Part shown: piece after piece, positions 1 to 64,000 of the stretch
Position numbering within the stretch: position 1 is the first letter of the stretch
Layout of the letters: each line of letters starts with the position of its first letter
Source of the DNA: Vicinamibacterales bacterium
Lineage (GTDB): Bacteria; Acidobacteriota; Vicinamibacteria; Vicinamibacterales; UBA8438
Reading direction: 5' to 3'
Length of the DNA: 64,000 nt
Assembly (NCBI GenBank): GCA_965262555.1
Contig: OZ253543.1
Coordinates: 4,129,010-4,193,009 of the forward strand
Program-made: the position numbers and the translations under genes
The notes under the pieces: generated by a model
What the model saw: only the letters and a program-made list of their open reading frames with translations
What the model was told of the DNA's origin: nothing
The model's database searches: none

Positions 1-715
1 CGTCCTCGCTCAACTCCTGGGCGTAGCGGCGCATGGTGGGGACCGTCTCCCCGCGATGGGTTCGGGCGTGGGCGAGCGAGTCGCGGATCACGACGGTCAC
101 AGCTTGAATCGTTTCCGCGCCGAGCGCGTGCCGCGCGAGGATGCCGCCGAGGGGAAGGGGCGCGGCTGTGGCCGCCTCCCAGACCGCGCCGAGGTCTTCG
201 ACCAGGGTGAGCTCGTGCGCGCGCCAGGTGAAGCGGCCTTCATGGATGCAGACGCCGAAGTCGGCGGCGCCCGCCTCGAGCGTGGGCATGATGTCGGAGA
301 ACACCACCTGCTCCACCGCGCCTTCACTAGGATGAAACAGCTCGTAGAGCAGCGTGGCGGTGGTGTGCGCGCCCGGGCATAGCACGCGGGCGGGCCGCGG
401 GCCGCCGTGCGGTTGAGGGACCGGGTCGCGGGGATGGCTGTCCGGGCGCGCGGCGAGCAGCAGGGGGCCGACGCCGAAGCCCAGCGCGGAACCCACCGGC
501 AGCACGCCCAGAGTGCCGCGCAGCCGGAGCGCGGCGTGAAAGCTGGCTTTTGCCACGTCGAAGTCACCGGCGAGCAGCCGCCGGTTCAGCTCTTCGACGT
601 CGAGCAGATCGATGCGGAAGTCGAGGTCCCGCAGGTTCACCTTCCCTTCCAGAATGCCGTGGAAGGCAAACGTATCGTTCGGACAGGTGGAAATGCCCAG
701 GTGGATCGGCGTCAC
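1..715 (-). CDS. mqnD: 1,4-dihydroxy-6-naphthoate synthase (MqnD); 3' end runs off the left edge
   Basis: Hand translation of the minus strand from GTG at 715 gives VTPIHLGISTCPNDTFAFHGILEGKVNLRDLDFRIDLLDVEELNRRLLAGDFDVAKASFHAAL..., which matches the MqnD family N-terminus as I remember it. The frame stays open to position 1. It is absent from the ORF track because there is no stop in the window. It overlaps the mqnB stop as GTGA. Confidence 0.8.
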   Translation of the reverse strand, partial: MTPIHLGISTCPNDTFAFHGILEGKVNLRDLDFRIDLLDVEELNRRLLAGDFDVAKASFHAALRLRGTLGVLPVGSALGFGVGPLLLAARPDSHPRDPVPQPHGGPRPARVLCPGAHTTATLLYELFHPSEGAVEQVVFSDIMPTLEAGAADFGVCIHEGRFTWRAHELTLVEDLGAVWEAATAAPLPLGGILARHALGAETIQAVTVVIRDSLAHARTHRGETVPTMRRYAQELSED

Positions 716-1374
716 GCGGCGGAGCTCCAGGCAGGCCGGTGCAGCAGGTCGGCCGCGACGAGATAGGCCGCGTCCAGGGCCTCTGGCATCTGCCAGCGCT
801 CGAACCGCCGGTCGCCGACGGTGTTGGAGATGCCGCGGACGATGGCCACCGGAACCTTGGCGAGCCGGCACGCCAGGGCCACCGCGAAGCCTTCCATGTC
901 TTCTGCCACCGCGCCCGGGAACAGATCCCGGCGCTCACGGGCCTCGGCTTCCGTCGCCGAAGCGGTACACACCGTCAGCAACGGGCCGGCCGCGGAGGGA
1001 ACCGGACGGGCGAGAGGCAGCGCGTCGGGCTCGTCCGTCGCGGCGTGGCTGCTCCGCGGCCAATGACGGAACCCGAGGGCGTTCGCCGAGACGAACGAGG
1101 CGACGCCGACCCCGACCCCGTGCATCAGCACCGATGGAAAGACGGCGGCGGTGCCGACCGGGAGTCCGCGGGGGTCGAAGGTGCCGGCGATGCCGACGAG
1201 GATTACCCGCTCGGGCTCGTGGACCGCAATGGCGTGGCGGGCCTGCGCCGCCGCCGCCACCGGCCCGAAGCCGCACAGCTCGCAGGGCGCCTCGACCCCG
1301 AAGCCCCGCTGGCGGGCGAGGTGGCGTCGCTCGGTCTCGGTGGGGACCAGAACAAGGGTGTGAGGAGCGCTCAT
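712..1374 (-). CDS. mqnB: futalosine hydrolase / nucleoside phosphorylase-fold protein (MqnB)
   Basis: ORF 712..1608 trimmed to the ATG at 1374 (MSAPHTLVLVPTETE...). PNP/UDP-fold motifs are present (VILVGIAGTF, AEDMEGFAVA). It is translationally coupled to mqnD. Confidence 0.75.
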   Translation of the reverse strand: MSAPHTLVLVPTETERRHLARQRGFGVEAPCELCGFGPVAAAAQARHAIAVHEPERVILVGIAGTFDPRGLPVGTAAVFPSVLMHGVGVGVASFVSANALGFRHWPRSSHAATDEPDALPLARPVPSAAGPLLTVCTASATEAEARERRDLFPGAVAEDMEGFAVALACRLAKVPVAIVRGISNTVGDRRFERWQMPEALDAAYLVAADLLHRPAWSSAA

Positions 1375-1393
1375 CACGACTTGCCGCCCGCCG

Positions 1394-1920
1394 TCAGTCG
1401 CCCGCGAGTTCTGCGTAGACGGCGGTGAGGAACCGCTCCGGGTCGCCCCACGTGGCTTCGTACTCGGCCGTCGGACCGGCCGCCACCACGTCGTCGTAGC
1501 TCCCGCCCTCAGCGACGAGGGCCGACACTTTCGCCTTGACGGCGATGACCATGTCGCGGAACTCGATGACGTCTGCCCGACCGGACACGACGCCGTGCCC
1601 CGGCACAATCATGGTGTCCGGACCGGCGATACCGGCCGCGATGCCGAGGGCTTCGATGGTGCCGTCGAGCGTTCCGCCGTTGTTGCGGTCGATGACCGGG
1701 AAGGCGACCGTCCGGAACACGTCGCCCAGGTGCAGTACGTCCGAGCCCGGGAAGTGGATGAAGGTGTCGCCGTCCGTATGCGCCGGCGGCACCGGAATCA
1801 AGCGGACGTCCTCGCCGTTGAGGTGCCCCGGATTGCCTCGACGATGCGATCCGTGAGCGGGGCGAACTGATCGTCGATCATGACGACGCCGTCGACGGCA
1901 AGCAGTACATCGCGTTCGGC
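1394..1920 (-). pseudogene. MBL-fold metallo-hydrolase remnant with an internal deletion and frameshift
   Basis: ORF 1394..1801 (TTG start) encodes only the C-terminal half: (HLNGEDVRL)IPVPPAHTDGDTFIHF...VPGHG.... A different frame at about 1826-1911 reads DVLLAVDGVVMIDDQFAPLTDRIVEAIRG, the N-terminal strand region of the same family. The stretch that should carry HxHxDH between the two pieces is missing. Confidence 0.55.
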
Positions 1921-2231
1921 GCTGGCGGCCCGCTCGGCGGATCGAGCTGGACCAGCATCATCCCGGCCGACCTGATCTCCGAGATGCGCAACCCACGCGC
2001 AGGCAACGCCATCTTCGTCTTCGGGCATTCCTGCCCTTGCGCGCTGGTTCCTTTCGCCAATCATCAACGGGGCGCCACGCGACGCGGTGGCGGGACACGC
2101 TGCAGGCGGTCGCCAAGCATCTCGGATCGGCCGTGCCGGCCGACAGCGTACGCGACAGCGAAGGCCGGGTCGACCTGGAGCCGCTGTCGCTGCTGTCCGA
2201 CGCGTAGCGGCGCGCCGCTGGCGCTGGCCGG

Positions 2232-2906
2232 CTACTGGGCGTACTGCTTGCGCATACCGCGCGTCCACTTCTCGAACGGCGGCGGCACGTACGAGTCGCG
2301 GTTCGGCATGACGACCTGCGGCAACGTCGTCTGGTCCATCACCTCGTCGTCCGCGATGATGCCGCTGCGGTTGAGCAGATAGGCGGTCAGGCTGTACACC
2401 TCGTCCGGCGTGAGGCAGCACGGCGCCGAAGCCTCGGTCCAGACCGAGCTGCTGAAACGCCGCATGTCCATATGTTCGTGCTGCAGGTCGAGCGGCATCA
2501 TCTGATTGATGTAGCTCCAGATCAGTGGCGCAAACGGGTGTTGGGAATTGGCGATGCGCGGAAAGCGCCCGCCCGGCGTCCGCTCCAGCAGCTTCGGACC
2601 CGGCCCTTCCAGACCGGTCGAGCCGTGGCATGAGGCGCACCCCCGCGCGAGCCAGACGATCTCGCCTTCCTTTGCGGTGCCGCGTCCGCGCGGGAGGTCT
2701 TCGCCGTCCGGTCCGACGGCGGCGTCGGAGGGGTTGAGTTCCGCCTCGGTCGGCGGACGGCCCAGGTTGTAGACGGGTTCCTGCGCCTCGGCCGCGAAGC
2801 CGGACCCCAGCAGCAGCGCCGCCGCTACAAGCAACCTACACAGCGTTGTGGACGGTCCCGTCACTGGCCACCCTCCAGGGTTGAATCGAGTTTCCGTGCG
2901 GCGCAC
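2232..2906 (-). CDS. mono-haem cytochrome c subunit, SoxD/SorB-like
   Basis: 224-aa ORF with a hydrophobic N-terminus and a single CASCH haem-binding motif, immediately downstream of the molybdoprotein gene. The start is uncertain: the ORF overlaps the soxC-like stop by about 70 nt, so a later TTG/CTG start is possible. Confidence 0.7.
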   Translation of the reverse strand: MRRTETRFNPGGWPVTGPSTTLCRLLVAAALLLGSGFAAEAQEPVYNLGRPPTEAELNPSDAAVGPDGEDLPRGRGTAKEGEIVWLARGCASCHGSTGLEGPGPKLLERTPGGRFPRIANSQHPFAPLIWSYINQMMPLDLQHEHMDMRRFSSSVWTEASAPCCLTPDEVYSLTAYLLNRSGIIADDEVMDQTTLPQVVMPNRDSYVPPPFEKWTRGMRKQYAQ

Positions 2907-4119
2907 CGGACGTGCCCCAGAAATTCGCGAACTCGGCCGCCGTCGGCTGCACCTGGCCCTGATCGTCGGTGCACCGCGACATGAGCAGCGCCTCGGCGCC
3001 GTCCCACGTCCACGGCAGCGTGAAGCGGGTCAGCGCGACGCGCAGCAGCGGCTCCTGCAGCTTCGCGTCGGTCCAGGTGCGGCCGCCGTCGGCCGACACC
3101 TCCACGCGCCGCACGGTGCCGCTGCCCGACCATGCCAGCCCGGTCAGCGTGTAGTAGCCGCGGCCGGGCAGCCGCTGCTCGCCGGACGGGAACGTGATGA
3201 CCGACTTCGGCCCCTGTTCCATGAAGTAGGAGCCTTCCCCGGCCGTATGGCTGTTCGCCATCCGGTTGGGGCCGGTCCGCGCGGTGCCCTGCCGCTTCGT
3301 GTACGAATGCTTTTCCCAGTAGGTGACGTAGGGGCGATCGACGACCCTGATCCGCCGCAGCCACTTGATGTGGTACTTGCCCTGGAATCCGGGCACCACC
3401 AGGCGCAGGGGGAAGCCCTGGTGGGGGCGCAGCGGCTCGCCGTTCTGCCCGTACGCGACCAGCACGTCGTCCGTCGCCTTGCCCATCGGCATGCTGGCCC
3501 CGAGCTTGGTCGCCTCGGCGCCTTCCGACAGCACCCACCCTGCGCCGTCCTTGACGCCCACCTCGTCGAGCAGCACCGAGAGCGGGACGCCGGTCCACTC
3601 GCTGCAGGCAATCATGCCGTGCATCTGGTCGACCGTCTTCTCCTCCGGGCGCGGCGCGTTGGCGATGCACTCGATGAAATTCACCCGCGTGACGGACGGC
3701 AGGCGCGTCAACTCCTCCATGGTGAACACCAGCGGCCGGTCCACCAGGCCGTAGACCATGAGGCGGTGCTCCCGGGGGTCGATGTCCGGGGGATTGTTGC
3801 CGTGCGAGGAGACGTAGTGCAGCGCGGACGGCGTGATCGTGCCGGTCAACTCCGACAGCGGCGTCCGCGCGTCGAGGCCGTCCGGGTTGCCGTGCAGATC
3901 GATGTGGCCGATCATCGTCATCGGCGTGCGCACGGTCTGCACGAAGCGCGACCGCTCGCCGTACGCCATCGCGTGGCTGGCGACCCCTCCCGGCCGCGGG
4001 CCCCCCAGCCCCTGACCGCTCGCGGCATTCGCGCCGATGGCCATGCCGCCAGCCAGCCCGCCGGCGAACACCGCCCCTTCCTTGATGAAATTCCTGCGAC
4101 TAGCGCGTTTGGCAGCCAT
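2836..4119 (-). CDS. soxC: sulfite dehydrogenase / sulfane dehydrogenase molybdopterin subunit (SoxC/SorA family)
   Basis: ORF trimmed to the ATG at 4119, preceded by GGAGGG. Twin-arginine signal (RRNFIKEG). The body matches the sulfite-oxidase family (LMVYGLVDRPL, GFPLRLVVPG, YHIKWLRRI). Confidence 0.85.
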   Translation of the reverse strand: MAAKRASRRNFIKEGAVFAGGLAGGMAIGANAASGQGLGGPRPGGVASHAMAYGERSRFVQTVRTPMTMIGHIDLHGNPDGLDARTPLSELTGTITPSALHYVSSHGNNPPDIDPREHRLMVYGLVDRPLVFTMEELTRLPSVTRVNFIECIANAPRPEEKTVDQMHGMIACSEWTGVPLSVLLDEVGVKDGAGWVLSEGAEATKLGASMPMGKATDDVLVAYGQNGEPLRPHQGFPLRLVVPGFQGKYHIKWLRRIRVVDRPYVTYWEKHSYTKRQGTARTGPNRMANSHTAGEGSYFMEQGPKSVITFPSGEQRLPGRGYYTLTGLAWSGSGTVRRVEVSADGGRTWTDAKLQEPLLRVALTRFTLPWTWDGAEALLMSRCTDDQGQVQPTAAEFANFWGTSGAPHGNSIQPWRVASDGTVHNAV

Positions 4120-4291
4120 GGGCCCTCCAGTATCAGACGGGGACGGATGCAAGGAACAGCTACTATCTAGCCCAGAGCCGCGCGAGAGTCAAGGCGAATC
4201 CTGAAACGGCTTCGCTGGGTAGACCGGTTCGAGTACGGCGTGGAGCTGGTTGGTGGGCGGGACGGGGGCGGTTGCGCGTCCGCTGTCGCGG

Positions 4292-4726
4292 TTAGGGCAG
4301 CCTATCGAACGGGTCGACCACCGTAACGCCAAGGGGCGCGAAGTCGCGCACGTTGCGCGTCAGGACGGTGAGGTTGTGACTGGCGGCGGTGGCGGCAATG
4401 GCAACGTCGGCGAAATCCGGGGTGCGTCCGGCAGAGCGAGCACGATCCGTCAGATCACCGGCCCGGCGCGCCTCCCTGACGCCGAACGGCAGGATTCGCG
4501 ATCCGTACAAGTGCAGCACCAAGTCGATCCACTGCCGGAGGCCAACAGCCTTCGCGCTGGATCCGGTTCGCTCCAGCCTCGCGACGCCTGCGGTGATCTC
4601 GGTCACCGTCACGGCAGACAGAAACAGTTCCGGCGAGTGCTTGTGCATCCACCCACCGAGTGCGGGCGTATGCTGAGGCCGTCCGGGCGCCGAGGCGGAC
4701 AGCACGTTGGTGTCGAGGAGGTACAC
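4292..4726 (-). CDS. vapC: PIN-domain toxin VapC
   Basis: Trimmed to the GTG at 4726, giving (M)YLLDTNVLS.... The C-terminal region NLTVLTRNVRDF is typical of PIN toxins. It lies directly downstream of the antitoxin. Confidence 0.8.
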   Translation of the reverse strand: MYLLDTNVLSASAPGRPQHTPALGGWMHKHSPELFLSAVTVTEITAGVARLERTGSSAKAVGLRQWIDLVLHLYGSRILPFGVREARRAGDLTDRARSAGRTPDFADVAIAATAASHNLTVLTRNVRDFAPLGVTVVDPFDRLP

Positions 4727-4734
4727 CTTGGAAT

Positions 4735-4977
4735 CTACAACCCTGGGTCGCGGGGCGGAGTGCGGGTGCGCTCGAACACGTCGTCGTCCACAGTCGGCAT
4801 GGAGCAAAGTAGGTTGCCGAACGACGGAACCCGACGGAGCCGGTCCCATTCGTCGACACCGATGATGACCGCCCGGGGCTTGCCGTGGCGGGTGATCACG
4901 GCTGCGTTGCCCTCGGCCGCCGCTTCCACCAACGCTGAGAGCTTGGCCTTGGCATCGCGCAACTGAATCTGCTGCAT
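4735..4977 (-). CDS. Phd/YefM-type antitoxin
   Basis: Trimmed to the ATG at 4977: MQQIQLRDAKAKLSALVEAAAEGNAAVITRHGKPRAVIIGVDEWDRL, the classic Phd/YefM N-terminal signature. The longer tracked ORF (to 5406) is upstream read-through. Confidence 0.85.
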   Translation of the reverse strand: MQQIQLRDAKAKLSALVEAAAEGNAAVITRHGKPRAVIIGVDEWDRLRRVPSFGNLLCSMPTVDDDVFERTRTPPRDPGL

Positions 4978-5062
4978 ACCTGAAACCCTCTTGAAGAGAC
5001 TACTGTAGTCAGTATAATCCATGAAACGAGGAATCACCTCCGGAGACTGGAGGGACTGAACA

Positions 5063-6064
5063 ATGCGACCAGATTGGCGCAACGTCCAGCAGGCAGTCGT
5101 CGCGTGCGCGCTGCTCGGATTGGCTGCCGGGTGCGCGGCGCCGGTTGGGGATTCGGCGGCGGCGTACACCGAGGTGGAGTGGCCGATTCCGGCGATGACG
5201 GCAGCCGACTCGCCGACGGTCTGGAACTTCGGGCAGGTGGTGGCGGTTGCGACCGGCGCCAACGGGAACATCCTGATGCTGCAGCGGCAGCGGCATCCCA
5301 TCCTGGAGTTCGCGCCGGACGGCAGGTTCGTCCGGGCCTGGGGCGATGGATTGTTCAGCCACGGCAAGGTGGCGGGCGTCCCGCCGGAGAATCGCGCGCC
5401 GGACACCTCCGGATACTCGGCGGTCTATGGCGCGGCGGGGTGCCAGCATTGCGGAGCCCACGCGATCCGCGTCGACCCGGACGGCAACGTCTGGGTGGTC
5501 GACGCGCCGGGGCACGTCATCCACAAGCTGAGCCCGTCGGGCGAGCTGCTGATGCACCTGGGCACGCCGGGGGTCTCGGGTGACGGACCCGACACGTTCA
5601 ATCTGCCGACGGACATCGCGTTCGCCCCCGACGGCGATCTCTACGTCAGCGACGGCTACGGCAACGCGCGGATCGTCCGGTTCACGAGCGACGGCACCTA
5701 CAAGGCGGAATGGGGATCGCGCGGCATCGGGCCGGGCGAGTTCGGCCTGCCGCACGGCATCGCCGTGGCCGGCGACGGACGCGTCTACGCGGTCGACCGG
5801 GACAACCGCCGGGTGCAGGTGTTCGACGCCGACGGCGTGTTCCTCGACGAGTGGACCGACTTGACGGGCGTGCAGGCGCTTGTCGTCACAGACGATCAGC
5901 GGATCTGGGCGGGCGGCGCGTTGCGCGAACTCGACGGCACGGTCGTAGCCGAGCTGCCGGACGGCTACGGCGGCCACGGCATGAGCGTCTCGCATGACGG
6001 CGACGTATTCGTCGCGCAACTCAGCGGCCGCATGCAGAAATTCGTCCCGGGATCGGGCGATTGA
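5063..6064 (+). CDS. NHL-repeat lipoprotein (peptidyl-alpha-hydroxyglycine lyase-like beta-propeller)
   Basis: Lipobox LAAGC. Repeated NHL-type blades are present (FNLPTDIAFAPDGDLYVSD, FGLPHGIAVAGDGRVYAVD). Confidence 0.75.
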   Translation: MRPDWRNVQQAVVACALLGLAAGCAAPVGDSAAAYTEVEWPIPAMTAADSPTVWNFGQVVAVATGANGNILMLQRQRHPILEFAPDGRFVRAWGDGLFSHGKVAGVPPENRAPDTSGYSAVYGAAGCQHCGAHAIRVDPDGNVWVVDAPGHVIHKLSPSGELLMHLGTPGVSGDGPDTFNLPTDIAFAPDGDLYVSDGYGNARIVRFTSDGTYKAEWGSRGIGPGEFGLPHGIAVAGDGRVYAVDRDNRRVQVFDADGVFLDEWTDLTGVQALVVTDDQRIWAGGALRELDGTVVAELPDGYGGHGMSVSHDGDVFVAQLSGRMQKFVPGSGD

Positions 6065-6185
6065 ACCTGGCGCCATGCAGGTCATCGTCTCGTCGCGGCA
6101 CGCTTGAGCGTCGTTCCTGCGTGCCGCCTCGAGTCCGGTGGGACCCTATAATCGTGCAGGCCGGAATCCGGACGGGGGACACAGC

Positions 6186-7247
6186 ATGAGTCAGTCACGA
6201 GCGGTGCAGGGTCTGGCTGTGGCGTTGATCACGGTGGGTGTGTTGGGAACCGCGGCGCCCGTCCAGGCGCAGTCGTCCCAGCCGGAGTCGTGGACCGTCC
6301 CGCGGACGCCGGACGGCCGGCCCGACCTGCAGGGGGTGTGGGCCAACAACACCGCCACGCCACTGGAGCGTCCGGAAGTCCTGGGTGACAAGGCGGAGCT
6401 GACCGACGAGGAGCTGGCTCGCCTGCAGGCGCGCTACGCGGAGCTCTTCGCAAACGGCGAGAGCGACGCGGCGTTCGCGGACAGCGTGTTCGTCGCCGCC
6501 CTTAGCGATCAGGACTCGTTCTCGTCGCGCGACGCGGCCACCGGCAACTACAACCAGTTCTGGCTGGTGGACCGGGAGTTCGACAACCGGACCTCGCTGG
6601 TGATCGACCCCCCGAACGGGCGCGTGCCGCCGTTCACGCCGGAAGCGCGGCGCCAGATCGACGCCCGCGTCGATCATCTGGCCGACAACCCCGCCTCATC
6701 CTGGACCGATCGGCGGCTGCAGGAACGCTGCATCACCTTCGGCATGCCGAATCTGTTCGCCGGCTACAACACCTACTACCAGATCATCCAGACCCCCGGA
6801 CACGTCGTCTTCCTGCACGAGATGATCCACGACGCCCGCATCATCCCTCTGGACGGATCCCCGCATGCGGACGATGCGATCCGGCAGTGGCACGGTGACG
6901 CGCGCGGGCGCTGGGAGGGTGACACGCTGGTGGTCGAAACCACGAATTTCTCCCCCAAGAGCGAGTCGCCGGCCGCGCTCTACCAGCGGACCCGCGGCTC
7001 CGCGGAACGGCTGCGCCTGGTCGAGCGTTTCACCCGGGTCGGGCCCCACACGCTGCAGCACGAGTTCACGGTCGAGGATCCCGGTACCTACGCCGGCGCC
7101 TGGACCGCCATGATCCCGCTGTCGCGCAAGGACGAGTTGCTCTTCGAGTATGCCTGCCATGAAGGCAACATCGGCATGGAAGGCATTCTTGCCGGCCATC
7201 GCGCCGAGGAACGGGCAGCCGAAGCGGCGGCCGGCGCCGCACGGTAA
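6186..7247 (+). CDS. secreted conserved hypothetical protein
   Basis: Trimmed to MSQSRAVQGLAVALITVGVLGTAAPVQAQ (signal peptide). Long ORF with consistently G/C-rich third codon positions and the C-terminal motif FEYACHEGN. I cannot assign a function. Confidence 0.6.
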   Translation: MSQSRAVQGLAVALITVGVLGTAAPVQAQSSQPESWTVPRTPDGRPDLQGVWANNTATPLERPEVLGDKAELTDEELARLQARYAELFANGESDAAFADSVFVAALSDQDSFSSRDAATGNYNQFWLVDREFDNRTSLVIDPPNGRVPPFTPEARRQIDARVDHLADNPASSWTDRRLQERCITFGMPNLFAGYNTYYQIIQTPGHVVFLHEMIHDARIIPLDGSPHADDAIRQWHGDARGRWEGDTLVVETTNFSPKSESPAALYQRTRGSAERLRLVERFTRVGPHTLQHEFTVEDPGTYAGAWTAMIPLSRKDELLFEYACHEGNIGMEGILAGHRAEERAAEAAAGAAR

Positions 7248-7262
7248 CTACTGGCTGCGAAC

Positions 7263-9716
7263 GTGCTAGTCGGATGCTGCGCCCCCCCGGGGTGGCTCCG
7301 CCGCCTCGGGGTCGTGTGGATCGCAGCGCTTCTTACACCAGCCGCTGCCGCACGGGCCCAACCGCCGGGGCTTGAGCCGGGCACGCCCGATCCGCGTGAG
7401 GCGGCGGCCACCGTATCCGCCGCGGCGGCTGGACCCGCCGCGACCGGGGTGCCCGACCGCCCGATGCCACCGACGCCCCCCGCGGTCATCGCCCGGGACG
7501 CGCAGGGACGGGCCACCGTCCGCGCCGTCAGGCTGGTCACCGGCATTCGTCTGGACGGCGTCCTCGACGAACCGGCGTACCGGACTGTCCCCGCCCTCGA
7601 CGACTTCATCCAGCAGGAGCCGAACGAGGGGGCGCCGGCCAGCGAGAGAACGGAAGCCTGGGTTCTGTTCGACGCGACGAACATCTATATAGCCGCCCGC
7701 GTGTGGGACTCGGCGCCGCCGTCCGCGTGGGTGGCGAACGAGATGCAGCGCGACACGCCGCAACTCCGCGAGAACGACTCGTTCTGGGTCGCCTTCGACA
7801 CGTTCAACGACCGCCGCAACGGGGTCGCCTTCTACACCAACCCGCTCGGCGCGCTCGGAGACTTCGCCATCACCAACGAGGGTAACCCCAATGGAGACTG
7901 GAACCCGGTGTGGGACGTGCGCACGGGGCGCTTCGAGGGCGGCTGGACGGTCGAGATGGAAATCCCCTTCAAGTCGCTCCGCTACCGGCCTGGGCCGACG
8001 CCGGTCTGGGGGATTCAGTTCCGCCGCGTGGTGCGGCGGAAGAACGAACGGGCCTACCTCACTCCGGTGCCCATTTCGGCCGGGCGCCGCGGCATCTTCC
8101 GCCTATCCGACGCGGCGATGCTGGTGGGTCTGGACCTGCCTGCGGCAGGGAACAATCTGGAGGTCAAGCCGTACGCCATCGGCGGGCCCACGACCGACGT
8201 CACCGTCAATCCCCCAACGGCGTGGGATGGTGCCGCCGGCGTCGACGTCAAGTACGGCATCACCGAGAACCTGACGGCCGACCTCACGTACAACACGGAC
8301 TTCGCGCAGGTGGAAGTGGACGAGCAGCAAGTGAACCTGACTCGCTTCAGCCTGTTCTTTCCCGAGAAACGCGAATTCTTTCTCGAAGGCCGGGGCATCT
8401 TCGACTTCGCCCGCGGCGGCGGCCCGAATACACGCGACAGCGCTCTGCGCCAGATTGGGGGCGGCCGCCGCGGCAGCTCGTTCGGGGGCGGCAACGCGCC
8501 GACGCTCTTCTACTCGCGCCGGATCGGCCTCCAGGGTGGATCGGTGGTGCCGATTGTCGGCGGCGGCAGGGTCACGGGGAAGGTGGGCGATTTCGATGTG
8601 GGCGCCCTGAACATCCAGACGGGCGAGCGCGTGCCCGGGCCCCAGGACGCGGCCGGCGCTGAATCGACACACTTCACCGTCGTGCGCGTAAAGCGTGACA
8701 TCCTGCGCCGTAGCGCCGTCGGCGCCCTGTTCACCAACCGTTCCGTCTCGGTCGAGGGTGAGGGTCCCGGCGCGAACCGGGTGTTCGGCGCCGACGCCAC
8801 CCTGGCGTTCTACGAGAACGTCAGCGTGGTGGGCTATTTCGCAAGGACGCAGACGCCGGGACTCGAAGAGCGGGACACGAGCTACCAGGGCCAGTTCATC
8901 TACGCGGGGGACCGCTACGGCCTGACCGCCGAGCACCTCGTCGTCGAAGACAACTTCATTCCCGAGGTGGGGTTCCTCCGGCGCGACAACTTCCGGCGAT
9001 CGTACCTGTCGGGACGCTTCAGTCAGCGTCCGCAGTCACTGGAGGCAGTACGGCAGTTCCGGCTCGAAGCGAGCTACGACTACATTCTGACCGCCGATAC
9101 CGGCATCCTGGAGACGAAGCAGGCGCAGGTGGGCTTCTCCACCGAGTTCGAGACGAGCGACCGGGTGGGGATGACGTTCGCGGACAACTACGAGTTCCTC
9201 GTGCGGCCGTTTGAACTCGGATCGGGCGTCGTGCTGCCGGTGGGCGGCTACGGGTTCCGGGATGTCGAGGCGACCTACACGGTCGGGGCGCAGCGCCGCC
9301 TCACGGGCATCGTCACGGTACGCGGTGGCGAGTACTTCAACGGGAACATCTGGTCCATTGGCTTCAGCCAGGGTCGTCTGGCGCTGACCCCCGAGCTGTC
9401 GATCGAACCGACCCTGTCGGAAAACTGGATCGACACGCCGCACGGCTCGTTCCACACCCGGCTGATCGTCTCCCGCGTCACCTACACGTTCTCGCCCCGC
9501 ATGTTTTTCGGCGGGCTCATTCAGTACAACTCCGCCACCCATAGCGTCAGCACCAATCTCCGACTGCGCTGGGAATACAGTCCCGGCAGCGAGTTGTTCG
9601 TCGTCTACACGGAAGACCGCGACAGCGACCCCTTGCGGCCGGACCGCCTCGATAGCTTCTCCCTGCTTCGCAACCGCGGTTTCGTGGTAAAGGTGAACCG
9701 GCTGTTCCGTTTCTAG
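7263..9716 (+). CDS. large secreted/outer-membrane protein, CBM9-like N-domain plus DUF5916-like beta-rich body
   Basis: 817-aa ORF with a signal-like N-terminus and the motifs IRLDGVLDEPAY...FIQQEPNEGAPASE...MEIPFKSLRY. It is a paralogue of 37603..40653. The family name is recalled from memory. Confidence 0.65.
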   Translation: MLVGCCAPPGWLRRLGVVWIAALLTPAAAARAQPPGLEPGTPDPREAAATVSAAAAGPAATGVPDRPMPPTPPAVIARDAQGRATVRAVRLVTGIRLDGVLDEPAYRTVPALDDFIQQEPNEGAPASERTEAWVLFDATNIYIAARVWDSAPPSAWVANEMQRDTPQLRENDSFWVAFDTFNDRRNGVAFYTNPLGALGDFAITNEGNPNGDWNPVWDVRTGRFEGGWTVEMEIPFKSLRYRPGPTPVWGIQFRRVVRRKNERAYLTPVPISAGRRGIFRLSDAAMLVGLDLPAAGNNLEVKPYAIGGPTTDVTVNPPTAWDGAAGVDVKYGITENLTADLTYNTDFAQVEVDEQQVNLTRFSLFFPEKREFFLEGRGIFDFARGGGPNTRDSALRQIGGGRRGSSFGGGNAPTLFYSRRIGLQGGSVVPIVGGGRVTGKVGDFDVGALNIQTGERVPGPQDAAGAESTHFTVVRVKRDILRRSAVGALFTNRSVSVEGEGPGANRVFGADATLAFYENVSVVGYFARTQTPGLEERDTSYQGQFIYAGDRYGLTAEHLVVEDNFIPEVGFLRRDNFRRSYLSGRFSQRPQSLEAVRQFRLEASYDYILTADTGILETKQAQVGFSTEFETSDRVGMTFADNYEFLVRPFELGSGVVLPVGGYGFRDVEATYTVGAQRRLTGIVTVRGGEYFNGNIWSIGFSQGRLALTPELSIEPTLSENWIDTPHGSFHTRLIVSRVTYTFSPRMFFGGLIQYNSATHSVSTNLRLRWEYSPGSELFVVYTEDRDSDPLRPDRLDSFSLLRNRGFVVKVNRLFRF

Positions 9717-9813
9717 CGATCCGTCGTGAAACCCCGCGTCGCACCGTCCATGCGGTTTGCGGGCATGGACGGTACGCGCGCGGGAGAAAACCCGTAAAAT
9801 CGCCGCCACCCCG

Positions 9814-11160
9814 ATGATTACCGAGAGCGCCCTGATCGCTATCGCCGGCCTGGTGGCCGTCGTCGCGCTGCTCTTCCTCCTGATCGCGCGGTTCCGGTGG
9901 CACGTCTTCATTGCGCTGCTACTGCCGATCGTGCTGTTCGCGCTCATCCCGGGACTCGACCGGGAAGCGTTCATTGACGCGTTCGAGCAGGGCTTCGGCC
10001 GGACGATTCAAAGCATCGCGGTCGTCATCGTTCTCGGATCGGTCCTCGCCGAAGCGCTGAAGCACACCGGCGGGATCGAGCGGATCACCATCTCGATGAT
10101 CCGGTGGGTGGGCGAAGCCCGCATGCCGCTGGCGTTGACGCTCAGCGGCTTCGTGATCGGCCTGGCGATCTTCTCCGATGTGGGCTACGTCATCCTCAAC
10201 CCGCTCGTACATTCCGCCGCGATCAACAGCGGACTCAGTATGAGCGTGATGGCGACCGGCCTGGTCGGCGCGATGCAGCTGACGCACGCGATGGTGCCGC
10301 CCACACCCGGGCCGCTTGCCGCCGTCGCGCTGGTCGGCGCCGACATCGGCCAGGTGATTCTGTTCGGCGGGATAGTGACCCTGTTCGCGTCGCTCGCCGG
10401 CTGGGCGTACGCGTCGATTGTCGGCCCGCACATTGAATCGCCCCCGTCGCGCGAGTTCGTCGGGCAGTCATTCGTCGAGCAGGGACGCGAGGCGGAGCTG
10501 CCGACCACGTGGCGGGCCTACGCGCCCATCCTCATTCCGCTGACGCTCATCGCCGGGCAGAGCGTTGCCGCGTTCGCGTTGCCGGCCGGGCACCTCGTGA
10601 ACCGCGCGATGCTCTACCTCGGCTGGCCGGTCGTCGCGCTTGGCATCGGTGTGCTGCTCGCCTACCGCAACACGCGCGCCAATCAGCGGGCCGCGCGGAC
10701 CAGCGAGTGGATCGAGAACGCGCTCCGCACCTCCGCCATGATCATCATGGTGACCGGCCTCGGCGGCTCGCTCAGCCAGATCCTGCGCGAGACGCCCGCC
10801 GTCGACGCTATTGCTGGAGCGGTCGCCGCGACCGGCGTCCCCTCCATCTTCCTGCCGTTCGTCCTCGGCATCGCGGGCAACATGGTGACCGGATCGACGA
10901 CCGTCGGCGTCATCACCGCGGCCAGCGTGGCGGCGCCGATGATGGGCACCCTCGGCCTCAGCCCCGAGGCCACGATGCTGTCGGGCGCCGCCGGCTCGAT
11001 CATCATCAAGTACGTCAACTCCAGCTACTTCTGGGTCTGCACGTCGCTGTCGAAGATGTCGCTCAAGGCGGGGCTCCTCTCCTACGGCGGCGTCACCCTG
11101 GTGAACGGCATCGCCGCCATGGCGGCGGTTTATGTCCTCTGGGCCGCCGGCTTGATCTGA
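9814..11160 (+). CDS. GntP-family (gluconate:H+ symporter-type) permease
   Basis: Trimmed to the ATG at 9814 (MITESALIAIAGLVAVVALLFLLIARF). It is polytopic and hydrophobic throughout, with GntP-like length and N-terminus. Confidence 0.75.
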   Translation: MITESALIAIAGLVAVVALLFLLIARFRWHVFIALLLPIVLFALIPGLDREAFIDAFEQGFGRTIQSIAVVIVLGSVLAEALKHTGGIERITISMIRWVGEARMPLALTLSGFVIGLAIFSDVGYVILNPLVHSAAINSGLSMSVMATGLVGAMQLTHAMVPPTPGPLAAVALVGADIGQVILFGGIVTLFASLAGWAYASIVGPHIESPPSREFVGQSFVEQGREAELPTTWRAYAPILIPLTLIAGQSVAAFALPAGHLVNRAMLYLGWPVVALGIGVLLAYRNTRANQRAARTSEWIENALRTSAMIIMVTGLGGSLSQILRETPAVDAIAGAVAATGVPSIFLPFVLGIAGNMVTGSTTVGVITAASVAAPMMGTLGLSPEATMLSGAAGSIIIKYVNSSYFWVCTSLSKMSLKAGLLSYGGVTLVNGIAAMAAVYVLWAAGLI

Positions 11161-11231
11161 GCGCCGCTTCAGGCGATCAGTTCCGAAGGGTCGGCCGCTG
11201 CCGCGCCAGTCTCTCGCAATAGACGACTGCG

Positions 11232-12497
11232 TTAGCACGGGATCGCCCGTGCGGTGGCGAGGTCATCGTGTTCGAACGCTGACGCAAGACGGTCGATGTC
11301 ACGGCGTGTCGCGCCGAGTTGGCCGGCGGTTTCCCGCCAGGCGGCTACCGCGGTGCCGACCTCGCCAGCGATTCGGCGCGCGGCGACCGCATCCAGACCG
11401 TACGATCCAGCGGTATCCATGGCCAGGTCGAGCGACGCGGCGGGATCGTCGAAGCCAATCGACGTGGAGAGGACGCGCGGCCGGACATCGGCCGGTGTGG
11501 GGTTGAGGTCGTAGGCCGGGGAGAGACGCCACCCGAGTTGGCCTTCGTGCAGAAGGCCATGATTGCGCAGGTGGTCGTCGGTGTTCGAGATCAGCACGTT
11601 GAAGACGATGCGCCGCCACAACTGCGCCAGGTCCTGCCGCGTGCGCGCGCCATGTTGACGCAGCGCGTCCGCGATCTCCAGGTACGAGTGCGCCTCGCGG
11701 TCCGCGGCGCCCACCAGACTCATCGCGGAGAGGAACGGTATCCGCTCGCCCCCGTCGCGGTCGAAGCGCTCGACGATCAGGACCGCCTTTCCGGCGACGC
11801 TTTGGATCTGCCACGACGGCGTGTCGATACCAGCGCGTTGGGCCAGCGCCAGGGCGATCGCTTCCCAGACGACGACGTTGTGGTCGTCCTCGGTGTGCGG
11901 GAACTTGGCGCTTGCGAGCGCGCCATCCGGCATCCGGACCGCCGCCTTGGGTCGCGCGCCACCGAGTGACGACCCCGGACCGATCAGCAGGCGCAGATCC
12001 TCGTCACCCTCCCGGTCGCCGGTGACCCGTTCGGCGCTCGCGAGGAGTTGTCGCAACTCGACGAGCGGTGGAATGCGCGAGGGTGGCGGCGCGGCCAGAA
12101 ACGGCCCGTCCGGTTCCGTGGCGAAACGGAGGGCGCCCTGACGGGCTTCGTCGTCGACGGACAACAGGACGTCCGCCTCCGACAGCGTCCGGGGGGCCAG
12201 ATCGTTGCGCCGCGCACGGAGGCTCTCGGCGCGTCGCAGCAGCATGCGGCCCCAACGGTCGGGGGCCGAATCGCTCATGCCGCCAAACAGTGGAACGCCC
12301 TGGCCCGTGTGGAACGGTCCGGACGCCACCGTGAGCGGCAGCGCCGGATCGATGGCGAAGCGCTCCGGATCCTGCAACCAGCCGACGTCGTACTCGAACG
12401 TTGCGCTCTGCCGGCCACCGCGGATGCGGCACCAGAGGCGACCCACGAAGACGGGTGCGCCGTGCAGATCGACGGATACGAAGATCTCGCGCTCCAT
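11232..12497 (-). CDS. hipA: HipA-family kinase toxin
   Basis: 421 aa. The N-terminal coupling domain (VFVGRLW...FEYD..W) and the C-terminal kinase core (GGARPK, NTDDHLRNHG) are both visible. Confidence 0.85.
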   Translation of the reverse strand: MEREIFVSVDLHGAPVFVGRLWCRIRGGRQSATFEYDVGWLQDPERFAIDPALPLTVASGPFHTGQGVPLFGGMSDSAPDRWGRMLLRRAESLRARRNDLAPRTLSEADVLLSVDDEARQGALRFATEPDGPFLAAPPPSRIPPLVELRQLLASAERVTGDREGDEDLRLLIGPGSSLGGARPKAAVRMPDGALASAKFPHTEDDHNVVVWEAIALALAQRAGIDTPSWQIQSVAGKAVLIVERFDRDGGERIPFLSAMSLVGAADREAHSYLEIADALRQHGARTRQDLAQLWRRIVFNVLISNTDDHLRNHGLLHEGQLGWRLSPAYDLNPTPADVRPRVLSTSIGFDDPAASLDLAMDTAGSYGLDAVAARRIAGEVGTAVAAWRETAGQLGATRRDIDRLASAFEHDDLATARAIPC

Positions 12498-12500
12498 TGT

Positions 12501-12908
12501 CTACGTCCTGGATGACAGCCGGCCGGAGACGGGCGCACCATGGCCGGCGGTCCGACCGGCAACGGGCGCGCCGCTGCGGGGGGCCGGGCGGCGTCGACGG
12601 GCGCGAATCCGTTGGGGCAGGCGCTCCGCCTCGAGGTCCAGCCCTACCGTGTCGTGCGCGGCTTCCGCCAGCGTAGCGATCCGGTCCGACAGCCCCAGAA
12701 CGAACAGGACCGTCGCCACGGCGCCGAGCGCGACGCCCGGATCGCCCCGCTCGATCTTGTGGAGCGTGGAGCGGCTGATCAGGGCGCGCTCCGCCATCGT
12801 TGCCGTCGGGATGCGGCGGCGGCGGCGGGCGTCGCGGATGTCCGCACCGAGCTGGATCAACGCACGACGGGCCGCAAACGGTATCGACTTCCTGACAGGT
12901 ACACCCAT
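12501..12908 (-). CDS. hipB: XRE-family HTH antitoxin (HipB-like) with an Arg-rich C-terminal tail
   Basis: HTH region IPTATMAERALISRSTLHKIERGDPG. It ends 3 nt before hipA begins and has an AT-rich promoter patch upstream. Confidence 0.75.
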   Translation of the reverse strand: MGVPVRKSIPFAARRALIQLGADIRDARRRRRIPTATMAERALISRSTLHKIERGDPGVALGAVATVLFVLGLSDRIATLAEAAHDTVGLDLEAERLPQRIRARRRRPAPRSGAPVAGRTAGHGAPVSGRLSSRT

Positions 12909-13084
12909 AGTGTCTTATATATAGCACGGTAAATAGTGGAGTGATTTGTTTTATGGACACTGCATATGACTGAAAGGCACGTCGCGGCGGCGGGATATGA
13001 TACGCCTCGGCTGTACGCCCAACACCGACGGTGCGATTCCAGGGCCTGCACGGAAGACGTTCAGGCCCTTCGAGAGAGGGCGCC

Positions 13085-15064
13085 ATGCAGAGAACGACAG
13101 CCGGGCGGCGCACGCGGGCGGCGGCGATCATCGTGGCGGTGCTGGCGGCCGCCGTGGGCGCGCCGGCCGCCCAGGAGAACAGCGGCGGGATCGTCGAGTG
13201 GTCCTACGTCGGGGCCGATCAGGCGGCGTCGAAGTACTCCCCCCTCACCGACATCAACCGCTCGAACGTCGATCAGCTCGAGGTCGCCTGGACCTGGGAG
13301 CCGAACGAGTTGCCCAGCCAGGAGTTCGGCGTACGACCCGGCAGCTTCGAGGTCATGCCGTTGATGATCGACAACGTCGTCTACGTCTCGACGATGTTCG
13401 CGCGCGTCGTCGCGCTCGATGCCGAGACGGGTGACGAGTTGTGGAGGTTCGATCCCGAGTCGTGGCGACTCGGCCCGGAGGGGAGTCCACCGGGCGGCTT
13501 CAAGCACCGCGGCGTTGCCGTCTGGGGCGAGGGCGACGCGATGCGGATCTTCATCAACAGCCGCGACAAGCTGTACGCCGTCGACGCGGCTGACGGAACG
13601 CTGATTCCGACGTTCGGCGACGACGGCCGCGTCGTGCTGACCGAGGACTTTCCCAACCCGGTCACCCCCGACATGTTCGATCAGACTTCTCCCCCCGTTG
13701 TCTTCGAGGACCTGGTGATCGTCGGGGGCCGCGTGCCCGACCGCATCCAGCGTCGCTTCGACACGCCCGGCTCGGTGCAGGCGTTCGACGTCGAGACCGG
13801 GGAGCGCCGCTGGATCTTCTACACGGTGCCGCAGTCGAACGACGCGTTCGGCGCGGACACCTGGGAGAACGGATCGTGGCGCTACACCGGGCACGCGAAC
13901 GTCTGGGGCCTGATGTCGCTCGACGCAGAGCGCGGCTTGCTCTACGTCCCGACCAGCACGCCGAGCAGCGACTACTGGGGCGGCCGGCGGCTCGGCGCCA
14001 ACCTGTTCGCCGAATCGCTCGTTTGCCTCGACGCCCGGACCGGCGAGCGGGAGTGGCACTTCCAGGCGGTGCACCACGGGCTGTGGGACTACGACTTCAC
14101 GTCGGCCCCCAACCTGATGACGCTCACCGTGGACGGCCAGACGATCGACGCGGTGGCGGAGGTCTCCAAGCAGGGCTTCACGTACGTCTTCGACCGGGTG
14201 ACCGGCGAGCCGGTCTGGCCGATCGAGGAGCGTCCGGTCGACACCGAGACCGATGTGCCGGGCGAGGTGCCCTACCCAACGCAGCCGTTCCCCACGAAGC
14301 CGCCGCCGTTCGCCCGGCAGGGAGTTTCGCTCGACGACGCGAACGACCTGACGCCGGAGGTGCATCGCCTCGCGGTGGCGGAGATGCAGACCTACCGCCT
14401 GGGACCGCTGTTCACACCTCCCAGCCTGCGCGGCACGCTGCAGCGCCCGCGTGTCGACGGCGGCGCCAACTGGGGCGGCGCGGCGCTCGATCAGTCGACC
14501 AACTGGCTCTACGTCCGGACGTCGGAGGGTGTCACCTCCAACCAGGTGTGCGAGACAGACCCGAGCCTCCCGGACGTCGATGTCGCCTACACCAACAACT
14601 GCCCGCGCGGTGCCGCGGCCACCATTTTCCGTGGCCTGGACGGTTCCGCCCCGGGAGCGACCAACCCGCTCGGTCCGATCCCGCTGATCAAGCCACCCTA
14701 TGCGAAGCTGGTCGCGATCGACCTGAACGCCGGCGAAATCGCCTGGAGCGTCCCGTTCGGCGAGGGAAGCCGGGTCATGCGGTCGCACCCGCTGCTGCGC
14801 GGCGTGGACCTGCCGGAGCGCCTCGGCACCCCGGGGGCCATGGGTCCAATGGTGACCGGGGGCGGACTGGTCTTCCTCGGCGGCGGCGATCCCTACCTGT
14901 ACGCATTCGACGCCGCCACCGGCGAGGAGCTGACGCGCCACGCGACCGAGTTCCGCACAAGCGGCAACCCGATGACGTATCGCTCGCGCGCCGGGCGTCA
15001 GTTCATCCTGATCGCGACCGGCGCCGGACCCGACGCTCGCCTCGTCGCTTTCGCGCTGCCTTAA
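13085..15064 (+). CDS. PQQ-dependent (quinoprotein) dehydrogenase, periplasmic
   Basis: Trimmed to the ATG at 13085 with a signal peptide (AAAIIVAVLAAAVGAPAAQ). Eight-blade propeller-like W-motif repeats are present, and the length matches the family. Confidence 0.8.
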   Translation: MQRTTAGRRTRAAAIIVAVLAAAVGAPAAQENSGGIVEWSYVGADQAASKYSPLTDINRSNVDQLEVAWTWEPNELPSQEFGVRPGSFEVMPLMIDNVVYVSTMFARVVALDAETGDELWRFDPESWRLGPEGSPPGGFKHRGVAVWGEGDAMRIFINSRDKLYAVDAADGTLIPTFGDDGRVVLTEDFPNPVTPDMFDQTSPPVVFEDLVIVGGRVPDRIQRRFDTPGSVQAFDVETGERRWIFYTVPQSNDAFGADTWENGSWRYTGHANVWGLMSLDAERGLLYVPTSTPSSDYWGGRRLGANLFAESLVCLDARTGEREWHFQAVHHGLWDYDFTSAPNLMTLTVDGQTIDAVAEVSKQGFTYVFDRVTGEPVWPIEERPVDTETDVPGEVPYPTQPFPTKPPPFARQGVSLDDANDLTPEVHRLAVAEMQTYRLGPLFTPPSLRGTLQRPRVDGGANWGGAALDQSTNWLYVRTSEGVTSNQVCETDPSLPDVDVAYTNNCPRGAAATIFRGLDGSAPGATNPLGPIPLIKPPYAKLVAIDLNAGEIAWSVPFGEGSRVMRSHPLLRGVDLPERLGTPGAMGPMVTGGGLVFLGGGDPYLYAFDAATGEELTRHATEFRTSGNPMTYRSRAGRQFILIATGAGPDARLVAFALP

Positions 15065-15198
15065 CGCCTCAGCACATTCCGCGGCGTGCGATACAGCCGA
15101 TAAACTACTGACGGGTAATCACTTATGATTCGTCTCCGCGGACTGAGCGGGTCAGGACGTATGGCGGAATCCAGCCCAATCCCGTATACAATGGGGGA

Positions 15199-16434
15199 AT
15201 GGATGTTGTAGCCGAAACCGCCGCCACACCCCGCAGAACCAAGCGCCAAGGCCGCCATCCCGACAAGTCGCTGTCGGCCGCCTTCGTCCGTTCCGCTCCG
15301 CCAGGAAGGCACGCCGATGGGAACGGGTTGTACCTGTTCGTCCAGCCCTCCGGGACCCGAAGCTGGGTCCAGCGGCTCGTCATCCGCGGCCGGCGCCGCG
15401 AACTCGGGCTCGGCGCCGCCACGCTCGTCCCGCTCGCCAAGGCCCGCGAGCAGGCCCTCGCCAACCGCATGCTGGCCCGGTCGGGCGGCGACCCCCTGTC
15501 GGAAAAGCGCCGCGTCCAGGGGGTTCCCACCTTCACCGAAGCCGCCCAACGCGTGCTCGAACAGAAGCGCGACGGCTGGCGCGGCCGGTGGCACGCACAG
15601 AACTGGCTCCGGAGCATGGAGCGGTACGCCTTCCCCCGCATCGGCAACCGGCCCGTGTCCGAGGTCAACACCGCGGACGTGCTGGAGATCCTCACGCCGA
15701 TCTGGCACGTCAAGGCGGAGACGGCCCGCGCCGTCCGGCAGCGCATCCGGTCGGTGCTGGAGTGGGCCATCGCGTTGGACATGCGCAGCGACAACCCTTG
15801 CGACCGCGTCTTGCCGGTGCTCGGTCCGCAGAACGACATCGTGCAGCACATGCGGGCGTTGCCCCACAAGGACGTGGCGGCGGCTGTCGAGACGGTCCGG
15901 GCGTCGGCCTCGGCTGCGCCGGCGATCAAGCTGGCGTTCGAGTTTCTGGTGTTGACGGCCGCGCGGTCGGGAGAAGTCCGGCTTGCGACGTGGGCCGAGA
16001 TGGACACGGCCGGCCGTGTGTGGACGATTTCCGCTGCGCGGATGAAGGCGAAGCGCGAGCACCGGGTCCCGTTGTGCCGGCGAGCAGCGCAGATTCTCGA
16101 CGCTGCGCGGGCGCTCGGCGCCGGCGACAGTCCGCTCGTGTTCCCGATGCGGAGCGGGAGGCCGATCTCGGCGACGACGCTGCCCAAGATGCTCCAGCAC
16201 CATCAGATCGCCGCCGTGGCACACGGCTTCCGTTCGAGCTTCCGCGATTGGGCGGCCGAAGAGACGGATCACCCCCGCGAGGTCATCGAGGCGGCGCTGG
16301 CCCACGTGATCCAGAACAAGGTCGAGGCGGCCTACGCTCGGTCGGACCTGTTCGAGCGTCGTCGGCGGCTCATGAACGACTGGTCGGCCTACCTCGACGC
16401 GGAGCAAGGGCGGGCCGTCCCGTTGCCCCGGTGA
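15199..16434 (+). CDS. int: tyrosine integrase, P4-type (DUF4102 N-domain), copy 1
   Basis: N-terminus GNGLYLFVQPSGTRSWVQRLVIRGRRRELGLG. Catalytic region LTAARSGEV...HGFRSSFRDWAAE...ALAHV...AYARSDL. Confidence 0.9.
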   Translation: MDVVAETAATPRRTKRQGRHPDKSLSAAFVRSAPPGRHADGNGLYLFVQPSGTRSWVQRLVIRGRRRELGLGAATLVPLAKAREQALANRMLARSGGDPLSEKRRVQGVPTFTEAAQRVLEQKRDGWRGRWHAQNWLRSMERYAFPRIGNRPVSEVNTADVLEILTPIWHVKAETARAVRQRIRSVLEWAIALDMRSDNPCDRVLPVLGPQNDIVQHMRALPHKDVAAAVETVRASASAAPAIKLAFEFLVLTAARSGEVRLATWAEMDTAGRVWTISAARMKAKREHRVPLCRRAAQILDAARALGAGDSPLVFPMRSGRPISATTLPKMLQHHQIAAVAHGFRSSFRDWAAEETDHPREVIEAALAHVIQNKVEAAYARSDLFERRRRLMNDWSAYLDAEQGRAVPLPR

Positions 16435-16857
16435 CCGCTCACCGAGACGGCCCGGCCAACGCGGAGGCCCCGGCTCGGTCTGCCGTGGGACGTTCGCGCG
16501 GGGGCCCGTTTGTGGACGGCCGGGACGTTTCCCGTCCAGGCCGGGCCGCAAGGCCCATAACTGCTGTCTGAGCGGAGGGGCGGACGGCGTGTCACCCGAC
16601 AGGGTCGAAGCGCAGCGGAGAACGCGCACAGCGCGTTGACATGCCGTCCGTCCCGTAGCTACCCCGCCTCTCGTTGAACCCGCCGATCGGGCTCAGCCCG
16701 ACCACGTTGGCTGGCGAGCGGCAGCGACGCGAGCCGACCGGAGGCCGGCGACGGCGGGCTCCCCCCTTCCCGACTGACATGGACTCCTCCCGGCACTGCG
16801 ATGCAGCATCCTGTTGTGAGCAGTGAACGGTTCAGGACGAACCAGGAGGAGGCCGAC

Positions 16858-17886
16858 ATGGAGAGTACGACAGTGGCGGTGGATCTCGCGAAGAGCGTGT
16901 TCGAGGTGGCGGTGGCGAACGAGCGCGGTCAGATCAGCGAGCGGAAGCGGTTTGGCCGGACTTCGTTCATGCGCTTTCTGACGAAGCGCCCGCCGTGCCG
17001 GGTCGTGATGGAAGCGTGCGGCACGGCGCACTACTGGGGGCGCGTTGCCCAAGAACACGGGCACCAGGTGACGCTGTTGCCGCCCAACTACGTGCGTCCA
17101 TTCGTCCGCCGGAACAAGACAGACCGTGCCGATGCCGAGGCGCTGGTGGACGCATCGCGCGTGGAGCGGATCCCCGCCGTGCCGATCAAGCGGCCGGAGC
17201 AACAAGCCCTGGTCGCGTTGCACCGGGTCCGCGAGCAGTGGATGACGACGCGCACGGCACGCATCAATGCCCTGCGGGGGCTGCTCGGGGAGCATGGCCT
17301 GAATCTGCCGCCCGGTGCGAAGACGGCCGTGCAGGCGGTTCCAGCGCTGCTGGAGTCGGCGACGGCGTTGCCCGCCGCGATGCGGCGCGTGCTGGCCAGC
17401 GTGCACGAGGAGGTCCGGGCGCTGGAGGACCGCATCGCCGAGCTCGACCGCGAACTTCGGGAGCTGGCCGCCGCTGACCCGGTCTGCGCGCTGTTGCAGA
17501 CAGTGCCCGGTATCGGACTGCTGGGGGCGACCACCCTGGTCGGTACGGTCGGTCACATCCATGCGTTCAGCCGTGGGCGCCAGTTTGCAAGCTGGGTCGG
17601 GTTGACGCCGCGCGAATACTCGAGCGGCGGCCACCGACGACTCGGACACATCAGCAAACGCGGCGACCGCTACCTGCGGTGCATGCTGATCCACGGTGGC
17701 CGCGCGGTGGTGCTGGCCGCGGCTCGCCGGCGGCGCACCGGTCAACCGCTCTCCCGCCTTCACCGGTGGGCGCTGCAGGTGCGCGACCGGTGCCACTTCA
17801 ACCTGGCCATCGTCGCGGTGGCCAACAAGCTCGCCCGGCTGGTCTGGGCCGTCTGGACCCGCGACACCGCGTTCGTCGCCGCGTGA
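16858..17886 (+). CDS. IS110-family DEDD transposase/recombinase
   Basis: Trimmed to the ATG at 16858 after AGGAGGAGG. The N-terminus is VAVDLAKSVFEVAV...VVMEACGTAHYW. The C-terminal Transposase_20-like region is VPGIGLLGATTLVGTVG...FASWVGLTPREYSSGG. Confidence 0.9.
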   Translation: MESTTVAVDLAKSVFEVAVANERGQISERKRFGRTSFMRFLTKRPPCRVVMEACGTAHYWGRVAQEHGHQVTLLPPNYVRPFVRRNKTDRADAEALVDASRVERIPAVPIKRPEQQALVALHRVREQWMTTRTARINALRGLLGEHGLNLPPGAKTAVQAVPALLESATALPAAMRRVLASVHEEVRALEDRIAELDRELRELAAADPVCALLQTVPGIGLLGATTLVGTVGHIHAFSRGRQFASWVGLTPREYSSGGHRRLGHISKRGDRYLRCMLIHGGRAVVLAAARRRRTGQPLSRLHRWALQVRDRCHFNLAIVAVANKLARLVWAVWTRDTAFVAA

Positions 17887-18207
17887 CCGCCCCTGCCACA
17901 ACGACTGCTGAGGGTTCGAACGAATGACATGGCATCTCGAACCGACCGACACCGCACGAGGCCGTTTCCCTGCCGGCGCACGTGACGCCGATTCCCGTAG
18001 TGGCCCGCGGTGTGCGACTGTCATGGTGGCCCGGAGACGGACGTCTCCAACTCAGAGGCCGAATATAGGTCCGCAGTCGGTTCGTCCCCTCGTGTCTTCG
18101 TTCCCGTTCCCGTCAGCACGCGGCAGGTGGAAGCGCAATTCCAGCCACACGCAAGGAGGCTGCGCCTGATCTCACCCTTCCAGGATGGATAAAACCCTTG
18201 CGTAGAT
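17887..18207 (+). ncRNA. candidate bridge/seek RNA region of the IS (long non-coding right end)
   Basis: About 320 nt of non-coding DNA lies between the transposase stop and the right IR. It contains ACCCTTCCAGGATGGA (18174-18189), a 13/16 match to the insertion target CCCCTTCCCGGAGGGA. It also contains ATATAG...CAGTC (18063-18078), which matches the joined element ends (..CATATA|GACTG..). This is inferred from published IS110/IS1111 biology and I did not fold it. Confidence 0.3.
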
Positions 18208-18238
18208 GGAGGAGTCCATATAGGAGGGAAGAGTGCAG

Positions 18239-18321
18239 CCGGGAGCGACCCGCCCGGTAGGTGTGACGGAGGAACACCTATTGGGCCAGAAAACCGCAGG
18301 TTTTCTAGGGGTCGCTCCCGG
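18239..18321 (+). repeat. three-way-junction element, short form, copy A (candidate ncRNA)
   Basis: CCGGGAGCGACC...GGTCGCTCCCGG encloses hairpins CCCGGTAGGTG-TGACGGAGGAA-CACCTATTGGG and AGAAAACC-GCA-GGTTTTCT. Confidence 0.7.
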
Positions 18322-18559
18322 CTTCTTTCGCGGCCCTATCCATGACCCCGAGGACGAGGCCAGGCGCGCAGCTCAGGCCGTAGATTCAGGGATTCCACGT
18401 GCCGGCCAAGGGACCCCGGAGTGTGACTGGGGTTGTGACTCGGCCGCCGAGATGCGATCACAGGCTGGCGCGGCGCAATCAGCCACCGGACGGTCTGAGT
18501 GTCGTCCTTCCAACGGTCGTGGAGGTCCTCGAAGCGTGCGTGCACGATCGCCGCGTGCC

Positions 18560-18740
18560 GGCACGCCGACCAGTCTCAGGCAGTCACCGTCTCGCTGGCG
18601 GTGGGCGTCGGAACGAGTCTTGGAAGACCGGCCCCGCTACACGCCGAGCACCACGTTCGAGACGTTCCCGTTCCCGCCCGGCCTGACGCCGGATATCTCG
18701 GCCAGCGAGTACGCCGCCGACCCGCGTTCCGCTGTAGCCC
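18560..18740 (+). pseudogene. C-terminal fragment of a class I SAM-dependent DNA methyltransferase (YeeA/MmeI-like tail)
   Basis: One frame reads ...RWRWASERVLEDRPRYTPSTTFETFPFPPGLTPDISASEYAADPRS, a tail motif I recognise from large DNA methyltransferases. No catalytic domain lies upstream, and the fragment ends at the AT-rich patch preceding integrase 2. Confidence 0.5.
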
Positions 18741-18906
18741 TGTCCACCATATACGGAGAGCCGGTACCGTCCTGCGCCGTCCTGAATGGTCCTTAAATGA
18801 CTGAATAATAAGTTATTACTACTCATTCACGGGCTTGACGAGTGCCGCTTTCGTCCAGTACTATCCACCAGTATCCGCCATTCACTGAGGGGTATACTGG
18901 TAGGCC

Positions 18907-20163
18907 ATGGAACTCCCGACACGACCCCGGACCGCCAAGCCGAACGGCCGGCAGCCCCACCACGCGCTCTCGACCGCCTTCGTCCGAAACGTAGCACAGG
19001 CCGGACGCTACTGTGATGGCGATGGCTTGTACCTCGACGTGCAGCCGTCCGGGACGCGCAGCTGGGTACAGCGGCTCGTCATCCGCGGCCGCCGCCGCGA
19101 ACTCGGACTCGGCGGCTTCCCGCTCGTCCCGCTCAAGGACGCCCGCGCCCAGGCCCTCGCCAACCGCAGGCTCGCCCGCGCCGGAGGCGATCCGCTCGCC
19201 GAGAAGCGCCGACTCAAGAGCATGCCCACCTTTGCCGCCGCCGCCGAGGCCGTCCTGGCGCAGATGCGGCCCGGCTGGCGCAATCCCAAGCACGGCAAGG
19301 ACTGGCTGTCGAGCATGGCCCGCTTCGCCTTCCCGCGGCTCGGCAAGCTGCCCGTCTCCGAGGTGACGAGCGCCGACGTGGTCGAGGCGCTGCGGGCCGT
19401 CTGGCACGAGCGGCCGGCGACGGCGCGGCGGGTCCGTCAGCGCATCAGCACCGTCATGGAGTGGGCCGTGGCGCTGAACTACCGCGACGACAACCCGTGC
19501 AGCCGCATTGGACCGGTCCTCGGACCGCAGCAGGATCTCGTCCAGCACATGCGGGCGCTGTCCCATCGCGCCGTGGCGGCGACGGTCGGCGCGGTGCGGT
19601 CGTCCGGTGCGGCTCCCGCGGTCAAGCTGGCGTTCGAGTTCCTCGTGCTGACCGCCGCGAGATCCGGCGAAGTACGTGGAGCACGGTGGGACGAGATCGA
19701 CATGGCGAACCACGTGTGGACCGTCCCGGCCACGCGGACCAAGGCGAAGCGGGAGCACCGTGTCCCGCTGTGCCGCCGCGCCGAACAGATCCTCGACGCG
19801 GCCCAAGCGATCAGCAACGGGAACACGCTCGTGTTCCCGAGCGGACGCGGCAAGCGTCTCAACGACATGGCGTTGTCGGGACTGCTCAAGACGCTGGAGA
19901 TCCCCGCGGTTCCGCACGGGTTCCGCTCCACCTTCCGGGACTGGGCCGCCGAGGAGACGAACCACCCACGCGAGGTGGTCGAGGCGGCGCTGGCCCACGT
20001 CGTCCAGAACAAGGTCGAGGCCGCCTATGCGAGATCGGACCTGTTCGAGCGGCGGAGGCGGCTCATGAACGATTGGGCCGCGTACGTTGCCGACACACAT
20101 CGTCCGCATCCTCCGATCGCGGAACCGGCGGAACACGAGGTCGTCGGAAGCGCAGCACTGTGA
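18907..20163 (+). CDS. int: tyrosine integrase, P4-type, copy 2
   Basis: Paralogue of 15199..16434 (GDGLYLDVQPSGTRSWVQRLVIRGRRRELGLG ... HGFRSTFRDWAAEE ... AYARSDL). Confidence 0.9.
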   Translation: MELPTRPRTAKPNGRQPHHALSTAFVRNVAQAGRYCDGDGLYLDVQPSGTRSWVQRLVIRGRRRELGLGGFPLVPLKDARAQALANRRLARAGGDPLAEKRRLKSMPTFAAAAEAVLAQMRPGWRNPKHGKDWLSSMARFAFPRLGKLPVSEVTSADVVEALRAVWHERPATARRVRQRISTVMEWAVALNYRDDNPCSRIGPVLGPQQDLVQHMRALSHRAVAATVGAVRSSGAAPAVKLAFEFLVLTAARSGEVRGARWDEIDMANHVWTVPATRTKAKREHRVPLCRRAEQILDAAQAISNGNTLVFPSGRGKRLNDMALSGLLKTLEIPAVPHGFRSTFRDWAAEETNHPREVVEAALAHVVQNKVEAAYARSDLFERRRRLMNDWAAYVADTHRPHPPIAEPAEHEVVGSAAL

Positions 20164-20384
20164 CCACGACCTGACCTGCCTTCCCCGGTCGATCACATCG
20201 TCCCCGCGGACCGGTCAGGCGCGAACGATGGGAGCACCGACGTACATCAGGCACGGGACACGGATCGAGCGCGGAACGACATCGAGGGAGCGCGACGGGA
20301 CAAGAGAAGATCCGGGCGGTGAAAGCGAGGCTGTCGGGAGCACGATCAGAGGACACGAAGGGCTGGCCATGACACGCTTGTCTG

Positions 20385-20417
20385 TCATAGCCAGCATACC
20401 CCTTGTGTACACAAGGG
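20385..20417. promoter_or_regulatory. conserved motif TCATAGCCAGCATAC plus an 18-bp perfect palindrome CCCTTGTGTACACAAGGG
   Basis: The palindrome verifies by reverse complement. The same 15-mer plus palindrome recurs inverted at 31448..31480. Confidence 0.6.
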
Positions 20418-20741
20418 CTGGCGAGGGTGAGTTGCCTCCCCCATCGAACCCCCACTGCCGCGCGCCTGAGTTCGGCTCGCGGGAGAGCGGGCGGCGTTGC
20501 CCCGCTCCTTCCTGGCGGTGCACTGACGGCTGATTCGCCGCACCGCGGTTACCGCCCGCCGCGTGTCGTCGGCGACGCTCGCCGGCCGGCCGGCGTTGCC
20601 TGTGCGCGGCCGTGGTCTCGCCGTAGACGTCGCTTCCGGCCGCGGTGGCGCGGTCGTTCCGGTGGCCGGCGCGCCCACCGTCTTGCCGCTGCTATCATTG
20701 CTCCGCACAAAGTTGTCGCCAGCCAGCGACGCCCGCGCCTG

Positions 20742-21092
20742 ATGCTTCCGACGATAGACCAACCCGTGACCGAAGGCGGCCTTACGAAGGCGGCGCTCGT
20801 CGAGGAGGTGGCCCGCGTCGCCGGCCTAACGAAGAAGCGCGCCGAAATCATCGTCGACACCGTGTTCGGCAACATTGCGGAGGCGCTGCACCAAGGCGAG
20901 AGGGTCGAACTCCGCGGCTTCGGCAGTTTCCGTCTCCGGCGCCGCGAGCCGCGCCGCGCCCGCAACCCCAGGACCGGCGACCGAGTGGACGTGCCGCCCA
21001 AGCGCGTCGCCTACTTCAAGCCCGGCAAGGCGCTGAAGGAGTTGATCAACCGGGAGCCGGCACAGGCCGCGCCGCCGCCGTTGTCCGAGTAG
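20742..21092 (+). CDS. HU/IHF-family DNA-bending protein (IHF-beta-like)
   Basis: Only the last 116 aa of ORF 20403..21092 look real: LTKAALVEEVARVAGLTKKRAEIIVDTVFGNIAEAL..GERVELRGFGSFRLRRREPRRARNPRTGDRVDVPPKRVAYFKPGKALK. Confidence 0.8.
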   Translation: MLPTIDQPVTEGGLTKAALVEEVARVAGLTKKRAEIIVDTVFGNIAEALHQGERVELRGFGSFRLRRREPRRARNPRTGDRVDVPPKRVAYFKPGKALKELINREPAQAAPPPLSE

Positions 21093-21317
21093 GTCGGCGT
21101 CGAACCGCAATCCCGTCCGCGGCGGTATGTCCGTCGGACGGTTCCAGCGCACGCCCGTGGATAGCCTCCGCGAGCGGCGTGTCAGGCGTTAGGCGCATTC
21201 CTCCGCTCCGCACCGGCCCTTGGCAGGGTGACACGCTGCTCGCTCCGGCTCCAGGCTGGTTATGGTCGGCCGTATCCGGCCAGCCATCGACCACTGGCCG
21301 GCCGTGAGGTTGACCCG

Positions 21318-21877
21318 TGACAGAGACGCCGGCGCTTGGCGCGACGTAGTACCAGGCGACGACCGCCCGGTAAAGAATGGGCGTGTGGCAGTGCACGAGC
21401 ACGGCCACGGGATCATCGACGGCGAACACTGCCGGCCAGTGCCACCCGCACCACGAGGACATGCCGCCGACGGTCAGCAATAACCCGCCGCCGCGCCGCG
21501 TCATAGCGCGGCTCGTCGGCGTGTCCGCTCGCGCCCGTGGGCGGGCGTCGGATCCTTCCAGCATGGATAATTTCGGACGGAGCGACCCCGCTTGGCGAGG
21601 GGGGACGGGTGGGACACGGCGTGGTACACGACGTGGTACACCCCCCACTCGTCGAGCCGCGCTAGCGGCGAAAAAAGGGGGGTCGCTCCCGTCCTCTCCC
21701 TCTCCGCTGGCGCGGTTCGGCAGCGACGGTCCAGGACGAAAAACCCGAACAAAGACAGCGCAAAAGCGACGGGTGGCGTGTGACACCCCCCACGCTGTTT
21801 TTGGTACACCCCCCCTCCTGTCCGTGTACCATTCTGCTCGACCCCCGCCGTGACCCCCATCGTGACCCCGGAACGGT
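21318..21877 (+). repeat. outer inverted repeat, left copy (about 560 bp)
   Basis: Aligns by eye with the reverse complement of 32004..32565. Roughly nine in ten positions are identical in the stretches I aligned. Confidence 0.8.
21578..21690 (+). repeat. three-way-junction element, long form, copy D (candidate ncRNA)
   Basis: GGAGCGACCCC...GGGGGGTCGCTCC closes a long hairpin (GCTTGGCGAGGGGGG...CCCCCCACTCGTCGAGC) and a short hairpin (CCGC-GCTA-GCGG), followed by an A6 tract. Confidence 0.65.
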
Positions 21878-22222
21878 CCATACGACGGGGCAAAATAGCG
21901 CGGGTCACATTAAGCCGCCTCGGGACTGACCAACCGGATCGTGCTCCATATTGAGTACCGGTCAATCGCGACTCGCCGATGCTCTTTGGTGGGCGCGCCC
22001 TCGGGAAGTTTCTGCAACAACTCAACACGATCCAGCAACACCGGATCCAGGGCGGCAGAACGGACATCGAGAGCAAGACTCGTGCACGGATCCAGGTTGG
22101 GAGGGCGGCGGCCACGGAGATCAACGGGAATCAGAAGGCGGCGAACGTGACGGAGATCAGGTGCGGGATGGGAGTCGAGGTCACGGAGCGGGACCACGAT
22201 GAAGACAGGGAACGGGACGAGG

Positions 22223-22575
22223 GTGTGATCTACCCTGTCGCTCGATCACGACAAGATAGAGGCCCGAACTTACACCAGAGATGCCGGACGGGAGGTGTAA
22301 GCAGACCCAGGGCCTCAACTTACACCCCGAGTCACACTTCAACTTACACCCCCGCACCCAATAAATCCTTTCATATCAACCAGATCCCAACACAACGTAC
22401 CACCCCCACGTACAGAGAATAGGTACAGGGGGGAGGTAGGGGAGCGACCCGGCGAAAACCTGGCGGTTTTCGGACCCGGCAGGCGTTCCTCCGTCACGCC
22501 TGCCGGGCCGGGTCGCTCCCCTCGAAATCGTCCCTCCGGGAAGGGAAGGGCTGCGGCTCGTGTGCGCCGTTGGCT
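22223..22575 (-). repeat. inner inverted repeat, left copy (about 350 bp; boundaries +/-30)
   Basis: Its reverse complement aligns with 30575..30923. The shared order is hairpin, junction element, AT-rich ATATGAAAGGA segment, GGTGTAAG iterons, GTGATC..GATCAC. Confidence 0.8.
22439..22521 (-). repeat. three-way-junction element, short form, copy B (candidate ncRNA)
   Basis: The reverse complement reads GGGGAGCGACCCGG CCCGGCAGGCG-TGACGGAGGAA-CGCCTGCCGGG T CGAAAACC-GCCA-GGTTTTCG CCGGGTCGCTCCCC. Confidence 0.7.
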
Positions 22576-22676
22576 CGCAAGCTGACCCATTCGGGCGGCG
22601 TCACGGTGCTGGCCGGCATGCTTCTTGCTTGCGTTAGTCCGTCAGGAGACCTCTACTCGCGGAGCTTGACCACTCG

Positions 22677-24293
22677 ATGCCAGCACAACTACACTTCTGG
22701 CCTGTGAACGGACCCACCTTCACAGAGACTGCCGCCGATGCACTGTCACCTACAGGTGTCACAGCAGCACATCCGAGACGACCGGTTGAGATCGTCAAGG
22801 GCAAGACTCCTGAACGACTAAGGACGCCCCTTGACGGGCGACGCCGCCGCGACCAGCAGGGGGTACTGTGGCCCGGAACCCAGGTGCTCCGGCCAGCGCT
22901 AGTACCCGTCAACTCCCCGAATTGCGGCGAGACGGCCGCACGCCAAGCCCTGTACGACCGATTCGCCGATCGAGTTGAAGTCGACCCAGAATTCACACGA
23001 CGGGTCGTCTCGTACCAGGGCAATCGCGAGGTCCCCGGACTTCGCTGGATGAAGTACAAGGAGGGCTTTTCGCGCACGCTCGTCAACTACCTCCTCGACG
23101 AGTACCAACCCGAACATGTGCTCGACCCCTTCGCGGGGATCGGCACGACGGTGCTCACAGCTGCCGGACGCGGTGTGGAAGCCACCGGGATCGAGATCAT
23201 GCCGGTCGGCGTCCTGGTCGGCACCGGGATCGCTGCGGCAGCCAACGGCACGTCAAGGACGGTCTTCAACAAGGCCATCAGCGCGATCCGCTCTCGGATC
23301 GCTTCGCAGCGACCAGCTGCCCCTGAACACGCCTTTCCGCACGTGGCGATCACCGCGTCGGCCTTCCCGGTTGAGGCGGAGCGCGACATCGGGAAGGCTC
23401 GTGAGTTCATCGCCGGAATGGAGGATCGTGCAACGCAGAGGCTGATCAACCTCGGCTGCATGTCTGTCCTCGAGGCTGCGAGCTACACCCGCAAGGACGG
23501 TCAGTACCTTCGCTGGGACACTCGCTCGGGCCGCAAGTTGCGAGCGCGGATGGACAAGGGACCGATTCCGTCCTTCTCGGACGCGCTCGAACAGCGTCTC
23601 TCGGAAATGGCGTACGACCTCGACCCTGTCAAGCAGATCTTCGGCGGCGGTCGCCCGAGCTTCCGGGCCGGTTCTTCGCTCGATCTCCTCAAGACGCTGC
23701 CTGACGCCGCTTTCGACATGGTCATCACCTCGCCGCCCTACGCCAACCGATACGACTACACGCGAACCTACGCGCTCGAATTGGCATGGCTGGGTCTCGA
23801 CCGCGACGCGTTCGGCAGGCTTCGACAGGGCCTACTCTCGGCAACGGTCGAAAACCGGAGCAAGGTCGAGTTGCTGCGCGCAGTGTATGGTGACCGGCCG
23901 GAGCCCCTCGAACACGCGCTCGCACTGTACCGGCGCCAAGCAGCCCTACACGAGGTGCTGCACATTCTCCGTGGCCACGTCGACGAGCTCGGCAACCGGC
24001 ACGTCATTCGACTCCTAGAGGGGTATTTCCTGGAAATGGCGGTCATCGTGGCTGAGCTCGGCCGCGTAGTGCGTCCTGGCGGGTCTGTGATCATGGTGAA
24101 CGACAACGTGCAGTATCACGGCGAGGAGGTTCCGGTCGACTTCATCCTGTCGGATTTCGCCGAGCAGTCTGGATTCGCCTGCACGGACATTTGGACTCTC
24201 GCAAGGGGCAAGGGCAACGCGAGCCAGCAAATGGGGCGATTCGGCCGGCGCGAGATCCGCAAGTGCGTCTACCGCTGGGAACGGATCGGATGA
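22677..24293 (+). CDS. N6-adenine/N4-cytosine DNA methyltransferase (motif I before motif IV, alpha-type order)
   Basis: LDPFAGIGTTVLTAA (FxGxG motif) comes about 200 aa before MVITSPPYANRYDY (SPPY motif). The first ~90 aa look like a dubious extension, so the true start may be later. Confidence 0.8.
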   Translation: MPAQLHFWPVNGPTFTETAADALSPTGVTAAHPRRPVEIVKGKTPERLRTPLDGRRRRDQQGVLWPGTQVLRPALVPVNSPNCGETAARQALYDRFADRVEVDPEFTRRVVSYQGNREVPGLRWMKYKEGFSRTLVNYLLDEYQPEHVLDPFAGIGTTVLTAAGRGVEATGIEIMPVGVLVGTGIAAAANGTSRTVFNKAISAIRSRIASQRPAAPEHAFPHVAITASAFPVEAERDIGKAREFIAGMEDRATQRLINLGCMSVLEAASYTRKDGQYLRWDTRSGRKLRARMDKGPIPSFSDALEQRLSEMAYDLDPVKQIFGGGRPSFRAGSSLDLLKTLPDAAFDMVITSPPYANRYDYTRTYALELAWLGLDRDAFGRLRQGLLSATVENRSKVELLRAVYGDRPEPLEHALALYRRQAALHEVLHILRGHVDELGNRHVIRLLEGYFLEMAVIVAELGRVVRPGGSVIMVNDNVQYHGEEVPVDFILSDFAEQSGFACTDIWTLARGKGNASQQMGRFGRREIRKCVYRWERIG

Positions 24294-25198
24294 CGTCCCA
24301 CGACGACCTGACACGCTCCAAACTTCTCGCGGAGCGAATACGACAGCGCACAGATGAGAAGGTCCGGCGGCTCGTCGACAGATTCAAGGGTCACCTCGAC
24401 TACGTGACGGCCAAGGAGTTGCTGATTAGCGAACCGGCGTGGGAGTACGTCACCTCGTCAGGCCTCGAGCCGCGTAGAGTGTTCGCACATCCCGAGCTCC
24501 TTCAGGAGCATCCCGAAGTCTCGTTCTACTATCGGGGAATCGCTCTCTTGTCGCTGAAACGGGTGCGCGCTGCGGCAGGGGTCGATGTCAAGGGATGGGA
24601 GACCAAGGACCGCGTCCGGCCCGTGTCTCAGCAGGACGCGCTTCAGGTCTGTCGCGTCTACAACAGCGTGATTTCCTCGATCATCGAGGGCACGACCGAA
24701 TGGAGCTTGGGAAACGGGTATCGGAACATCCTGAACACCATGGGAATAACCTTGGACGGGATGTTCCGAAACGTCATCGGCCAAGACGCCGAGCGGCTAA
24801 TCAAGACGAAAATCGCCGACTGGTTGGACGAGCAGGGATTGATCCTCGAGCGGAAGAGCGCGAGCAGGTTCCGCCTCCCGGAGGACGTGACGATGGTGTA
24901 CGGGAGCGAACCGGACATCCGCTTCAGCCAGAACGAAGATGTCGTCGCCACGATTGAGATCAAAGGCGGGAAGGACCCCGCCGGCGCGCTCGAACGACTT
25001 GGGGCGATGCAGAAGAGCTTCGCCGAAACACCGCCCCGCTGTCAGAACTTCTTGATCGCAGGGGTGGTCACGACGGAAATGGAGTCGCGACTCGCCCAGC
25101 ACAACGTCAAGGTCTTCATTCTTGACGACCTGCTGAACGACGACGACTGGAACGCGTTCACGACCGAGCTGTTCCACCACGCCCTGAGAATTGCGTAA
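24290..25198 (+). CDS. putative type II restriction endonuclease (PD-(D/E)xK-like)
   Basis: Trimmed to the ATG at 24290, which overlaps the methyltransferase stop as ATGA. The candidate catalytic signature is SEPDIRF...VATIEIKGGKD. No other recognisable domain is present. The assignment rests on context plus this motif. Confidence 0.5.
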   Translation: MTSHDDLTRSKLLAERIRQRTDEKVRRLVDRFKGHLDYVTAKELLISEPAWEYVTSSGLEPRRVFAHPELLQEHPEVSFYYRGIALLSLKRVRAAAGVDVKGWETKDRVRPVSQQDALQVCRVYNSVISSIIEGTTEWSLGNGYRNILNTMGITLDGMFRNVIGQDAERLIKTKIADWLDEQGLILERKSASRFRLPEDVTMVYGSEPDIRFSQNEDVVATIEIKGGKDPAGALERLGAMQKSFAETPPRCQNFLIAGVVTTEMESRLAQHNVKVFILDDLLNDDDWNAFTTELFHHALRIA

Positions 25199-25384
25199 CG
25201 GGACGTCCGCCGTGTGCTTTCGTGTGCCCCCGACATCCCGTTACACAGACGAAGAGAGGGCAGTTCTCCCTGCCTTCCCATGTCACATGCCCAGTGCGAG
25301 GCCCATTAGCAGGCTCGCGGGTGCGCGGTCAGGAGGCCGGGGGAACTGCCTTGGAACTCGTTGGATCTCCAAGTGGGCGCGGAT

Positions 25385-26116
25385 TCAGGGTCTCGGTCCG
25401 ACGATGTGAATCGTCTGGCCGTTACGCATCGTCGTGATGGTTCCCCAGTCTTCCGCAGTCAAGTCAGCCATGACCGCTTTCGCTCGTTCTTCGTCCTTGA
25501 GATGCGCCCAGAACCAGCCGGACGTCGCGAGCATGGAGATCGTGGCCAGGAGCATTGCTGTCCAGAACCAGTCGCCCGGATAGACAGGCCATCCAGCCTC
25601 GTCGACGGGATTGCCCAACACTTGGCCCTTCCCGCCGTGTACGAAGTCGTTGAGTACCGGTGCGAGGTTCGCCCACCGCTGGCTGAGGTCCGGCCACCCG
25701 GTGCGAGCTGCCAAGTCCTTGAGGGTGCGACGGTTCACTCTGATTCTCTGCGCCACGAGCTTCTGCCACCCATCATCGTCGCCCACGTAGGCGGTGAGCA
25801 GCACCTGCTTCATCAGCGCCTCCAGTGTCGGACGGGCGAGCGCGAAACCGGAGGCGTATCGGTTGGAGTGAAAGGCGTAAGCCATGGTCACTGCATGATT
25901 CACAATGATCGCGGTGTACGAACCCGCGTACTTCTCGCGCGCTGACACGCTCTGCCCGCGGGTCAGGAGACCATGTGGAGCATGCCGTGCAAGCCTGTTG
26001 TAGCGGTCCAGGACGGCCTGCTTCACGATGTGGAACTCCTTATGATCCGTCGGCCGGTCCGCTGTATTGATCTCGTACATGTGCAGATGGTCGCGCTTGG
26101 GCGGGCCGTGGGGCAA
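25385..26116 (-). CDS. hypothetical helical protein, possibly DUF5677/AbiV-like
   Basis: 243-aa ORF in lower-GC cargo DNA with its own upstream region after a terminator. The weak resemblance (ALARPTLEALMKQVLLTAYV ... LNDFVHGG) to AbiV-type proteins is from memory only. Confidence 0.5.
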   Translation of the reverse strand: MPHGPPKRDHLHMYEINTADRPTDHKEFHIVKQAVLDRYNRLARHAPHGLLTRGQSVSAREKYAGSYTAIIVNHAVTMAYAFHSNRYASGFALARPTLEALMKQVLLTAYVGDDDGWQKLVAQRIRVNRRTLKDLAARTGWPDLSQRWANLAPVLNDFVHGGKGQVLGNPVDEAGWPVYPGDWFWTAMLLATISMLATSGWFWAHLKDEERAKAVMADLTAEDWGTITTMRNGQTIHIVGPRP

Positions 26117-26300
26117 CGTTCATCTCAGGGACGGCCAGACGGTGCGCGTGCCCGTACGTGCATCATAGCTCTTGCCACGAGCAGGTTCCAAGCGCGGGCA
26201 CCACCGGGAGGTCAGTGCTTCGGTCGGGAGTCTCGGTGCGTCCGACGTCGCTGCGTTTGGTTCGCGGCAGTCCGTTACGGAACGAGGGGTACGGCGGGGG

Positions 26301-26336
26301 GAACAAACAACTAACGTCGGCACAAAACGTTAGTTG
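26301..26336 (-). terminator. intrinsic terminator after the 1391-aa gene
   Basis: On the minus strand: CAACTAACGT-tttgtgcc-ACGTTAGTTG followed by TTTGTTC, starting 9 nt after the stop codon. Confidence 0.65.
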
Positions 26337-26344
26337 TCAATAAG

Positions 26345-29300
26345 TTAGTGGATTGTTGCATCGGAAGCCCTGGAAACACCGCCATCTCGACTCGCGATCA
26401 ACAGGCACTCGTTGATTGACGTGTGCGTTGACAGATTCGGATCTCGCGGGTCATGGCTGCACACGATCATGTCGATGTGGAACCGTGACGCGAGGAACTG
26501 TCGCTCGCGGAGCCCCGACGACCCCGTACAAGCGGTCACCGGTATGATCTTCGCCAGAACGCCGCTATCCTGGGCCAGGACCTTCTCGGCGAGCGGTGTG
26601 AACATCGTGCTGATGCTGTTCGAGTCGATGACGCCCGCCGCTTCCGCGTCGCTGGCCGCCAGCCGGTCGCGGATCTGAAGCTCCCGCCTTTGCAGGGCCT
26701 TGGTGACTTCCGGGGTGAACTTCCGCCCTTTCTTGTCGTTCGCGGTGAACGGCGGATTCATCATCACGATCCGCCGGTCCTCGACATCCTGGACGACTTC
26801 GGGGTCCACGGCCGACGACTCGAACAGAGCGCCCTGTCCCTGCTTGTCGCCTTCGGCGGCGTTCGCCGCCGCCGACCCCACCACGTCCTCATCGGTCAGC
26901 AACTCCAGCGTCCCGAGCCTCACGGTCTCGCCGTTGACGGAGCCGTACGGCATCGCCCGCAGAGCCATCTTCCGGTAGTCGATCAAAAGGTTGCCCAGCG
27001 TCATGCGCCCCGCCGCCATCTGCAAGGACACGGGATTGATGTCCAGACCCGTCACGAGCCGCTCGACGGCGTACTTGTGGAATTCGGCCGCGGTCCGTTC
27101 GTCGCCGCCGGCCTTGCGGATCCGATCCTTGACCACCTCCAAGTAGGCGTTCAACAGCGTGCCGCTCCCGCAGGCCAGATCGGCTATCTTGAGCCGCTTC
27201 CACGTTCGCCGCTCCTTCCACGCGGTTTCGCCGGTCGCATCGAGCGCCAGCTCGGCCAGCAGCCGCGCCGCCGGCTGCCGCGTGAAGAACGCACCGTCGG
27301 ACGCCTGGTTGCCCAGGACCCGGCTGAATAGCTCGCCGGCGTACTCCATGCCCATCGACACGTAGAGCTCGGCGTTCTCGCTCGCCCAGGCGGCGACCGC
27401 TCGCACGGCCTGATTGACACCACCGTGCGCGTCCGCTGCCGCCAGCGCCTCCAGAACATCTAGCGCCGGCCGGAACACCGGCTCGTAGTCGTACCGCAGG
27501 ACGGCCATCCACGCCGCCCGCAGCACCTTGACGGGTTCGCTTCCGGTCGCCACGTCGTGAAGCCGGCCGACACGGGCCAGATCCGCCGCCTGCCCCTTCG
27601 CGTCCTCCAGCCGCGCGTGCAGGAGCGCGGCGTTCATGAGGAGCAACACGCTGACCGTGCACGCATCGGCGTGGGCGTCCGCCTCCTGTAAGTGCTCCAT
27701 GCCGAGCACCGAACGCAGCCGGCCCTCCAGCCCTTCGCGGCTCAAGTGCGCGGATGCGCGACGCACCGGCTCCATCAACAGGTTAAAGTCTCGGACCTCG
27801 TTCCCGCGCAGCCCGGACTTCTCCATCACCTCGACGCGCAGATCGCGTCCTACGCCGTCCTTCCGGATCTGCTCCAGGAGCCGCTGCGTTGGCGACTGTC
27901 CGGCCCGACGCCCCTCCTTGGAACCATCGCGCCGGGAGGCGCGCCGTCGGGGCCGTCGCGGCAACGGGTCGAGTGCCTCGGCCACCTCGCGCGCCCGCTC
28001 CACGGTCTTCGCCACGTCCACGCCGCCCTGACGCTCCGCGGACCGCGCCGCCGCCTGCACGGTGCAACGGACGCCGCCGCGACCGCGCTGGACCACCAGC
28101 ACAGCCGGCGACCCATCCAGCATCTTTTCGTCGTCCGCAGCCGACCTGTCGGTGAAGCGCTCAGGCTCGCCGCGGATCGCCGGAGCCTGCCGCCACTCAA
28201 AGCCCTTGGCCTCCGTCAGGTACTCGGTGACAGGAGCCGCGCCCGCGGTCGAAGCCTCACGCCACGCCGGCACTTCCGCCTGCGCCACGGCGTCTTCAGC
28301 GTGGCCCCGAGGTCCCGTCCACACGCCCATGCGCGTCTCGCCGCCGTCGCGGACCACCAGCGGCTGGCAAACCGGTTCTTCAGCCTCCGGCGGCACATAG
28401 ATCTGCAACAGGCTCGATATCTCGTCCTCGATACGTCCATCGTGCGCCCGCAGCGCCCGCAACACCTCACCGAGCATCTTCCACTCGTCGCCGAGTGTGT
28501 CCATCGACAGACTCGTCTCCGCGTCGATGCCCCGCGGCAGCGGCACCGGCACGATGACGTACCCGTGTTCTTTCCCCGGTGCTCGGCGCATGCAGCGGCC
28601 GACGATCTGGATCACGTCGGTCGGGCTGCGGCGCGGGGCCAACAGCGCCACCGCATCGAGACTGGGACTGTCCGTCCCCTCCCCGAAGATCCCGACGTTG
28701 GCGATCCCGCGCGGATTCTCGCCATCCGCCGCTGCGAGATCGCGCAGCGCCCGTCGCCGTTCGCGCACCGGATGTCCCGCGTCGAGATGCTCAACGGCAT
28801 ACTGCCGACCAGCGCCATCGAAGCCGCCCTCGGCGAAGTACTGCTCGATCTCCAAGCGCCCCTCGTCGCTGTTGAGCCACTTCGCCATCTGGTCCGACCG
28901 CTGGACCTTGTTCAGGAACGCCAGGGACCGGCTCACCCGCACGCTGCCGTCGTCTCCGACCGCGCCTCCGGCAAGCGTCACGCCGTAGACCAGCCAGGAG
29001 AGCGCCTCGCGGGTCGTCAGCCCGCGCGACTCCTGCGACTGCTCGAATCGCTGGACGATGCGATTGGCCGCCGTCCACGCTCGCTCATTAACGCCGATCG
29101 CGATGATCCGATAGTCGGACAGAAAGCGCTTCTCGACCGCCTCCTTGTACGGGAGCCGGTAGGCCACCGGGCCGAAGATCGACTGGTCCGACATGCTCGC
29201 CACGATCCACTTCGTGCGGTCAATACGGGCGACCTTCACGTTGCTCGCATCGAAGACGCGGGGCGTCGCCGTCTGGTACAGCCGGTACCGGGCCGGAAAC

Positions 29301-30520
29301 GCCTCCTGGTCGTGACACAGCGTGAACACACGCATCCGCTCCGCTCGCCGCTGACTCTTCACCGGCCGCAACTGAGCCGTCCGGTGCGCCTCGTCCAGAA
29401 TTAGGACCTGCGCGAACTGGCGCTCCGCCAGCAGCGCGTCCGCCGTGTGATGCGCCGACTGGTATGTCGAGAAGATGATGTGCAGGTCGGTCGAGTCCAC
29501 GCCAGCGCGAAGCCAGTCGGCGACCGCCTCGGCGCTCTGGGACACCCGGCAACCGACATCGGCCGCGCGGACCTGTCCGGCGTCCCGTGTCGGATCCGCC
29601 GCGAGATCCGGATCCCGCTCGACATCGACATGTCCCGCCGTCGCGTCGCTGCACACCGCCAGCGTCCGCACCGGGCGACCGATGTGCGACAGGTACTCGC
29701 GCCGCACCTGCGCGATCAATGCGATGCTCGGCACGAGCACCACGCCAAGGTCGCCGGGTCCCGACAACTCCGACATGATCCGCATCGACACGCGGGTCTT
29801 GCCGGTCCCGCACGGCAGCACGAGCGTCGCCCGGGCTGGGTCACGCGGCATCCAATCCGCCGGGTTGCGGCCGAGCCAGCGGTCCCGATGCTCGGCCAAC
29901 CCGGCGCGAAGCGCCTGCACGCACGCGGCCACGGCCTCTTGCTGCATAGCCGTACGCGGGTCGGGTTCAGTCGACGCCCGTTCCCGTTCCCTCGCATCCG
30001 CCAGCGCTTCGGCCAGCGCCGCCTCGAAGTCGATGAACGTCACCTCGGCGACGGCGGCGGCATCCTCCGTCGCCGCGCTCCGGCGGGCCTCGGCTACCAT
30101 CCAGCGCTCAGCGAACACCGACGACGGAGCAGCCCCGGCGAACTGCTGCACCTGCTTCGTCGTCACGGCCCCGTCGCCGCTCCGCGCCTTGCACTGGATC
30201 GCCACACGGGAACCGTCATGCTTGACGGCCACGAGGTCGATGCCGGCGTCGTGCGACGGCAGGGGAACGCCTACCGTCGTCCGCTCCGGCCACTCCAGAT
30301 AGGGCCAGCACTCGGCGATCTCCCAACTCGGAACATCCCGCGCATGCCGCAGCACCGCGTCCTCGAACTGCGTCCCGTCGAACCGGCGCGCGTCCCTGTC
30401 GGCTTGCAGGGACACGAGCGTCTCGTTGAAACTCGAAACCTGATCCGTCATGATCGTGCGGAAGTGTACATCGCGAGGGCCGTCAGTCGGAATGGAACCG
30501 TCAACCGTTACGGTCGCCAC
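26345..30520 (-). CDS. single-polypeptide Mrr-like nuclease / SF2 helicase-type ATPase / N6-adenine methyltransferase (Type ISP-like R-M fusion)
   Basis: - N-terminal nuclease motif: HDAGIDLVAVKHDGSRVAIQCK.
- Walker A: LPCGTGKTRV.
- DEAH box: LILDEAHRT.
- Helicase-C: GIFGEGTDSPSLDAVALLAPRRSPTDVIQIVGRCMRR.
- Methyltransferase motif I: IADLACGSGTLL.
- Methyltransferase motif IV: MMNPPFT.
- Only about 140 aa follow NPPF.
- An alternative ATG start lies at 30451. Confidence 0.8.
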   Translation of the reverse strand: MATVTVDGSIPTDGPRDVHFRTIMTDQVSSFNETLVSLQADRDARRFDGTQFEDAVLRHARDVPSWEIAECWPYLEWPERTTVGVPLPSHDAGIDLVAVKHDGSRVAIQCKARSGDGAVTTKQVQQFAGAAPSSVFAERWMVAEARRSAATEDAAAVAEVTFIDFEAALAEALADARERERASTEPDPRTAMQQEAVAACVQALRAGLAEHRDRWLGRNPADWMPRDPARATLVLPCGTGKTRVSMRIMSELSGPGDLGVVLVPSIALIAQVRREYLSHIGRPVRTLAVCSDATAGHVDVERDPDLAADPTRDAGQVRAADVGCRVSQSAEAVADWLRAGVDSTDLHIIFSTYQSAHHTADALLAERQFAQVLILDEAHRTAQLRPVKSQRRAERMRVFTLCHDQEAFPARYRLYQTATPRVFDASNVKVARIDRTKWIVASMSDQSIFGPVAYRLPYKEAVEKRFLSDYRIIAIGVNERAWTAANRIVQRFEQSQESRGLTTREALSWLVYGVTLAGGAVGDDGSVRVSRSLAFLNKVQRSDQMAKWLNSDEGRLEIEQYFAEGGFDGAGRQYAVEHLDAGHPVRERRRALRDLAAADGENPRGIANVGIFGEGTDSPSLDAVALLAPRRSPTDVIQIVGRCMRRAPGKEHGYVIVPVPLPRGIDAETSLSMDTLGDEWKMLGEVLRALRAHDGRIEDEISSLLQIYVPPEAEEPVCQPLVVRDGGETRMGVWTGPRGHAEDAVAQAEVPAWREASTAGAAPVTEYLTEAKGFEWRQAPAIRGEPERFTDRSAADDEKMLDGSPAVLVVQRGRGGVRCTVQAAARSAERQGGVDVAKTVERAREVAEALDPLPRRPRRRASRRDGSKEGRRAGQSPTQRLLEQIRKDGVGRDLRVEVMEKSGLRGNEVRDFNLLMEPVRRASAHLSREGLEGRLRSVLGMEHLQEADAHADACTVSVLLLMNAALLHARLEDAKGQAADLARVGRLHDVATGSEPVKVLRAAWMAVLRYDYEPVFRPALDVLEALAAADAHGGVNQAVRAVAAWASENAELYVSMGMEYAGELFSRVLGNQASDGAFFTRQPAARLLAELALDATGETAWKERRTWKRLKIADLACGSGTLLNAYLEVVKDRIRKAGGDERTAAEFHKYAVERLVTGLDINPVSLQMAAGRMTLGNLLIDYRKMALRAMPYGSVNGETVRLGTLELLTDEDVVGSAAANAAEGDKQGQGALFESSAVDPEVVQDVEDRRIVMMNPPFTANDKKGRKFTPEVTKALQRRELQIRDRLAASDAEAAGVIDSNSISTMFTPLAEKVLAQDSGVLAKIIPVTACTGSSGLRERQFLASRFHIDMIVCSHDPRDPNLSTHTSINECLLIASRDGGVSRASDATIH

Positions 30521-30574
30521 ACCTGTCGTTGCATCGGGACCGGTTCATCACCGAACTGGCGCGCGACGACTCGG

Positions 30575-30923
30575 CGGCGAGCGCCGGCCGCGACCGTGGC
30601 AACCCTTCCCGGAGGGACATCTTCGATGGGGAGCGACCGGCCCGGCAGGTGTGACGGAGGAACGCCTGCCGGGTCCGCAAAACGCCAGTTTTGCGGCGGG
30701 TCGCTCCCATACCTCACCCCTGTACCTTTTCTGTACGTGGGGGGCGGTATGTGGTGTTGGGATCGAGTTGATATGAAAGGACTTATTCGGTACAGGGGTG
30801 TAAGTGAAACTGTGACTGGGGGTGTAAGTTGAGGCTCCGAGGCTGCTTACACCTCCCGTCCGGCACGATGCGTGTAATCTCTGCCCCTGTCCCGGTGTGA
30901 TCAGGCGACCGGGTGGATCACAC
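30575..30923 (+). repeat. inner inverted repeat, right copy
   Basis: See 22223..22575. Confidence 0.8.
30628..30708 (+). repeat. three-way-junction element, short form, copy C (candidate ncRNA)
   Basis: GGGGAGCGACC GG CCCGGCAGGTG-TGACGGAGGAA-CGCCTGCCGGG T CCGCAAAAC-GCCA-GTTTTGCGG C GGGTCGCTCCC. Confidence 0.7.
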
Positions 30924-31447
30924 TTCCACTCGCGTGGCCTCTGCTCCCTCGGTCCGCCGATCCGTGCCGCCTTCCGTCTCCACCGTGCCGATCCCGTCGC
31001 TGTGGATCGGGACGTGCTTCCCGGCGATCTGCTGCACCTCTGCTCCTGCCGCCGTGTCCCGTCCGCTGTGGCCGGCGTGCGGCTCGACCGGGCGGGTTCG
31101 AGCCCGGAGCCGGTAGCGGCCGATGCGGTCTCGGGCTCCGGCTCGCCGCGACAACGGCGCGTGTTCGTCGTCAGCGAGGGCCAGCCTTCCGGCTGGCCCG
31201 TAAGAGCGTTTCCGCACGGTCGGCCGCGGCGGTCACCCGCAGGGCCGAAGCGCACGCGGAGGAGGCGCGGCAGCGCCTTGACGGCCGCGGGCGACCGTGC
31301 GCTCCCGGACGCCGGGGACCGCCCGGCGCTCATCATCCTGCCGAGCGAGCGGGCCGGCGACGGCCGCATCGATGGCGGGTCTGAAGCGGCGCGGCGACGC
31401 GCCGTCTCTCCGTCCGGGGGACGAGGGGGCGGAGCCACCCGCCAGTC

Positions 31448-31480
31448 TCCTTGTGTACACAAGGAGTATGCTGGCTATGA
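31448..31480. promoter_or_regulatory. 18-bp perfect palindrome TCCTTGTGTACACAAGGA plus GTATGCTGGCTATGA (inverted copy of the 20385 motif)
   Basis: Direct comparison with 20385..20417. Confidence 0.6.
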
Positions 31481-31494
31481 TGCCTAACAGGTGT

Positions 31495-31835
31495 CAGAGT
31501 CAGTTCTGTGAACGTGAAGTTTTCTCCCCTCGTCAGCCGCTGTTCGTCGGGTTGGTGGGCGAGCGCGTAGACGAAGCAGTCGCCGTCGTTGAGTCCGGGC
31601 GTGGCCCTTTCCCGTAGTCGGCAAACGCCCGTCACCCGATCTTGTCCTGAGCGAAATCGACCGCCACGACCTCAATGAGGACCGACTCGATCAACAGGTC
31701 GAGCGACCGAACACCGTCGGCCCCGTGACGCGACTTGAGGACCATCGACCACGCCCAGCGGCGGGACGCTGCAACGAGGAAATGGCGCGACTGAGACAAG
31801 CCATCCTGAGCAACGATGAGCGCTGTTTGCGACAT
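31495..31835 (-). pseudogene. decayed PIN-domain vapC
   Basis: Three frames carry successive pieces: MSQTALIVAQDGLSQSRHF...VLIEVVAVDFAQDKIG*, then RAFADYGKGPRP, then GLNDGDCFVYALAHQPDEQRLTRGENFTFTEL. At least two frameshifts are needed to join them, and the normal stop is lost. Confidence 0.6.
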
Positions 31836-32003
31836 ACGGGGGGACGTCAGTCAGGCGGACGCGCGCTACTCGGCACTCCGAAGACTGCCAGCCGGGACCG
31901 TGGACCGTGGCGGCTCGAATGGCCACTTTGTGACCTGGACGACGGGCCGGCTCGTTGGACCAGAGGCGGGCGCGTGATGCGCCGCGCTCGCGGCCGGAAA
32001 CGC

Positions 32004-32565
32004 ACCGCTCCGGGGTCGAGGCGGGGGTCACGGCGGGGGTCGAGCGGAATGGTACACGGACAGAGGGGGGGGTGTACCAAAAACAGAGTGGGGGGTGTAA
32101 CACACCGGCCTTCCAATTTCCGCCGTCGCTATTGGGTTTTTTCGTTATAAGCCGTCTGCCCCGAACCGCGCCAGCGGAGAGGGAGAGGACGGGAGCGACC
32201 CCCCTTTTTTCGCCGCTGGCGCGGCTCGACGAGTGGGGGGTGTAACACGTCGTGTACCACGCCGTGTCCCACCCGTCCCCCCTCGCTAAGCGGGGTCGCT
32301 CCCGTCCGAAATCATCCTTGCTGGAAGGCTCAGACGCCCGCCAACGGGCGCGAGCGGACACGCCGACGAGAGGCGTGATGACGCGGCGCGTCGTCGGGTT
32401 TTTGCTGACCGTCGGCGGCATGTCCTGGTGGTGCGAGTGGCACCGGCCGGGACTGTTCCCCGTCGATGATCCCGTGGCCGTGCTCGTGCACTGCCACATG
32501 CCCAATCTCTACCGGGCGGTCGTCGCCTGCTGCTGCGTCGCGCCAAGCGTCGGCGTCCTTATCGC
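32004..32565 (-). repeat. outer inverted repeat, right copy
   Basis: See 21318..21877. Confidence 0.8.
32191..32303 (-). repeat. three-way-junction element, long form, copy E
   Basis: The reverse complement matches copy D. The short hairpin loop is GCCA instead of GCTA, and one G-to-A change creates an A-C mismatch in the long stem. Confidence 0.6.
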
Positions 32566-32650
32566 GGGGCAGATGATGATTGCCGCCTCGCGCATCTGAT
32601 TCGCCAGAAGGGGCGGCAGACTGTCGCTCCCGGCGCCGACCGCGTTCGCC

Positions 32651-33910
32651 TCACGATGACGCGCCCGCCCGCGCGGTATCGGCAAGATGAAAAGCGACCA
32701 CCCGCCCGCGCGCCCCGGCAAGGTACGCCTCCCAGTCGTTCATCAGACGCCGCCGCCGCTCGAACAGGTCCGACCGCGCGTAGGCCGCCTCGACCTTGTT
32801 CTGGACAACGTGCGCGAGCGCCGCCTCGATAACCTCGCGCGGATGGTCGGTCTCCTCGGCCGCCCAGTCCCGGAACGACGAACGGAAGCCATGTGGAACG
32901 CAGGCGATGCCGCAGCGTTCGAGCAGCCGGCGAAACTGCTTGGTATCCAGCGGTATGCCGCCCCTGTCGGTGAACACCAACGGACCCGCGTCGCCGATCA
33001 TCCGCGCCTCGCACAGGATCTCGGTGGCCCTGCCGCACAGCGGCACCCGGTGGTCGCGCTTCATCTTCATCCGCGCCGCCGGAAGGGTCCACACGTGGTC
33101 CGTCGTGTCCATCTCGTCCCACGTGGCCCCGCGCACCTCGCCCGAACGTGCGGCCGTGAGCACCAGTAGCTCGCACGCCAGCTTGTCGACGGGTTTCTCC
33201 CCCGACGCCCGCACTGTCGCCACCGCAGCGGCGACCTCGCGGTGCGGCAGCGCCCGCATGTGCTCGACGATGTTGCGCTGCGGGCCAAGCACCGGCCGGA
33301 CCCGGTCGGCGGGGTTGTCGCTGCGCAGGTTCATCGCAATGGCCCACTCCAGCACGGCATGGAGGCGCTGCCGAACGGCCTTGGCGATGACCGGCTTGGC
33401 GTACCAGATGGGGGAGAGGATCGCCAGCACGTCGGCGCTCGTGACCTCCGAGACGGGCCGGGCGCCGATGCGCGGGAAGGCGTAGCGTTGAAGGCTGTTC
33501 CGCCACGCCCGGATCTGTTCGGCGTTCTTCCAGCCGCCCTGCTTCTGCTCGATCACGGCGGCGGCGGCCTCGGCGAAGGTGGGTATGCTCTGAAGGCGGC
33601 GCTTGTCGGCGAGCGGATCGCCGCCTTCGCGGGCGAGCTTGCGGTTGGCGACGGCCTTCTCGCGGGCCTCGGCGAGCGAGACGAGGGCGACGCTGCCGAG
33701 TCCGAGTTCGCAGCGCCGGCCGCGGATGACGAGGCGCTGGATCCAGCTTCTCGCGCCGGTCGGCTGGACGTAGAGGTAGAGTCCGTTGCCGTCGATGTGG
33801 TGTCCCGGCGGCGCACTGCGGACGAAGGCAGGGGCGAGGGCGTTGTGGGGATGGCGTCCCCGGCGCTTGGTTCTGCGGGGTGAGGGGGCGGCATCCGTCT
33901 CTGTATACAT
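32651..33910 (-). CDS. int: tyrosine integrase, P4-type, copy 3
   Basis: 419 aa, a full-length paralogue (GNGLYLYVQPTGARSWIQRLVIRGRRCELGLG ... HGFRSSFRDWAAEE ... AYARSDL). Confidence 0.9.
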   Translation of the reverse strand: MYTETDAAPSPRRTKRRGRHPHNALAPAFVRSAPPGHHIDGNGLYLYVQPTGARSWIQRLVIRGRRCELGLGSVALVSLAEAREKAVANRKLAREGGDPLADKRRLQSIPTFAEAAAAVIEQKQGGWKNAEQIRAWRNSLQRYAFPRIGARPVSEVTSADVLAILSPIWYAKPVIAKAVRQRLHAVLEWAIAMNLRSDNPADRVRPVLGPQRNIVEHMRALPHREVAAAVATVRASGEKPVDKLACELLVLTAARSGEVRGATWDEMDTTDHVWTLPAARMKMKRDHRVPLCGRATEILCEARMIGDAGPLVFTDRGGIPLDTKQFRRLLERCGIACVPHGFRSSFRDWAAEETDHPREVIEAALAHVVQNKVEAAYARSDLFERRRRLMNDWEAYLAGARGRVVAFHLADTARAGASS

Positions 33911-34035
33911 CCCTGCATTATATACGGGATGTTGGCGGATTCCGCAAGATGTCCTGACCGGTTTTAGTTCGCCGATGTGAGTAATAAACGCCTATTATTC
34001 AGCAACTTATGGTCTTACCTGCACTGCACTGGATG

Positions 34036-34822
34036 TCAGTGGACCGAGCATGGGCGGTGCCCATGCGGCACGGCGGCGATGCCGAGTTCCTTGGTCAATT
34101 TCGATAGCGTCGTGTTGGAGAGTGGCTTCCCGCGCGGACTGCGGAACACGAGGCCGGTGCCATCGCTCCGTCTCGGTACGTCGTGCAGGATCGCGAGCGC
34201 CCGCCCCGAGAGCGGGACGCGGTGATCCCGCTTCGCCTTCATGCGCGCGGCGGGGATGGCCCAGACGCCCGCGTCCAGGTCCATTTCGTCCCACGTCGCC
34301 AGGCGCACTTCGCCGGATCGCGCCGCCGTCAGCACCAGAAACTCGAACGCCCGCTTAATGGTGACCGCGGCCTGGGAGGTTCGCACGGTCGCGAGAGCGT
34401 CCGCCACCGCGTCGTGGGGTAGCGCCTGCAAGTGCTGGACACGACGGCCTGCTGTCGCCCGCCGTGTTGTCCGGCGGGTAGCCCATCGCGACCACCCATT
34501 TCATCACGGCGCCGATCCGTTGCCGTACCCGCCGCGCGGTCTCAGGCTTGTCGTGCCAGATCGGAGTTAAGGACCGCCGGCAGGCCGTGGTCACCCCGGA
34601 CAGGCACCACCCCGATGCGCGGGAACGCATAGGCGCGCAGACTGCGCGGCCAGGCTTGCCCGTACCTCGCACCACGCTGAAGAACCCAGCAGTGTTCCGA
34701 TTCGACACGACAAGATTCGTTCGTCGCTTGGGGCCGAGCGAGATCGAGCGGAGTCCTGTTCTTGTTCTGGCGCCATGATATGGGGGACCATGTGGGGGAC
34801 CATTCCCTCCTATCATAAACAT
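34036..34822 (-). pseudogene. decayed P4-type integrase adjacent to tRNA-Ser
   Basis: Pieces lie in at least three frames (WPRSLRAYAFPRIG; IWHDKPETARRVRQRIGAVMKWVVAMG; MQALPHDAV...LTAARSGEVRLATWDEMD...VPHGHRPCSVH*). About 70 N-terminal residues are missing. The C-terminal catalytic His/Tyr region is also missing, and the truncation point abuts the upstream region of integrase 3. Confidence 0.8.
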
Positions 34823-34857
34823 AAAATGCTGATAATAAAGGTGTTAGCAAAAATAAA

Positions 34858-34951
34858 TGGCGGTGAGGCAGGGATTCGAACCCTGGGAGGAGGTTAAAGC
34901 CCCCTCAACGGTTTAGCAAACCGCCGCCTTCAGCCTCTCGGCCACCTCACC
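34858..34951 (-). tRNA. tRNA-Ser (anticodon GCU), CCA encoded
   Basis: Hand fold of the reverse complement:
- Acceptor stem GGTGAGG/CCTCACC with discriminator G.
- 3-bp D stem GCC/GGC with loop GAGAGGCTGAA.
- Anticodon stem GCGGT/ACCGT with loop TTGCTAA.
- Long variable arm.
- T arm CAGGG-TTCGAAT-CCCTG. Confidence 0.9.
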
Positions 34952-35000
34952 GCAAGCGAGGGACTCCTACGATATCGCACTGCGTCGGCGGTTTCCACCC

Positions 35001-36383
35001 TCACCGGATGACCCAGAGTTCCGTCTGCGGCCCGGACAGGTACTCCACGCGGCCGTCCGAGTGAACGAGGGTGTCCTCCTCGCGCATGATGTCCACCGGC
35101 TGATCGTCCCATTCGGGGACCGGGACGGTCACCGCGAACTCGAGGGAGATCCACTCGCCGGCGCGGAGGGGGAAGCGGGGGTGGTCGCCGTAGCGTTCGG
35201 GCCAGTCGTGGATCATCCAGACGCCGGCGTCGTGCACCCAGTTGCCCTGCGCGTGGGAATAGACGAGTGACTCGATCCCCTCGTCGGCGGCGCGCGATTC
35301 GGCGGCGGTCTTGATCTCGATGCCGAGGCGACCCACCTCGAACTCGTCGAGGATGATTGTCGCCATGCGATTCGAGACGTCGAACGCGCGCCGCAGGCCG
35401 GCGGGCGGTTCGCTCTCGCCGTCGCGGAGCACGTAGGCCATCTTCTGCTGATCGGTTACCAGGCCGGAGCTGCGGACACCGAAGTCGACATGCAGGAGGT
35501 CGCCGCGCTCGATCACCGGGTCGGCGCTGTCGTCCATCGGCTCGGCGCCGCGCCGCTGCAGATCGAGCGACGCCGGGAAGTTGAACTCGAAGCCCTGGCG
35601 CTTCCACTCGGCGGTAATCCAGTAGTGGATATCCATCAGCGTCGTGCGGCCCGGTGTGATCACGTCGTTCGAGAGCGCGCGGTGCAGGATCTCGAACGTC
35701 GCGGCGCTCGCCTCTCGCTCGATCGCTTCCTCCGCCGGCGTCCGCGTGGAGACGTACTCGACGAGCAGCGGCACGGACGAGACGAGGCGATCGCGGTACG
35801 GCGCGCCGATGGCATTGATCAGGTAGTCCTTCAGCTCGGCCGTCAAGCCGTCCGCCATGCTGATCGTGCGCGACTGATTGATGGCGATCCGCCGCGGGTC
35901 CCGCGCCGCCACCCACTCCCTGAGGTGCGGCGCGAGCCCCTCCTCGCCATACAGCTCACGCTCGTCGTAGAACCGCGCAAGGTGGCCGCTCAGGTGGGTG
36001 CCGATGGCGGCCGTTTCCAGCCCGCGCTCGCCCGCGTCGCGGAAGAGGTAGGCGTTGCGGTGGCCGTACCAGCCGGTGACGCCGTGGCCGCCGAACAGTT
36101 CGATCGCCGGGTCGGGACCGTTCTCGCGGCTCAGGATGATCCAGAGGTCGATGTCGTGCGCACGCATCAGCGGGAGGAGATGCGTGCGCATCTTCTCCGC
36201 CTTGACCGTCCATTCCCGCTCGGTCCGCTCCCGGACCAGCTCCGGTGTCAGTTGCGCACCGGCCGGCGCGGCCGCGAGCACGGCGAGGAGGGCGGTTGCG
36301 GCCGCGCCGCCCAGGGGCACGATGCCGGCCCACCATGACTGCCGGCTGCATGCCGGCGCGCCATGAACGGTCCAGCGCATCAT
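35001..36383 (-). CDS. M24-family metallopeptidase (Xaa-Pro aminopeptidase-like), secreted
   Basis: 460 aa. Signal-like N-terminus, creatinase/prolidase-type N-domain and pita-bread C-domain pattern (LLHVDFG...YSHAQGNWVHD...LEF). Confidence 0.7.
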   Translation of the reverse strand: MMRWTVHGAPACSRQSWWAGIVPLGGAAATALLAVLAAAPAGAQLTPELVRERTEREWTVKAEKMRTHLLPLMRAHDIDLWIILSRENGPDPAIELFGGHGVTGWYGHRNAYLFRDAGERGLETAAIGTHLSGHLARFYDERELYGEEGLAPHLREWVAARDPRRIAINQSRTISMADGLTAELKDYLINAIGAPYRDRLVSSVPLLVEYVSTRTPAEEAIEREASAATFEILHRALSNDVITPGRTTLMDIHYWITAEWKRQGFEFNFPASLDLQRRGAEPMDDSADPVIERGDLLHVDFGVRSSGLVTDQQKMAYVLRDGESEPPAGLRRAFDVSNRMATIILDEFEVGRLGIEIKTAAESRAADEGIESLVYSHAQGNWVHDAGVWMIHDWPERYGDHPRFPLRAGEWISLEFAVTVPVPEWDDQPVDIMREEDTLVHSDGRVEYLSGPQTELWVIR

Positions 36384-36389
36384 GAACGG

Positions 36390-37532
36390 CTAACCGCCGT
36401 AGGCGATCCGGTAGATGGCGCCCACCTGATCGTCGCTGACAAGCAGCGCGCCGTCCGGCATCACCTGCACGTCGACCGGGCGGCCCCATGCCTCGTTGGT
36501 CGTGGTGTCCAGCCAGCCGTCGGCGAAGATCGAGTAGTCGGTCACCTGGTCGCCGTCGAGCGTGGCGACGGTGATCCGGTAGCCGATGTGGCCCGCCTCC
36601 GGCGTCCGGTTCCAGGAGCCGTGCTCGGCGATGAAGATCTGGCTGCGGTACGCGGCCGGGAACATGTCGCCGGTGTAGAACCGCATGCCGAGCGAGGCGA
36701 CGTGCGGGCCCAGCTTCCGGGCCGGCGGACGGAACTCGCTGCAGGGGCGCGTGTTGAACTCCGGATCCTGGATGTCGCCCTGGTGGCAGAAGGGGAAGCC
36801 GAAGTGCAGGCCCGGCCCCGGCGCGTGATTCAGCGTGTCGGCCGGCTGCGTGTCGCCCAGCATGTCCCGGCCGTTGTTCGTGAACCAGAGCTCGTCGGTC
36901 TCCGGGTGCCACCCGAAGCCGACCGAGTTGCGGATGCCGCGCGCGTAGATCTGCAGGTCGCTCCCGTCCGGGTTCATGCGGGTGATCGTGGCGTAGATCG
37001 GCGCGGTCGCCTCGTGGTCGCAGACGTTGCACGGCGCCCCGACCGGCACGTAGAGCCGTCCGTCCGGACCGAACGCAATGAACTTCCAGCCGTGCAGCCG
37101 GTCGCCCGGGAATGCGTCGTTGACCACCACCGGTTCTGGTGGCGTCTCCAGGTGTGCCTCGATGTTGTCGTACCGCAAGACGCGACTCCCTTCGGCGACG
37201 TAGAGCGCGCCGTCCTGGAACGCCACGCCGTTCGGCATGTTGAGGTCCGAGTCGATCGTCAACACGCGGTCGGCCGTCTGATCGCCGTCGTCGTCGAGCA
37301 CCGCGTACACGTTCCCCGCCCGCCGCGTACTGACGAAGAGGGTGCCGCTCGGGCTGAGCGCCATCTGCCGCGCGTTCGGGACGTCGGCCGCGTACACCTC
37401 GATCGAGAATCCCGGCGGCAGCGTCAGCCGACTGAGCTGCGGCCGGCCCATCCCGTCCTGGGCCGATGCCGGCGCCGCGATCAGCGCAGCGACCGCACTA
37501 CTGATCAGGATCGACACGATGCGAATCGTCAT
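36390..37532 (-). CDS. PQQ-dependent sugar (sorbosone/glucose) dehydrogenase-family beta-propeller
   Basis: Trimmed to the ATG at 37532 after GAGGA. Signal peptide, then LPPGFSIEVYAADVPNARQMALSPSGTLFVS...NMPNGVAF..GALYVAE, typical of the family. Confidence 0.75.
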   Translation of the reverse strand: MTIRIVSILISSAVAALIAAPASAQDGMGRPQLSRLTLPPGFSIEVYAADVPNARQMALSPSGTLFVSTRRAGNVYAVLDDDGDQTADRVLTIDSDLNMPNGVAFQDGALYVAEGSRVLRYDNIEAHLETPPEPVVVNDAFPGDRLHGWKFIAFGPDGRLYVPVGAPCNVCDHEATAPIYATITRMNPDGSDLQIYARGIRNSVGFGWHPETDELWFTNNGRDMLGDTQPADTLNHAPGPGLHFGFPFCHQGDIQDPEFNTRPCSEFRPPARKLGPHVASLGMRFYTGDMFPAAYRSQIFIAEHGSWNRTPEAGHIGYRITVATLDGDQVTDYSIFADGWLDTTTNEAWGRPVDVQVMPDGALLVSDDQVGAIYRIAYGG

Positions 37533-37602
37533 GGGTCGTCCTCGGTCTGCCGGCGCGATGCGCCGTTGCATCACTCTGCTCCGGGACGGCTCCGGCCGAT
37601 TC

Positions 37603-40600
37603 CTAGTACCGGAAGAGGTACTGGAACTTGGCGAAGAATGCCCGGTTGGTCCGCTGCAGCGACGTGACGTAGGGGTAGTACTGCTCCGTAATGCCGTCGC
37701 CGTCGGTATCCTGGAAGATCAGGTCGCCCTGCTGGTAGCGATCGTCATACCCGATGTAGAACGCGGTGCCGGCGTTGACACGGTAGGTGAACAGCACGTT
37801 CAGCCCAAGCGTCTTGTCGTGACTGTTGTACTCGGCGATGTTCCGGAACGCGAATCGATCGGTGAACTGGTAGGTGCTGAGCGCGCGCAGGATCTTGACG
37901 TCGAAGACCAGGATGTCGCCGTTGCTCGGATCGATGAGATCGCTCGTCCCGAGGTTGATCTGCGACTGGAACCGTGAGAACGGCCGAATCGTCGCGTAGA
38001 AGTTCCCGTTGCTCCCATGCCCGAGGTATGGAAGCGCGTCACTGCCCCGGTTGTAATTCACCACGCCGCCGATCTCGTAGTTGGCTCCGAACGACAACCG
38101 CCGGCTGGTGTTGATTTGCGTACCGATCGATAGCTTCTGCTTCTCGAAGTTGATCCCCCGATACCGCTCCATCTCGTCCACAAAGTCGGCGTTGACCCTG
38201 ATGTTCCTGGCGAAGGTGATGTTGAACCCGGTGCGGACCATCTTGTCCTGGAGCGTGTTGTCGAAGGTGTAGTTGAAGCTGTACTGGAGGCTCGGCCCCC
38301 AGCTCACCACCGTCGATTCGGGCCGGAAGGTATAGCCGATGCGGCTGAACATCCGCCTTTCGTTGACCCGGCGCACGAAACCGAGGTCATGCCTGAAATT
38401 GGGCGACAGGGTGTAGCCACCCAGGAACGCATTCCAGTTCCGGCTGTTGAGCCGCCACATCAGGTCGAACATCTGGCCCCGTCGCTTGACGCCTTGCAGG
38501 TCGACATGGTCGGTCTGCACCCCCTTCATACCGAGCGACTGCGTCCGGCCCAGGCGGAAGTTGGCGTCGATACCGCCCAGCGTGCTGCGGCTTCCCATGA
38601 ACGTCCGGTTGGTGAAGATGGTGCCGATGTACGACTCGGCGTACAGGTCGTAGCGCGCGCGCGCGGCAACGTTGTTCGCCTTCTGTCGGTACGCGGGGTC
38701 CCCGGCCTCCACGCGCCCCGGCCCCTCGTCGTTCGCCACCAGCACACCGATCGTCGTGTTCCCCACCTTGCCGGTCAGCCTGCCGCCGATCTCCGGATCG
38801 ACGATGTGCCGCGTGTAGAGGAACGTGATCGGCCCAATCATCTGGAAGATCTCCGCCCCTTCCAGGAAGAAGGGCCGAAGTTCCGGGTAGCGGAGCTGGA
38901 ACCGCTGGTTAACTTCGATCTGCGGCAGGTCCGTCTCGATCTGCGAAAAGTCGGGGTTGTACGCGAAGTCGGCCACCAGGTTCGACGTGATGCCGTACTT
39001 CACGTTCAGTCCGCCTTCAGGCTTCACGTCGCCAATGTTGTAGCTGGCCCCCTGGAGCCGGCCGTAGCGGATCGCCGTGAACGTCGGGAGGAATTCCAGG
39101 TTGCGGCTGAGTGACAGGTTGGTCATCCCCTCGAGGACGCCCATCTGCGTCAGGAAGCCGGAGACGTTCCGCGTGACCGGCGCCCAGACCTGGAACTCGT
39201 CCTTCCCCCGCACCTCGCGCACCACCTGGAACCCCCAGCGGTGAGGGACGCCGCGGTCGCGCTGCGGGTACCGGAGACTCTTGAACGGGATCGCCATCTC
39301 GGCCGTGAAGCCGTCCTCCACGATGCGGCCGCCGCTGTCGAACAGCGCGTCCCAGCTCGAGTCGCCGGTCGGGATCTGTCCGCCGCCGAAGAAGCCACCG
39401 CCGCCACCACCACCGCGGCCACGGCCGCCGCTCCGGCCGCGCCCGCGGCTGCTGAAGCCGCGCGAATCGACCACGGAGTCTCCCTGGACGCCGTAGCCGT
39501 TGACCGAGAACCGGTAGGCGCGCTGCTGATCGACGAAGGTGTCGAAATAGACAGCGATGTTGTCGTCCTCGAACGACTGATCGCGGTCGACACGGTTGGC
39601 GCGCATCAGACCAGGATCCGCGTAGTGGGCATGGACGGCGACGTAGATATTCTGGGAGTCGTAGGCGATCCAGACATCGGTGGCCTCGGTTGCCGGTGCT
39701 CCCTCGACCGGGTTCTGCTGCACGAAATCGGTGATGTGGAGCGCGTCGCGCCAGAGGGCATCATCGAGGCGCCCGTCGATCCGCGGGCCCTCCGCCACAC
39801 GCGGCGGCCCGATGGTGGGGCGTCCGGTCAGGATGCCTGCCCCCTCTGCCACGCCGAACCCGGCGGACGCCGTGGCAGCCTCGCCGAAGGCGATTCCTCC
39901 CTCAACGCCGTTTGGCCGCGCCGGCGCACCCGGCGGTGCGCTCTCCGGGCGACCGCGCTCCGGCCGTTCGGGAAGAATGACGCCGTCCGCGGTCCGCGGC
40001 GCGGGCGGCGCGCCCCTCTCAGCGGCAGGGACGAACCGGCCCTCGCCGTTGCCGGCTCCGTTGCCGACTCCGTTACCGGCGACGCTCTCAGCCTGGACGC
40101 TGGGCACCGCCGCCGCAGGCGACCGTCCCCCTGCCGCTGCGGGCGACCGTTCCACTGGCGCCCCGCGTGACCGCTCCGCGGCGACCGCGGGTGACCGCCC
40201 CGCCGCACCGGCCAGCGCGGCGCCAAGCTGCACCACCACCTCGTCCTGCAGCCCGAACAGATCGCCAACACTGCCATCCACCCTGATGGCGTCGGCGATG
40301 TCACCGGTCGCCGGGTCGAGCACGCTCGCGGTGATCCGGATCTGGTCCCCCACCCGCTGGTACCCGCCCGTCACCAGCCAGGCGGCCCCGGTCTCCCGCG
40401 CCGTCTCCAGCGCCGCGGCGCCCCGCGCGTTCGCGCTCGCCGCCAGCCGGACCACTTCGACCCCGGCGATCCGTCCGATGTCGGTCTCCACCGTCTCGGC
40501 GATGCCGACGCCGATCCACTCGTCTTCCGGCGCGCCGGAAATGTTCACGAACGGGGCCACGACCACGCCGTCCGGCGCCTGCGCGCCCGCCACCGTGGGC

Positions 40601-40653
40601 GCCAGCAAGCCCATCCACACAACGAACGGCACGAATGGCCTCCTCACGCGCAT
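37603..40653 (-). CDS. large secreted/outer-membrane protein, CBM9-like plus DUF5916-like, with an extra N-terminal domain and low-complexity inserts
   Basis: Trimmed to the ATG at 40653 (MRVRRPFVPFVVWMGLLAPTVAGAQA). It shares IDGRLDDALWRDA...FVQQNPVEGAPATE...MAIPFKSLRY with 7263..9716. Confidence 0.65.
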   Translation of the reverse strand: MRVRRPFVPFVVWMGLLAPTVAGAQAPDGVVVAPFVNISGAPEDEWIGVGIAETVETDIGRIAGVEVVRLAASANARGAAALETARETGAAWLVTGGYQRVGDQIRITASVLDPATGDIADAIRVDGSVGDLFGLQDEVVVQLGAALAGAAGRSPAVAAERSRGAPVERSPAAAGGRSPAAAVPSVQAESVAGNGVGNGAGNGEGRFVPAAERGAPPAPRTADGVILPERPERGRPESAPPGAPARPNGVEGGIAFGEAATASAGFGVAEGAGILTGRPTIGPPRVAEGPRIDGRLDDALWRDALHITDFVQQNPVEGAPATEATDVWIAYDSQNIYVAVHAHYADPGLMRANRVDRDQSFEDDNIAVYFDTFVDQQRAYRFSVNGYGVQGDSVVDSRGFSSRGRGRSGGRGRGGGGGGGFFGGGQIPTGDSSWDALFDSGGRIVEDGFTAEMAIPFKSLRYPQRDRGVPHRWGFQVVREVRGKDEFQVWAPVTRNVSGFLTQMGVLEGMTNLSLSRNLEFLPTFTAIRYGRLQGASYNIGDVKPEGGLNVKYGITSNLVADFAYNPDFSQIETDLPQIEVNQRFQLRYPELRPFFLEGAEIFQMIGPITFLYTRHIVDPEIGGRLTGKVGNTTIGVLVANDEGPGRVEAGDPAYRQKANNVAARARYDLYAESYIGTIFTNRTFMGSRSTLGGIDANFRLGRTQSLGMKGVQTDHVDLQGVKRRGQMFDLMWRLNSRNWNAFLGGYTLSPNFRHDLGFVRRVNERRMFSRIGYTFRPESTVVSWGPSLQYSFNYTFDNTLQDKMVRTGFNITFARNIRVNADFVDEMERYRGINFEKQKLSIGTQINTSRRLSFGANYEIGGVVNYNRGSDALPYLGHGSNGNFYATIRPFSRFQSQINLGTSDLIDPSNGDILVFDVKILRALSTYQFTDRFAFRNIAEYNSHDKTLGLNVLFTYRVNAGTAFYIGYDDRYQQGDLIFQDTDGDGITEQYYPYVTSLQRTNRAFFAKFQYLFRY

Positions 40654-40781
40654 GACTGCCGACCTCGTTTCCTTAATGCCCGACGGCGTGGAACTGTTAA
40701 TCATAGCTGATTCCGCTTTGGCACCTGCCTACTGAGACGGAATGGGGCGACCCCCACGTTTACGCGCGGACCGACCGGATC

Positions 40782-41852
40782 TCAGCCGGCCAGGCGGTCG
40801 ACGATGGCCCGAGCCATCGCGGTGCAGGTGAGGGCCGGCGCACCGTCGGGCGGAGGGAGATCCGCGGTGCGACAGCCGTCGGCCAGGGCGGCGCCGATCG
40901 CCGTCTCGATCGCGGACGCCTCGGTCTCCGCCCCAAGGGCATGGCGGAGCAGCATGGCGACGGAGGCGATGGCGCCGATCGGGTTGGCGCGGTCCTGGCC
41001 GGCAATGTCGGGGGCGGACCCATGGACCGGTTCGAACAGCCCGCCCGTGCTGCCGATGCTGGCCGACGGAAGCAGGCCGAGCGAGCCGACAACGGCGCCC
41101 GCCTCGTCCGAGATGATGTCGCCGAAGAGGTTGCCGGCGAGCAGGACATCCATCGACGCCGGCGCCGTGACGAGGCGCATCGTGCAGGAGTCGACCAACT
41201 GGTGCTCGAGCGTCACGTCCGGATAGTCGGCGGCAACGCGGGTCACCACTTCCCGCCAGAGGCGTGAGGACTCCAGGACATTCGCCTTGTCGACCGACGT
41301 CACCAGCTTCCGCCGGCCACGCGCCGCCTCGAACGCGACCCGCGCGATCCGGTCGATCTCCGGCACGCTGTAGCGCATGGTGTCGAACGCCTCGGTCCCG
41401 TCCTCGTTCCGGCCGCGCGGCTCGCCGAAGTAGATGCCGCCAATCAGCTCGCGGACGATCAGCAGGTCGACCCCCACGAGCCGCTCCGGACGGAGGGGGC
41501 CCTCCGCATGAAGGCCAGGCCAGACGCGCGCCGGTCGGAGGTTCGCCCAGACATCGAGCGCCTTGCGCAGCTCAAGCAGGCCGGTCTCGGGGCGCCGTTC
41601 GCGCGGGCCATCGCTGAACTCGGGATCGCCCACGGCACCCAGCAGCACCGCGTCCGCCGCGCAGCAGGCCTCGAGGGTCGCGGGCGGCAGCGCCGGATCG
41701 CCAGCCCGCAGCGCAACGGCACCGAACGGCGATCGGGTGAGCGCGAAGGTATGGCCGTACCTCGCGGCGACGGCGTCGAGCACCCTCTGGGCGGCCTCGA
41801 TGACTTCCGGACCGATCCCGTCCCCGGGGAGCAGCGCGATGGTGGCGTGCAT
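40782..41852 (-). CDS. leuB: 3-isopropylmalate dehydrogenase
   Basis: IALLPGDGIGPEV..., LLGAVG, and GSAPDIAGQDRANPIGAI are all classic LeuB motifs. Confidence 0.9.
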   Translation of the reverse strand: MHATIALLPGDGIGPEVIEAAQRVLDAVAARYGHTFALTRSPFGAVALRAGDPALPPATLEACCAADAVLLGAVGDPEFSDGPRERRPETGLLELRKALDVWANLRPARVWPGLHAEGPLRPERLVGVDLLIVRELIGGIYFGEPRGRNEDGTEAFDTMRYSVPEIDRIARVAFEAARGRRKLVTSVDKANVLESSRLWREVVTRVAADYPDVTLEHQLVDSCTMRLVTAPASMDVLLAGNLFGDIISDEAGAVVGSLGLLPSASIGSTGGLFEPVHGSAPDIAGQDRANPIGAIASVAMLLRHALGAETEASAIETAIGAALADGCRTADLPPPDGAPALTCTAMARAIVDRLAG

Positions 41853-41864
41853 ACGGGCAGCCGA

Positions 41865-43067
41865 TCAGGCGCGGTCGCCGGCAACGGCGGCAGGCACCGG
41901 CGCGTCGGCCGACGCGGACCGGACGCGCGCGACGATGGCGGTCACGTCGTCGTCCTCCACCGTCTTCTGCCGATCGGCCAGTGTGATCACCTCGCGGTAC
42001 ACCCGGTCCAGCTCGAAGCGGTTCAGGTCGTGTCCCAGATCCTCGCACCGCTTCTTGACGGCGTGCCGGCCGGAGTGCTTGCCGAGGACCAGGGTCGATG
42101 TGACGCCCACGTCCTCCGGCCTCATGATCTCGTAAGTGCGGCGGTCTTTGATGACGCCGTCCTGATGGATGCCCGCCTCGTGGGCGAATGCGTTGCGGCC
42201 GACGATCGCCTTGTTCGCCTGCACCGGCTGCCCGGTCAACTCGGAAAGTAGCCGGCTCGTCTGGACCAGCTCGGTCGTCCGGATCGCCGTCTCGAACGGC
42301 AGACGGTCCGGCTTCACCTTCGTCGCCATCACGATCTCCTCGAGCGCCGCGTTGCCCGCCCGCTCGCCGATGCCGTTGATGGTGCACTCCACCTGCCGGC
42401 AGCCGGCGCGCATCGCGGCCAGCGAGTTGGCGACGGCGAGCCCCAGATCGTCGTGGCAGTGCGCGCTGAAGATCACCTGGTCGGCATCGTGTACCTTGCC
42501 GCGCACCACGGTGAAGAACTCCACGATCTCATCCGGGGTGCAGTAGCCGACCGTGTCGGGCAGGTTGATCGTCGTCGCGCCGGCGGCGGTCGCCGCGTCG
42601 ATCGCCCGACAGAGGAAGTCGAGGTCGCTCCGGGTCGCGTCCTCGGCCGAGAACTCGACGTCGTCGGTGTAGCCGCGCGCCTGCGCGACACAGGCAGTGA
42701 TCGCCGCGAGACACGCCTCCCGGCTCATGTGGAGCTTCCGCTCGAGGTGCAGGTCGGAGGTGGCGATGAACGTGTGGATCCGCGACCGCTGCGCCGACCT
42801 GAGCGACTCGCCGGCGCGGTCGATATCGGCCGGGTTGCAACGCGCGAGCGCCGCGATCACGGGCCCCTGAAGCTCGCTGGCAATGAGGGCGACGGCGTGC
42901 GCGTCGTCGTCCGATGCGATCGGAAAACCCGCCTCGATGACATCCGCGCCGAGCGCGGCGAGCTGACGTCCGAGGCGGATCTTCTCCTGCGTATTCATCG
43001 AGAAGCCGGGCGATTGCTCACCGTCCCGCAGCGTGGTATCGAAGATGATCAGCCGGTCTGTGGCCAT
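41865..43067 (-). CDS. leuA: 2-isopropylmalate synthase-family enzyme, short form without the C-terminal regulatory domain
   Basis: IFDTTLRDGEQSPG..., HCHDDLGLAVANSLAA, EGTINGIGERAGNA-like core. At 400 aa it could also be a citramalate or homocitrate synthase. Confidence 0.75.
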   Translation of the reverse strand: MATDRLIIFDTTLRDGEQSPGFSMNTQEKIRLGRQLAALGADVIEAGFPIASDDDAHAVALIASELQGPVIAALARCNPADIDRAGESLRSAQRSRIHTFIATSDLHLERKLHMSREACLAAITACVAQARGYTDDVEFSAEDATRSDLDFLCRAIDAATAAGATTINLPDTVGYCTPDEIVEFFTVVRGKVHDADQVIFSAHCHDDLGLAVANSLAAMRAGCRQVECTINGIGERAGNAALEEIVMATKVKPDRLPFETAIRTTELVQTSRLLSELTGQPVQANKAIVGRNAFAHEAGIHQDGVIKDRRTYEIMRPEDVGVTSTLVLGKHSGRHAVKKRCEDLGHDLNRFELDRVYREVITLADRQKTVEDDDVTAIVARVRSASADAPVPAAVAGDRA

Positions 43068-43331
43068 TGGAAACCCCCGCGTGTCTGCTAGCAGCCTCTA
43101 CTGTATCCCGGCGGGCAGGCGGTAAGTCAAAGTTATGATTATTACACTGTGATTCAATCTATTTATGACATGGAGCCTCCAGGGAACGGCTTCAGCCCAC
43201 GTTTTACCTTGAATTAACGATCCGGTGACCGACCGGATATACAGCTCCGATATCGTTCGATCCGTTCCGCCACGGAGTAGGTCTGCGACCTACCGCACGG
43301 CATGTGTCCACAGAACCGGAGGATCGAATTC

Positions 43332-46163
43332 ATGCGCAGGATGGCAGTGGCTCTGTGTGCGCTGACGCTGGTCGCGTCGACGCCCGCCTCGGCCCAGGAG
43401 ACGGGCATCATCGCCGGGGAGGTGAGCGATCAGAACCTGGCGATCACGTTACCCGGAGCGCCAGTCGCGCTGGTGGGCACGCAGGAGATCGCCTACACCG
43501 ACCTCGACGGCCGGTTCCGTGTCGAGGTGCCGGCCGGCCCGCACCAGCTCCGCATCGTCATGGCGGGCTACGCGGAGCAGACCGTCTCGGTCGTGGTGCT
43601 GGACGGGCAGGTCTCGACGGTCGAAGTGGCGCTCACCTCGAACGTGTTCGCCGAAGAGGTGACCGTGTCCGCGGCGACCATCGAGGCCGATTCGTCAACC
43701 GCCGCTGCCCAGATGATGCTGCGGATGCGGGCCCCGGCGGTCCAGGACAACATTGGCGCGATGGAGATGTCGGCCAACAACGACTCGAACGCCGCCGACG
43801 CGATGCAGCGCGTGACCGGCGTCTCGGTCGTCGAGGGGCAGTCGGTCTTTGTCCGCGGCCTCGGCGAGCGCTACAGCAACACGACGCTGGCCGGCGTCAC
43901 GCTGCCGACGACCGAGCCTGACCGCCGCGTCGTGCCGCTCGACCTCTTCCCGGCCGGCCTGATCGACAGCGTGCAGGTGAGCAAGACCTATACGCCCGAC
44001 AAGCCGTCGCAGTTCGCCGGCGGCCTGGTCGAGATTGTGCCGATGAAGCTGCCGGACGCCACGTCGTTCGAGATCTCGGCGGGGGGCGGCTGGAACAGCC
44101 TGACCACCGGCACGATGGGACTCGGCTATGCAGGCGGTAGCAACGACTGGGCGGGCTACGACGACGGCACCCGTGGCCTGCCAGCCGGTTTTCCCACCCG
44201 CAAGGTCACGCGCGCCGGGCGCTTCGCCAGCGGGCTCGGCTTCACGTCCGACGATCTCGAGAGATTGGGAGAACAGTTCAGCAACGTCTGGGATCCGGTT
44301 CGGCAGGAACTGCCGCTGGATCAGTCATACAACGTGCTGTTCGGCGGCCGCTTCGGCGGGCTGGGCGTGGTCGCCACACTGCGGCACACCCAGAGCTCGC
44401 AGTACAGCACTGAAGAACAGTCCTTCTTCAAGGTGGGCGCCGGCGGCAAGATCGAGCGGTTCAACGGGCCGTACGACTTCGAGATCACCGAGCAGGCCGG
44501 CACGGTGGGCGGCGTCCTCAACGTCGCGTACCAGTTCACGCCAAACCAGCGGCTGTCCTTCGACAACTTCCTGACCCACGTCGGGACCAACGAGACCCGG
44601 ACCTTCGACGGGTACAACGACGACGCCGGCAACGACATCCGCAACCAGCGCCTCTTCTGGGTGGAAGAGCAGATTCTGAGCCACCACATCGGCGGCGACC
44701 ATCTCTTCCCGGCGCTGTCGAACAGCCGGGTGGACTGGAAGGTGGCGATCTCAGGCGCCAACCGGGACGAGCCGGACCTGCGCGAGGTGTTGTACGAATC
44801 CGACCCGGCGCGGCAGGCGTTCGTGCTGGCCGACGAGTCGCAGAGCGGCCTCCGGCAGTTCAACGATCTGGTGGACGACACCATCGAGGTGGGCCTCAAC
44901 TGGAGCGCGCTGTTCGAGCAGTGGAACGGCTTCGCCTCGCAGGTGAAGTTCGGCGGCGGGCACATCGACCGGGCGCGGGATTTCCAGTCGCGGCGGCTGC
45001 GGTTCGTGCCGCGGACGCTGTCAGGCCGCTTCGGCGGTTTCTCGCTCGCCAATCCGCGCCTGCCGGCGCGCCTCGGCGTGGTGCAGGAGAACGCGGGCGG
45101 GATCGACCTGTCGCTGCCGGCCCAACAGCTCTTCTCAGTGGAGAACATCGGCAATGCGTTCGAGCTGAAGGAGGAGACGCGCGGTACCGATCGGTACGAC
45201 GGGTCGCAGGAGGTGACCTCGTTCTACGGCATGGTCGACCTGCCGCTCGCCGCCTCGTGGCGCCTCGTCACCGGCGCACGTATCGAGCAGTTCACGCAGG
45301 ATGTCGCAACGCTCGACCCGTTCGCCGGCACGATCGATCAGCAGTCGGCCGACGTTCAGCGTGCGTCGCTCGACGAGACCGACATCTTTCCGGCGGTCAA
45401 CCTGGTCTACGCCGTGCGGACTGACCAGAACGTCCGCGTCGGCTACAGCCAGACGGTCAACCGGCCGGAGTTCCGCGAGGTCTCTCCCTTCGAGTTCACC
45501 GACGTGGTGGGCGGCCGGGCGATCGTGGGCAACCCGAACCTGAACCAGTCGCTGATCCAGAACCTCGACCTACGCTGGGAGTGGTTCCCGGGCGCCGAAG
45601 AAGTGTTCGCGGCGAGCTTCTTCTACAAGCAGTTCGACGACCCGATCGAACGGACAGTCGAGCCGACCGCGCAGTTGCGGACGTCGTTCACCAACGCCGA
45701 CACGGCGAAGAACGCCGGCCTCGAGCTCGAGGCGCGCAAGCTGTTCGGCCCGTACGTGCTCGGCGGCGTGAACTACACCTACGTCGATTCGGAGGTGACG
45801 CTGTCGCCTGCCGCCAGGCAGGTGCAGACGTCGCTCGTCCGGCCGCTCGCCGGCACGTCGGCGAACCTGTTCAACGCGATGCTGGAGGTGCGCGGCATGG
45901 GCTTCTCCGGCCGTTTTCTCTGGAACTGGTTCGACGACCGGATCAGCGACGTCGGCTCGCTCGGCCTGCCGGACATCATCGAGAAGGCCCGCCACTCGGT
46001 CGATCTCGTCATCTCGAAGCGGTTCGATCAAGCGAGCGTCAGGGTGGCGTTCACCAACCTGACCGATCAGGACTACGAGTACACGCAGGGCACCGACGGC
46101 CCGACGCAGCGGATCTACAACCTGGGGCGCGCCGTCAGCTTCGGCGTCACCTACCACCCGTAG
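43332..46163 (+). CDS. TonB-dependent receptor with an N-terminal carboxypeptidase-regulatory-like domain
   Basis: Trimmed to the ATG at 43332 after GGAGGA. Signal peptide, a CarbopepD_reg-like beta sandwich, a plug region (VTGVSVVEGQSVFVRGLGERYSNTTLAG), and a terminal aromatic residue context. Confidence 0.85.
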   Translation: MRRMAVALCALTLVASTPASAQETGIIAGEVSDQNLAITLPGAPVALVGTQEIAYTDLDGRFRVEVPAGPHQLRIVMAGYAEQTVSVVVLDGQVSTVEVALTSNVFAEEVTVSAATIEADSSTAAAQMMLRMRAPAVQDNIGAMEMSANNDSNAADAMQRVTGVSVVEGQSVFVRGLGERYSNTTLAGVTLPTTEPDRRVVPLDLFPAGLIDSVQVSKTYTPDKPSQFAGGLVEIVPMKLPDATSFEISAGGGWNSLTTGTMGLGYAGGSNDWAGYDDGTRGLPAGFPTRKVTRAGRFASGLGFTSDDLERLGEQFSNVWDPVRQELPLDQSYNVLFGGRFGGLGVVATLRHTQSSQYSTEEQSFFKVGAGGKIERFNGPYDFEITEQAGTVGGVLNVAYQFTPNQRLSFDNFLTHVGTNETRTFDGYNDDAGNDIRNQRLFWVEEQILSHHIGGDHLFPALSNSRVDWKVAISGANRDEPDLREVLYESDPARQAFVLADESQSGLRQFNDLVDDTIEVGLNWSALFEQWNGFASQVKFGGGHIDRARDFQSRRLRFVPRTLSGRFGGFSLANPRLPARLGVVQENAGGIDLSLPAQQLFSVENIGNAFELKEETRGTDRYDGSQEVTSFYGMVDLPLAASWRLVTGARIEQFTQDVATLDPFAGTIDQQSADVQRASLDETDIFPAVNLVYAVRTDQNVRVGYSQTVNRPEFREVSPFEFTDVVGGRAIVGNPNLNQSLIQNLDLRWEWFPGAEEVFAASFFYKQFDDPIERTVEPTAQLRTSFTNADTAKNAGLELEARKLFGPYVLGGVNYTYVDSEVTLSPAARQVQTSLVRPLAGTSANLFNAMLEVRGMGFSGRFLWNWFDDRISDVGSLGLPDIIEKARHSVDLVISKRFDQASVRVAFTNLTDQDYEYTQGTDGPTQRIYNLGRAVSFGVTYHP

Positions 46164-46251
46164 ACAACCACGGGATCAGATGAGGACGAGGACGGCCACG
46201 ATGACGCGGAATTCGCACGGAGAGGCGCAGAAGGCGGTGCCTTCGAATTGC

Positions 46252-47640
46252 ATGACGGGACGGCTGGCCCGTCACCTGGTGGTGGCGGTGCTGATTGCCG
46301 CGGCCGTCGCCTGGAGCGGCGACGCCGTCAACTCGCAGACGAACATCACCTGCGAGCAGAACCGGTGTCAGGTGAGCGGACGGATCACATCCGACGTCAC
46401 CTTCACGGCGGACAACTCCTACCTGCTGAACGGCGCGGTCTTCATCGAGGCGCCAGCGCGGCTGACGATCGAAGCGGGCACGACGATCTTCGGGCAGTCG
46501 GAGACGAGCGGCACGCTGATCATCGCCCGGGGAGCGCAGATCCTGGCGAACGGCACGCGGGAGGCGCCCATCGTGATGACGAGCGACCAGCACATCGGTG
46601 AGCGGGCGCGGGCCGACTGGGGCGGGCTGATCATCAACGGCAACGCGCCGCTCAACGTCCCGGGCGGCGAGGGCACCGGCGAAGGCGATACCGGCGTCTA
46701 CGGGGGGAACGACGCCGACGACGACAGCGGGCACCTGTACTACGTGCGCATCGAGTTCGCGGGCACCGAGTTCAGCCCGGACAACGAGTTGAACGGCATC
46801 GCGTTTCAGGGCGTCGGACGCATGACCGAAGTGGACCACGTGATGGTCAAGTTCAACAAGGACGACGGTCTCGAGTTCTTCGGCGGCACCGTCGAAGTGA
46901 AGCACATCATCTGCTTCGGCATCGCGGACGACAGCTTCGATTGGACCGACGGTTGGCAGGGCAAGGGCCAGTACATGATCGCCCTGCAGATGGGCGACGA
47001 CGCGGACCAGGGCATCGAGGCGGACAACAACGGTGACGCGAACGACCTGACGCCGCGATCCAACCCCACCATCTACAACCTGACGCTGGTCGGCGACCCG
47101 TTCGACCTCCCCGGCTCGGAGAGCGACACCGGCATGCTGCTTCGCGAGGGGACCGCGGCAACCATCCGCAACTTCATCGTGAGCGGCTTCAAGGAAGCGT
47201 CGATCGACATCGACCACGCCGCGACCTTCCAGCAGATCACCGGCGGCGCCCTCACTCTCGCGAGCGGGATCATCAACGAGAACTGCCGCGTCGAGGGCTG
47301 TCAGGGCGAGTTCCGTCCCGACAGCGACGACGCCGAAGCGCCGATCTCCACCGTCGACTTCGTGACCGACAGCCCGGACGTTCACCTCGGCATGGATCCG
47401 ATGATCGGCGAGGCGCCCTCCATCGACTGCCCGTTCTGCCCGTTCTCGCTCCTCCATCCGGAGCGGAACTTCAAGCCGCGCTCCGGTTCGCCGGCAGCCA
47501 ACGGCGCTGTCCGGCCGTCAATGCCGCCGAACGATGGGTTCTTCGACGCCACGGGCGGGACGTTCATCGGTGCGGTCGGGCCGGAGGGATCGAGCCAGGA
47601 CGACTGGTTCACGGGCTGGACCGACTGGGCGCTCAACTAA
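46252..47640 (+). CDS. secreted conserved hypothetical protein (beta-helix-like), partner of the TonB receptor
   Basis: I chose the ATG at 46252 because it gives a clean signal peptide (MTGRLARHLVVAVLIAAAVAWSG). The tracked ORF begins at 46180. No function can be assigned. Confidence 0.6.
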   Translation: MTGRLARHLVVAVLIAAAVAWSGDAVNSQTNITCEQNRCQVSGRITSDVTFTADNSYLLNGAVFIEAPARLTIEAGTTIFGQSETSGTLIIARGAQILANGTREAPIVMTSDQHIGERARADWGGLIINGNAPLNVPGGEGTGEGDTGVYGGNDADDDSGHLYYVRIEFAGTEFSPDNELNGIAFQGVGRMTEVDHVMVKFNKDDGLEFFGGTVEVKHIICFGIADDSFDWTDGWQGKGQYMIALQMGDDADQGIEADNNGDANDLTPRSNPTIYNLTLVGDPFDLPGSESDTGMLLREGTAATIRNFIVSGFKEASIDIDHAATFQQITGGALTLASGIINENCRVEGCQGEFRPDSDDAEAPISTVDFVTDSPDVHLGMDPMIGEAPSIDCPFCPFSLLHPERNFKPRSGSPAANGAVRPSMPPNDGFFDATGGTFIGAVGPEGSSQDDWFTGWTDWALN

Positions 47641-47673
47641 CGACGCGTCGTCCGGCGGTACCCTTGGCGCTGT

Positions 47674-48198
47674 ATGAGCGTGCACCGACGGTTTTCGCTC
47701 CTGGCTCTCCTCGCGTCGCTCCTTGCCGCCGGCTGCGGTGGCAGCGCCGCCGGTGATGCCGGGCCGTCGCCTCTTGACGGGACCTTCGCCTCGCCCGATG
47801 CTCTCGCCGAAGCAGTGCTCACCGCGTTGGAGAACGGAGACACGGCGGCCCTTGAGGCACTGCCGCTCTCGGAGCTGGAGTTCCGGACCGTCGTCTGGCC
47901 GGAGTTGCCGTCGAGCCGGCCGAAACGTGGGCTGCCGTTCGACTACGTCTGGGGCGACCTGCACCAGAAGAGCACGAACGCAAGGCGGCGGCTGATCGAT
48001 CGGCACGGCGGCAAGCACTACGAGCTGTTAGCGGTCGAGTTCGCCGGCGACCCGACGGAGTACGAGACGTACCGGGTACACCGGGAGACGATGCTGACGG
48101 TGCGGAACGAGTCGGGAGAGGAAGACACCCTCGCGCTGTTCGGATCGATCCTCGAGCGCGACGGAGCGTTCAAGCTGTTCAGCTACGTCGTCGACTGA
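47674..48198 (+). CDS. small lipoprotein, hypothetical
   Basis: Lipobox LLAAGCGG. 174 aa. Confidence 0.55.
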   Translation: MSVHRRFSLLALLASLLAAGCGGSAAGDAGPSPLDGTFASPDALAEAVLTALENGDTAALEALPLSELEFRTVVWPELPSSRPKRGLPFDYVWGDLHQKSTNARRRLIDRHGGKHYELLAVEFAGDPTEYETYRVHRETMLTVRNESGEEDTLALFGSILERDGAFKLFSYVVD

Positions 48199-48217
48199 CG
48201 GCCGCCCCAGGACGCCG

Positions 48218-48313
48218 GGCGGTGCGCCGGCCTCCAGACCGGCCCGGTTCGTCCAGGTGCGCCCCGTACAGGTGCGCCGGCCTCCAGGCCGGCATCGCCC
48301 GTACAGGTACGCC
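48218..48313. repeat. REP-like palindromic repeats, intergenic cluster
   Basis: Units of (GTA)CAGGTGCGCC-GGCCTCCAGGCCGGC occur at 48221-48245 and 48268-48293, with partial units between and after them. The same unit recurs inside dnaE2. Confidence 0.7.
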
Positions 48314-48375
48314 TCAGTCGGTGATACCAGAAACGATCGGATAATTCTCACTTATACTCCCCGTGGCCTGAAACG

Positions 48376-49257
48376 ATGGACCTCGGCGAGCTAAACGTCT
48401 TTCTGACGGTGGCGGCAGAGCGGAGCTTTTCGCGGGCGGCGGAGCGACTGCACCGGACGCAGCCGGCGGTCAGCCAGGCGATTCGGCGACTTGAGGCGGA
48501 GCTGGACGAGCGGCTGTTCGATCGGTCGTCGAAGGGAGGACGGCTGACGGAAGCAGGAGTACTGCTGCTCGATTACGCGAAGCGCCTCACCACGCTGAAG
48601 GGGGAGGCGGAGCAGGCCGTCCGTGAGCTGCAGGAGCTGCGCCGCGGCCGAGTATCGATCGGCGCCAACGAGGGAGCAGTCCACACCCTGCTGCCGGCCA
48701 TCGAACGGTTCCGCACCGACCATCCGGGCGCACAGGTGGAGGTGCGTCGCGTTTCGGCGCGCCGGATCACGGAGCACGTGCTGAACCGATCGCTCGACTT
48801 CGGCGTGCTCACCTTCCCGCCGCGCGAGCGGGGCCTCCGGTCACTCTCGCTCGGTGAGGACGAACTGGTGATGCTGATGCCACCGTCGCATCCGCTTGCC
48901 GACCGGAAGCGGATTACGATGGCGGAGTTCGGCCGGCAAACGGTAATCGCCCACAACGAGGCGTCACCCGCGCGCGAGCGGGTGCTCCGGCTCTACGAGC
49001 AGCGCCACACCGACATCAACATCCAGATCGGGCTGCCGAGCCTGGACGGCATCAAGCGGGCGGTGGAGATGGGCCTCGGCGTGGCCATGCTGCCGGTCCG
49101 TTGCGCGCGGGAGGAGATCGCCCGCGGCCAACTGCTCGCCGCGCGGGTGCCGGGGCTGCGTCTGCCGCGCCAGATCCGGCTCGTCTACCGGCGGTTGGGC
49201 GAGCAGACGCACGCCGCCACGGCATTCCTTGCCGCCGCGAGCGCCGCCGCCGGATAA
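48376..49257 (+). CDS. LysR-family transcriptional regulator
   Basis: N-terminal HTH LNVFLTVAAERSFSRAAERLHRTQPAVSQAIRRLE. Family-typical length. Confidence 0.85.
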   Translation: MDLGELNVFLTVAAERSFSRAAERLHRTQPAVSQAIRRLEAELDERLFDRSSKGGRLTEAGVLLLDYAKRLTTLKGEAEQAVRELQELRRGRVSIGANEGAVHTLLPAIERFRTDHPGAQVEVRRVSARRITEHVLNRSLDFGVLTFPPRERGLRSLSLGEDELVMLMPPSHPLADRKRITMAEFGRQTVIAHNEASPARERVLRLYEQRHTDINIQIGLPSLDGIKRAVEMGLGVAMLPVRCAREEIARGQLLAARVPGLRLPRQIRLVYRRLGEQTHAATAFLAAASAAAG

Positions 49258-49278
49258 CGCAGGGCCGGCAGTCAGTCC

Positions 49279-49872
49279 TCAGAACCGGGTGGCATAGGGC
49301 AGCGCCCCCGCAACGCGGCGGACCTCGTCGAAGTTGTCCAGCAGGAGGCCGGTGGCGTCCCACTGGCCGGTCAGCAGCGCATCGCGGACGGCGGCCGGGA
49401 TCACGAGCGGCACCGTGCGTCCTGCCGCCTCGATCGTGAGCGACTCGACGCTCAGCGTCATGCGGGCCGACGGGTCGCGCTCCGCGGTCGACTGGAGGAA
49501 CGCGATATCGTCCGGGCCGGCGGTGGCGCAGACCAGGCCGATCGTCGTCGCATTCCCCAGGAAGATCTCCGAGAACGACTGGCCGACGCACGCGGCGATC
49601 CCGCGCCGCTTGAGCGCCTGCGGGGCATGCTCGCGCGATGAGCCGGAACCGAAGTTGTCGTTCACGACCAGGATGGCGGCGCCGTCGTAGGCCGGGTTCG
49701 CGAACGGATGCTCCGGCATCGACGCTCGGTCGTCCTCGAAGGCGTGCGCGCCCAGGCCGTCGAAGGTGATCGCCTTCAGGTAGCGGGCGGGGATGATCCG
49801 GTCGGTGTCGATGTTGTCGCCGCGGAGCGGGATGGCGGTTCCCTCGATACGGTCGATGTGCGTGTTGCTCAT
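49279..49872 (-). CDS. leuD: 3-isopropylmalate dehydratase small subunit
   Basis: Trimmed to the ATG at 49872 ([33 protein letters not shown]...[11 protein letters not shown]). It overlaps the leuC stop by 4 nt. Confidence 0.9.
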
Positions 49873-51269
49873 GGGAGCATGTCCCGTACGTCCGCCACTT
49901 CTCCGCTGACGGCGGCCGCCGCCACCATCGCCGGGCTCATCAGCAGTGTCCGCCCCGTCGGGCTTCCCTGGCGGCCTTTGAAGTTCCGGTTGGAGGACGA
50001 TGCGCACACCTCGCGGCCGTGCAGGCGGTCCGGGTTCATCGCGAGACACATCGAGCACCCGGCGCCGCGCCACTCGAAGCCCGCCTCGGTGAATACCTCG
50101 TGCAGTCCTTCCGCCTCGGCCGCCTGCCGCACCTGTTTGGACCCAGGCACGGCGAGCGCGCGGACATGCGCGGCCACCTTGCGACCGCGGACGATCCGCG
50201 CCGCCTCGCGCAGGTCGGATAGGCGCGAGTTGGTGCAGGAGCCGACGAAGGCGACATCCACCCTCGTCCCGGCGATCGGCGCGCCGGCCGCGAATCCCAT
50301 GAACTCGAGCGCCTCTCCCACCGCGGCGGCGCCGGTGGCAACGGCGGCCGGATCGGGAATCCGCTCCGTCACGCCGACCGACTGACCCGGGTTGATCCCC
50401 CAGGTGACGCGGGGTTCGATCGCGTGGCCATCGAGCGCCACGACGTCGTCGTACGGCGCGCCGTCGTCCGAGGCCATCGACCGCCACCACGTGCGGGCGC
50501 GCTCGAAGGCGTCGCCCGACGGCGCGTACGGCCGGCCCTCGATGTACGCGAACGTCGTCTCGTCCGGGTTCACGTAACCGATCCGGGCGCCTCCTTCGAT
50601 CGACATGTTGCAAATCGTCATCCGCTCGTCCATCGTCATCGCGTCGATGGCCGCGCCGCCGTACTCGTACGCGTAGCCGACGCCGCCCCGAACGCCGAGC
50701 CGCGCGATGATTTCCAGGATGACGTCCTTCGCATAGACGCCCGGACCGAGCGCGCCGGTCACGTCGATACGCCGCACCTTGATCGGATCGATCGCCAGGC
50801 ACTGCGACGCGAGGACGTCGCGCACTTGCGATGTGCCGATGCCGAACGCCACGGCGCCGAACGCACCATGCGTCGACGTGTGGCTGTCGCCGCAGGCGAT
50901 CGTCATGCCGGGCTGCGTCAGGCCAAGCTCAGGGCCGATGACATGCACGATCCCCTGCCGATCGCTCGACAGGTCGGCGAACGGAATGCTGAACTCGCGG
51001 CAGTTCCGCTCGAGCGCCGCCATCATCTGCTCGGCCAGTTCGTCGGCGAACGGCCGCTGCTGATCGAGCGTCGGGATGATGTGGTCGACCGTCGCGTGGG
51101 TCCGCTCCGGGAAGGCGACACCGATGCCATGCTGGCGCAGCATGTCGAACGCCTGCGGGGTCGTCACCTCGTGGATCAGGTGCAGACCGATGAAGAGCTG
51201 CGTCCGCCCATCGGGCAGTCTTCGGACGGTGTGGAGATCCCAGATCTTCTGCAACAGTGTCTGTGCCAT
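49869..51269 (-). CDS. leuC: 3-isopropylmalate dehydratase large subunit
   Basis: [13 protein letters not shown]...[12 protein letters not shown]...[12 protein letters not shown]...CSMCLAMN are aconitase-family LeuC motifs. Confidence 0.9.
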
Positions 51270-51344
51270 CTGCTCCTTCCGCGGGCCGCCGCGGGGCTTC
51301 GCCTGACCGCCGCGGGGGTGTGCGCAGCCGGCGCCTGCGTCCCG

Positions 51345-53990
51345 CTATTCTCGCAGACGCTTGGCGGCGACGGCGCCCTCCCGCTCGCGCCGCCGGCGCC
51401 GCATGAAAATCACGACGCCGAGCGCCACGACCGGGACCGGCGGCAGCAGGATCGCGAAGGTCTTGATGGTGGTGTGGATCCGGCGAATCTGCGACTCCAT
51501 CGTCTCCCGGCTCGCCTGCACCCGCGTGTCCTTCTCGGTGTTGATGTTGGTCGAGAGGACCTCCAACCGCCGGTTCTCCACCTCTTCGAGATTGCGCACC
51601 ATGATCTGCTTCGTCTGTGCGTCGATGTCGGTCCGCGCCTGCAGCTCCGCCACCCGGTCGTTCAGCCGCTGTTGCGCTTCGGTCAGCGCCGCCTCGGCAT
51701 CCGTCTCCGCCTGCTGCTCCTCGGCCGTCCGCTGCTCGATGAACTCCGCGGTCTGCGCTTCCACCCGCTCGAGCGTCCGGTGGCGGGCGCGGCGGCTGCG
51801 CAGATCGATGAACGCGTCTTCCTCGAGCAGCGTGTCCATGGCGTTCAGGAAGAACGTGATGTTGTCGAAGTTCAGCCCGCCCGGCGCCTGCTCGCGGATC
51901 TGGAAGAACTGCTCGCTGATGAAGTCGAGGTCAGCGACCACGATGATGTCCACTTCGTCGCTGTCGGCCGACCGCACGCGCGCGGCAACGATGTAGTCGT
52001 CGTCGTCCTGCTCTCGCGGCGGGCTCGGGTTTACCTGCGGGCCGTACGGCGTGCCGCGCACCAGCGAGAAGTAACCGTTCGTGCCGGAGAGCATCCCGGT
52101 CCGGAGCAGTGGCTCGAACGTCCACGCGGTCTCGTCGTCCGGGTGGAGGAACCCTGGATAGAGAAAGACCAGCTCCTGCAGGTGCGACGTCATCGCGTCC
52201 TCGGCGTTGAACGTCGCCTCGTTCTCGTTCCCCGCGCCCAGGAAGACCACATCCTCCGGCATGTGCGCCAGATCGGGGTGGGGATTGTAGCTGTCCCAGA
52301 CGACGCGGGTCGGCTCCCAGTCGACGCCGAGGGTGCGGATCCACTCGCGGACATTGCCGCGCGGACCGGGACGCGCGGCGGTCTGGCTGTAGGTGAACGG
52401 GTTGCCGTCACCCACCCACTCGGTGGGCGAGATCGTCGGGTTCACCGCCGGCAGCGGATCGACCAGGATCAACGCCGGCTTGCCGGACCGGATGTAGTCG
52501 GCCACGAACCCCTGCTCGTCCGTCTGGAGCGACGACGGAAGCGGCACCAGCAGGGCGTCCACCTCCTGGCGGATCTCCGTCTCCGGGCTGATCTCCACCA
52601 CGTCGTACTGCTTTCGCAGTTCGGCGATCACCGACCACTGCGGCGTGAACTGGCTTTGCTGGAAGTTGGTGCCGCCGAACAGGTTGGCCATCGTCGCGAC
52701 GACACCCACCCGCTTCCGCTCGGTCCGGGCGACCACACGGATGCTCCGCATGATCTCGTATTCGGCCGGCAAGCCGACGTCGAAAAAGCCGATCACCTGC
52801 TCCTCGGCCCCACAGGTGAACGCGAGGCCCAGGAACAGCTCCTCCACTTCGGAACGGGCGGAGCTGACGTTCCGGATCGGGCGAGGCAGGATGCCGAACG
52901 TCTCGCGGGCCTCGCGGGCCGCGTCGGTGAACGGCTCGGTGTCGTGGATGATCACCTCGACGCGCGAGCCGGCGATGGCATCTATCTCCTCCAGAATGCT
53001 GATGATGTTCGACCGGGTCTGGACGAACGGCTCGGGCGCCGTAGGCGAGATATACGCCTGGATGAAGACCGGCCGGTCGGACGCCAGATCCTCGATCAGG
53101 GCGCGCGTCTCGGCGCTGAGCGAATGGAGCTGTTCCGCGGTGACATCGAGCCGGACGCTGGCGCGGCCGACGATGACGCCGACGCTCACCAGCGCCATCG
53201 CTATCGCGGCGGCGCGTACGGCGTGGTGCAGCCAGAGCGGGTAGCCCCCCGCCACGGGCGCCCAGTGCCGGCGGCTCAGCAGCAGGACGTTCAGGTACAG
53301 GAAGAACGCGGTGACCGCGTCGAAGTACAGGATCGCGGTCAGGCTGACGATCCCCTTGGCGAAGTCGTCGAAGTGGAAGAAGACGCCGAGCGCGTCGGCC
53401 GACCGCTCGAGCGCCGGCAGCACCGCGCCGACGACGTCGCCCGCGGTCACCAGCGCCGTGCAGAACAGCGCGCCCGCGATGAACGCCACCGTCGCGTTGC
53501 GCGTCAGGATCGACGCCAGCATTCCGACCGCGATCAGTGCCGCGCCGGCGAACCAGTAGCCGGCGTAGTTGCTCAGCATCAGCCCCAGGTCGGGGCTCCC
53601 GAGATAGAAGAGGACCAGAACGTAGCTGAGCGACAGCGCGAGCGAGACAGTGTAGATGCCGAGTACGGCCGCGTACTTCCCGAGCACCACCTCCAGGTCG
53701 GTCGCCGGTAGTGTCAGCAGCAGCTCGTCGGTCCCCTGCTTCCTTTCCTCCGACCAGACCCCCATCGTGAGGGCGGGTACAAAGAAGAGCAGGAGGTACG
53801 GGAACACGCTGTTCAACTGCTCGAGGTTCGCGAGGTTCTGCAGGAAGAAGCGGTCCTGCCAGAACGCCGCCGCCGCGCTCAGGAAAATGAAGAGCGTGAT
53901 GAAGACGTAGCCGCTCGGACTGCTGAAGTACAGCCGCAGGTCGCGACGCGCTACCGCCCGCACGATCGCCACGTTCATCTGGGGCAACAT
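51345..53990 (-). CDS. ABC-2-type permease fused to a GldG-like auxiliary domain
   Basis: The N-terminal ~240 aa are polytopic (RDLRLYFSSPSGYVFITLFIFL...EERKQGTDELLLTLP). A large soluble domain and a terminal TM/coiled-coil region follow. The gene abuts the ATPase gene. Confidence 0.7.
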   Translation of the reverse strand: MLPQMNVAIVRAVARRDLRLYFSSPSGYVFITLFIFLSAAAAFWQDRFFLQNLANLEQLNSVFPYLLLFFVPALTMGVWSEERKQGTDELLLTLPATDLEVVLGKYAAVLGIYTVSLALSLSYVLVLFYLGSPDLGLMLSNYAGYWFAGAALIAVGMLASILTRNATVAFIAGALFCTALVTAGDVVGAVLPALERSADALGVFFHFDDFAKGIVSLTAILYFDAVTAFFLYLNVLLLSRRHWAPVAGGYPLWLHHAVRAAAIAMALVSVGVIVGRASVRLDVTAEQLHSLSAETRALIEDLASDRPVFIQAYISPTAPEPFVQTRSNIISILEEIDAIAGSRVEVIIHDTEPFTDAAREARETFGILPRPIRNVSSARSEVEELFLGLAFTCGAEEQVIGFFDVGLPAEYEIMRSIRVVARTERKRVGVVATMANLFGGTNFQQSQFTPQWSVIAELRKQYDVVEISPETEIRQEVDALLVPLPSSLQTDEQGFVADYIRSGKPALILVDPLPAVNPTISPTEWVGDGNPFTYSQTAARPGPRGNVREWIRTLGVDWEPTRVVWDSYNPHPDLAHMPEDVVFLGAGNENEATFNAEDAMTSHLQELVFLYPGFLHPDDETAWTFEPLLRTGMLSGTNGYFSLVRGTPYGPQVNPSPPREQDDDDYIVAARVRSADSDEVDIIVVADLDFISEQFFQIREQAPGGLNFDNITFFLNAMDTLLEEDAFIDLRSRRARHRTLERVEAQTAEFIEQRTAEEQQAETDAEAALTEAQQRLNDRVAELQARTDIDAQTKQIMVRNLEEVENRRLEVLSTNINTEKDTRVQASRETMESQIRRIHTTIKTFAILLPPVPVVALGVVIFMRRRRREREGAVAAKRLRE

Positions 53991-53992
53991 GG

Positions 53993-54769
53993 TTAGCCCG
54001 TTGCCTCCTCGTCCGCTGGTGGGCTGGCGTCCGGCCGATCCTGGTCAGTGTCACCTGGAACCGCACCGCCACCGGTCAGCCGGTAGAACGGCTGCTCGAG
54101 CGATCCGTCCTCCGCCAACTCGTCCACCGGCCCGTCGAACAGCAGCCGCCCGCTGTCGACCAGCAGCACGCGGTCCGCCACTGCTTCCGCCTCGTGCAGG
54201 ATGTGGGTCGAAATGAGCACCGTCTTCGTGCGGCCGAGCCGCTGAATGTTCTCGCGGAAGTGCCTGATCTGGTTGGGGTCGAGCCCGGCGGTCGGCTCGT
54301 CCATGATCAGTACGTCGGGGTCGTGCAGCAGCGCCTGCGCCATCCCGACCCGCTGCCGGTAGCCGCGCGACAGTTTACCGATCGGCTTCTCCACCACCAG
54401 CTCGAGCGCGCAGAGATCGATCACCCCGTCGATGCGCGCCTTCAGGTGGTCCACCGGCAACTCGCGCGCCTCGCCGAAGAAGCGCAGCAATTCGAGCGGC
54501 GTCATGTCGGGATAGGTCGGACCGTTTTCCGGCAGGTATCCCAAGTGGCGCGATGCGGCGATCCGGTCGCGCCGCAGGTCGTGTCCGGCAATGGCCGCCG
54601 ATCCTGCGCTCGGGGCGAGGTAGCCGGTCAACATCCGCATCATCGTCGTCTTCCCCGCCCCGTTCGGCCCGAGAAACGCGACCACCTGCCCCTGCGGAAT
54701 GACGAACGAGATGTCCTGCACGGCGACGAACGGCCCGTAGTACTTCGAAAGCCCCTGCGCCTCGATCAT
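53993..54769 (-). CDS. ABC transporter ATP-binding protein (GldA-like)
   Basis: Trimmed to the ATG at 54769 (MIEAQGLSKYYG). Walker A GPNGAGKTT, signature LSRGYRQR, Walker B LIMDEPTAGLD. An alternative start lies at 54853. Confidence 0.85.
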   Translation of the reverse strand: MIEAQGLSKYYGPFVAVQDISFVIPQGQVVAFLGPNGAGKTTMMRMLTGYLAPSAGSAAIAGHDLRRDRIAASRHLGYLPENGPTYPDMTPLELLRFFGEARELPVDHLKARIDGVIDLCALELVVEKPIGKLSRGYRQRVGMAQALLHDPDVLIMDEPTAGLDPNQIRHFRENIQRLGRTKTVLISTHILHEAEAVADRVLLVDSGRLLFDGPVDELAEDGSLEQPFYRLTGGGAVPGDTDQDRPDASPPADEEATG

Positions 54770-54905
54770 CGCCGGCGCCTCGAGCGTCTCGCCGGTGGGC
54801 GCCGCGGGATGCGGCGTCTGATCAGGCGGCGGGAGTGTGTCCGATGGCAGCATGTCGTCCGGCAGCGGCGTCTCAGGCAGATGAACAGGATAGCGAGGGA
54901 TCCGG

Positions 54906-55766
54906 CTACGGTCCAACCGGCGTGAAGTCGCTCCAGGTCCGGAACTCCAGGCGGCGGGTCCGGCGGAAGAGGACACGCGTATCGGTGTAGGTCTCGTACT
55001 GAAGGCGGGCCCAGAGGTTGTCGTCACCCAGGATCGGCCGGCGGTCGATGGAGCCGCGCGCGCGGTCGATGACGCCGAGCAGGCCCCACCAGAGGCGGAC
55101 CGGCCGGATGAGTTCGAACTCGGCGCGCGCCGGTTCGTGGGTGGCGCGATCCACCCAGACGAAGCCGCGTGCGCTGTTGAGGGCATAGTCGATGCGCCGG
55201 ACCACTGGCAGGTTGTCGGAGCGCGGGCTGAACGAGATCACGTAGCTGGGACGGTTGCGGAACTGCTCCACCGACTCGATGACGAAGGTGTACCGGTCGA
55301 TCAGCGCCCGATCGAAGACCACCTCGTCCTCGGGCGGCTCCTCGGCCGGCGCTCCCTCGGCGCGCCGCCGGAGCAACTCCTTGCGGAACGCCGCCTCGCG
55401 CTCCGCCTCCCGCTCCCGCTCATCGTCGTTCAGCGGACGGCCGTTGATGGTGAGGCGGCGCCGGAACCGCTCGCCCTCGACCGGCACGACCTCGTATTCG
55501 CCGACATCCTCGCTCTCCACCTCGCCCTCGCCGTCGAAGCGGCGGCTCTCCCGCGTCATGCGGGCACTGAAGCGGGCGTCAATCTGCTCCTCGTCGTACC
55601 AGGTGAGGCGTTCGATCATCTTCTCCATCAGGGCGTACGCCTCCCCGCCGTCACCGTTCGCGGGCTGCGCCGCCAGGGGGCGGGAGCCGTCCGGCCAGGC
55701 GAGCGTCAGCGCGGAGACGAGCGCCGCTGTGAGTCCGAGCGCGGAGACGTTGCACCGGCGCCGCAT
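54906..55766 (-). CDS. secreted hypothetical protein
   Basis: Signal peptide (ALGLTAALVSALTLAWP), 286 aa, and a G/C-rich third-position pattern. No recognisable motif. Confidence 0.5.
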   Translation of the reverse strand: MRRRCNVSALGLTAALVSALTLAWPDGSRPLAAQPANGDGGEAYALMEKMIERLTWYDEEQIDARFSARMTRESRRFDGEGEVESEDVGEYEVVPVEGERFRRRLTINGRPLNDDEREREAEREAAFRKELLRRRAEGAPAEEPPEDEVVFDRALIDRYTFVIESVEQFRNRPSYVISFSPRSDNLPVVRRIDYALNSARGFVWVDRATHEPARAEFELIRPVRLWWGLLGVIDRARGSIDRRPILGDDNLWARLQYETYTDTRVLFRRTRRLEFRTWSDFTPVGP

Positions 55767-55933
55767 CCCGTCATTCTGTCTGATCCTCGCGCCGTGCGGG
55801 AAGGATGTGTACTGGTGGGTTGCCGTGGCGGGCGGTCTGGCGGGACGCCCGCCACGGCGAACGGGCCGGTCGGTCGTGGCGCGCCCCGGCAGGCGCCGGG
55901 GGCAGTTGGAGCTGCAGGCCCGACCGGACGCGG

Positions 55934-56338
55934 CTACTCGATGACGAGCAGCGCGCCCCGAACGACCACCTCCCGGTGGCCGGAGGCGGCGATCAACTCG
56001 CCCACCACCTCATACTCGCCAGCGGGGAACCCGTGCCATTCGAAGGTGTGCACCTTCTGGGAGTCCTTGCCCGTGAGCCAGATGGTAGAGCTGCGGAAGT
56101 GCGCACCGGAGTCGGCGGTGATCCGAAGCTCCTCGGTTTCGTCCGTCGGCTCAATCTTGACTTCGATCTCGACCATGCCGGGCGACTGCACCACGAGCGG
56201 AGCGGGCATCACGCGGGGCGTTGCGACACTGCTGACGAACGTCTGCTGCCACAGCGCAGCCGGTTCCCCGGCCGCCACGGGCGCCGCGAGCGCCGCCATC
56301 GGACCAAGGCAGAGGGCAAACTGCAGCATCCGACGCAT
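55934..56338 (-). CDS. small secreted hypothetical protein
   Basis: Trimmed to the ATG at 56338 after AGGAGGTGG. Signal peptide MRRMLQFALCLGPMAALAAPVAAG. Confidence 0.5.
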   Translation of the reverse strand: MRRMLQFALCLGPMAALAAPVAAGEPAALWQQTFVSSVATPRVMPAPLVVQSPGMVEIEVKIEPTDETEELRITADSGAHFRSSTIWLTGKDSQKVHTFEWHGFPAGEYEVVGELIAASGHREVVVRGALLVIE

Positions 56339-56462
56339 GGTTCCACCTCCTGTTGTCGCGCCCGCCCCTCGCTGGGCGGGCGGTGACACTGACAGGAAGA
56401 TATATTACTACAGCGTTACGGAAATGTAACCAAGATTTAACATTAGATATTTCTTCCCGCTT

Positions 56463-59400
56463 TCAGTGGAAATCCCGGCTGCCAGCGGTAGCCGGCGTGG
56501 TGTCGAGACGGGGATCCCAGAGGGTGTCGGCAACGATGTGAACAACGCCGTCCGTTACCTGGAGGCGACCGGTGACGCCGAGGAACGAGGCGGTCTTCGC
56601 CAGGACGGCGTGCCGGTCGAACACCCGCTTCCAGATGACGACGTTGACGAAGCCGGTCTCGTCCTCCAGCGTCATGAAGGTGACGCCGGACGCGGTGGCG
56701 GGGCGCTGCCGGCAGATCACCAGCCCTGCGTAGCGAACCTCACGACCGTCGCGCATCGCGGCGACGGTGCGGGCGTCGGGCAACCGCTGCGCGGCGAGCG
56801 TGTTGCGCAACGGCGCGAGCGGATGGCCGGCGGTGCTGTGGCCGTTCGCGGCGTAGTCCCAGGTGATGGTCTCGAAATCGCTGAGCGGGTCGAACGCCGG
56901 CGTCCGCTCGCTCGGGGCGACCGGCAACGGCGGCGCGGGCGTGGCGGCCAAACCGCGCGCCTCCCAGAGCGCCGCGCGGCGCGCGTGCTCGAACGGGGCG
57001 AAGGCGCCCGCTTCGGCCAGGCGGCGGAGTGCGGCGTCGTCCAGGCGGGCGCGGCGGGCGACATCCGCCACCGATCGGAACGGCCGCGCGGCGCGCGCGC
57101 GGGCGAGCGGCGCGAAGTCGCGCTTCTCGGAAAAGCCCTTGACGTAACGGAAGCCCATGCGGACGGCGAAGCAGGGAGTGGCCGCAGCCTCGAGCGTGCA
57201 GTCCCACTCGCTGGCGGTGACGTCGACCGGGCGCACCTCGACGCCGTGACGGATCGCGTCGTCGACAATCGTCGCCGGCGTGTAGAAGCCCATCGGCTGC
57301 GCGTTGAGCAGCGCGCAGGTGAAGACGTCCGGGTAGTGGCAGCGGAGCCAGGCGGCGCCGTAGGCGATCAGCGCGAAGCTGGCGGCATGGCTTTCCGGGA
57401 AGCCGTACTCACCGAAGCCCCGAATCTGATCGAACACCCGCTCGGCGAACTCCGGCGCGATCCCCTTTGCCACCATCCGCGAGACGAGTCGTTCGCAGTG
57501 CCGCTCGATGCGGCCGCGCTGCCGCCACGCCCCCATGTCGCGCCGTAACTGATCCGCCTCGCCAGGCGTGTAGTCGGCCGCCACCATGGCCAGCCGCATC
57601 ACCTGCTCCTGGAACAGCGGGACGCCGAGCGTCTTCCGCAGCACCGGCTCGAGCGACGCATGGGGATACACCACCGGTTCCTCGCCGTTCCGGCGTCGCA
57701 GGAACGGATGGACCATGCCACCGGTGATCGGTCCGGGACGGACAATGCTTATTTCGATCACCAGGTCGTAGTAGCAGCGCGGGCGGAGCCGCGGAAGCAT
57801 CGCCATCTGGGCGCGGCTCTCGATCTGGAAGACGCCGACCGTGTCCGACCGGCAAATCTGATCGTAGGTGGCGGGATCGTCCTGCGGGATCCGGTCGAGC
57901 GAGAGCGACCGGCCGTAATGACGATCGAGCAGACGGAAGCCCAGATCGAGATGCGTCAACGCACCCAGGCCCAGCAGGTCCACCTTGAAGAGGCCGAGGT
58001 CTTCCAGGTCCTGCTTGTCCCATTGAATGACGGTCCGATCCGCCATCGTGGCGTTCTCGATCGGCACCAGCGTGTGGACCGGTTCGTGCCCCAGGAGAAA
58101 GCCGCCAGGATGAATCGACAGGTGCCGCGGCATGTCCTGAATCTCCGACGCCAGGCGGAACAGGTGGCGGGGCGCCGGATCCGCCGGGTCGAAGCCGGCG
58201 CGCGCAAGCTGCGTCAGGTCGAGCCGGTCATGGTGCGACAGCAGCCGCGCGAGGCGGTCGGTTGTGCCAGCGTCGACACCAAGCACCTTGCCGACGTCGC
58301 GCACCGCCGAGCGGCCGCGGTACCGGATGACATTCGCCGTCAGCGCCGCATGGTCGCGGCCGTACGTCTGGTAAACATGCTGAATCACCTCCTCGCGGCG
58401 CGCGTGCATGATGTCGAGGTCGATATCGGGCGGCTCGCGCCGCTCGCGCGACAGGAACCGCTCGAACAGCAGTTCGACGCGCGTCGGATCGACCGCGGTG
58501 ATCCCGAGGCAGTAGCAGACGACCGAGTTTGCCGCCGAGCCGCGCCCCTGGCAGAGAATCTCCTCGCGCCGGCAGAACTGCACGATCTCGTGCATCGTCA
58601 GGAAGTAGCCGCCGTAGTCCAGCTCGTCGATTAGCTCCAGCTCGCGATCGATCTGCTCGCGGATCGTGCGCGGGACACCTCCCATCTCGCCCGTCGCATT
58701 GACGCCGCCGCCCCCCCGGCCGAAGCGTTCGCGCGCGCCGCGCAGGGTGAGCTCGCGCAGCCAGGCGGAGGCGGACCGGCCGTCGGACAACCGCTCGGCC
58801 GGGTAGCGGTAGCGGAGCTCGGCGAGCGAGAACGTGCAGCGCGCCGCCACCTCGCGGGTCCGGTCGACGAGCGCCGGGTCGTCAGCGAAGAGGCGCGTCA
58901 TCGCGTCGGGCGACTTCAGGCCATGCTCGGCGTTCGGCTTCGTCAGGCGGCCGGCGGTGGCGAGCGTCACGCCGTGGCGGATGCAGGTGAGGACATCCTG
59001 CAGGTCGCGGCGCGACGGCGCGTGGTAGAGCACCTCGGTGGCGGCGACAAGCGGGATGCGGGCGCGTGCGGCGTGACAGCGCGCGCTCCCTTCGTAGCGG
59101 ACCTCCTCCGGGCGGCGGTGACGCGGGAGCATCGCGTAGAGGCGGTCGCCGAACGCGTCGCGCAGCATGCAGGCGACGGCGGCGGTCTGCGGATGGTCGC
59201 CGTTGCGGATGAGCAGGCTGCCCTCGCCCCCCCAAAGGGCGATCAGGCCCGGGGCGTGATCGCACAGTTCGCGCCAAGTGACGAGGGCGGCGCCCTTGGG
59301 GCAGCGGCGGCGGCCAATGGTGATCAGGCGGCAGAGGTTGGCGTAGCCGGCGCGGTTGGTTGCGAGAAGAACGCAGGTGGAAGATGCCGGCCTGGAGGCC

Positions 59401-59717
59401 GGCGCACCAGTACGGCGGACCGGGGGGCCGGCATGTCGCGCGGCGGGCGGTGCCGGCCTGGAGGTCGGCGCACCAGTAGAGGCCGGCGCACCAGTGGGCG
59501 CATCGCCGGCGACCGTGAGTTCGGCGCCGATGAGGAGGTGGACGCCGAGCTCCTGCGCCTTCATGTGGGCACGGACGACGCCGTGGACGCCGTCGCGGTC
59601 GGTCATGGCGATGGCGGAGAGGCCGAACGCGTGAGCCTGCTCGATCAGTTCTTCGGGATGGCTCGCCCCTTCGAGAAACGAGTAGTTGCTCTTGCACCAG
59701 AGCGGGACGTACGCCAT
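56463..59717 (-). CDS. dnaE2: error-prone DNA polymerase III alpha-like subunit DnaE2 (ImuC)
   Basis: N-terminal PHP domain ([23 protein letters not shown]), a Pol IIIa core, and an OB fold at the C-terminus. It is the last gene of the lexA-imuA-imuB cassette. Confidence 0.9.
59385..59500. repeat. REP-like palindromic repeats embedded in frame in dnaE2
   Basis: TGCCGGCCTGGAGGCCGGCGCACCAGTA at 59385-59412, a second unit at 59451-59478, and a partial third unit to 59496. They are translated on the minus strand as TGAPAS(R/T)(P/G)A peptide repeats. Confidence 0.75.
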
Positions 59718-59759
59718 GAGCCCACACCTATTCGCAACCTGTCCGCACGTTCCACCCGG

Positions 59760-61082
59760 CTATTCCACCCGCCCCTGGCAGCACCACCGGCGGCGCGCGC
59801 GGTCGTAATAGATCCAGAGAAGGTCGCCCCCCCGCATCCTGGCGAAGTAGTAGGCGCGGCTGACCGGCGTCCGCCACCAGCCGCCGGCGACGAGGTACGG
59901 GCCAGCATGCTCCGCGGCGGATCCGGTGGGGAGCGGGCGCGGACTGGCGTAGATGCGGCGGACCATCGGGACGTCGCGGCTGCTGCCGCGCCGGTCCGGC
60001 GCCGGCGTAACGCCGCCGCCTCCGCGACCGGCAGGATGCCGGCGCCCCTGATCGCGCGGTGCGGGGAACGGGATGGTGTCGGCCGACTCCCAGGCGAAGC
60101 GCGCTTCCGGCAGGTGACCCTCGGTGAGGCGCGCCCGCGCGACGGCGGCGTCGCCGAAGCGGGCGCGGACGCGAGCGAGCGCGCGGTTCGCCACGGTCAG
60201 GTCGCGCGGCGGACGTTCGGCGAACAACCCTTCCTGTGTCGCCACCGTCCGGACGGAACGTGCGGCGACACGGAGATCGACGACGCCTCCGTCGAGCGAC
60301 ACCGACTCGAGGCGCAGACGGACCAGCGTCATCAGTTGCGCGATGTCGAGCGTCGGCGCGGCAGGACGAACCTGCTCGGTCCGCACCTCGTGCGCCAGAT
60401 CAAGCCGCAGGTGCAGCGTCAGTTCGGCCAGCATCTCGCGCTGCTCGGCAGTGGCGGCGAGCAGGCGATCCAGCAGACGCTTGACGACGAACAGCAGGCG
60501 GGTGACGTCGGTCTCCGGCTGATCGAAATCGTGCCGCGCGAGCAACGGCTCCGGTGGACGGACCGGCTGCAGCGGCGGATCCAGATCGCCCGACGCGCGC
60601 CGGTGCAGATCGTGCGCGTCACGTCCGAAACGGCGGCGGACGCCTTCGGACGGCAGCTCCAGGAACGCGCGCACCGTCCGGACGCCCAGCTTCTCGAGGC
60701 TGTCGATCAGCGCCCTGTCGAGGCCGAGGCGATCGAGCGGCGCCTTTCCGGCGAGCGCCCGTTCACCGGCGCGGTCGCGGATCACGGCGATCCGCTGATC
60801 GGCCGCCTCCAGACGCCGGGCGATCGCGTAGGTGCCGAAGCCTGTGAAGCCGACCGCGACCGTCGTCTCGCGGTATCCGTCCGCCCGGAGCGCGGCGACG
60901 ATCCGTTCCGCCCAGTGGCGGGTCGATCGATACAGGTGCGACAGTCCGGAGGCGTTCAACCAGAAGACACCCGGCTCGCCGCGCGACGGCTCGACGTCGG
61001 GGCTGAACTGGCGCAGCCGCGCGGCGATCGCGGCGGCGGCGTCCGCGCGCGCGGCAGCGTCCCGTACGTCAACGCACGCCAT
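59760..61082 (-). CDS. imuB: ImuB, Y-family polymerase-like accessory protein
   Basis: Trimmed to MACVDVRD.... Y-family fold pattern without the full catalytic acidic set, in the canonical position between imuA and dnaE2. Confidence 0.8.
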   Translation of the reverse strand: MACVDVRDAAARADAAAAIAARLRQFSPDVEPSRGEPGVFWLNASGLSHLYRSTRHWAERIVAALRADGYRETTVAVGFTGFGTYAIARRLEAADQRIAVIRDRAGERALAGKAPLDRLGLDRALIDSLEKLGVRTVRAFLELPSEGVRRRFGRDAHDLHRRASGDLDPPLQPVRPPEPLLARHDFDQPETDVTRLLFVVKRLLDRLLAATAEQREMLAELTLHLRLDLAHEVRTEQVRPAAPTLDIAQLMTLVRLRLESVSLDGGVVDLRVAARSVRTVATQEGLFAERPPRDLTVANRALARVRARFGDAAVARARLTEGHLPEARFAWESADTIPFPAPRDQGRRHPAGRGGGGVTPAPDRRGSSRDVPMVRRIYASPRPLPTGSAAEHAGPYLVAGGWWRTPVSRAYYFARMRGGDLLWIYYDRARRRWCCQGRVE

Positions 61083-61746
61083 CCGGTCCACGCCGATCCT
61101 CCTCGTCGGTCCAGCCGGGACCACGCCGCTTGTCCTTCAGCACCTCCACCTGACAGACGTACCGGCCATCGCCCCGCCGAATGCGCCGCGCCTGGCCGCG
61201 AACGGCAACAAGCGATCCGAGCGACGGCTGCCGCGCGCGCTTCGTCGTGAGGCACAGGACCAGCGCCCCCTGCGCAATCGCCTGCTCCGACAGCCGGCTC
61301 TGCGCGGTGAGCGGCAGGGTGGGACCGTCCTCCGACAGGTCAAGCACCAGCAGGCCGAACGCCCCGGAGCGGGCAATCTGATCCGCGGCGCGCAACCGGT
61401 CGTGCAGGCTGTCGAGACGGACGACCGGCAGCACCGGCAGGTCGATGCCGCCGTCGGCCGCATCGGGCGGATAGAAGGTGCTGCCGGGGCGCGTCACCCA
61501 GGCGACCGGCTCGCCCTGCTGCTGCACCTCGCGCACCAGGCTGCACGCCAGCGTGAGCGACGGCGCGCCGGAGGCGCCCGAGAGTTCCGCCAGGCAGCCG
61601 CCCAACGCGGCGCGGCTCCACCGGCCGGGTACGGGCGCGGGCACCAGGCTGCGCTGCGCCCACGCGCGCGATGCACTGGCGATGGCCCGCACCCTGCGCT
61701 GCGTCGTTGCCGTTGTCGCTGCCGCCGTTGTCGTCGTCATCGTCAC
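61069..61746 (-). CDS. imuA: ImuA, RecA/SulA-like cell-division-inhibitor-type protein
   Basis: 225 aa. CLAELSGASGAPSLTLA...AFGLLVLD resembles the degenerate RecA-fold ImuA, and the gene sits in the cassette position. Confidence 0.7.
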   Translation of the reverse strand: MTMTTTTAAATTATTQRRVRAIASASRAWAQRSLVPAPVPGRWSRAALGGCLAELSGASGAPSLTLACSLVREVQQQGEPVAWVTRPGSTFYPPDAADGGIDLPVLPVVRLDSLHDRLRAADQIARSGAFGLLVLDLSEDGPTLPLTAQSRLSEQAIAQGALVLCLTTKRARQPSLGSLVAVRGQARRIRRGDGRYVCQVEVLKDKRRGPGWTDEEDRRGPDGVR

Positions 61747-61753
61747 GTCCCTG

Positions 61754-62368
61754 TCACGGCAACGTCCGGCGCACTTCGATCACCCTCCCGAGAATGACGA
61801 CCGTGTCGGCGTCCAGCTCGATCGGATCGAACGCCGGGTTCTCGGGACGGAGCGTCACGCGTCCGCCGCCGCCCGCAACGAAGGTCTTTACCGTCGCGTC
61901 GTGATCCACCAGCGCCACGACGATGTCGCCGGTCCGCGCGGTCGGCTGGCGGCGGACGATGACCGTGTCGCCCGGCAGGATGCTGGCGCCGGTCATGCTC
62001 TCGCCACGCACGCGGAGCGCGAATAGCTCGTCCGACGATGCGCCGCGGGCGTCGACCGGAAGGTAGCCGTCCGGATCCTCAACCGCCTCGTCGAGCGCGC
62101 CGGCCGGCACCTGGCCCAGAAGCGGCACCAGCCTCGTCCGTGACCCGTCGGCCGTCACCGGCAGCCGGTAGCCGCGCGCCCGGCCCCGGTCGGCGGCCAG
62201 GCGGCCCTCCTCGACCAGCCGCTCCAGGTGGGCTCGCGCCGTCTGCACCGCTCGGAAGCCGAGCGCCGCCTGCACCTCGCGCACCGTCGGCGGCCGGCCG
62301 GCCAGCAGTTGGTCACGGACGAACGCGAAAACCCGTTCGCGCGTCTCCCCTCGTGGTGTGCGACCCAT
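61754..62368 (-). CDS. lexA: LexA repressor
   Basis: Winged-helix N-terminus (PPTVREVQAALGFRAVQTARAHLERLVEEGRL) and S24 peptidase C-terminus (ALRVRGESM...GDIVVALVD...ATVKTF). Confidence 0.9.
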   Translation of the reverse strand: MGRTPRGETRERVFAFVRDQLLAGRPPTVREVQAALGFRAVQTARAHLERLVEEGRLAADRGRARGYRLPVTADGSRTRLVPLLGQVPAGALDEAVEDPDGYLPVDARGASSDELFALRVRGESMTGASILPGDTVIVRRQPTARTGDIVVALVDHDATVKTFVAGGGGRVTLRPENPAFDPIELDADTVVILGRVIEVRRTLP

Positions 62369-62517
62369 GGGAAACGTGGACTATTGCATACATATGTCTG
62401 TTTTTCAACCCTCTTTTTCAGCGCCTGGCGGGAGGCTGGAATCGCCGCTTGCGTGGTGCCTGGCGGCTATGGTAGAAACGACGGGTAATTCTGTCTTCGG
62501 AGCGAGGAGAAACTCTC

Positions 62518-63846
62518 ATGACCTTCAAGCGGACGCTCGTCGCCCTGTTCGTGTTCGGCGTTACGGCGGTCGCCGCCGCACCTGGTTTCGCCGCGGAGAA
62601 CGAGGCCGAAGCCGAGGCGACGTACTACAAGGACGTGCTGCCGATCATGCAGGCGAACTGCCAGACCTGCCATCGGCCGTCCGGCTACAACATCAGCGGC
62701 CTGATTGCGCCGATGTCGTTCATGGACTACGCCGAGACGCGCCCCTGGGCCCGCGCCATCGCCCGCAAGGTGGAAGCGCGCGAGATGCCCCCCTGGTTCG
62801 CGTCGGCGCCGAAGGGGGTCTTCGAGAACGAGCGGGGTCTGACCGACGACGAGATCGACACGATCGTCCGCTGGGTCGAGGCGGGCGCACCCGCCGGTGA
62901 TGCGGCCGATGCACCGCCGGCGCAGCAGTGGGCCGAGGACGCCAATGACGGCTGGACGTTCGGCACGCCCGACTTCGTCGTGACGATGCCGGAGCCATAC
63001 CTGGTCGAGGACGACATCTACGACCTGAACATCTCCTTCTACACGAAGATTCCGGAGGAAGTGCTGTCGGAGGATGTCTGGATCCGAGGCTGGGAGATGC
63101 GCGTGGGCGACAATGCGATCACCCACCACATGTGCTCGTCCGTCCTCTCGCCCGGCGTCTACCTGCCGGACGGGCCGGTCGAGGACGAGGGGGCCGACAC
63201 GCCCGACAGCCGGCTGCTGAGCTGCGTCGCCGAGGGTGGCGAGTCGGGGCTGCTGCCGGAAGGCTTCGGCGTGCTGATCGAGAAGGGGTCGAGCATCTCC
63301 TTCAACCTGCACTACCACAAGGAACCGGCGGAAGGCTCTGCCGCCTGGAGCACCCCCGAGCTGGGCTTCTTCGTCGCCGACGAGAAACCGAAGTACCCCG
63401 TGATCACCGACTCGCTCTACAACCGCGGGTTCGAGATTCCACCGAACCACCCGAACTACCGGATCGGCTCGTCGCGCGTCCTCGACACGGACATCTACGT
63501 GCTCAACTTCTGGCCGCACGCGCACTCGCGCGCGGTCGCCGCACGCTACATCGCCTTCTACCCGGATGGGACGGAAGAGTTGCTACTCGACGTGCCCCGC
63601 TACGATCAGGGGTGGCAGGTGACCTACAAGTACACGGAGCCGAAGCTGCTGCCGAAGGGGACGCGGATCGACGTCGACTTCTGGTACGACAACACGCCGG
63701 AACGGGCGGCGCGGGAGAAGTTCAACCCGAACCGGTTCGTCGGCTACGGCCCGCGGACTGACGACGAGATGTCGCTCGGCTTCATCGGCTACGCGACGAT
63801 TGACGACGCGGAGGCGATGCCGACGACGAACAACAACAACAACTGA
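62518..63846 (+). CDS. secreted CxxCH-motif protein with a copper-monooxygenase-like C-terminal region
   Basis: Signal peptide, YYKDVLPIMQANCQTCHRP (a planctomycete-type cytochrome c motif), and the His-rich core NAITHHM...NLHYHK...WPHAHSR. The function is uncertain. Confidence 0.6.
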   Translation: MTFKRTLVALFVFGVTAVAAAPGFAAENEAEAEATYYKDVLPIMQANCQTCHRPSGYNISGLIAPMSFMDYAETRPWARAIARKVEAREMPPWFASAPKGVFENERGLTDDEIDTIVRWVEAGAPAGDAADAPPAQQWAEDANDGWTFGTPDFVVTMPEPYLVEDDIYDLNISFYTKIPEEVLSEDVWIRGWEMRVGDNAITHHMCSSVLSPGVYLPDGPVEDEGADTPDSRLLSCVAEGGESGLLPEGFGVLIEKGSSISFNLHYHKEPAEGSAAWSTPELGFFVADEKPKYPVITDSLYNRGFEIPPNHPNYRIGSSRVLDTDIYVLNFWPHAHSRAVAARYIAFYPDGTEELLLDVPRYDQGWQVTYKYTEPKLLPKGTRIDVDFWYDNTPERAAREKFNPNRFVGYGPRTDDEMSLGFIGYATIDDAEAMPTTNNNNN

Positions 63847-63889
63847 CCGGTGGCAGGCTGACGGCCGCGGGTTCGTCGTGACGTGTTCC

Positions 63890-63928
63890 GAGGGCGGGGC
63901 CGGCAAGCCCCGCCCTCTTGTGTTTGTG
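63890..63928 (+). terminator. intrinsic terminator
   Basis: GAGGGCGGGGC-cggcaa-GCCCCGCCCTC followed by TTGTGTTTGTG, about 45 nt after the stop at 63846. Confidence 0.75.
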
Positions 63929-64000
63929 CCGATGCCTTTTTCGATGCGCTGGTTCCCCTGGTTACGCCGGCAGTCTGCCGGCATCCTGATGATGGCGGCG

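Follow-up and report, generated by a model that had tools for sequence, protein, structure and literature searches.

Islands with P4-type integrases, such as CP4-57 and the P4 satellite family, carry a three-domain integrase (arm-binding, SAM-like and catalytic domains) at one end, arms with IHF-type sites, the same short core at either end and a cargo rich in restriction-modification genes. Streptococcal integrative mobilizable elements (IMEs) insert into ICE genes. The targets of IS110/IS1111 elements are hairpins, among them REP and attC-like sequences, and bridge or seek RNAs serve as guides. Herein, we analysed a 64,000-nt window from a soil Acidobacterium (Vicinamibacterales bacterium, Acidobacteriota, UBA8438; assembly GCA_965262555.1, contig OZ253543.1, positions 4,129,010-4,193,009, forward strand). 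Judged from the sequence, integrative elements of one large, multi-copy Vicinamibacterales family are piled up in the interval 15.1-34.85 kb. The nested inverted repeats within it are very probably the common backbone of two related mobile islands, A and B, lying tail to tail in opposite orientation, and not a switch.

The islands share all the listed features of the P4-type islands, and the oldest layer of the locus, the integrase remnant intC, adjoins tRNA-Ser as in tRNA-gene islands of this type. Unlike P4-type islands, A and B use no tRNA genes, the targets being methylase or sibling integrase genes, and several to 15 loci were fetched per genome; unlike P4 satellites, they are without P4-like primase, alpA and capsid-hijacking genes. 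Relaxase-less 'iOriT' hitchers (bioRxiv 10.64898/2026.01.13.699239) served as a comparison system. Like these and the IMEs, our elements are small, composed of integrase and cargo, and nested in other mobile elements. Genes for a MobA/VirD2 relaxase and a NikA/MobC-like protein are present in some sister elements and missing from most, and the defence genes adjoin a conserved non-coding module. They differ in host phylum, and the structured motif described below shows no sequence similarity to the region adjoining the relaxases of sister elements.

The 76 loci related to intA, the integrase gene of A, came nearly all from Vicinamibacterales MAGs, and no tRNA genes adjoined them. Family members span 5-11 kb each. 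Leftmost is a P4-type tyrosine integrase, followed by a mosaic backbone, a variable cargo of mostly restriction-modification genes, and a right arm. The backbone may include an IHF/HU gene, small genes of no assigned kind, blocks of repeats and a structured motif of 116 nt. We found no description of such a family in the literature, and the view of an earlier note on this DNA that the backbone belongs to no described family is thus not contradicted.

Given that some target genes are split colinearly by family members, the element ends could be fixed. Such genes gave element lengths of 9886 bp (L004), 8565 bp (L007) and 8721 bp (L010), and joining the flanks of L010 restored ..EDPRAMAVA/LEARRLVALRDRWLNP... 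In sister elements, attL reads ggctgt/AGCCCTG/TCCACCATA and attR reads ..cgga/AGCCCTG/gaag. A-type elements target a roughly 17-bp site inside methylase genes of other elements, and B-type elements target the His-Gly codons in sibling integrase genes. As we infer the chemistry of excision and integration, the integrase would act on a short core of the circular form and the matching core in the target, recombining the two; for intA, an attP composed of the sequence around 26366-26372 and that around 18736-18742 would recombine with a ggctgtAGCCCTGgaag target. Neither a circular attP junction nor an empty site was recovered, and metagenome contigs scanned for 19-mers yielded chance matches only.

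Element A is complete and occupies 18736-26372 on the + strand, with an identical 7-bp core, AGCCCTG, at both ends. It comprises, with its left flank:

18632-18735, + strand: C2 remnant, 100 bp, of a type IIG / DrmMI-like restriction-methylase gene typed by PADLOC; A's left flank, reading ..RYTPSTTFETFPFPPGLTP..DPR
18736-18742, + strand: attL core AGCCCTG of A, where the homology of independent insertions begins; identical 7 bp at attR
18907-20163, + strand: intA, the integrase of A, with three integrase domains (Pfam)
20766-21092, + strand: gene for an IHF/HU-like DNA-bending protein (Pfam Bac_DNA_binding, E = 1e-30)
22677-24293, + strand: type II DNA methyltransferase, A cargo (PADLOC MTase_II, E = 3e-108); start possibly at 23049
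24191-25198, + strand: XcyI-like type II restriction endonuclease, A cargo (Pfam RE_XcyI, E = 6e-15); start probably at 24290
25385-26116, - strand: unassigned gene between the endonuclease and A's right arm; sole match a weak one to PADLOC PDC-S52 (E = 9e-4)
26270-26372, + strand: right arm and attR of A, core AGCCCTG at 26366-26372

The junction of C2 with A's left end also occurs, with full-length C2, in L001, L010 and L042. The right arm, ..GGAACGAGGGGTAC..GTTGTCAATAAGTTAG..GCATCGGA/AGCCCTG/GAAAC, has matches at the right ends of L004, L007 and L010 and of 14 or more further loci. Contig L157, which is nearly identical, has counterparts of the methyltransferase and endonuclease called as genes of 414 aa and 302 aa, respectively. 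The IHF-like gene, proposed earlier, is confirmed as real by its Pfam match; it is present in A and absent from B, and its product may act as a helper in recombination.

Element B runs leftwards from 34066 on the - strand and is inserted in a third integrase gene, intC, adjoining tRNA-Ser:

26373-30520, - strand: C9, a type ISP/IIG-like Mrr-helicase-methylase gene, B cargo (Pfam and PADLOC domain and system matches), truncated by A's attR
32651-33910, - strand: intB, the integrase of B (Pfam domains)
34061-34066, - strand: left junction of B, attL core region GCATGG, within intC at the His-Gly codons of its HGFRS motif
34067-34822, - strand: intC remnant, frameshifted, without its C-terminus and adjoining the tRNA (Pfam fragments)
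34858-34951, - strand: tRNA-Ser(GCT), right chromosomal anchor (ARAGORN and Rfam)

In the window, intC stops at ..PHG; its C-terminus is absent, and no orphan C-terminal piece was found within the window. Integrase genes are split colinearly at the H-G codons by B-type elements in L057, where attL and attR have the common core CACGG, and, in an analogous 415-aa type, in L054. B entered intC, the integrase gene of an older element at tRNA-Ser. Only the left att junction of B was seen, its right end being missing from the window. The exact intB protein is present on two other contigs. In L158, from another sample, identity of the B backbone is 99.9% inward of window position 34070, and the flank is unrelated and has an amidohydrolase gene; this contig stops within the cargo gene, ahead of where the second arm would show. 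That another sample has this backbone at a different site indicates that B is mobile.

A adjoins the restriction gene of B and breaks it, which places one element, as the sequence reads, inside the cargo gene of the other. The reading frame of C9 crosses A's attR core, and no more than a few final codons, up to the stop at 26345, derive from A's right arm. Methylase homologues (726-734 aa) extend about 300 aa past the cut, so that C9 is about 300 codons short, and in L047/L058 a different A-type right end lies at the same codon of the C9 cargo gene. Since the cargo gene of B is cut by A's right end at 26372, the elements border on each other at the att core, 26366-26372 (26.37 kb), rather than at 25.2-25.4 kb, where the two arms had been thought to meet.

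The flanks of A are not colinear: the left one is a type IIG remnant from the cargo of the int0 element, described below, and the right one is the cargo gene of B. A single simple insertion therefore does not account for everything, and a later event is indicated that brought the two arrays together, with loss of the right ends of B and the int0 element. In this event, A's right end would have been joined to B's restriction gene at a sequence that A-type elements use elsewhere too, most likely by recombination between A's attR and an att-like site in the B cargo gene. The event may have been a deletion, or a large inversion with its other end outside the window.

Given that A and B are opposite in orientation and have backbone modules in common, these modules show as nested inverted repeats around both cargos:

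20385-20417, no strand assigned: palindrome motif, left copy, 33 bp, 5' of the IHF/HU gene; 97% match to 31449-31480
21311-21877, no strand assigned: outer repeat, left, non-coding or decayed; holds GGTACACC repeats and, at 21548-21695, a structured-motif variant
22028-22545, + strand: inner block, left, in most family members; A/B homology from 22223
22435-22550, + strand: structured motif of A (U3), 116 nt; best covariance-model match (132 bits), with covariation
30598-30713, - strand: structured motif of B (U4); covariance model, 114 bits
30603-30923, - strand: inner repeat, right, 84% identical to 22223-22545
31449-31480, no strand assigned: palindrome motif, right copy (self-BLAST, repeat finder)
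32004-32571, - strand: outer repeat, right (self-BLAST), with a structured-motif variant at 32186-32334

The three layers of inverted homology reported earlier proved real by self-BLAST and a repeat finder. In self-BLAST, the outer pair (21311-21877 versus 32571-32004) aligned over 568 bp with 88.2% identity (E = 0), and the inner pair (22223-22545 versus 30923-30603) over 326 bp with 84.0% identity (E = 3e-90). The short motif (20385-20416 versus 31480-31449) gave 96.9% over 32 bp. Inside it lies the palindrome CCTTGTGTACACAAGG, whose left copy is perfect over 18 bp. The stretch with this motif and the HU gene both match other loci and are adjacent, in reverse orientation, in L024; the motif is probably an operator or promoter of the IHF/HU module.

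In the left inner block, CTTACACC/GGTGTAAG repeats occur four times at a spacing of 24-25 bp, together with a stretch richer in A+T and the structured motif. The claimed iterons hold, GGTGTAAG and GGTACACC being strongly over-represented (8 copies observed versus 0.5-0.8 expected). A 'vapC remnant' suggested for the right side was without Pfam support, its sole basis being a C-terminal motif spotted by eye. Inner-block homology stops sharply at 22544/5. Most of the 76 intA-related loci carry the block (77-85% identity), and its end point is the same to the base in all of these. It is closed by the structured motif, which folds into four helices with strong covariation, had no match in Rfam and forms the border between backbone and cargo in most family members. 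The motif variant in the left outer repeat is a weak covariance-model match.

The substitutions between the outer repeats showed no third-codon-position excess (14, 8 and 8 at the three coordinate phases). The outer block is closer between A and B (88%) than are the integrase genes (74%), and elsewhere it was found only in L010, at 72%. Its likeness in A and B together with its rarity elsewhere hints at exchange between copies inside this genome, and some recombination between the A and B arms has probably happened. The repeats are a by-product of shared ancestry and module exchange, and no inversion device.

The earlier note had offered two readings and is partly supported. Tail-to-tail defence islands with a conserved backbone and variable cargo stand, in sharpened form, with the element ends now placed; an invertible segment is unsupported. 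In the latter, recombination of the outer or inner repeats would flip the 8-kb cargo and swap the pairing of backbone and restriction genes, as a regulated or frequent switch. The long inverted repeats (326-568 bp, 84-88% identity) speak for it, as does the past exchange between arms suggested by the outer block, and the locus resembles invertible segments and shufflons (hsdS, Hin/Gin, Rci) in having inverted repeats around restriction-modification genes with a tyrosine recombinase near. However, these repeats are long, diverged backbone modules, found singly in dozens of elements with unrelated flanks, and not short crossover sites in alternative coding ends as in shufflons. As recombinases the locus has integrases, which possess arm-binding domains and att sites of their own; an invertase gene and a short conserved crossover site are both absent, and a flip would leave each element with its integrase-side end cut off from the cargo and right arm that belong to it. 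A divergence of 12-16% would also be unfavourable for homologous recombination. One orientation was seen: L157, a contig of 49 kb assembled independently from another ENA sample, is colinear with window positions 43876-22652 at 99.5% and spans the A/B junction and the entire right arm in the orientation of the window, which thus rests on two assemblies, L157 ending short of the left arm. The earlier note had named a fixed orientation with unrelated flanks in related genomes as telling against inversion. The orientation of L157 and the different left flank in L158 largely bear this out, and a switch is very unlikely. The A/B arrangement appears stable.

It is harder still to credit that the two inverted elements act as composite-transposon-like arms, with all between the integrases moving together. 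The cargo is indeed bracketed by inward-facing integrases, and the family often occurs in nested arrays. Against this, the cores differ (AGCCCTG for intA versus C(A/T)(C/T)GG inside integrase genes for intB), the outer junctions are both left ends and therefore provide no matching site pair, and A has its own right end within the block. The B backbone has another left flank in L158, so that the left junction of such a composite is not conserved, and A and B have so far been found only separately. Least credible of all is a false join at 26372 from collapsed repeated element ends, which are multi-copy in these genomes, since L157 crosses the A/B junction colinearly at 99.5% and L047/L058 carry an equivalent junction at the same cargo-gene codon in another genome.

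Two tail-to-tail islands do not exhaust the locus. Both intA and intB are full length, have Arm-DNA-bind_3, Phage_int_M and Phage_integrase domains (Pfam) and face inward; their full length and direction are as the earlier note had it; the number given there, two, rises to four integrase genes with int0 (15199-16434) and the broken intC (34036-34822). The left side of the locus contains:

13031-15064, + strand: C1, a PQQ-dependent dehydrogenase gene (Pfam PQQ, E = 1e-188), left chromosomal anchor
15199-16434, + strand: int0, full-length P4-type integrase, 74-75% nucleotide identity to intA and intB (self-BLAST)
16771-18222, + strand: IS110-family insertion sequence, transposase at 16801-17886 (Pfam DEDD_Tnp_IS110 and Transposase_20)
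18210-18324, - strand: third motif copy (U1; covariance model, 79 bits), other half at 16762-16770

The int0 gene is the integrase of a third element whose body has been largely replaced. Its closest relatives (82-87% aa) are in L042, L051, L026 and L023, and those in L042, L026 and L023 are preceded, on their own strand, by a C1 gene. Elements of the int0 type lie directly 3' of C1, and C1(+) is followed by an int0-type integrase in L021, L023, L025, L026 and L042. On the right side, synteny with L077 restarts at 34822. Related genomes lack the islands at this tRNA: none of the 80 loci fetched via the tRNA-adjoining gene had an integrase within about 9 kb after tRNA-Ser; one of them, L114, has an integrase fragment at the extreme end of its 10-kb flank.

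U1 is the remnant of a decayed element, and the block 16521-16770 matches, at 91%, the sequence after the motif in L041, L046 and L054. The IS110 element lies in the terminal-hairpin loop of U1, with the flanks CCTTCCC/IS/GGAGGGA and the subterminal inverted repeats ATGGACTCCTCC / GGAGGAGTCCAT. Like other IS110/IS1111 elements, it has both transposase domains of the family, and its insertion point is precisely the loop of a conserved hairpin; unlike the island repeats, it is a passenger outside the nested repeats.

A self-comparison of the window recovered all three layers of inverted homology that the earlier note had claimed:

Outer repeat pair: 21311-21877 against 32571-32004, inverted, 568 bp at 88.2% identity (E = 0)
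Inner repeat pair: 22223-22545 against 30923-30603, inverted, 326 bp at 84.0% identity (E = 3e-90)
Short motif pair: 20385-20416 against 31480-31449, inverted, 32 bp at 96.9% identity (E = 3e-7)

Two further inverted matches appeared in the same comparison, 48264-48296 against 59383-59415 (33 bp at 97%) and 8245-8309 against 38941-39005 (65 bp at 82%). Among the other features proposed for this backbone, the IHF-like gene is real by Pfam and the short GGTGTAAG / GGTACACC repeats occur at a frequency far over chance; the supposed vapC remnant was without Pfam support. The outer repeat has no Pfam match and bears signs of purifying selection in no reading frame, and promoter and terminator scans gave nothing decisive. 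Two full-length integrase genes had been described and both were found in place, on the plus strand at 18907-20163 and on the minus strand at 32651-33910; their number had to be revised, since two more integrase genes had been missed, as had an IS110-family element:

15199-16434, plus strand: int0, an integrase gene missed before
About 16771-18222: IS110-family element
18907-20163, plus strand: intA, the integrase gene of element A
32651-33910, minus strand: intB, the integrase gene of element B
34036-34822, minus strand: intC, a broken integrase gene missed before, adjoining the tRNA-Ser gene
34858-34951: tRNA-Ser(GCT), the only tRNA gene of the window

IntA, intB and int0 each contain the Arm-DNA-bind_3, Phage_int_M and Phage_integrase domains (Pfam), and their HGFRS..Y region is intact.

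Relatives of intA were found in 76 loci by a scan with one genome per species, nearly all of them in long-read MAGs of Vicinamibacterales (Acidobacteriota). Each genome contributed from several to 15 of the fetched intA-type loci, with amino-acid identities commonly of 85-91%. At the nucleotide level, homology between window 18000-22700 and the family loci begins about 175 bp 5' of the integrase, at TGGCTGTAGCCCTGTCCACCATA, takes in the integrase, is interrupted by 1-4 kb of variable modules without match, and resumes in a block equal to window 22028-22545, ending sharply at window base 22544/5 in every locus. Given that the inner block recurs in the loci with the same end base, the inner repeat is a conserved module of the family. 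In most loci it occurs once per element, with unrelated sequence past it.

When the genes of the loci were clustered, methylase genes were seen in two halves flanking an integrase-bearing block. The halves of opposite-strand methylase genes are set 9886 and 8565 bp apart in loci L004 and L007, respectively, and a same-strand type IIG gene is split by 8721 bp in L010, where the joined flanks give an open frame ..EDPRAMAVA/LEARRLVALRDRWLNP.. (slashes without spaces mark junctions). These split target genes fixed the ends of the A-type element. Its attL reads ggctgt/AGCCCTG/TCCACCATA, followed by about 60 bp, CTGAATAATAAG and then the integrase; its attR consists of GGAACGAGGGGAAC-like repeats, an IHF-consensus-like site (WATCARNNNNTTR), about 26 bp and then cgga/AGCCCTG/gaag. 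At least 17 loci have this same right end, 4.8-11 kb downstream of their integrase. The direct repeat of the left end, CCCTGTCCACCAT, does not recur downstream; the true core is just 7 bp and was found via the split target genes. Joining the flanks restored the target for the A type in L004, L007 and L010, for the B type in L057, and for a related 415-aa type in L054. In L015, L016, L017, L021, L024, L025, L027, L029 and L062, what follows the A-type right end is a decayed tail belonging to the same type IIG gene (LEARRLVELRDRWLNP..), and the left flanks differ, which suggests that one site is re-used repeatedly and that the att sites of different copies often recombine.

Element A is complete and spans 18736-26372 (7.64 kb), with its attL core AGCCCTG at 18736-18742 and its attR core at 26366-26372, in ..GTTGTCAATAAGTTAGTGGATTGTTGCATCGGA/AGCCCTG/GAAACACC.. 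It carries intA, the palindrome motif, the IHF/HU gene, the outer block and the inner block with a structured motif, and its cargo comprises a type II methyltransferase, an XcyI-like endonuclease and one gene of unknown kind. The starts of two cargo genes are uncertain: the methylase (22677-24293) has a 414-aa counterpart in the near-identical contig L157 whose start is equivalent to 23049, and the endonuclease (24191-25198) has one of 302 aa there whose start, equivalent to 24290, overlaps the methylase stop. Excision of A is predicted to yield the attP ..GTTGCATCGGA-AGCCCTG-TCCACCATATAC.. and the repaired site ..TCCGCTGT-AGCCCTG-GAAACACC.., and ggctgtAGCCCTGgaagc is a candidate attB for intA, as is the HGFRS-coding stretch of an integrase gene for intB. 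The attP 19-mer CGGAAGCCCTGTCCACCAT had no match in the loci (searched in a 17-mer form) and 19 in metagenome contigs, all of them unrelated chance matches.

The right flank of A is the cargo of element B, a 1391-codon Mrr-helicase-methylase gene on the minus strand that is type ISP/IIG-like by PADLOC. Its frame crosses the att core (..GGVSRAS) and stops a few codons on, inside the right arm of A. Since free-standing homologous methylases (726-734 aa) extend about 300 residues past this cut point, the cargo gene of B is truncated. An 86%-identical gene of another genome (L047/L058, one locus) meets a different A-type right end at this very codon, indicating that the cut point is a recurrent target. 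Read along the minus strand, B consists of intB, the outer block, the palindrome motif, the inner block with its structured motif and the large gene, and L007 and L039 are arranged alike. The left junction of B, the one of its two ends that is present in the window, lies within intC, at the His-Gly codons of the conserved HGFRS (..GTGCCGCATGG/GCACCGCC..), and the window contains no C-terminal piece of intC. The insertion sites are methylase genes for A and an integrase gene for B, and the intC remnant alone abuts tRNA-Ser.

The nested inverted repeats are the modules common to A and B, which face each other. The earlier proposal of two related islands lying tail to tail is supported, with its boundaries corrected here. 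The roughly 8 kb bracketed by the repeats is made up of two cargos with their border at the att core 26366-26372: the type II restriction-modification genes of A plus one gene (22.6-26.3 kb), then the truncated restriction gene of B (26.4-30.5 kb). The apparent invertible switch is explained in an ordinary way, by two sister mobile elements whose heads point outward.

The flanks of A in the window are not colinear, a remnant of a type IIG / DrmMI-like gene lying to the left and the type ISP/IIG-like cargo gene of B to the right, and no uninterrupted target is restored by joining them. This indicates that a later event joined the PQQ-dehydrogenase array to the tRNA-Ser array, and such an event would have cost both the int0 element and B their right ends. 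Considering that the junction coincides exactly with the att core and with a site also in use elsewhere, the simplest cause would be recombination between the attR of A and that site, either as a deletion or as a large inversion whose other end would lie outside the window.

Inversion by homologous recombination between the two arms may occur as a rare event. The 88% identity of the outer block, rare elsewhere, hints at past exchange between the arms, but no invertase, no short crossover site and no second orientation were found, and the same results count against the invertible segment that the earlier note had offered as its second reading. The integrases are all of the arm type with their own att sites, the repeats are diverged modules of 326-568 bp, and the orientation was the same in both assemblies compared, the window and L157. 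The elements do not pass as a composite transposon or an integron, and for an invertible segment they lack the dedicated invertase and the short inverted crossover sites at the borders; the integron was ruled out by P4-type integrases with an arm-binding domain and by a structured motif that occurs once in most elements and is absent beyond the cargo.

Two other contigs, L157 and L158, encode the exact intB protein. L157 (ena:ERZ25068833:ctg55430) is a 49-kb contig from a different ENA sample, and its fetched 21-kb stretch is colinear with window 43876-22652 at 99.5%. It spans the A/B junction with the cargo on either side, as well as the right arm, all oriented as in the window; the junction is therefore not an assembly artefact. 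The left arm of L157 was not reached by exact-protein look-ups with intA, int0, the restriction endonuclease, IHF (two start variants) or the 414-aa methylase. L158, from a third sample, matches the B backbone at 99.9% identity inward of window base 34070 and has the beginning of an amidohydrolase gene as its left flank (..TTGCTGCATGG/GCACC..), leading to the conclusion that B moved recently. L158 also contains a 2.3-kb IS-like insertion in the outer block (4849-7175), with inverted ends GGATTATATCGAATAGTGCC / GGCACTATTCGATATAAGCCCC and a 10-bp target duplication, CTGTTTTTGG. Among 80 loci fetched via the gene neighbouring the tRNA (L077-L156), none had an integrase within about 9 kb past tRNA-Ser, L114 holding a fragment at the flank's very end. 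No simple empty site could be reconstructed from them, and the left flank of the window is absent there.

Insertion into sibling integrase genes recurs in the family. Relatives of intB (81-87% amino-acid identity) lie directly downstream of a same-strand broken integrase gene in L054, L057, L058 and L067, and in L057 a 6.8-kb element separates the two integrase pieces (aa 97-333 and aa 337-394), each junction bearing CACGG. Family integrase genes are split by sibling elements at three recurrent positions, codons ~34 and ~100, which belong to other sublineages, and codon ~340, in the HGFRS catalytic motif (L039, L041, L049, L050, L053, L054, L057, L058 and L067). Integrase arrays hold up to six genes or fragments inside 20 kb, and of the 137 integrase ORFs counted in the loci, 33 fall short of 300 aa. 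Repeated insertion into each other's integrase and restriction genes amounts to a mobile-element conflict in which defence systems would be inactivated as well. Runs of three consecutive tyrosine recombinase genes (recombinase-in-trio type) were seen near integrase elements in L027 (1-3100) and L066 (11900-15300), and L056 (OZ245367.1, a 70-kb record titled plasmid) has an intA relative truncated at the N-terminus, with IS110-family and DDE transposase genes nearby.

In their working, the A/B-type elements resemble classical integrase-driven genomic islands, and likewise small mobilizable or hitcher islands whose cargo is defence genes (bioRxiv 10.64898/2026.01.13.699239). What sets them apart from P4-type tRNA islands is their targets, short sites within methylase and integrase genes belonging to other elements, together with their copy number and the conserved motif; a P4-like tRNA-targeting island was ruled out, no tRNA gene adjoining the integrase in any of the 42 loci scanned. 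Literature searches retrieved no description of this backbone, in agreement with the earlier view that it belongs to no described family, and as far as these searches show, the islands behind the repeats appear to be an undescribed variant of integrase-driven islands. The inverted repeats as first posed are ordinary; noteworthy in the family are the homing into genes of rival elements and the structured motif. With the ends, target sites and module structure now defined for this family, which is abundant in a major soil phylum, its islands can easily be delimited in genomes of Vicinamibacterales.

The last 116 nt of the inner block form the structured motif, a 12-bp closing stem (GGGGAGCGACCC / GGGTCGCTCCCC) around two hairpins, followed by a small terminal hairpin. 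A covariance model built from 39 copies gave 66 strong matches in 1.52 Mb (window plus loci) and weak matches at motif variants in the outer blocks. The strong matches in the window are:

22435-22550, plus strand: motif copy
30598-30713, minus strand: motif copy
18210-18324, minus strand: motif copy

Covariation was strong, although the alignment had been fitted to the model: 93% of the cells were paired against 82% in the shuffled control, compensatory changes were found in 26/36 against 14/36 pairs, and the covariation score was 0.239 against 0.071, a value as high as that observed being reached in 0 of 500 shuffles; out-of-register pairing controls were about 50% paired. The motif showed a tenfold enrichment in integrase loci over control loci (84 copies in 1.46 Mb against 8 in 1.40 Mb), ruling out a generic genome repeat. 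In the genome collection, the 17-nt loop sequence of the motif turned up at more than 116 places, of which 93 had the full motif and most were in Vicinamibacterales MAGs, and an integrase was also present in 61 of the 93 full-motif stretches (each at most 8 kb). A 27-nt motif pattern with three N positions had no match in genome contigs. In the Rfam search of the window just the tRNA reached the gathering score, with nothing credible at E <= 5 in 18100-22700.

The motif sits at the border between backbone and cargo, and the next gene may be on either strand; most elements have a single motif and none past the cargo. Mismatches on the integrase-sense strand are more often A.C (47) than G.T (14), which favours the opposite (integrase-antisense) strand as the one that would fold. 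A relaxase is present in the sister elements L011, L015, L017, L043, L065 and L074, with a NikA/MobC-like gene beside it in L015, L017 and L065, and all six are without the motif. A and B have no relaxase, and in a check for oriT mimicry their backbones, motif included, showed no sequence similarity to the relaxase-bearing sister elements. Our best guess is that the motif would act as single-stranded DNA, as an origin of transfer or a single-strand origin; a transcription insulator and a small RNA are candidate alternatives. A wider reading is tentative and on balance rather doubtful: the motif would represent a previously unseen class of structured nucleic-acid element that works as single-stranded DNA, with an origin of transfer, a single-strand origin or a promoter as candidate roles, letting relaxase-less defence islands hitch in Acidobacteriota. 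The mismatch counts and the absence from relaxase-carrying relatives are what speaks for it. In the same reading, the integrases may have diversified to home into the coding sequence of rivals, where the targets are codons of the catalytic site in sibling integrases and, in restriction genes, the methylase part; insertion would disarm or immobilise competitors.

A decayed motif copy, U1, lies to the left of A, and the IS110-family element (16771-18222) is inserted exactly in the loop of its terminal hairpin, CCTTCCC/IS/GGAGGGA (flanks 16762-16770 and 18223-18236). The non-coding right end of the IS110 element holds CCTTCCAGGATGGA (18176-18189), which resembles the target hairpin, and this end might be the region of a guide (bridge or seek) RNA. 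A motif that covaries, has no Rfam match and has received an IS110-family insertion in its terminal hairpin merits follow-up.

The 100-bp type IIG / DrmMI-like remnant left of A has the same junction as L001, L010 and L042. The order in L042 is a PQQ-dehydrogenase gene, an int0-type integrase, two small genes, a type IIG gene and an intA-type element; the window keeps this order minus most of the type IIG gene, with the IS110-family element and U1 instead. Paralogues of the PQQ-dependent dehydrogenase recur as integrase neighbours (window 13031-15064; L008, L019, L031, L032, L037, L038 and L045). The int0-type elements lie just past the 3' end of the PQQ-dependent dehydrogenase gene, and in another sublineage (76-78% identity to intA) the PQQ gene lies on the other strand and abuts the left end of the element with its 5' end.

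Follow-up and report, generated by a model that had tools for sequence, protein, structure and literature searches.

What is the short branched repeat that stands beside the first gene of the defence operons in this DNA, and does it act as duplex DNA, as RNA or as a single folded strand? A preliminary description had proposed three copies of a three-way-junction element in the window, by which we mean the whole 64-kb stretch of DNA that was analysed. We used two covariance models, R1 and R2, and all three copies are recovered by R1 with 77-102 bits (E 5e-14 to 3e-19). Their positions, with the helices of Copy A as read from the sequence, are as follows.

30604..30729, plus strand: Copy A (R1 93.2 bits; R2 118.5 bits, E 2.6e-28; fold -60.7 kcal/mol, z -7.6)
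30604-30619, plus strand: P0 of Copy A, followed by the linker
30628-30638/30698-30708, plus strand: P1 of Copy A
30641-30652/30662-30673, plus strand: P2 of Copy A, with loop GACGGAGGA at 30653-30661
30675-30683/30688-30696, plus strand: P3 of Copy A, with loop GCCA, then a pyrimidine tail up to 30729
22419..22544, minus strand: Copy B, comprising P0, three-way junction and tail, core 22441-22519 (R1 102.1 bits; R2 142.5 bits, E 1e-34; fold -69.8 kcal/mol, z -8.3)
18216..18340, plus strand: Copy C, a variant with a different 3' flank, core 18242-18318 (R1 77.2 bits; R2 78.6 bits)

On the named strand the window copies reach RNA folding energies of -60 to -70 kcal/mol (z -7.6 to -8.3), and none of 200 shuffles folded as well. 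Folding with DNA parameters gave -40 to -49 kcal/mol (z -6.4 to -8.8), the sense strand being the better one in only two of the three copies.

The junction of about 80 nt that had been described is real, but the full conserved unit measures about 125 nt and consists of the mini-hairpin P0, a linker, the three-way junction P1/P2/P3 and a pyrimidine tail, beyond which conservation runs on for some 180-325 nt as flank repeats. In the same way P2, described as an 11-bp stem with an 11-nt loop, holds as a stem but has 12 bp and the 9-nt loop GACGGAGGA. The family consensus reads CCTTCC..GGGGAGCGACC..GACGGAGGA..GGTCGCTCCCC, and the P1 sequence, the distal part of P2 and the GACGGAGGA loop are nearly invariant. 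P0 is a palindrome, CCTTCC...GGAAGG, with the pattern CCTTCC-N-GNA-N'-GGRA. Its loops are GGA (48), GCA (19) or GAA (5), and those of P3 are GCCA (37), GCA (26) or GGCA (10); a single one of the 176 P0 and P3 loops, a GCGA in P0, is of the GNRA type. The linker often contains GACAAT, GAAGAT or GACGAT about 7 nt 5' of P1, while the 3' tail is moderately conserved (60-90%) and frequently carries CCTG(A/T)CC. On paper, the GGAGG of the invariant loop could pair with CCUCC in the tail as a pseudoknot, and the 3' arm of P0 could alternatively pair with the tail, which in both cases is a generic pyrimidine tract.

Covariance models built from the copies gave 118 matches, 88 of them distinct, mostly in Vicinamibacterales and Bryobacterales (Acidobacteriota), and one genome has about 38 copies along one 7.3 Mb contig. 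In the window, tRNA-Ser is the sole Rfam 15 family to pass the gathering thresholds and none does so for the element; with E relaxed to 5 over 16400-35000, nothing but spurious matches to miRNA models comes up for the element, at 21-25 bits against thresholds of 47-53. We thus rejected a catalogued RNA family, including the C4/CI antisense RNA of P1/P4, tRNA-like elements and Acido-type motifs, since no Rfam 15 family reaches threshold. PLSDB plasmids contain no match, and 18 pattern matches in IMG/VR all arose by chance, none with the full element; on these two results we rejected a phage or plasmid origin. We found no earlier description in the literature on sequence motifs and on Acidobacteriota mobile elements. 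As judged from Rfam, PLSDB, IMG/VR and the literature, the element appears to belong to no catalogued family, as had been proposed.

Integrase islands and their borders

The copies lie in islands whose other parts in the window are listed below.

32651..33910, minus strand: Integrase A, 419 aa, Arm-DNA-bind_3 + Phage_int_M + Phage_integrase (Pfam), co-directional with the Copy A cargo
18907..20163, plus strand: Integrase B, 418 aa, same architecture (Pfam), co-directional with the Copy B cargo
15199..16434, plus strand: Integrase C, 411 aa, a paralogue located 5' of Copy C (Pfam; tblastn)
22677..25198, plus strand: island B cargo, an N6/N4 DNA methyltransferase at 22677-24293 and an XcyI-like restriction endonuclease at 24191-25198 (Pfam N6_N4_Mtase, RE_XcyI)
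25385..30520, minus strand: island A cargo, a 1391-aa Mrr-nuclease/helicase protein at 26345-30520, then a 243-aa ORF at 25385-26116 (Pfam Mrr_cat_2, ResIII, Helicase_C)
20703..21092, plus strand: gene for an HU/IHF-like DNA-binding protein, island B (Pfam Bac_DNA_binding; tblastn)
16770..18215, plus strand: IS110-family insertion sequence, ends approximate (Pfam DEDD_Tnp_IS110 + Transposase_20; flank comparison)

The 243-aa ORF has no family match in Pfam. The 1391-aa protein probably also contains a methyltransferase region: Pfam reports none, yet residues 230-704 match a Type ISP enzyme with N6_Mtase (30.8%, tblastn), and a homologue at locus L095 carries ISP_coupler, Type_ISP_C and N6_Mtase domains. 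The three window integrases are 63-67% identical to each other; relatives of Integrase A at 60-90% identity occur at 76 loci, and at locus L037 copies of the element stand within 2.6 kb of integrases only about 45% identical.

The canonical island begins with the integrase promoter and a P4-type integrase, continues with an interval rich in repeats (in the most frequent layout some 650-700 nt long), then the element on the opposite strand, and passes through P0 into variable cargo that runs in the integrase direction, the element being antisense to both. A facing integrase lies within 3.5 kb of 39 of the 88 distinct copies, at a median gap of about 700 nt after the integrase stop; 42 copies have no full-length integrase within that distance, many of them at the edges of 8-kb blocks. 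At some 20 integrase-centred loci the element, on the minus strand, follows the integrase stop codon within roughly 1 kb, and the distances cluster around 700 nt. In 22-23 of about 33 cases the first gene beyond P0 is oriented outward, with the element behind it, and the genes on that side belong to type I, ISP, MmeI-type, Dcm and GmrSD systems, in keeping with the position next to the first defence gene that had been noted. The distance to the cargo gene, given earlier as about 100-150 nt, is 156 nt for Copy B (22521 to 22677) and 108 nt for Copy A (30520 to 30628). In a few islands an AAA_25 primase-helicase-like gene adjoins P0, and homologues of the HU/IHF-like protein are encoded about 74 nt from P1 at L046, L064 and L115.

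Similarity between islands ends sharply at the CCTTCC of P0, about 25 nt 5' of the P1 core. Islands L144 and L146 are 98-99.6% alike over integrase, element and hsdMSR at two genome sites, while L144 and L156 have the backbone alone in common, up to P0. One hsdM flank was found joined to different P0/element variants, and at L195 this hsdM flank is followed by CCTTCCGCAGG and then by unrelated sequence; truncated copies at L073, L019 and L035 are joined to other DNA inside the element. By these comparisons the element is part of the conserved integrase backbone and marks the junction between backbone and cargo. The left ends of the islands lie about 150 nt upstream of the integrases, and on the right an IS66-family element abuts the cargo of L144 and L156; no relatives were found of the junction between islands A and B near 25.2-25.4 kb. 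The window holds no repeat of the tRNA-Ser 3' end, and a tRNA or tmRNA occurs within 10 kb of only two of 60 integrase-centred loci, so we rejected the tRNA-gene att site of P4-type integrases; the integrases of these islands are not tRNA-targeting in general.

The P0 hairpin of Copy C is interrupted by the IS110-family insertion, the transposase gene of which (16801-17886) was overlooked when the surroundings were first described as free of genes for RNA-guided enzymes. The insertion has subterminal inverted repeats ATGGACTCCTCC / GGAGGAGTCCAT, and the left part of the interrupted flank (16732-16770) matches the uninterrupted copy of L076. A homologous insertion occupies the equivalent place in L005, and only these two of the screened copies have such a neighbour. 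P0, at the outer edge of the element, is both the cargo-exchange point and the point of IS110-family insertion. A bridge RNA or seekRNA of IS110/IS1111 elements was rejected as an identity for the element, since it lies outside the IS ends (~16770-18215) and no IS homologue is near the other screened copies bar L005.

Covariation and the strand that folds

The differences among the window copies that had been called structure-preserving are indeed so: a P2 pair that is T-A or C-G, another that is T-A, C-G or T-G, an outer P3 pair that is A-T versus C-G, and a shifted P3 register in the 30.6 kb copy. Over the 88 distinct copies, 22 of the 39 pairs are changed on both sides, in 199 cells, and none of 500 shuffles reached the observed covariation, these statistics overstating independence since model-fitted alignments lean to structure and the sequences are related. 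In the model-fitted alignment 91.8% of cells are paired, compared with 36-54% in slid controls, and nine compensatory pairs are present even in a MAFFT alignment made without fitting to the model. Covariation backs all four helices, P0, P1, P2 and P3, and a smaller sequence set agrees. The small upstream hairpin of the preliminary description is real as well, its loop-closing pair covarying family-wide (CG 39, UA 19, GC 13, AU 4). A peptide can be set aside, as was proposed: reading frames are not kept and the helices covary instead.

The mismatches point to one strand. There are 82 G·U against 22 A·C (binomial p 2.6e-9, relatedness ignored), 49 purine-purine G·A against three pyrimidine-pyrimidine C·T, and 54 G·G against 23 C·C. 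Of all mismatches, 75% contain G; G·U occupies no more than about 2.5% of cells, and the G·G and G·A mismatches are as common as it is. Of 86 copies, 82 fold more stably on the named (sense) strand, the mean difference being 6.5 kcal/mol. Action as one single strand, as opposed to a duplex protein site, is supported by these asymmetries, in agreement with the earlier proposal. Because the element sits opposite to both integrase and cargo genes, the strand selected for folding is their template strand. Lagging-strand exposure as the cause of the bias is ruled out by the mixed orientation of the copies on the 7.3 Mb contig (20 plus and 18 minus by tally), and a lox-like duplex reading of P2 is disfavoured by the wobble asymmetry.

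Possible roles of the folded strand

The reading that we tentatively favour is that the element serves a family of small integrase-borne defence islands as a structural module acting in cis, a folded ssDNA site for priming or transfer, not a duplex and probably not an RNA. When an excised island becomes single-stranded, by helper conjugative mobilisation, rolling-circle copying or uptake, P0 and the junction would fold. A conserved trans-acting factor, perhaps a priming or transcription enzyme of the host or else a relaxase or Rep of a helper, would find displayed on the fold the invariant P1 duplex together with the GACGGAGGA and G(N)CA loops. Complementary-strand synthesis, possibly transcription, would begin at the fold and proceed through P0 into the cargo, and the defence genes, as a rule headed by a methyltransferase, would be double-stranded and ready for expression at an early stage. 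The ssi signals, Frpo and the sso elements of rolling-circle plasmids work through priming or transcription start on folded ssDNA. A relaxase, Rep, transfer gene or ssDNA stage for these islands is hypothetical, and we identified no relaxase, mobilisation protein or helper element for them.

What leads us to prefer folded ssDNA over an antisense ncRNA is that the element has no conserved promoter or terminator and carries GNA/GNNA loops instead of GNRA. Consensus scans found no promoter- or terminator-like site beside the element, and there is no U-run 3' of P1; a promoter or terminator was therefore rejected, together with a sigma-54 or ECF reading of linker and loop, a misfit by eye. By inspection the stems hold no -35/-10-like duplex, so a promoter mimic of the Frpo type, in which -35/-10 hexamers are rebuilt in the stem, is unsupported by the sequence. 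The GNA/GNNA loops and the G-rich mismatches recall stable DNA mini-hairpins and the stability order of DNA mismatches; this case for DNA over RNA, which draws on general thermodynamics, is weak.

Among known systems, the G4-type and PriA-type ssi, the F-plasmid Frpo, ssoA/ssoU and the ssiA/ssiB of IncQ oriV resemble the element in being strand- and orientation-specific folds of about 100 nt with several hairpins and conserved unpaired bases. They also lie in the non-coding backbone DNA of mobile replicons, opposite-strand pairs being possible, and their folded strand is the template for adjacent leading genes; the asymmetry, the fixed orientation and the DNA fold (z -6.4 to -8.8) of the element agree with strand- and orientation-specific folded ssDNA. 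It differs from them in residing in a chromosomal integrase island, and its junction, closed by an invariant 12-bp stem and accompanied by a GNA mini-hairpin that stands apart, corresponds to no ssi architecture described. We know of no sequence similarity to ssi, sso or Frpo. The oriT of integrative mobilisable elements (MGIs, SGI1-type) is likewise a hairpin-containing, strand-specific cis element, found in minimal islands of integrase, cis site and defence or restriction-modification cargo, and the pyrimidine tail of the element, with its recurring CCTG(A/T) 3' of the fold, recalls some nick regions. The architecture here is a three-way junction, however, with a tail that is only 60-90% conserved next to an invariant loop; a typical oriT has a nick region of strong conservation, and the moderate conservation seen here counts against the ssDNA reading. 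The T-shaped terminal hairpins of parvovirus ITRs and the folded 3' ends of linear Streptomyces replicons also have a long stem closing two short hairpins, with GNA-type loops and sheared G·A pairs, and some 2.8-kb units bear inverted copies at both ends, but the element is internal to integrated islands that have no gene for a Rep, terminal protein or telomere resolvase.

Several other explanations have to be weighed against a folded ssDNA site. A small ncRNA of about 80-125 nt, antisense to the integrase-cargo unit, is a possible though rather doubtful one; its junction and GGAGG loop would bind a protein or a complementary CCUCC and control integrase-to-cargo read-through, integrase expression or cargo translation. 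Covariation with G·U exceeding A·C is the classic signature of structured RNA, the fold computed for RNA is very stable (-60 to -70 kcal/mol, z about -8), the invariant loops and P1 hint at a specific binding partner, the linker motifs GACAAT, GAAGAT and GACGAT are weakly -10-like, and many ncRNAs of mobile elements have no recognisable promoter. Yet conservation stops at P0, which leaves no conserved -35 and an upstream sequence that changes with the cargo; a terminator-like hairpin with a U-run is absent, the loops are GNA triloops or GNCA and not GNRA/UNCG, G·G and G·A mismatches as frequent as G·U (about 2.5% of cells) are unusual in RNA helices, and Rfam has no matching family. We give the least credence to a duplex feature, either nested palindromes bound by dimeric proteins or a cruciform bound by HU/IHF, acting as an architectural element or insulator between integrase and cargo. 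The palindromic P0, the ability of both strands to fold and the HU/IHF-like gene adjoining the element in several islands would suit it; wobbles and purine-purine mismatches with a strand asymmetry are unexpected for a duplex or a symmetric cruciform, and half-site recognition explains poorly why P1 is nested around P2 and P3 with all three covarying.

It seems unlikely that P0 and the junction are a strand-specific recombination site like integron attC/attI, at which the tyrosine integrase or a partner exchanges or captures defence cargo and sometimes inverts or joins islands. The cargo does differ exactly from P0 outward over a common backbone, and the hsdM flanks and the copies fused inside the element fit this, as do the inverted element pairs that flank the integrase (L096, L110+L063, L200) or the cargo (window, L122). 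P2 is lox-like, its 12-bp arms being inverted around an asymmetric spacer of 9 bp. Like attC, the element is structured, strand-specific and next to a tyrosine recombinase and variable cargo with sharp borders, its helix sequences vary with pairing kept and conserved mismatched positions, and IS110/IS1111-family insertions target such sites; in attC sites the recombined strand is the cargo template strand, as is the selected strand here. Selection and homologous recombination alone can give sharp backbone/cargo borders, however, and R/L boxes and a GTTRRRY-type core (RYYYAAC ... GTTRRRY) are absent from the consensus. There is one element per island, upstream of multi-gene operons, and not an array of cassettes each followed by its own site, and the recombinase is P4-type (Arm-DNA-bind_3 + Phage_int_M), not IntI. 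Core sites usually track integrase specificity, whereas P1, distal P2 and the loop are nearly invariant beside integrases 63-67% or about 45% identical, and the attP junction is expected at the island ends, about 150 nt upstream of the integrase. The bolder version, in which a non-integron, P4-type tyrosine integrase lineage captures and swaps whole defence operons at P0 and the junction, these being a single-stranded, folded site of recombination or entry, an integron-like platform that evolved independently in Acidobacteriota and serves as a landing pad for RNA-guided IS110-family recombinases, seems to us quite improbable. It is more improbable still that we are dealing with the end structure of a selfish repeat, MITE-like or a transposon end, that travels with integrase modules or inserts beside them and has no role in the island. 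Such a repeat would account for the roughly 38 copies in one genome, the copies that lack a full-length integrase nearby, the facing copies 470 nt apart without an integrase (L066, L076), the 2.8-kb units with inverted flanks of about 800 nt around an integrase, and the IS110-family insertion in P0, IS110-family elements targeting other repeated palindromes too. The element is, like REP/BIME and MITE sequences, a multi-copy GC-rich palindromic intergenic repeat, but REP/BIME palindromes measure about 35 nt, whereas it is 125 nt long and branched, with an invariant asymmetric loop and flanks of backbone or defence cargo. Its position, distance and orientation to the integrase are fixed in canonical islands, most copies being single and internal; we found no target-site duplication and no RAYT, HUH/DDE or other transposase partner in the flanks, and it is conserved across integrase lineages and Acidobacteriota orders, its fold being under purifying selection.

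Acidobacteriota rank with the commonest bacteria of soils, and hardly any work has been done on their mobile elements. The analysis defines a large family of small integrase islands, with clean borders, that carry restriction-modification operons and other defence operons from place to place. As the element pinpoints the backbone/cargo junction, its covariance model could serve to locate defence islands in metagenomes and to set their limits. If it is folded DNA, a branched structure would join the short list of DNAs that act single-stranded (attC, ssi/sso, oriT hairpins, Frpo) and would point to an unseen route of island transfer or replication; if RNA, it would represent a new class of ncRNA, well supported and tied to the regulation of defence islands. 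On either reading, the invariant loop and the P1 clamp predict a conserved binding partner.

Flank repeats and a second junction

Conservation outside the unit comprises a 3' flank module and a further pair of junctions.

30730..30886, plus strand: conserved 3' flank of Copy A, in inverted repeat with 22261-22407 (82%)
22261..22418, minus strand: conserved 3' flank of Copy B, the same module as at 30730-30886 (sequence comparison)
21575..21693, plus strand: second, larger three-way junction with a P1 clamp, GGAGCGACCCC/GGGGGTCGCTCC, as in the element (R1 28.7 bits; fold -74.8 kcal/mol, opposite strand -65.0 kcal/mol)
32188..32306, minus strand: counterpart of the second junction in island A (fold -81.5 against -74.0 kcal/mol for the opposite strand)

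The flank of Copy A, situated between the element and the 3' end of the integrase, contains iteron-like repeats, GGTGTAAG/GTGACTG, and the start of a palindrome, TGTGATC-N13-GATCACA; the module recurs at L096 (326 nt, 78%) and family-wide. Of the five copies counted in the preliminary description, three are copies of the element and the other two are probably these related junctions with a P1 clamp. The one at 21575-21693 has GGTACAC repeats inside and folds better on the integrase-sense strand, and the one at 32188-32306 falls within a block that is 88-89% identical between 32004-32571 and 21311-21877. The pairing of element and second junction on opposite strands, like the facing copies 470 nt apart at L066 and L076, resembles the paired ssi signals of strand-displacement origins and speaks for the ssDNA reading. 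The second junction stands about 750 nt from the element, with the iteron-like repeats in between.

The branched fold and its conservation

The preliminary description placed a three-way junction at 30628-30708 (+), 22439-22521 (-) and 18239-18321 (+), and the window sequence bears these copies out. All three fold into the proposed junction (-60 to -70 kcal/mol, z -7.6 to -8.3), none of 200 shuffles being as good for any copy, and every structure-preserving difference listed between them was confirmed. A longer inverted repeat includes the 22.4 and 30.6 kb copies (22261-22545 versus 30603-30886, 82-85% identical).

Stems of the 30.6 kb copy
30628-30638 with 30698-30708, +, P1
30641-30652 with 30662-30673, +, P2, loop GACGGAGGA
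30675-30683 with 30688-30696, +, P3, loop GCCA

The element did not match any catalogued family: Rfam gave no match at gathering thresholds, nor with E relaxed to 5, and a text search for its motifs in a literature collection gave no relevant match. When the loop motif was scanned as an exact pattern in one genome per species, at least 118 stretches were returned; among those listed, about 50 carry the whole structure, nearly all of them in MAGs of the Vicinamibacterales and Bryobacterales; isolated ones are labelled Gemmatimonadetes or other phyla. Searching with a covariance model limited to the 79-nt core recovered 54 strong copies, and a second model of 126 positions, which adds the upstream hairpin (P0) and the tail, recovered 118 matches, 88 of them distinct. 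About 38 copies are spread along one 7.3 Mb Vicinamibacterales contig, and none was found in the IMG/VR viral contigs and PLSDB plasmids searched.

Consensus of the element
P0: CCTTCC-N-GNA-N'-GGRA
Linker, P0 to P1: about 9 nt, usually A/T-containing
P1: GGGGAGCGACC, with P1' GGTCGCTCCCC
P2 loop: GACGGAGGA, identical in 67 of 88 copies
P3 loop: GCCA, GCA or GGCA
Pyrimidine tail: CCTG(A/T)CC often present

Standard pairs fill 91.8% of cells in the 88 distinct sequences, and both partners have changed at 22 of the 39 pairs (199 cells); the copies are related and the alignments behind these covariation statistics were fitted to the model, and a plain MAFFT alignment, made without such fitting, already shows nine compensatory pairs. 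None of 500 column shuffles attained any observed covariation measure, and pairing falls to 36-54% when the 3′ partners are slid by one to three columns. One P3 pair occurs as AU 33, CG 22 and GC 19 and another as CG 62, AU 13 and UA 8, while the loop-closing pair of P0 occurs as CG 39, UA 19, GC 13 and AU 4. The inner ten pairs of P1 are nearly constant and its outer pairs covary (GC 61, CG 10, UA 2). The tail 3′ of the junction is only moderately conserved.

Mismatches distinguish the two strands. On the strand where GGGAGCGACC comes first, hereafter the selected strand, we counted 82 G·U/U·G against 22 A·C/C·A (binomial p 2.6e-9, relatedness ignored), 49 G·A/A·G against 3 C·T/T·C, with tandem GA/AG recurring in P3, and 54 G·G against 23 C·C; these counts omit two outer P0 positions that are unpaired in most copies. 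The selected strand also outfolds its complement in 82 of 86 copies, by a mean margin of 6.5 kcal/mol. Neither a protein site in duplex DNA nor a symmetric cruciform would yield such asymmetry, so the single-stranded form already proposed from the window copies is well supported.

Place of the element in integrase-borne islands

Islands are ordered integrase, repeat-rich interval, element, P0 and cargo, with integrase and cargo co-directional. The selected strand is antisense to both and is thus their template strand.

Integrases and insertion sequence of the window
15199-16434, +, integrase C (Arm-DNA-bind_3, Phage_int_M, Phage_integrase)
16801-17886, +, IS110-family transposase (DEDD_Tnp_IS110, Transposase_20)
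about 16770-18215, +, IS110-family insertion sequence, subterminal repeats ATGGACTCCTCC/GGAGGAGTCCAT
18907-20163, +, integrase B (Arm-DNA-bind_3, Phage_int_M, Phage_integrase)
32651-33910, -, integrase A (Arm-DNA-bind_3, Phage_int_M, Phage_integrase)
34036-34431 (region 34036-34822), -, degraded integrase fragment of the same lineage, directly beside the tRNA-Ser(GCT) 3′ end
34858-34951, -, tRNA-Ser(GCT)

Island B carries integrase B, an HU/IHF-like gene, the 22.4 kb element, a methyltransferase and an XcyI-like endonuclease. Island A runs in the opposite direction, with integrase A, the 30.6 kb element, a 1391-aa Mrr-helicase protein related to a Type ISP enzyme and a 243-aa ORF; the two islands join tail to tail at about 25.2-25.4 kb.

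Among 76 fetched loci centred on integrase A relatives, about 20 have the element on the opposite strand, less than about 1 kb past the integrase stop and clustering near 700 nt. Taking all distinct copies, 39 of 88 face a full-length integrase within 3.5 kb (median about 700 nt), and many of those without one lie at the edges of 8-kb blocks. Other arrangements occur: facing copies 470 nt apart with no integrase (L066, L076), and copies placed on either side of one integrase within inverted modules of about 800 nt (L096, L110 with L063, L200). A tRNA or tmRNA gene lies within 10 kb in only 2 of 60 integrase-centred loci, so tRNA genes are not the general target of this lineage. The degraded integrase beside tRNA-Ser, in whose region ATATGGGGGACCATGTGGGGGACCAT repeats occur (34768-34800), may be the remnant of an older tRNA-associated island.

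P0 forms the border between backbone, the integrase-to-element part, and cargo. Upstream of CCTTCC, copies lack similarity unless the cargo is common to both. Two loci of one genome, L144 and L146, agree at 98-99.6% identity from the integrase through the element to a type I hsdMSR operon, whereas L144 and L156 have a common backbone exactly to P0 (position 12019) and different cargo beyond. A single hsdM upstream flank was found joined to several P0/element variants; in L195, CCTTCCGCAGG comes next after this flank, and the DNA beyond is unrelated. The first genes past P0 encode type I HsdM/HsdR, Type ISP, MmeI-type, Dcm and GmrSD enzymes, a ResIII helicase, an AAA_25 protein and a conflict-system glycosyltransferase; where a confident ORF lies within 600 nt (about 33 cases), the first one points away from the element in 22-23.

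In the 18.2 kb copy the P0 hairpin is split by an IS110-family insertion that the preliminary description missed. The sequence on its left (16732-16770) matches the corresponding flank in the L076 copy, which is uninterrupted. A homologous IS (63% protein identity across 114 matched residues) is found at the equivalent position in L005, a Bryobacterales copy, which suggests that this IS lineage takes P0 as a specific target. Its guide RNA could lie within the 330 nt between transposase stop and IS end. We rejected the element itself as that guide RNA, since its position is outside the IS and no such neighbour accompanies the other copies screened.

In three islands an IS66-family element (DDE_Tnp_IS66; at 19119-21194 in L144, 15370-17664 in L156 and 19443-21194 in L153) abuts the distal cargo end, and the right ends of these islands are therefore hidden. 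At least 25 copies of the integrase lineage occur in one Vicinamibacterales genome (L119-L194, especially contig CBDCCO010000007.1), many of them truncated fragments and many arranged head to head or tail to tail. New islands seem to insert into resident ones, as in L144, which abuts an integrase truncated at about codon 38.

Folded DNA or RNA

We consider the finding of the element solid and interesting: its fold, its selected strand, its position and the border at P0 are demonstrated, and what we infer is a single-stranded stage, a trans-acting partner and the direction of synthesis. Our tentative preference is for a folded single-stranded DNA site acting in cis in the island backbone, most probably as a single-strand initiation or entry signal. 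Should the island pass through a single-stranded stage, the element, presumably with a trans-acting partner, would start complementary-strand synthesis towards the cargo, and perhaps transcription too. An antisense non-coding RNA is possible but rather unlikely: the covariation and wobble signature is classic for RNA, and the conserved loop and stem sequences are typical of RNA-protein recognition, but the expected promoter place holds no conserved sequence, we found no site resembling a promoter or terminator, and P1 is not followed by a U-run. The loops are GNA triloops or G(N)CA, with one GNRA only among 176 P0 and P3 loops, and G-containing mismatches predominate in the helices. Such loops and mismatches are closer to stable DNA mini-hairpins and to the stability order of DNA mismatches than to RNA helices, and the element folds well under DNA parameters. 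Against folded DNA, however, most islands lack transfer or replication genes, the stems show no promoter mimic, the tail is only moderately conserved and copy orientation is mixed along the chromosome.

The border at P0 would also suit a strand-specific recombination site for cargo exchange, which we regard as unlikely, and a selfish repeat is less probable still. A duplex or cruciform architectural site, which the mismatch asymmetry argues against, is the most doubtful reading. Identification as attC, REP, IS110 guide RNA or tRNA att site failed the defining tests. The behaviour of the element comes closest to that of the folded, strand-specific DNA signals found in plasmids and integrons; its branched architecture and recombinase context set it apart from them.

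A second junction and neighbouring repeats

A second, larger three-way junction, also missed earlier, is present in both islands and in L136, L159 and L165.

Second junction
21575-21693, +, island B, P1 clamp GGAGCGACCCC/GGGGGTCGCTCC
32188-32306, -, island A, same P1 clamp as the element

Its long arm contains GGTACAC repeats. It lies within a block (21311-21877 and 32004-32571) that is 88-89% identical between the islands, despite integrases only 63% identical. It folds better on the integrase-sense strand, so that two structures lie on opposite strands about 750 nt apart.

Between element and second junction are iteron-like repeats and a palindrome. On the integrase side of the element, tandem repeats of about 12 nt (ACTTACACCCCC / AGTCACACCTCC, GGTGTAAG on the other strand) accompany the palindrome TGTGATC-N13-GATCACA (window 30780-30890 and 22261-22360; L144 11700-11860); they resemble iterons or arrayed protein-binding sites. 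Both islands carry a 32-nt sequence (20385-20416 and 31449-31480; 97% identity), upstream of the HU/IHF-like gene in island B; it contains a perfect 16-bp palindrome, CCTTGTGTACACAAGG, which may be an operator. A 50-nt block containing CTCCTCCGCTCCGCNCCGGCCCTTGGCAGGGTGAC (window 21254-21303; L144 6804-6853; L023 7402-7451) recurs at many loci, 86-91% identical across many islands and about 150 nt past the integrase stop in canonical ones. Short GC-rich repeats, GGTGCGCCGGCCTCCAGGCCGGC, at 48221-48313 and 59376-59496 occur both directly and inverted; they are unrelated to the element and seem to be a palindromic repeat family of their own. Just beyond the island region, a hipBA-type toxin-antitoxin pair occupies 11232-12908 (-), with a HipA-like kinase (421 aa) and an HTH_31 gene (135 aa) upstream.
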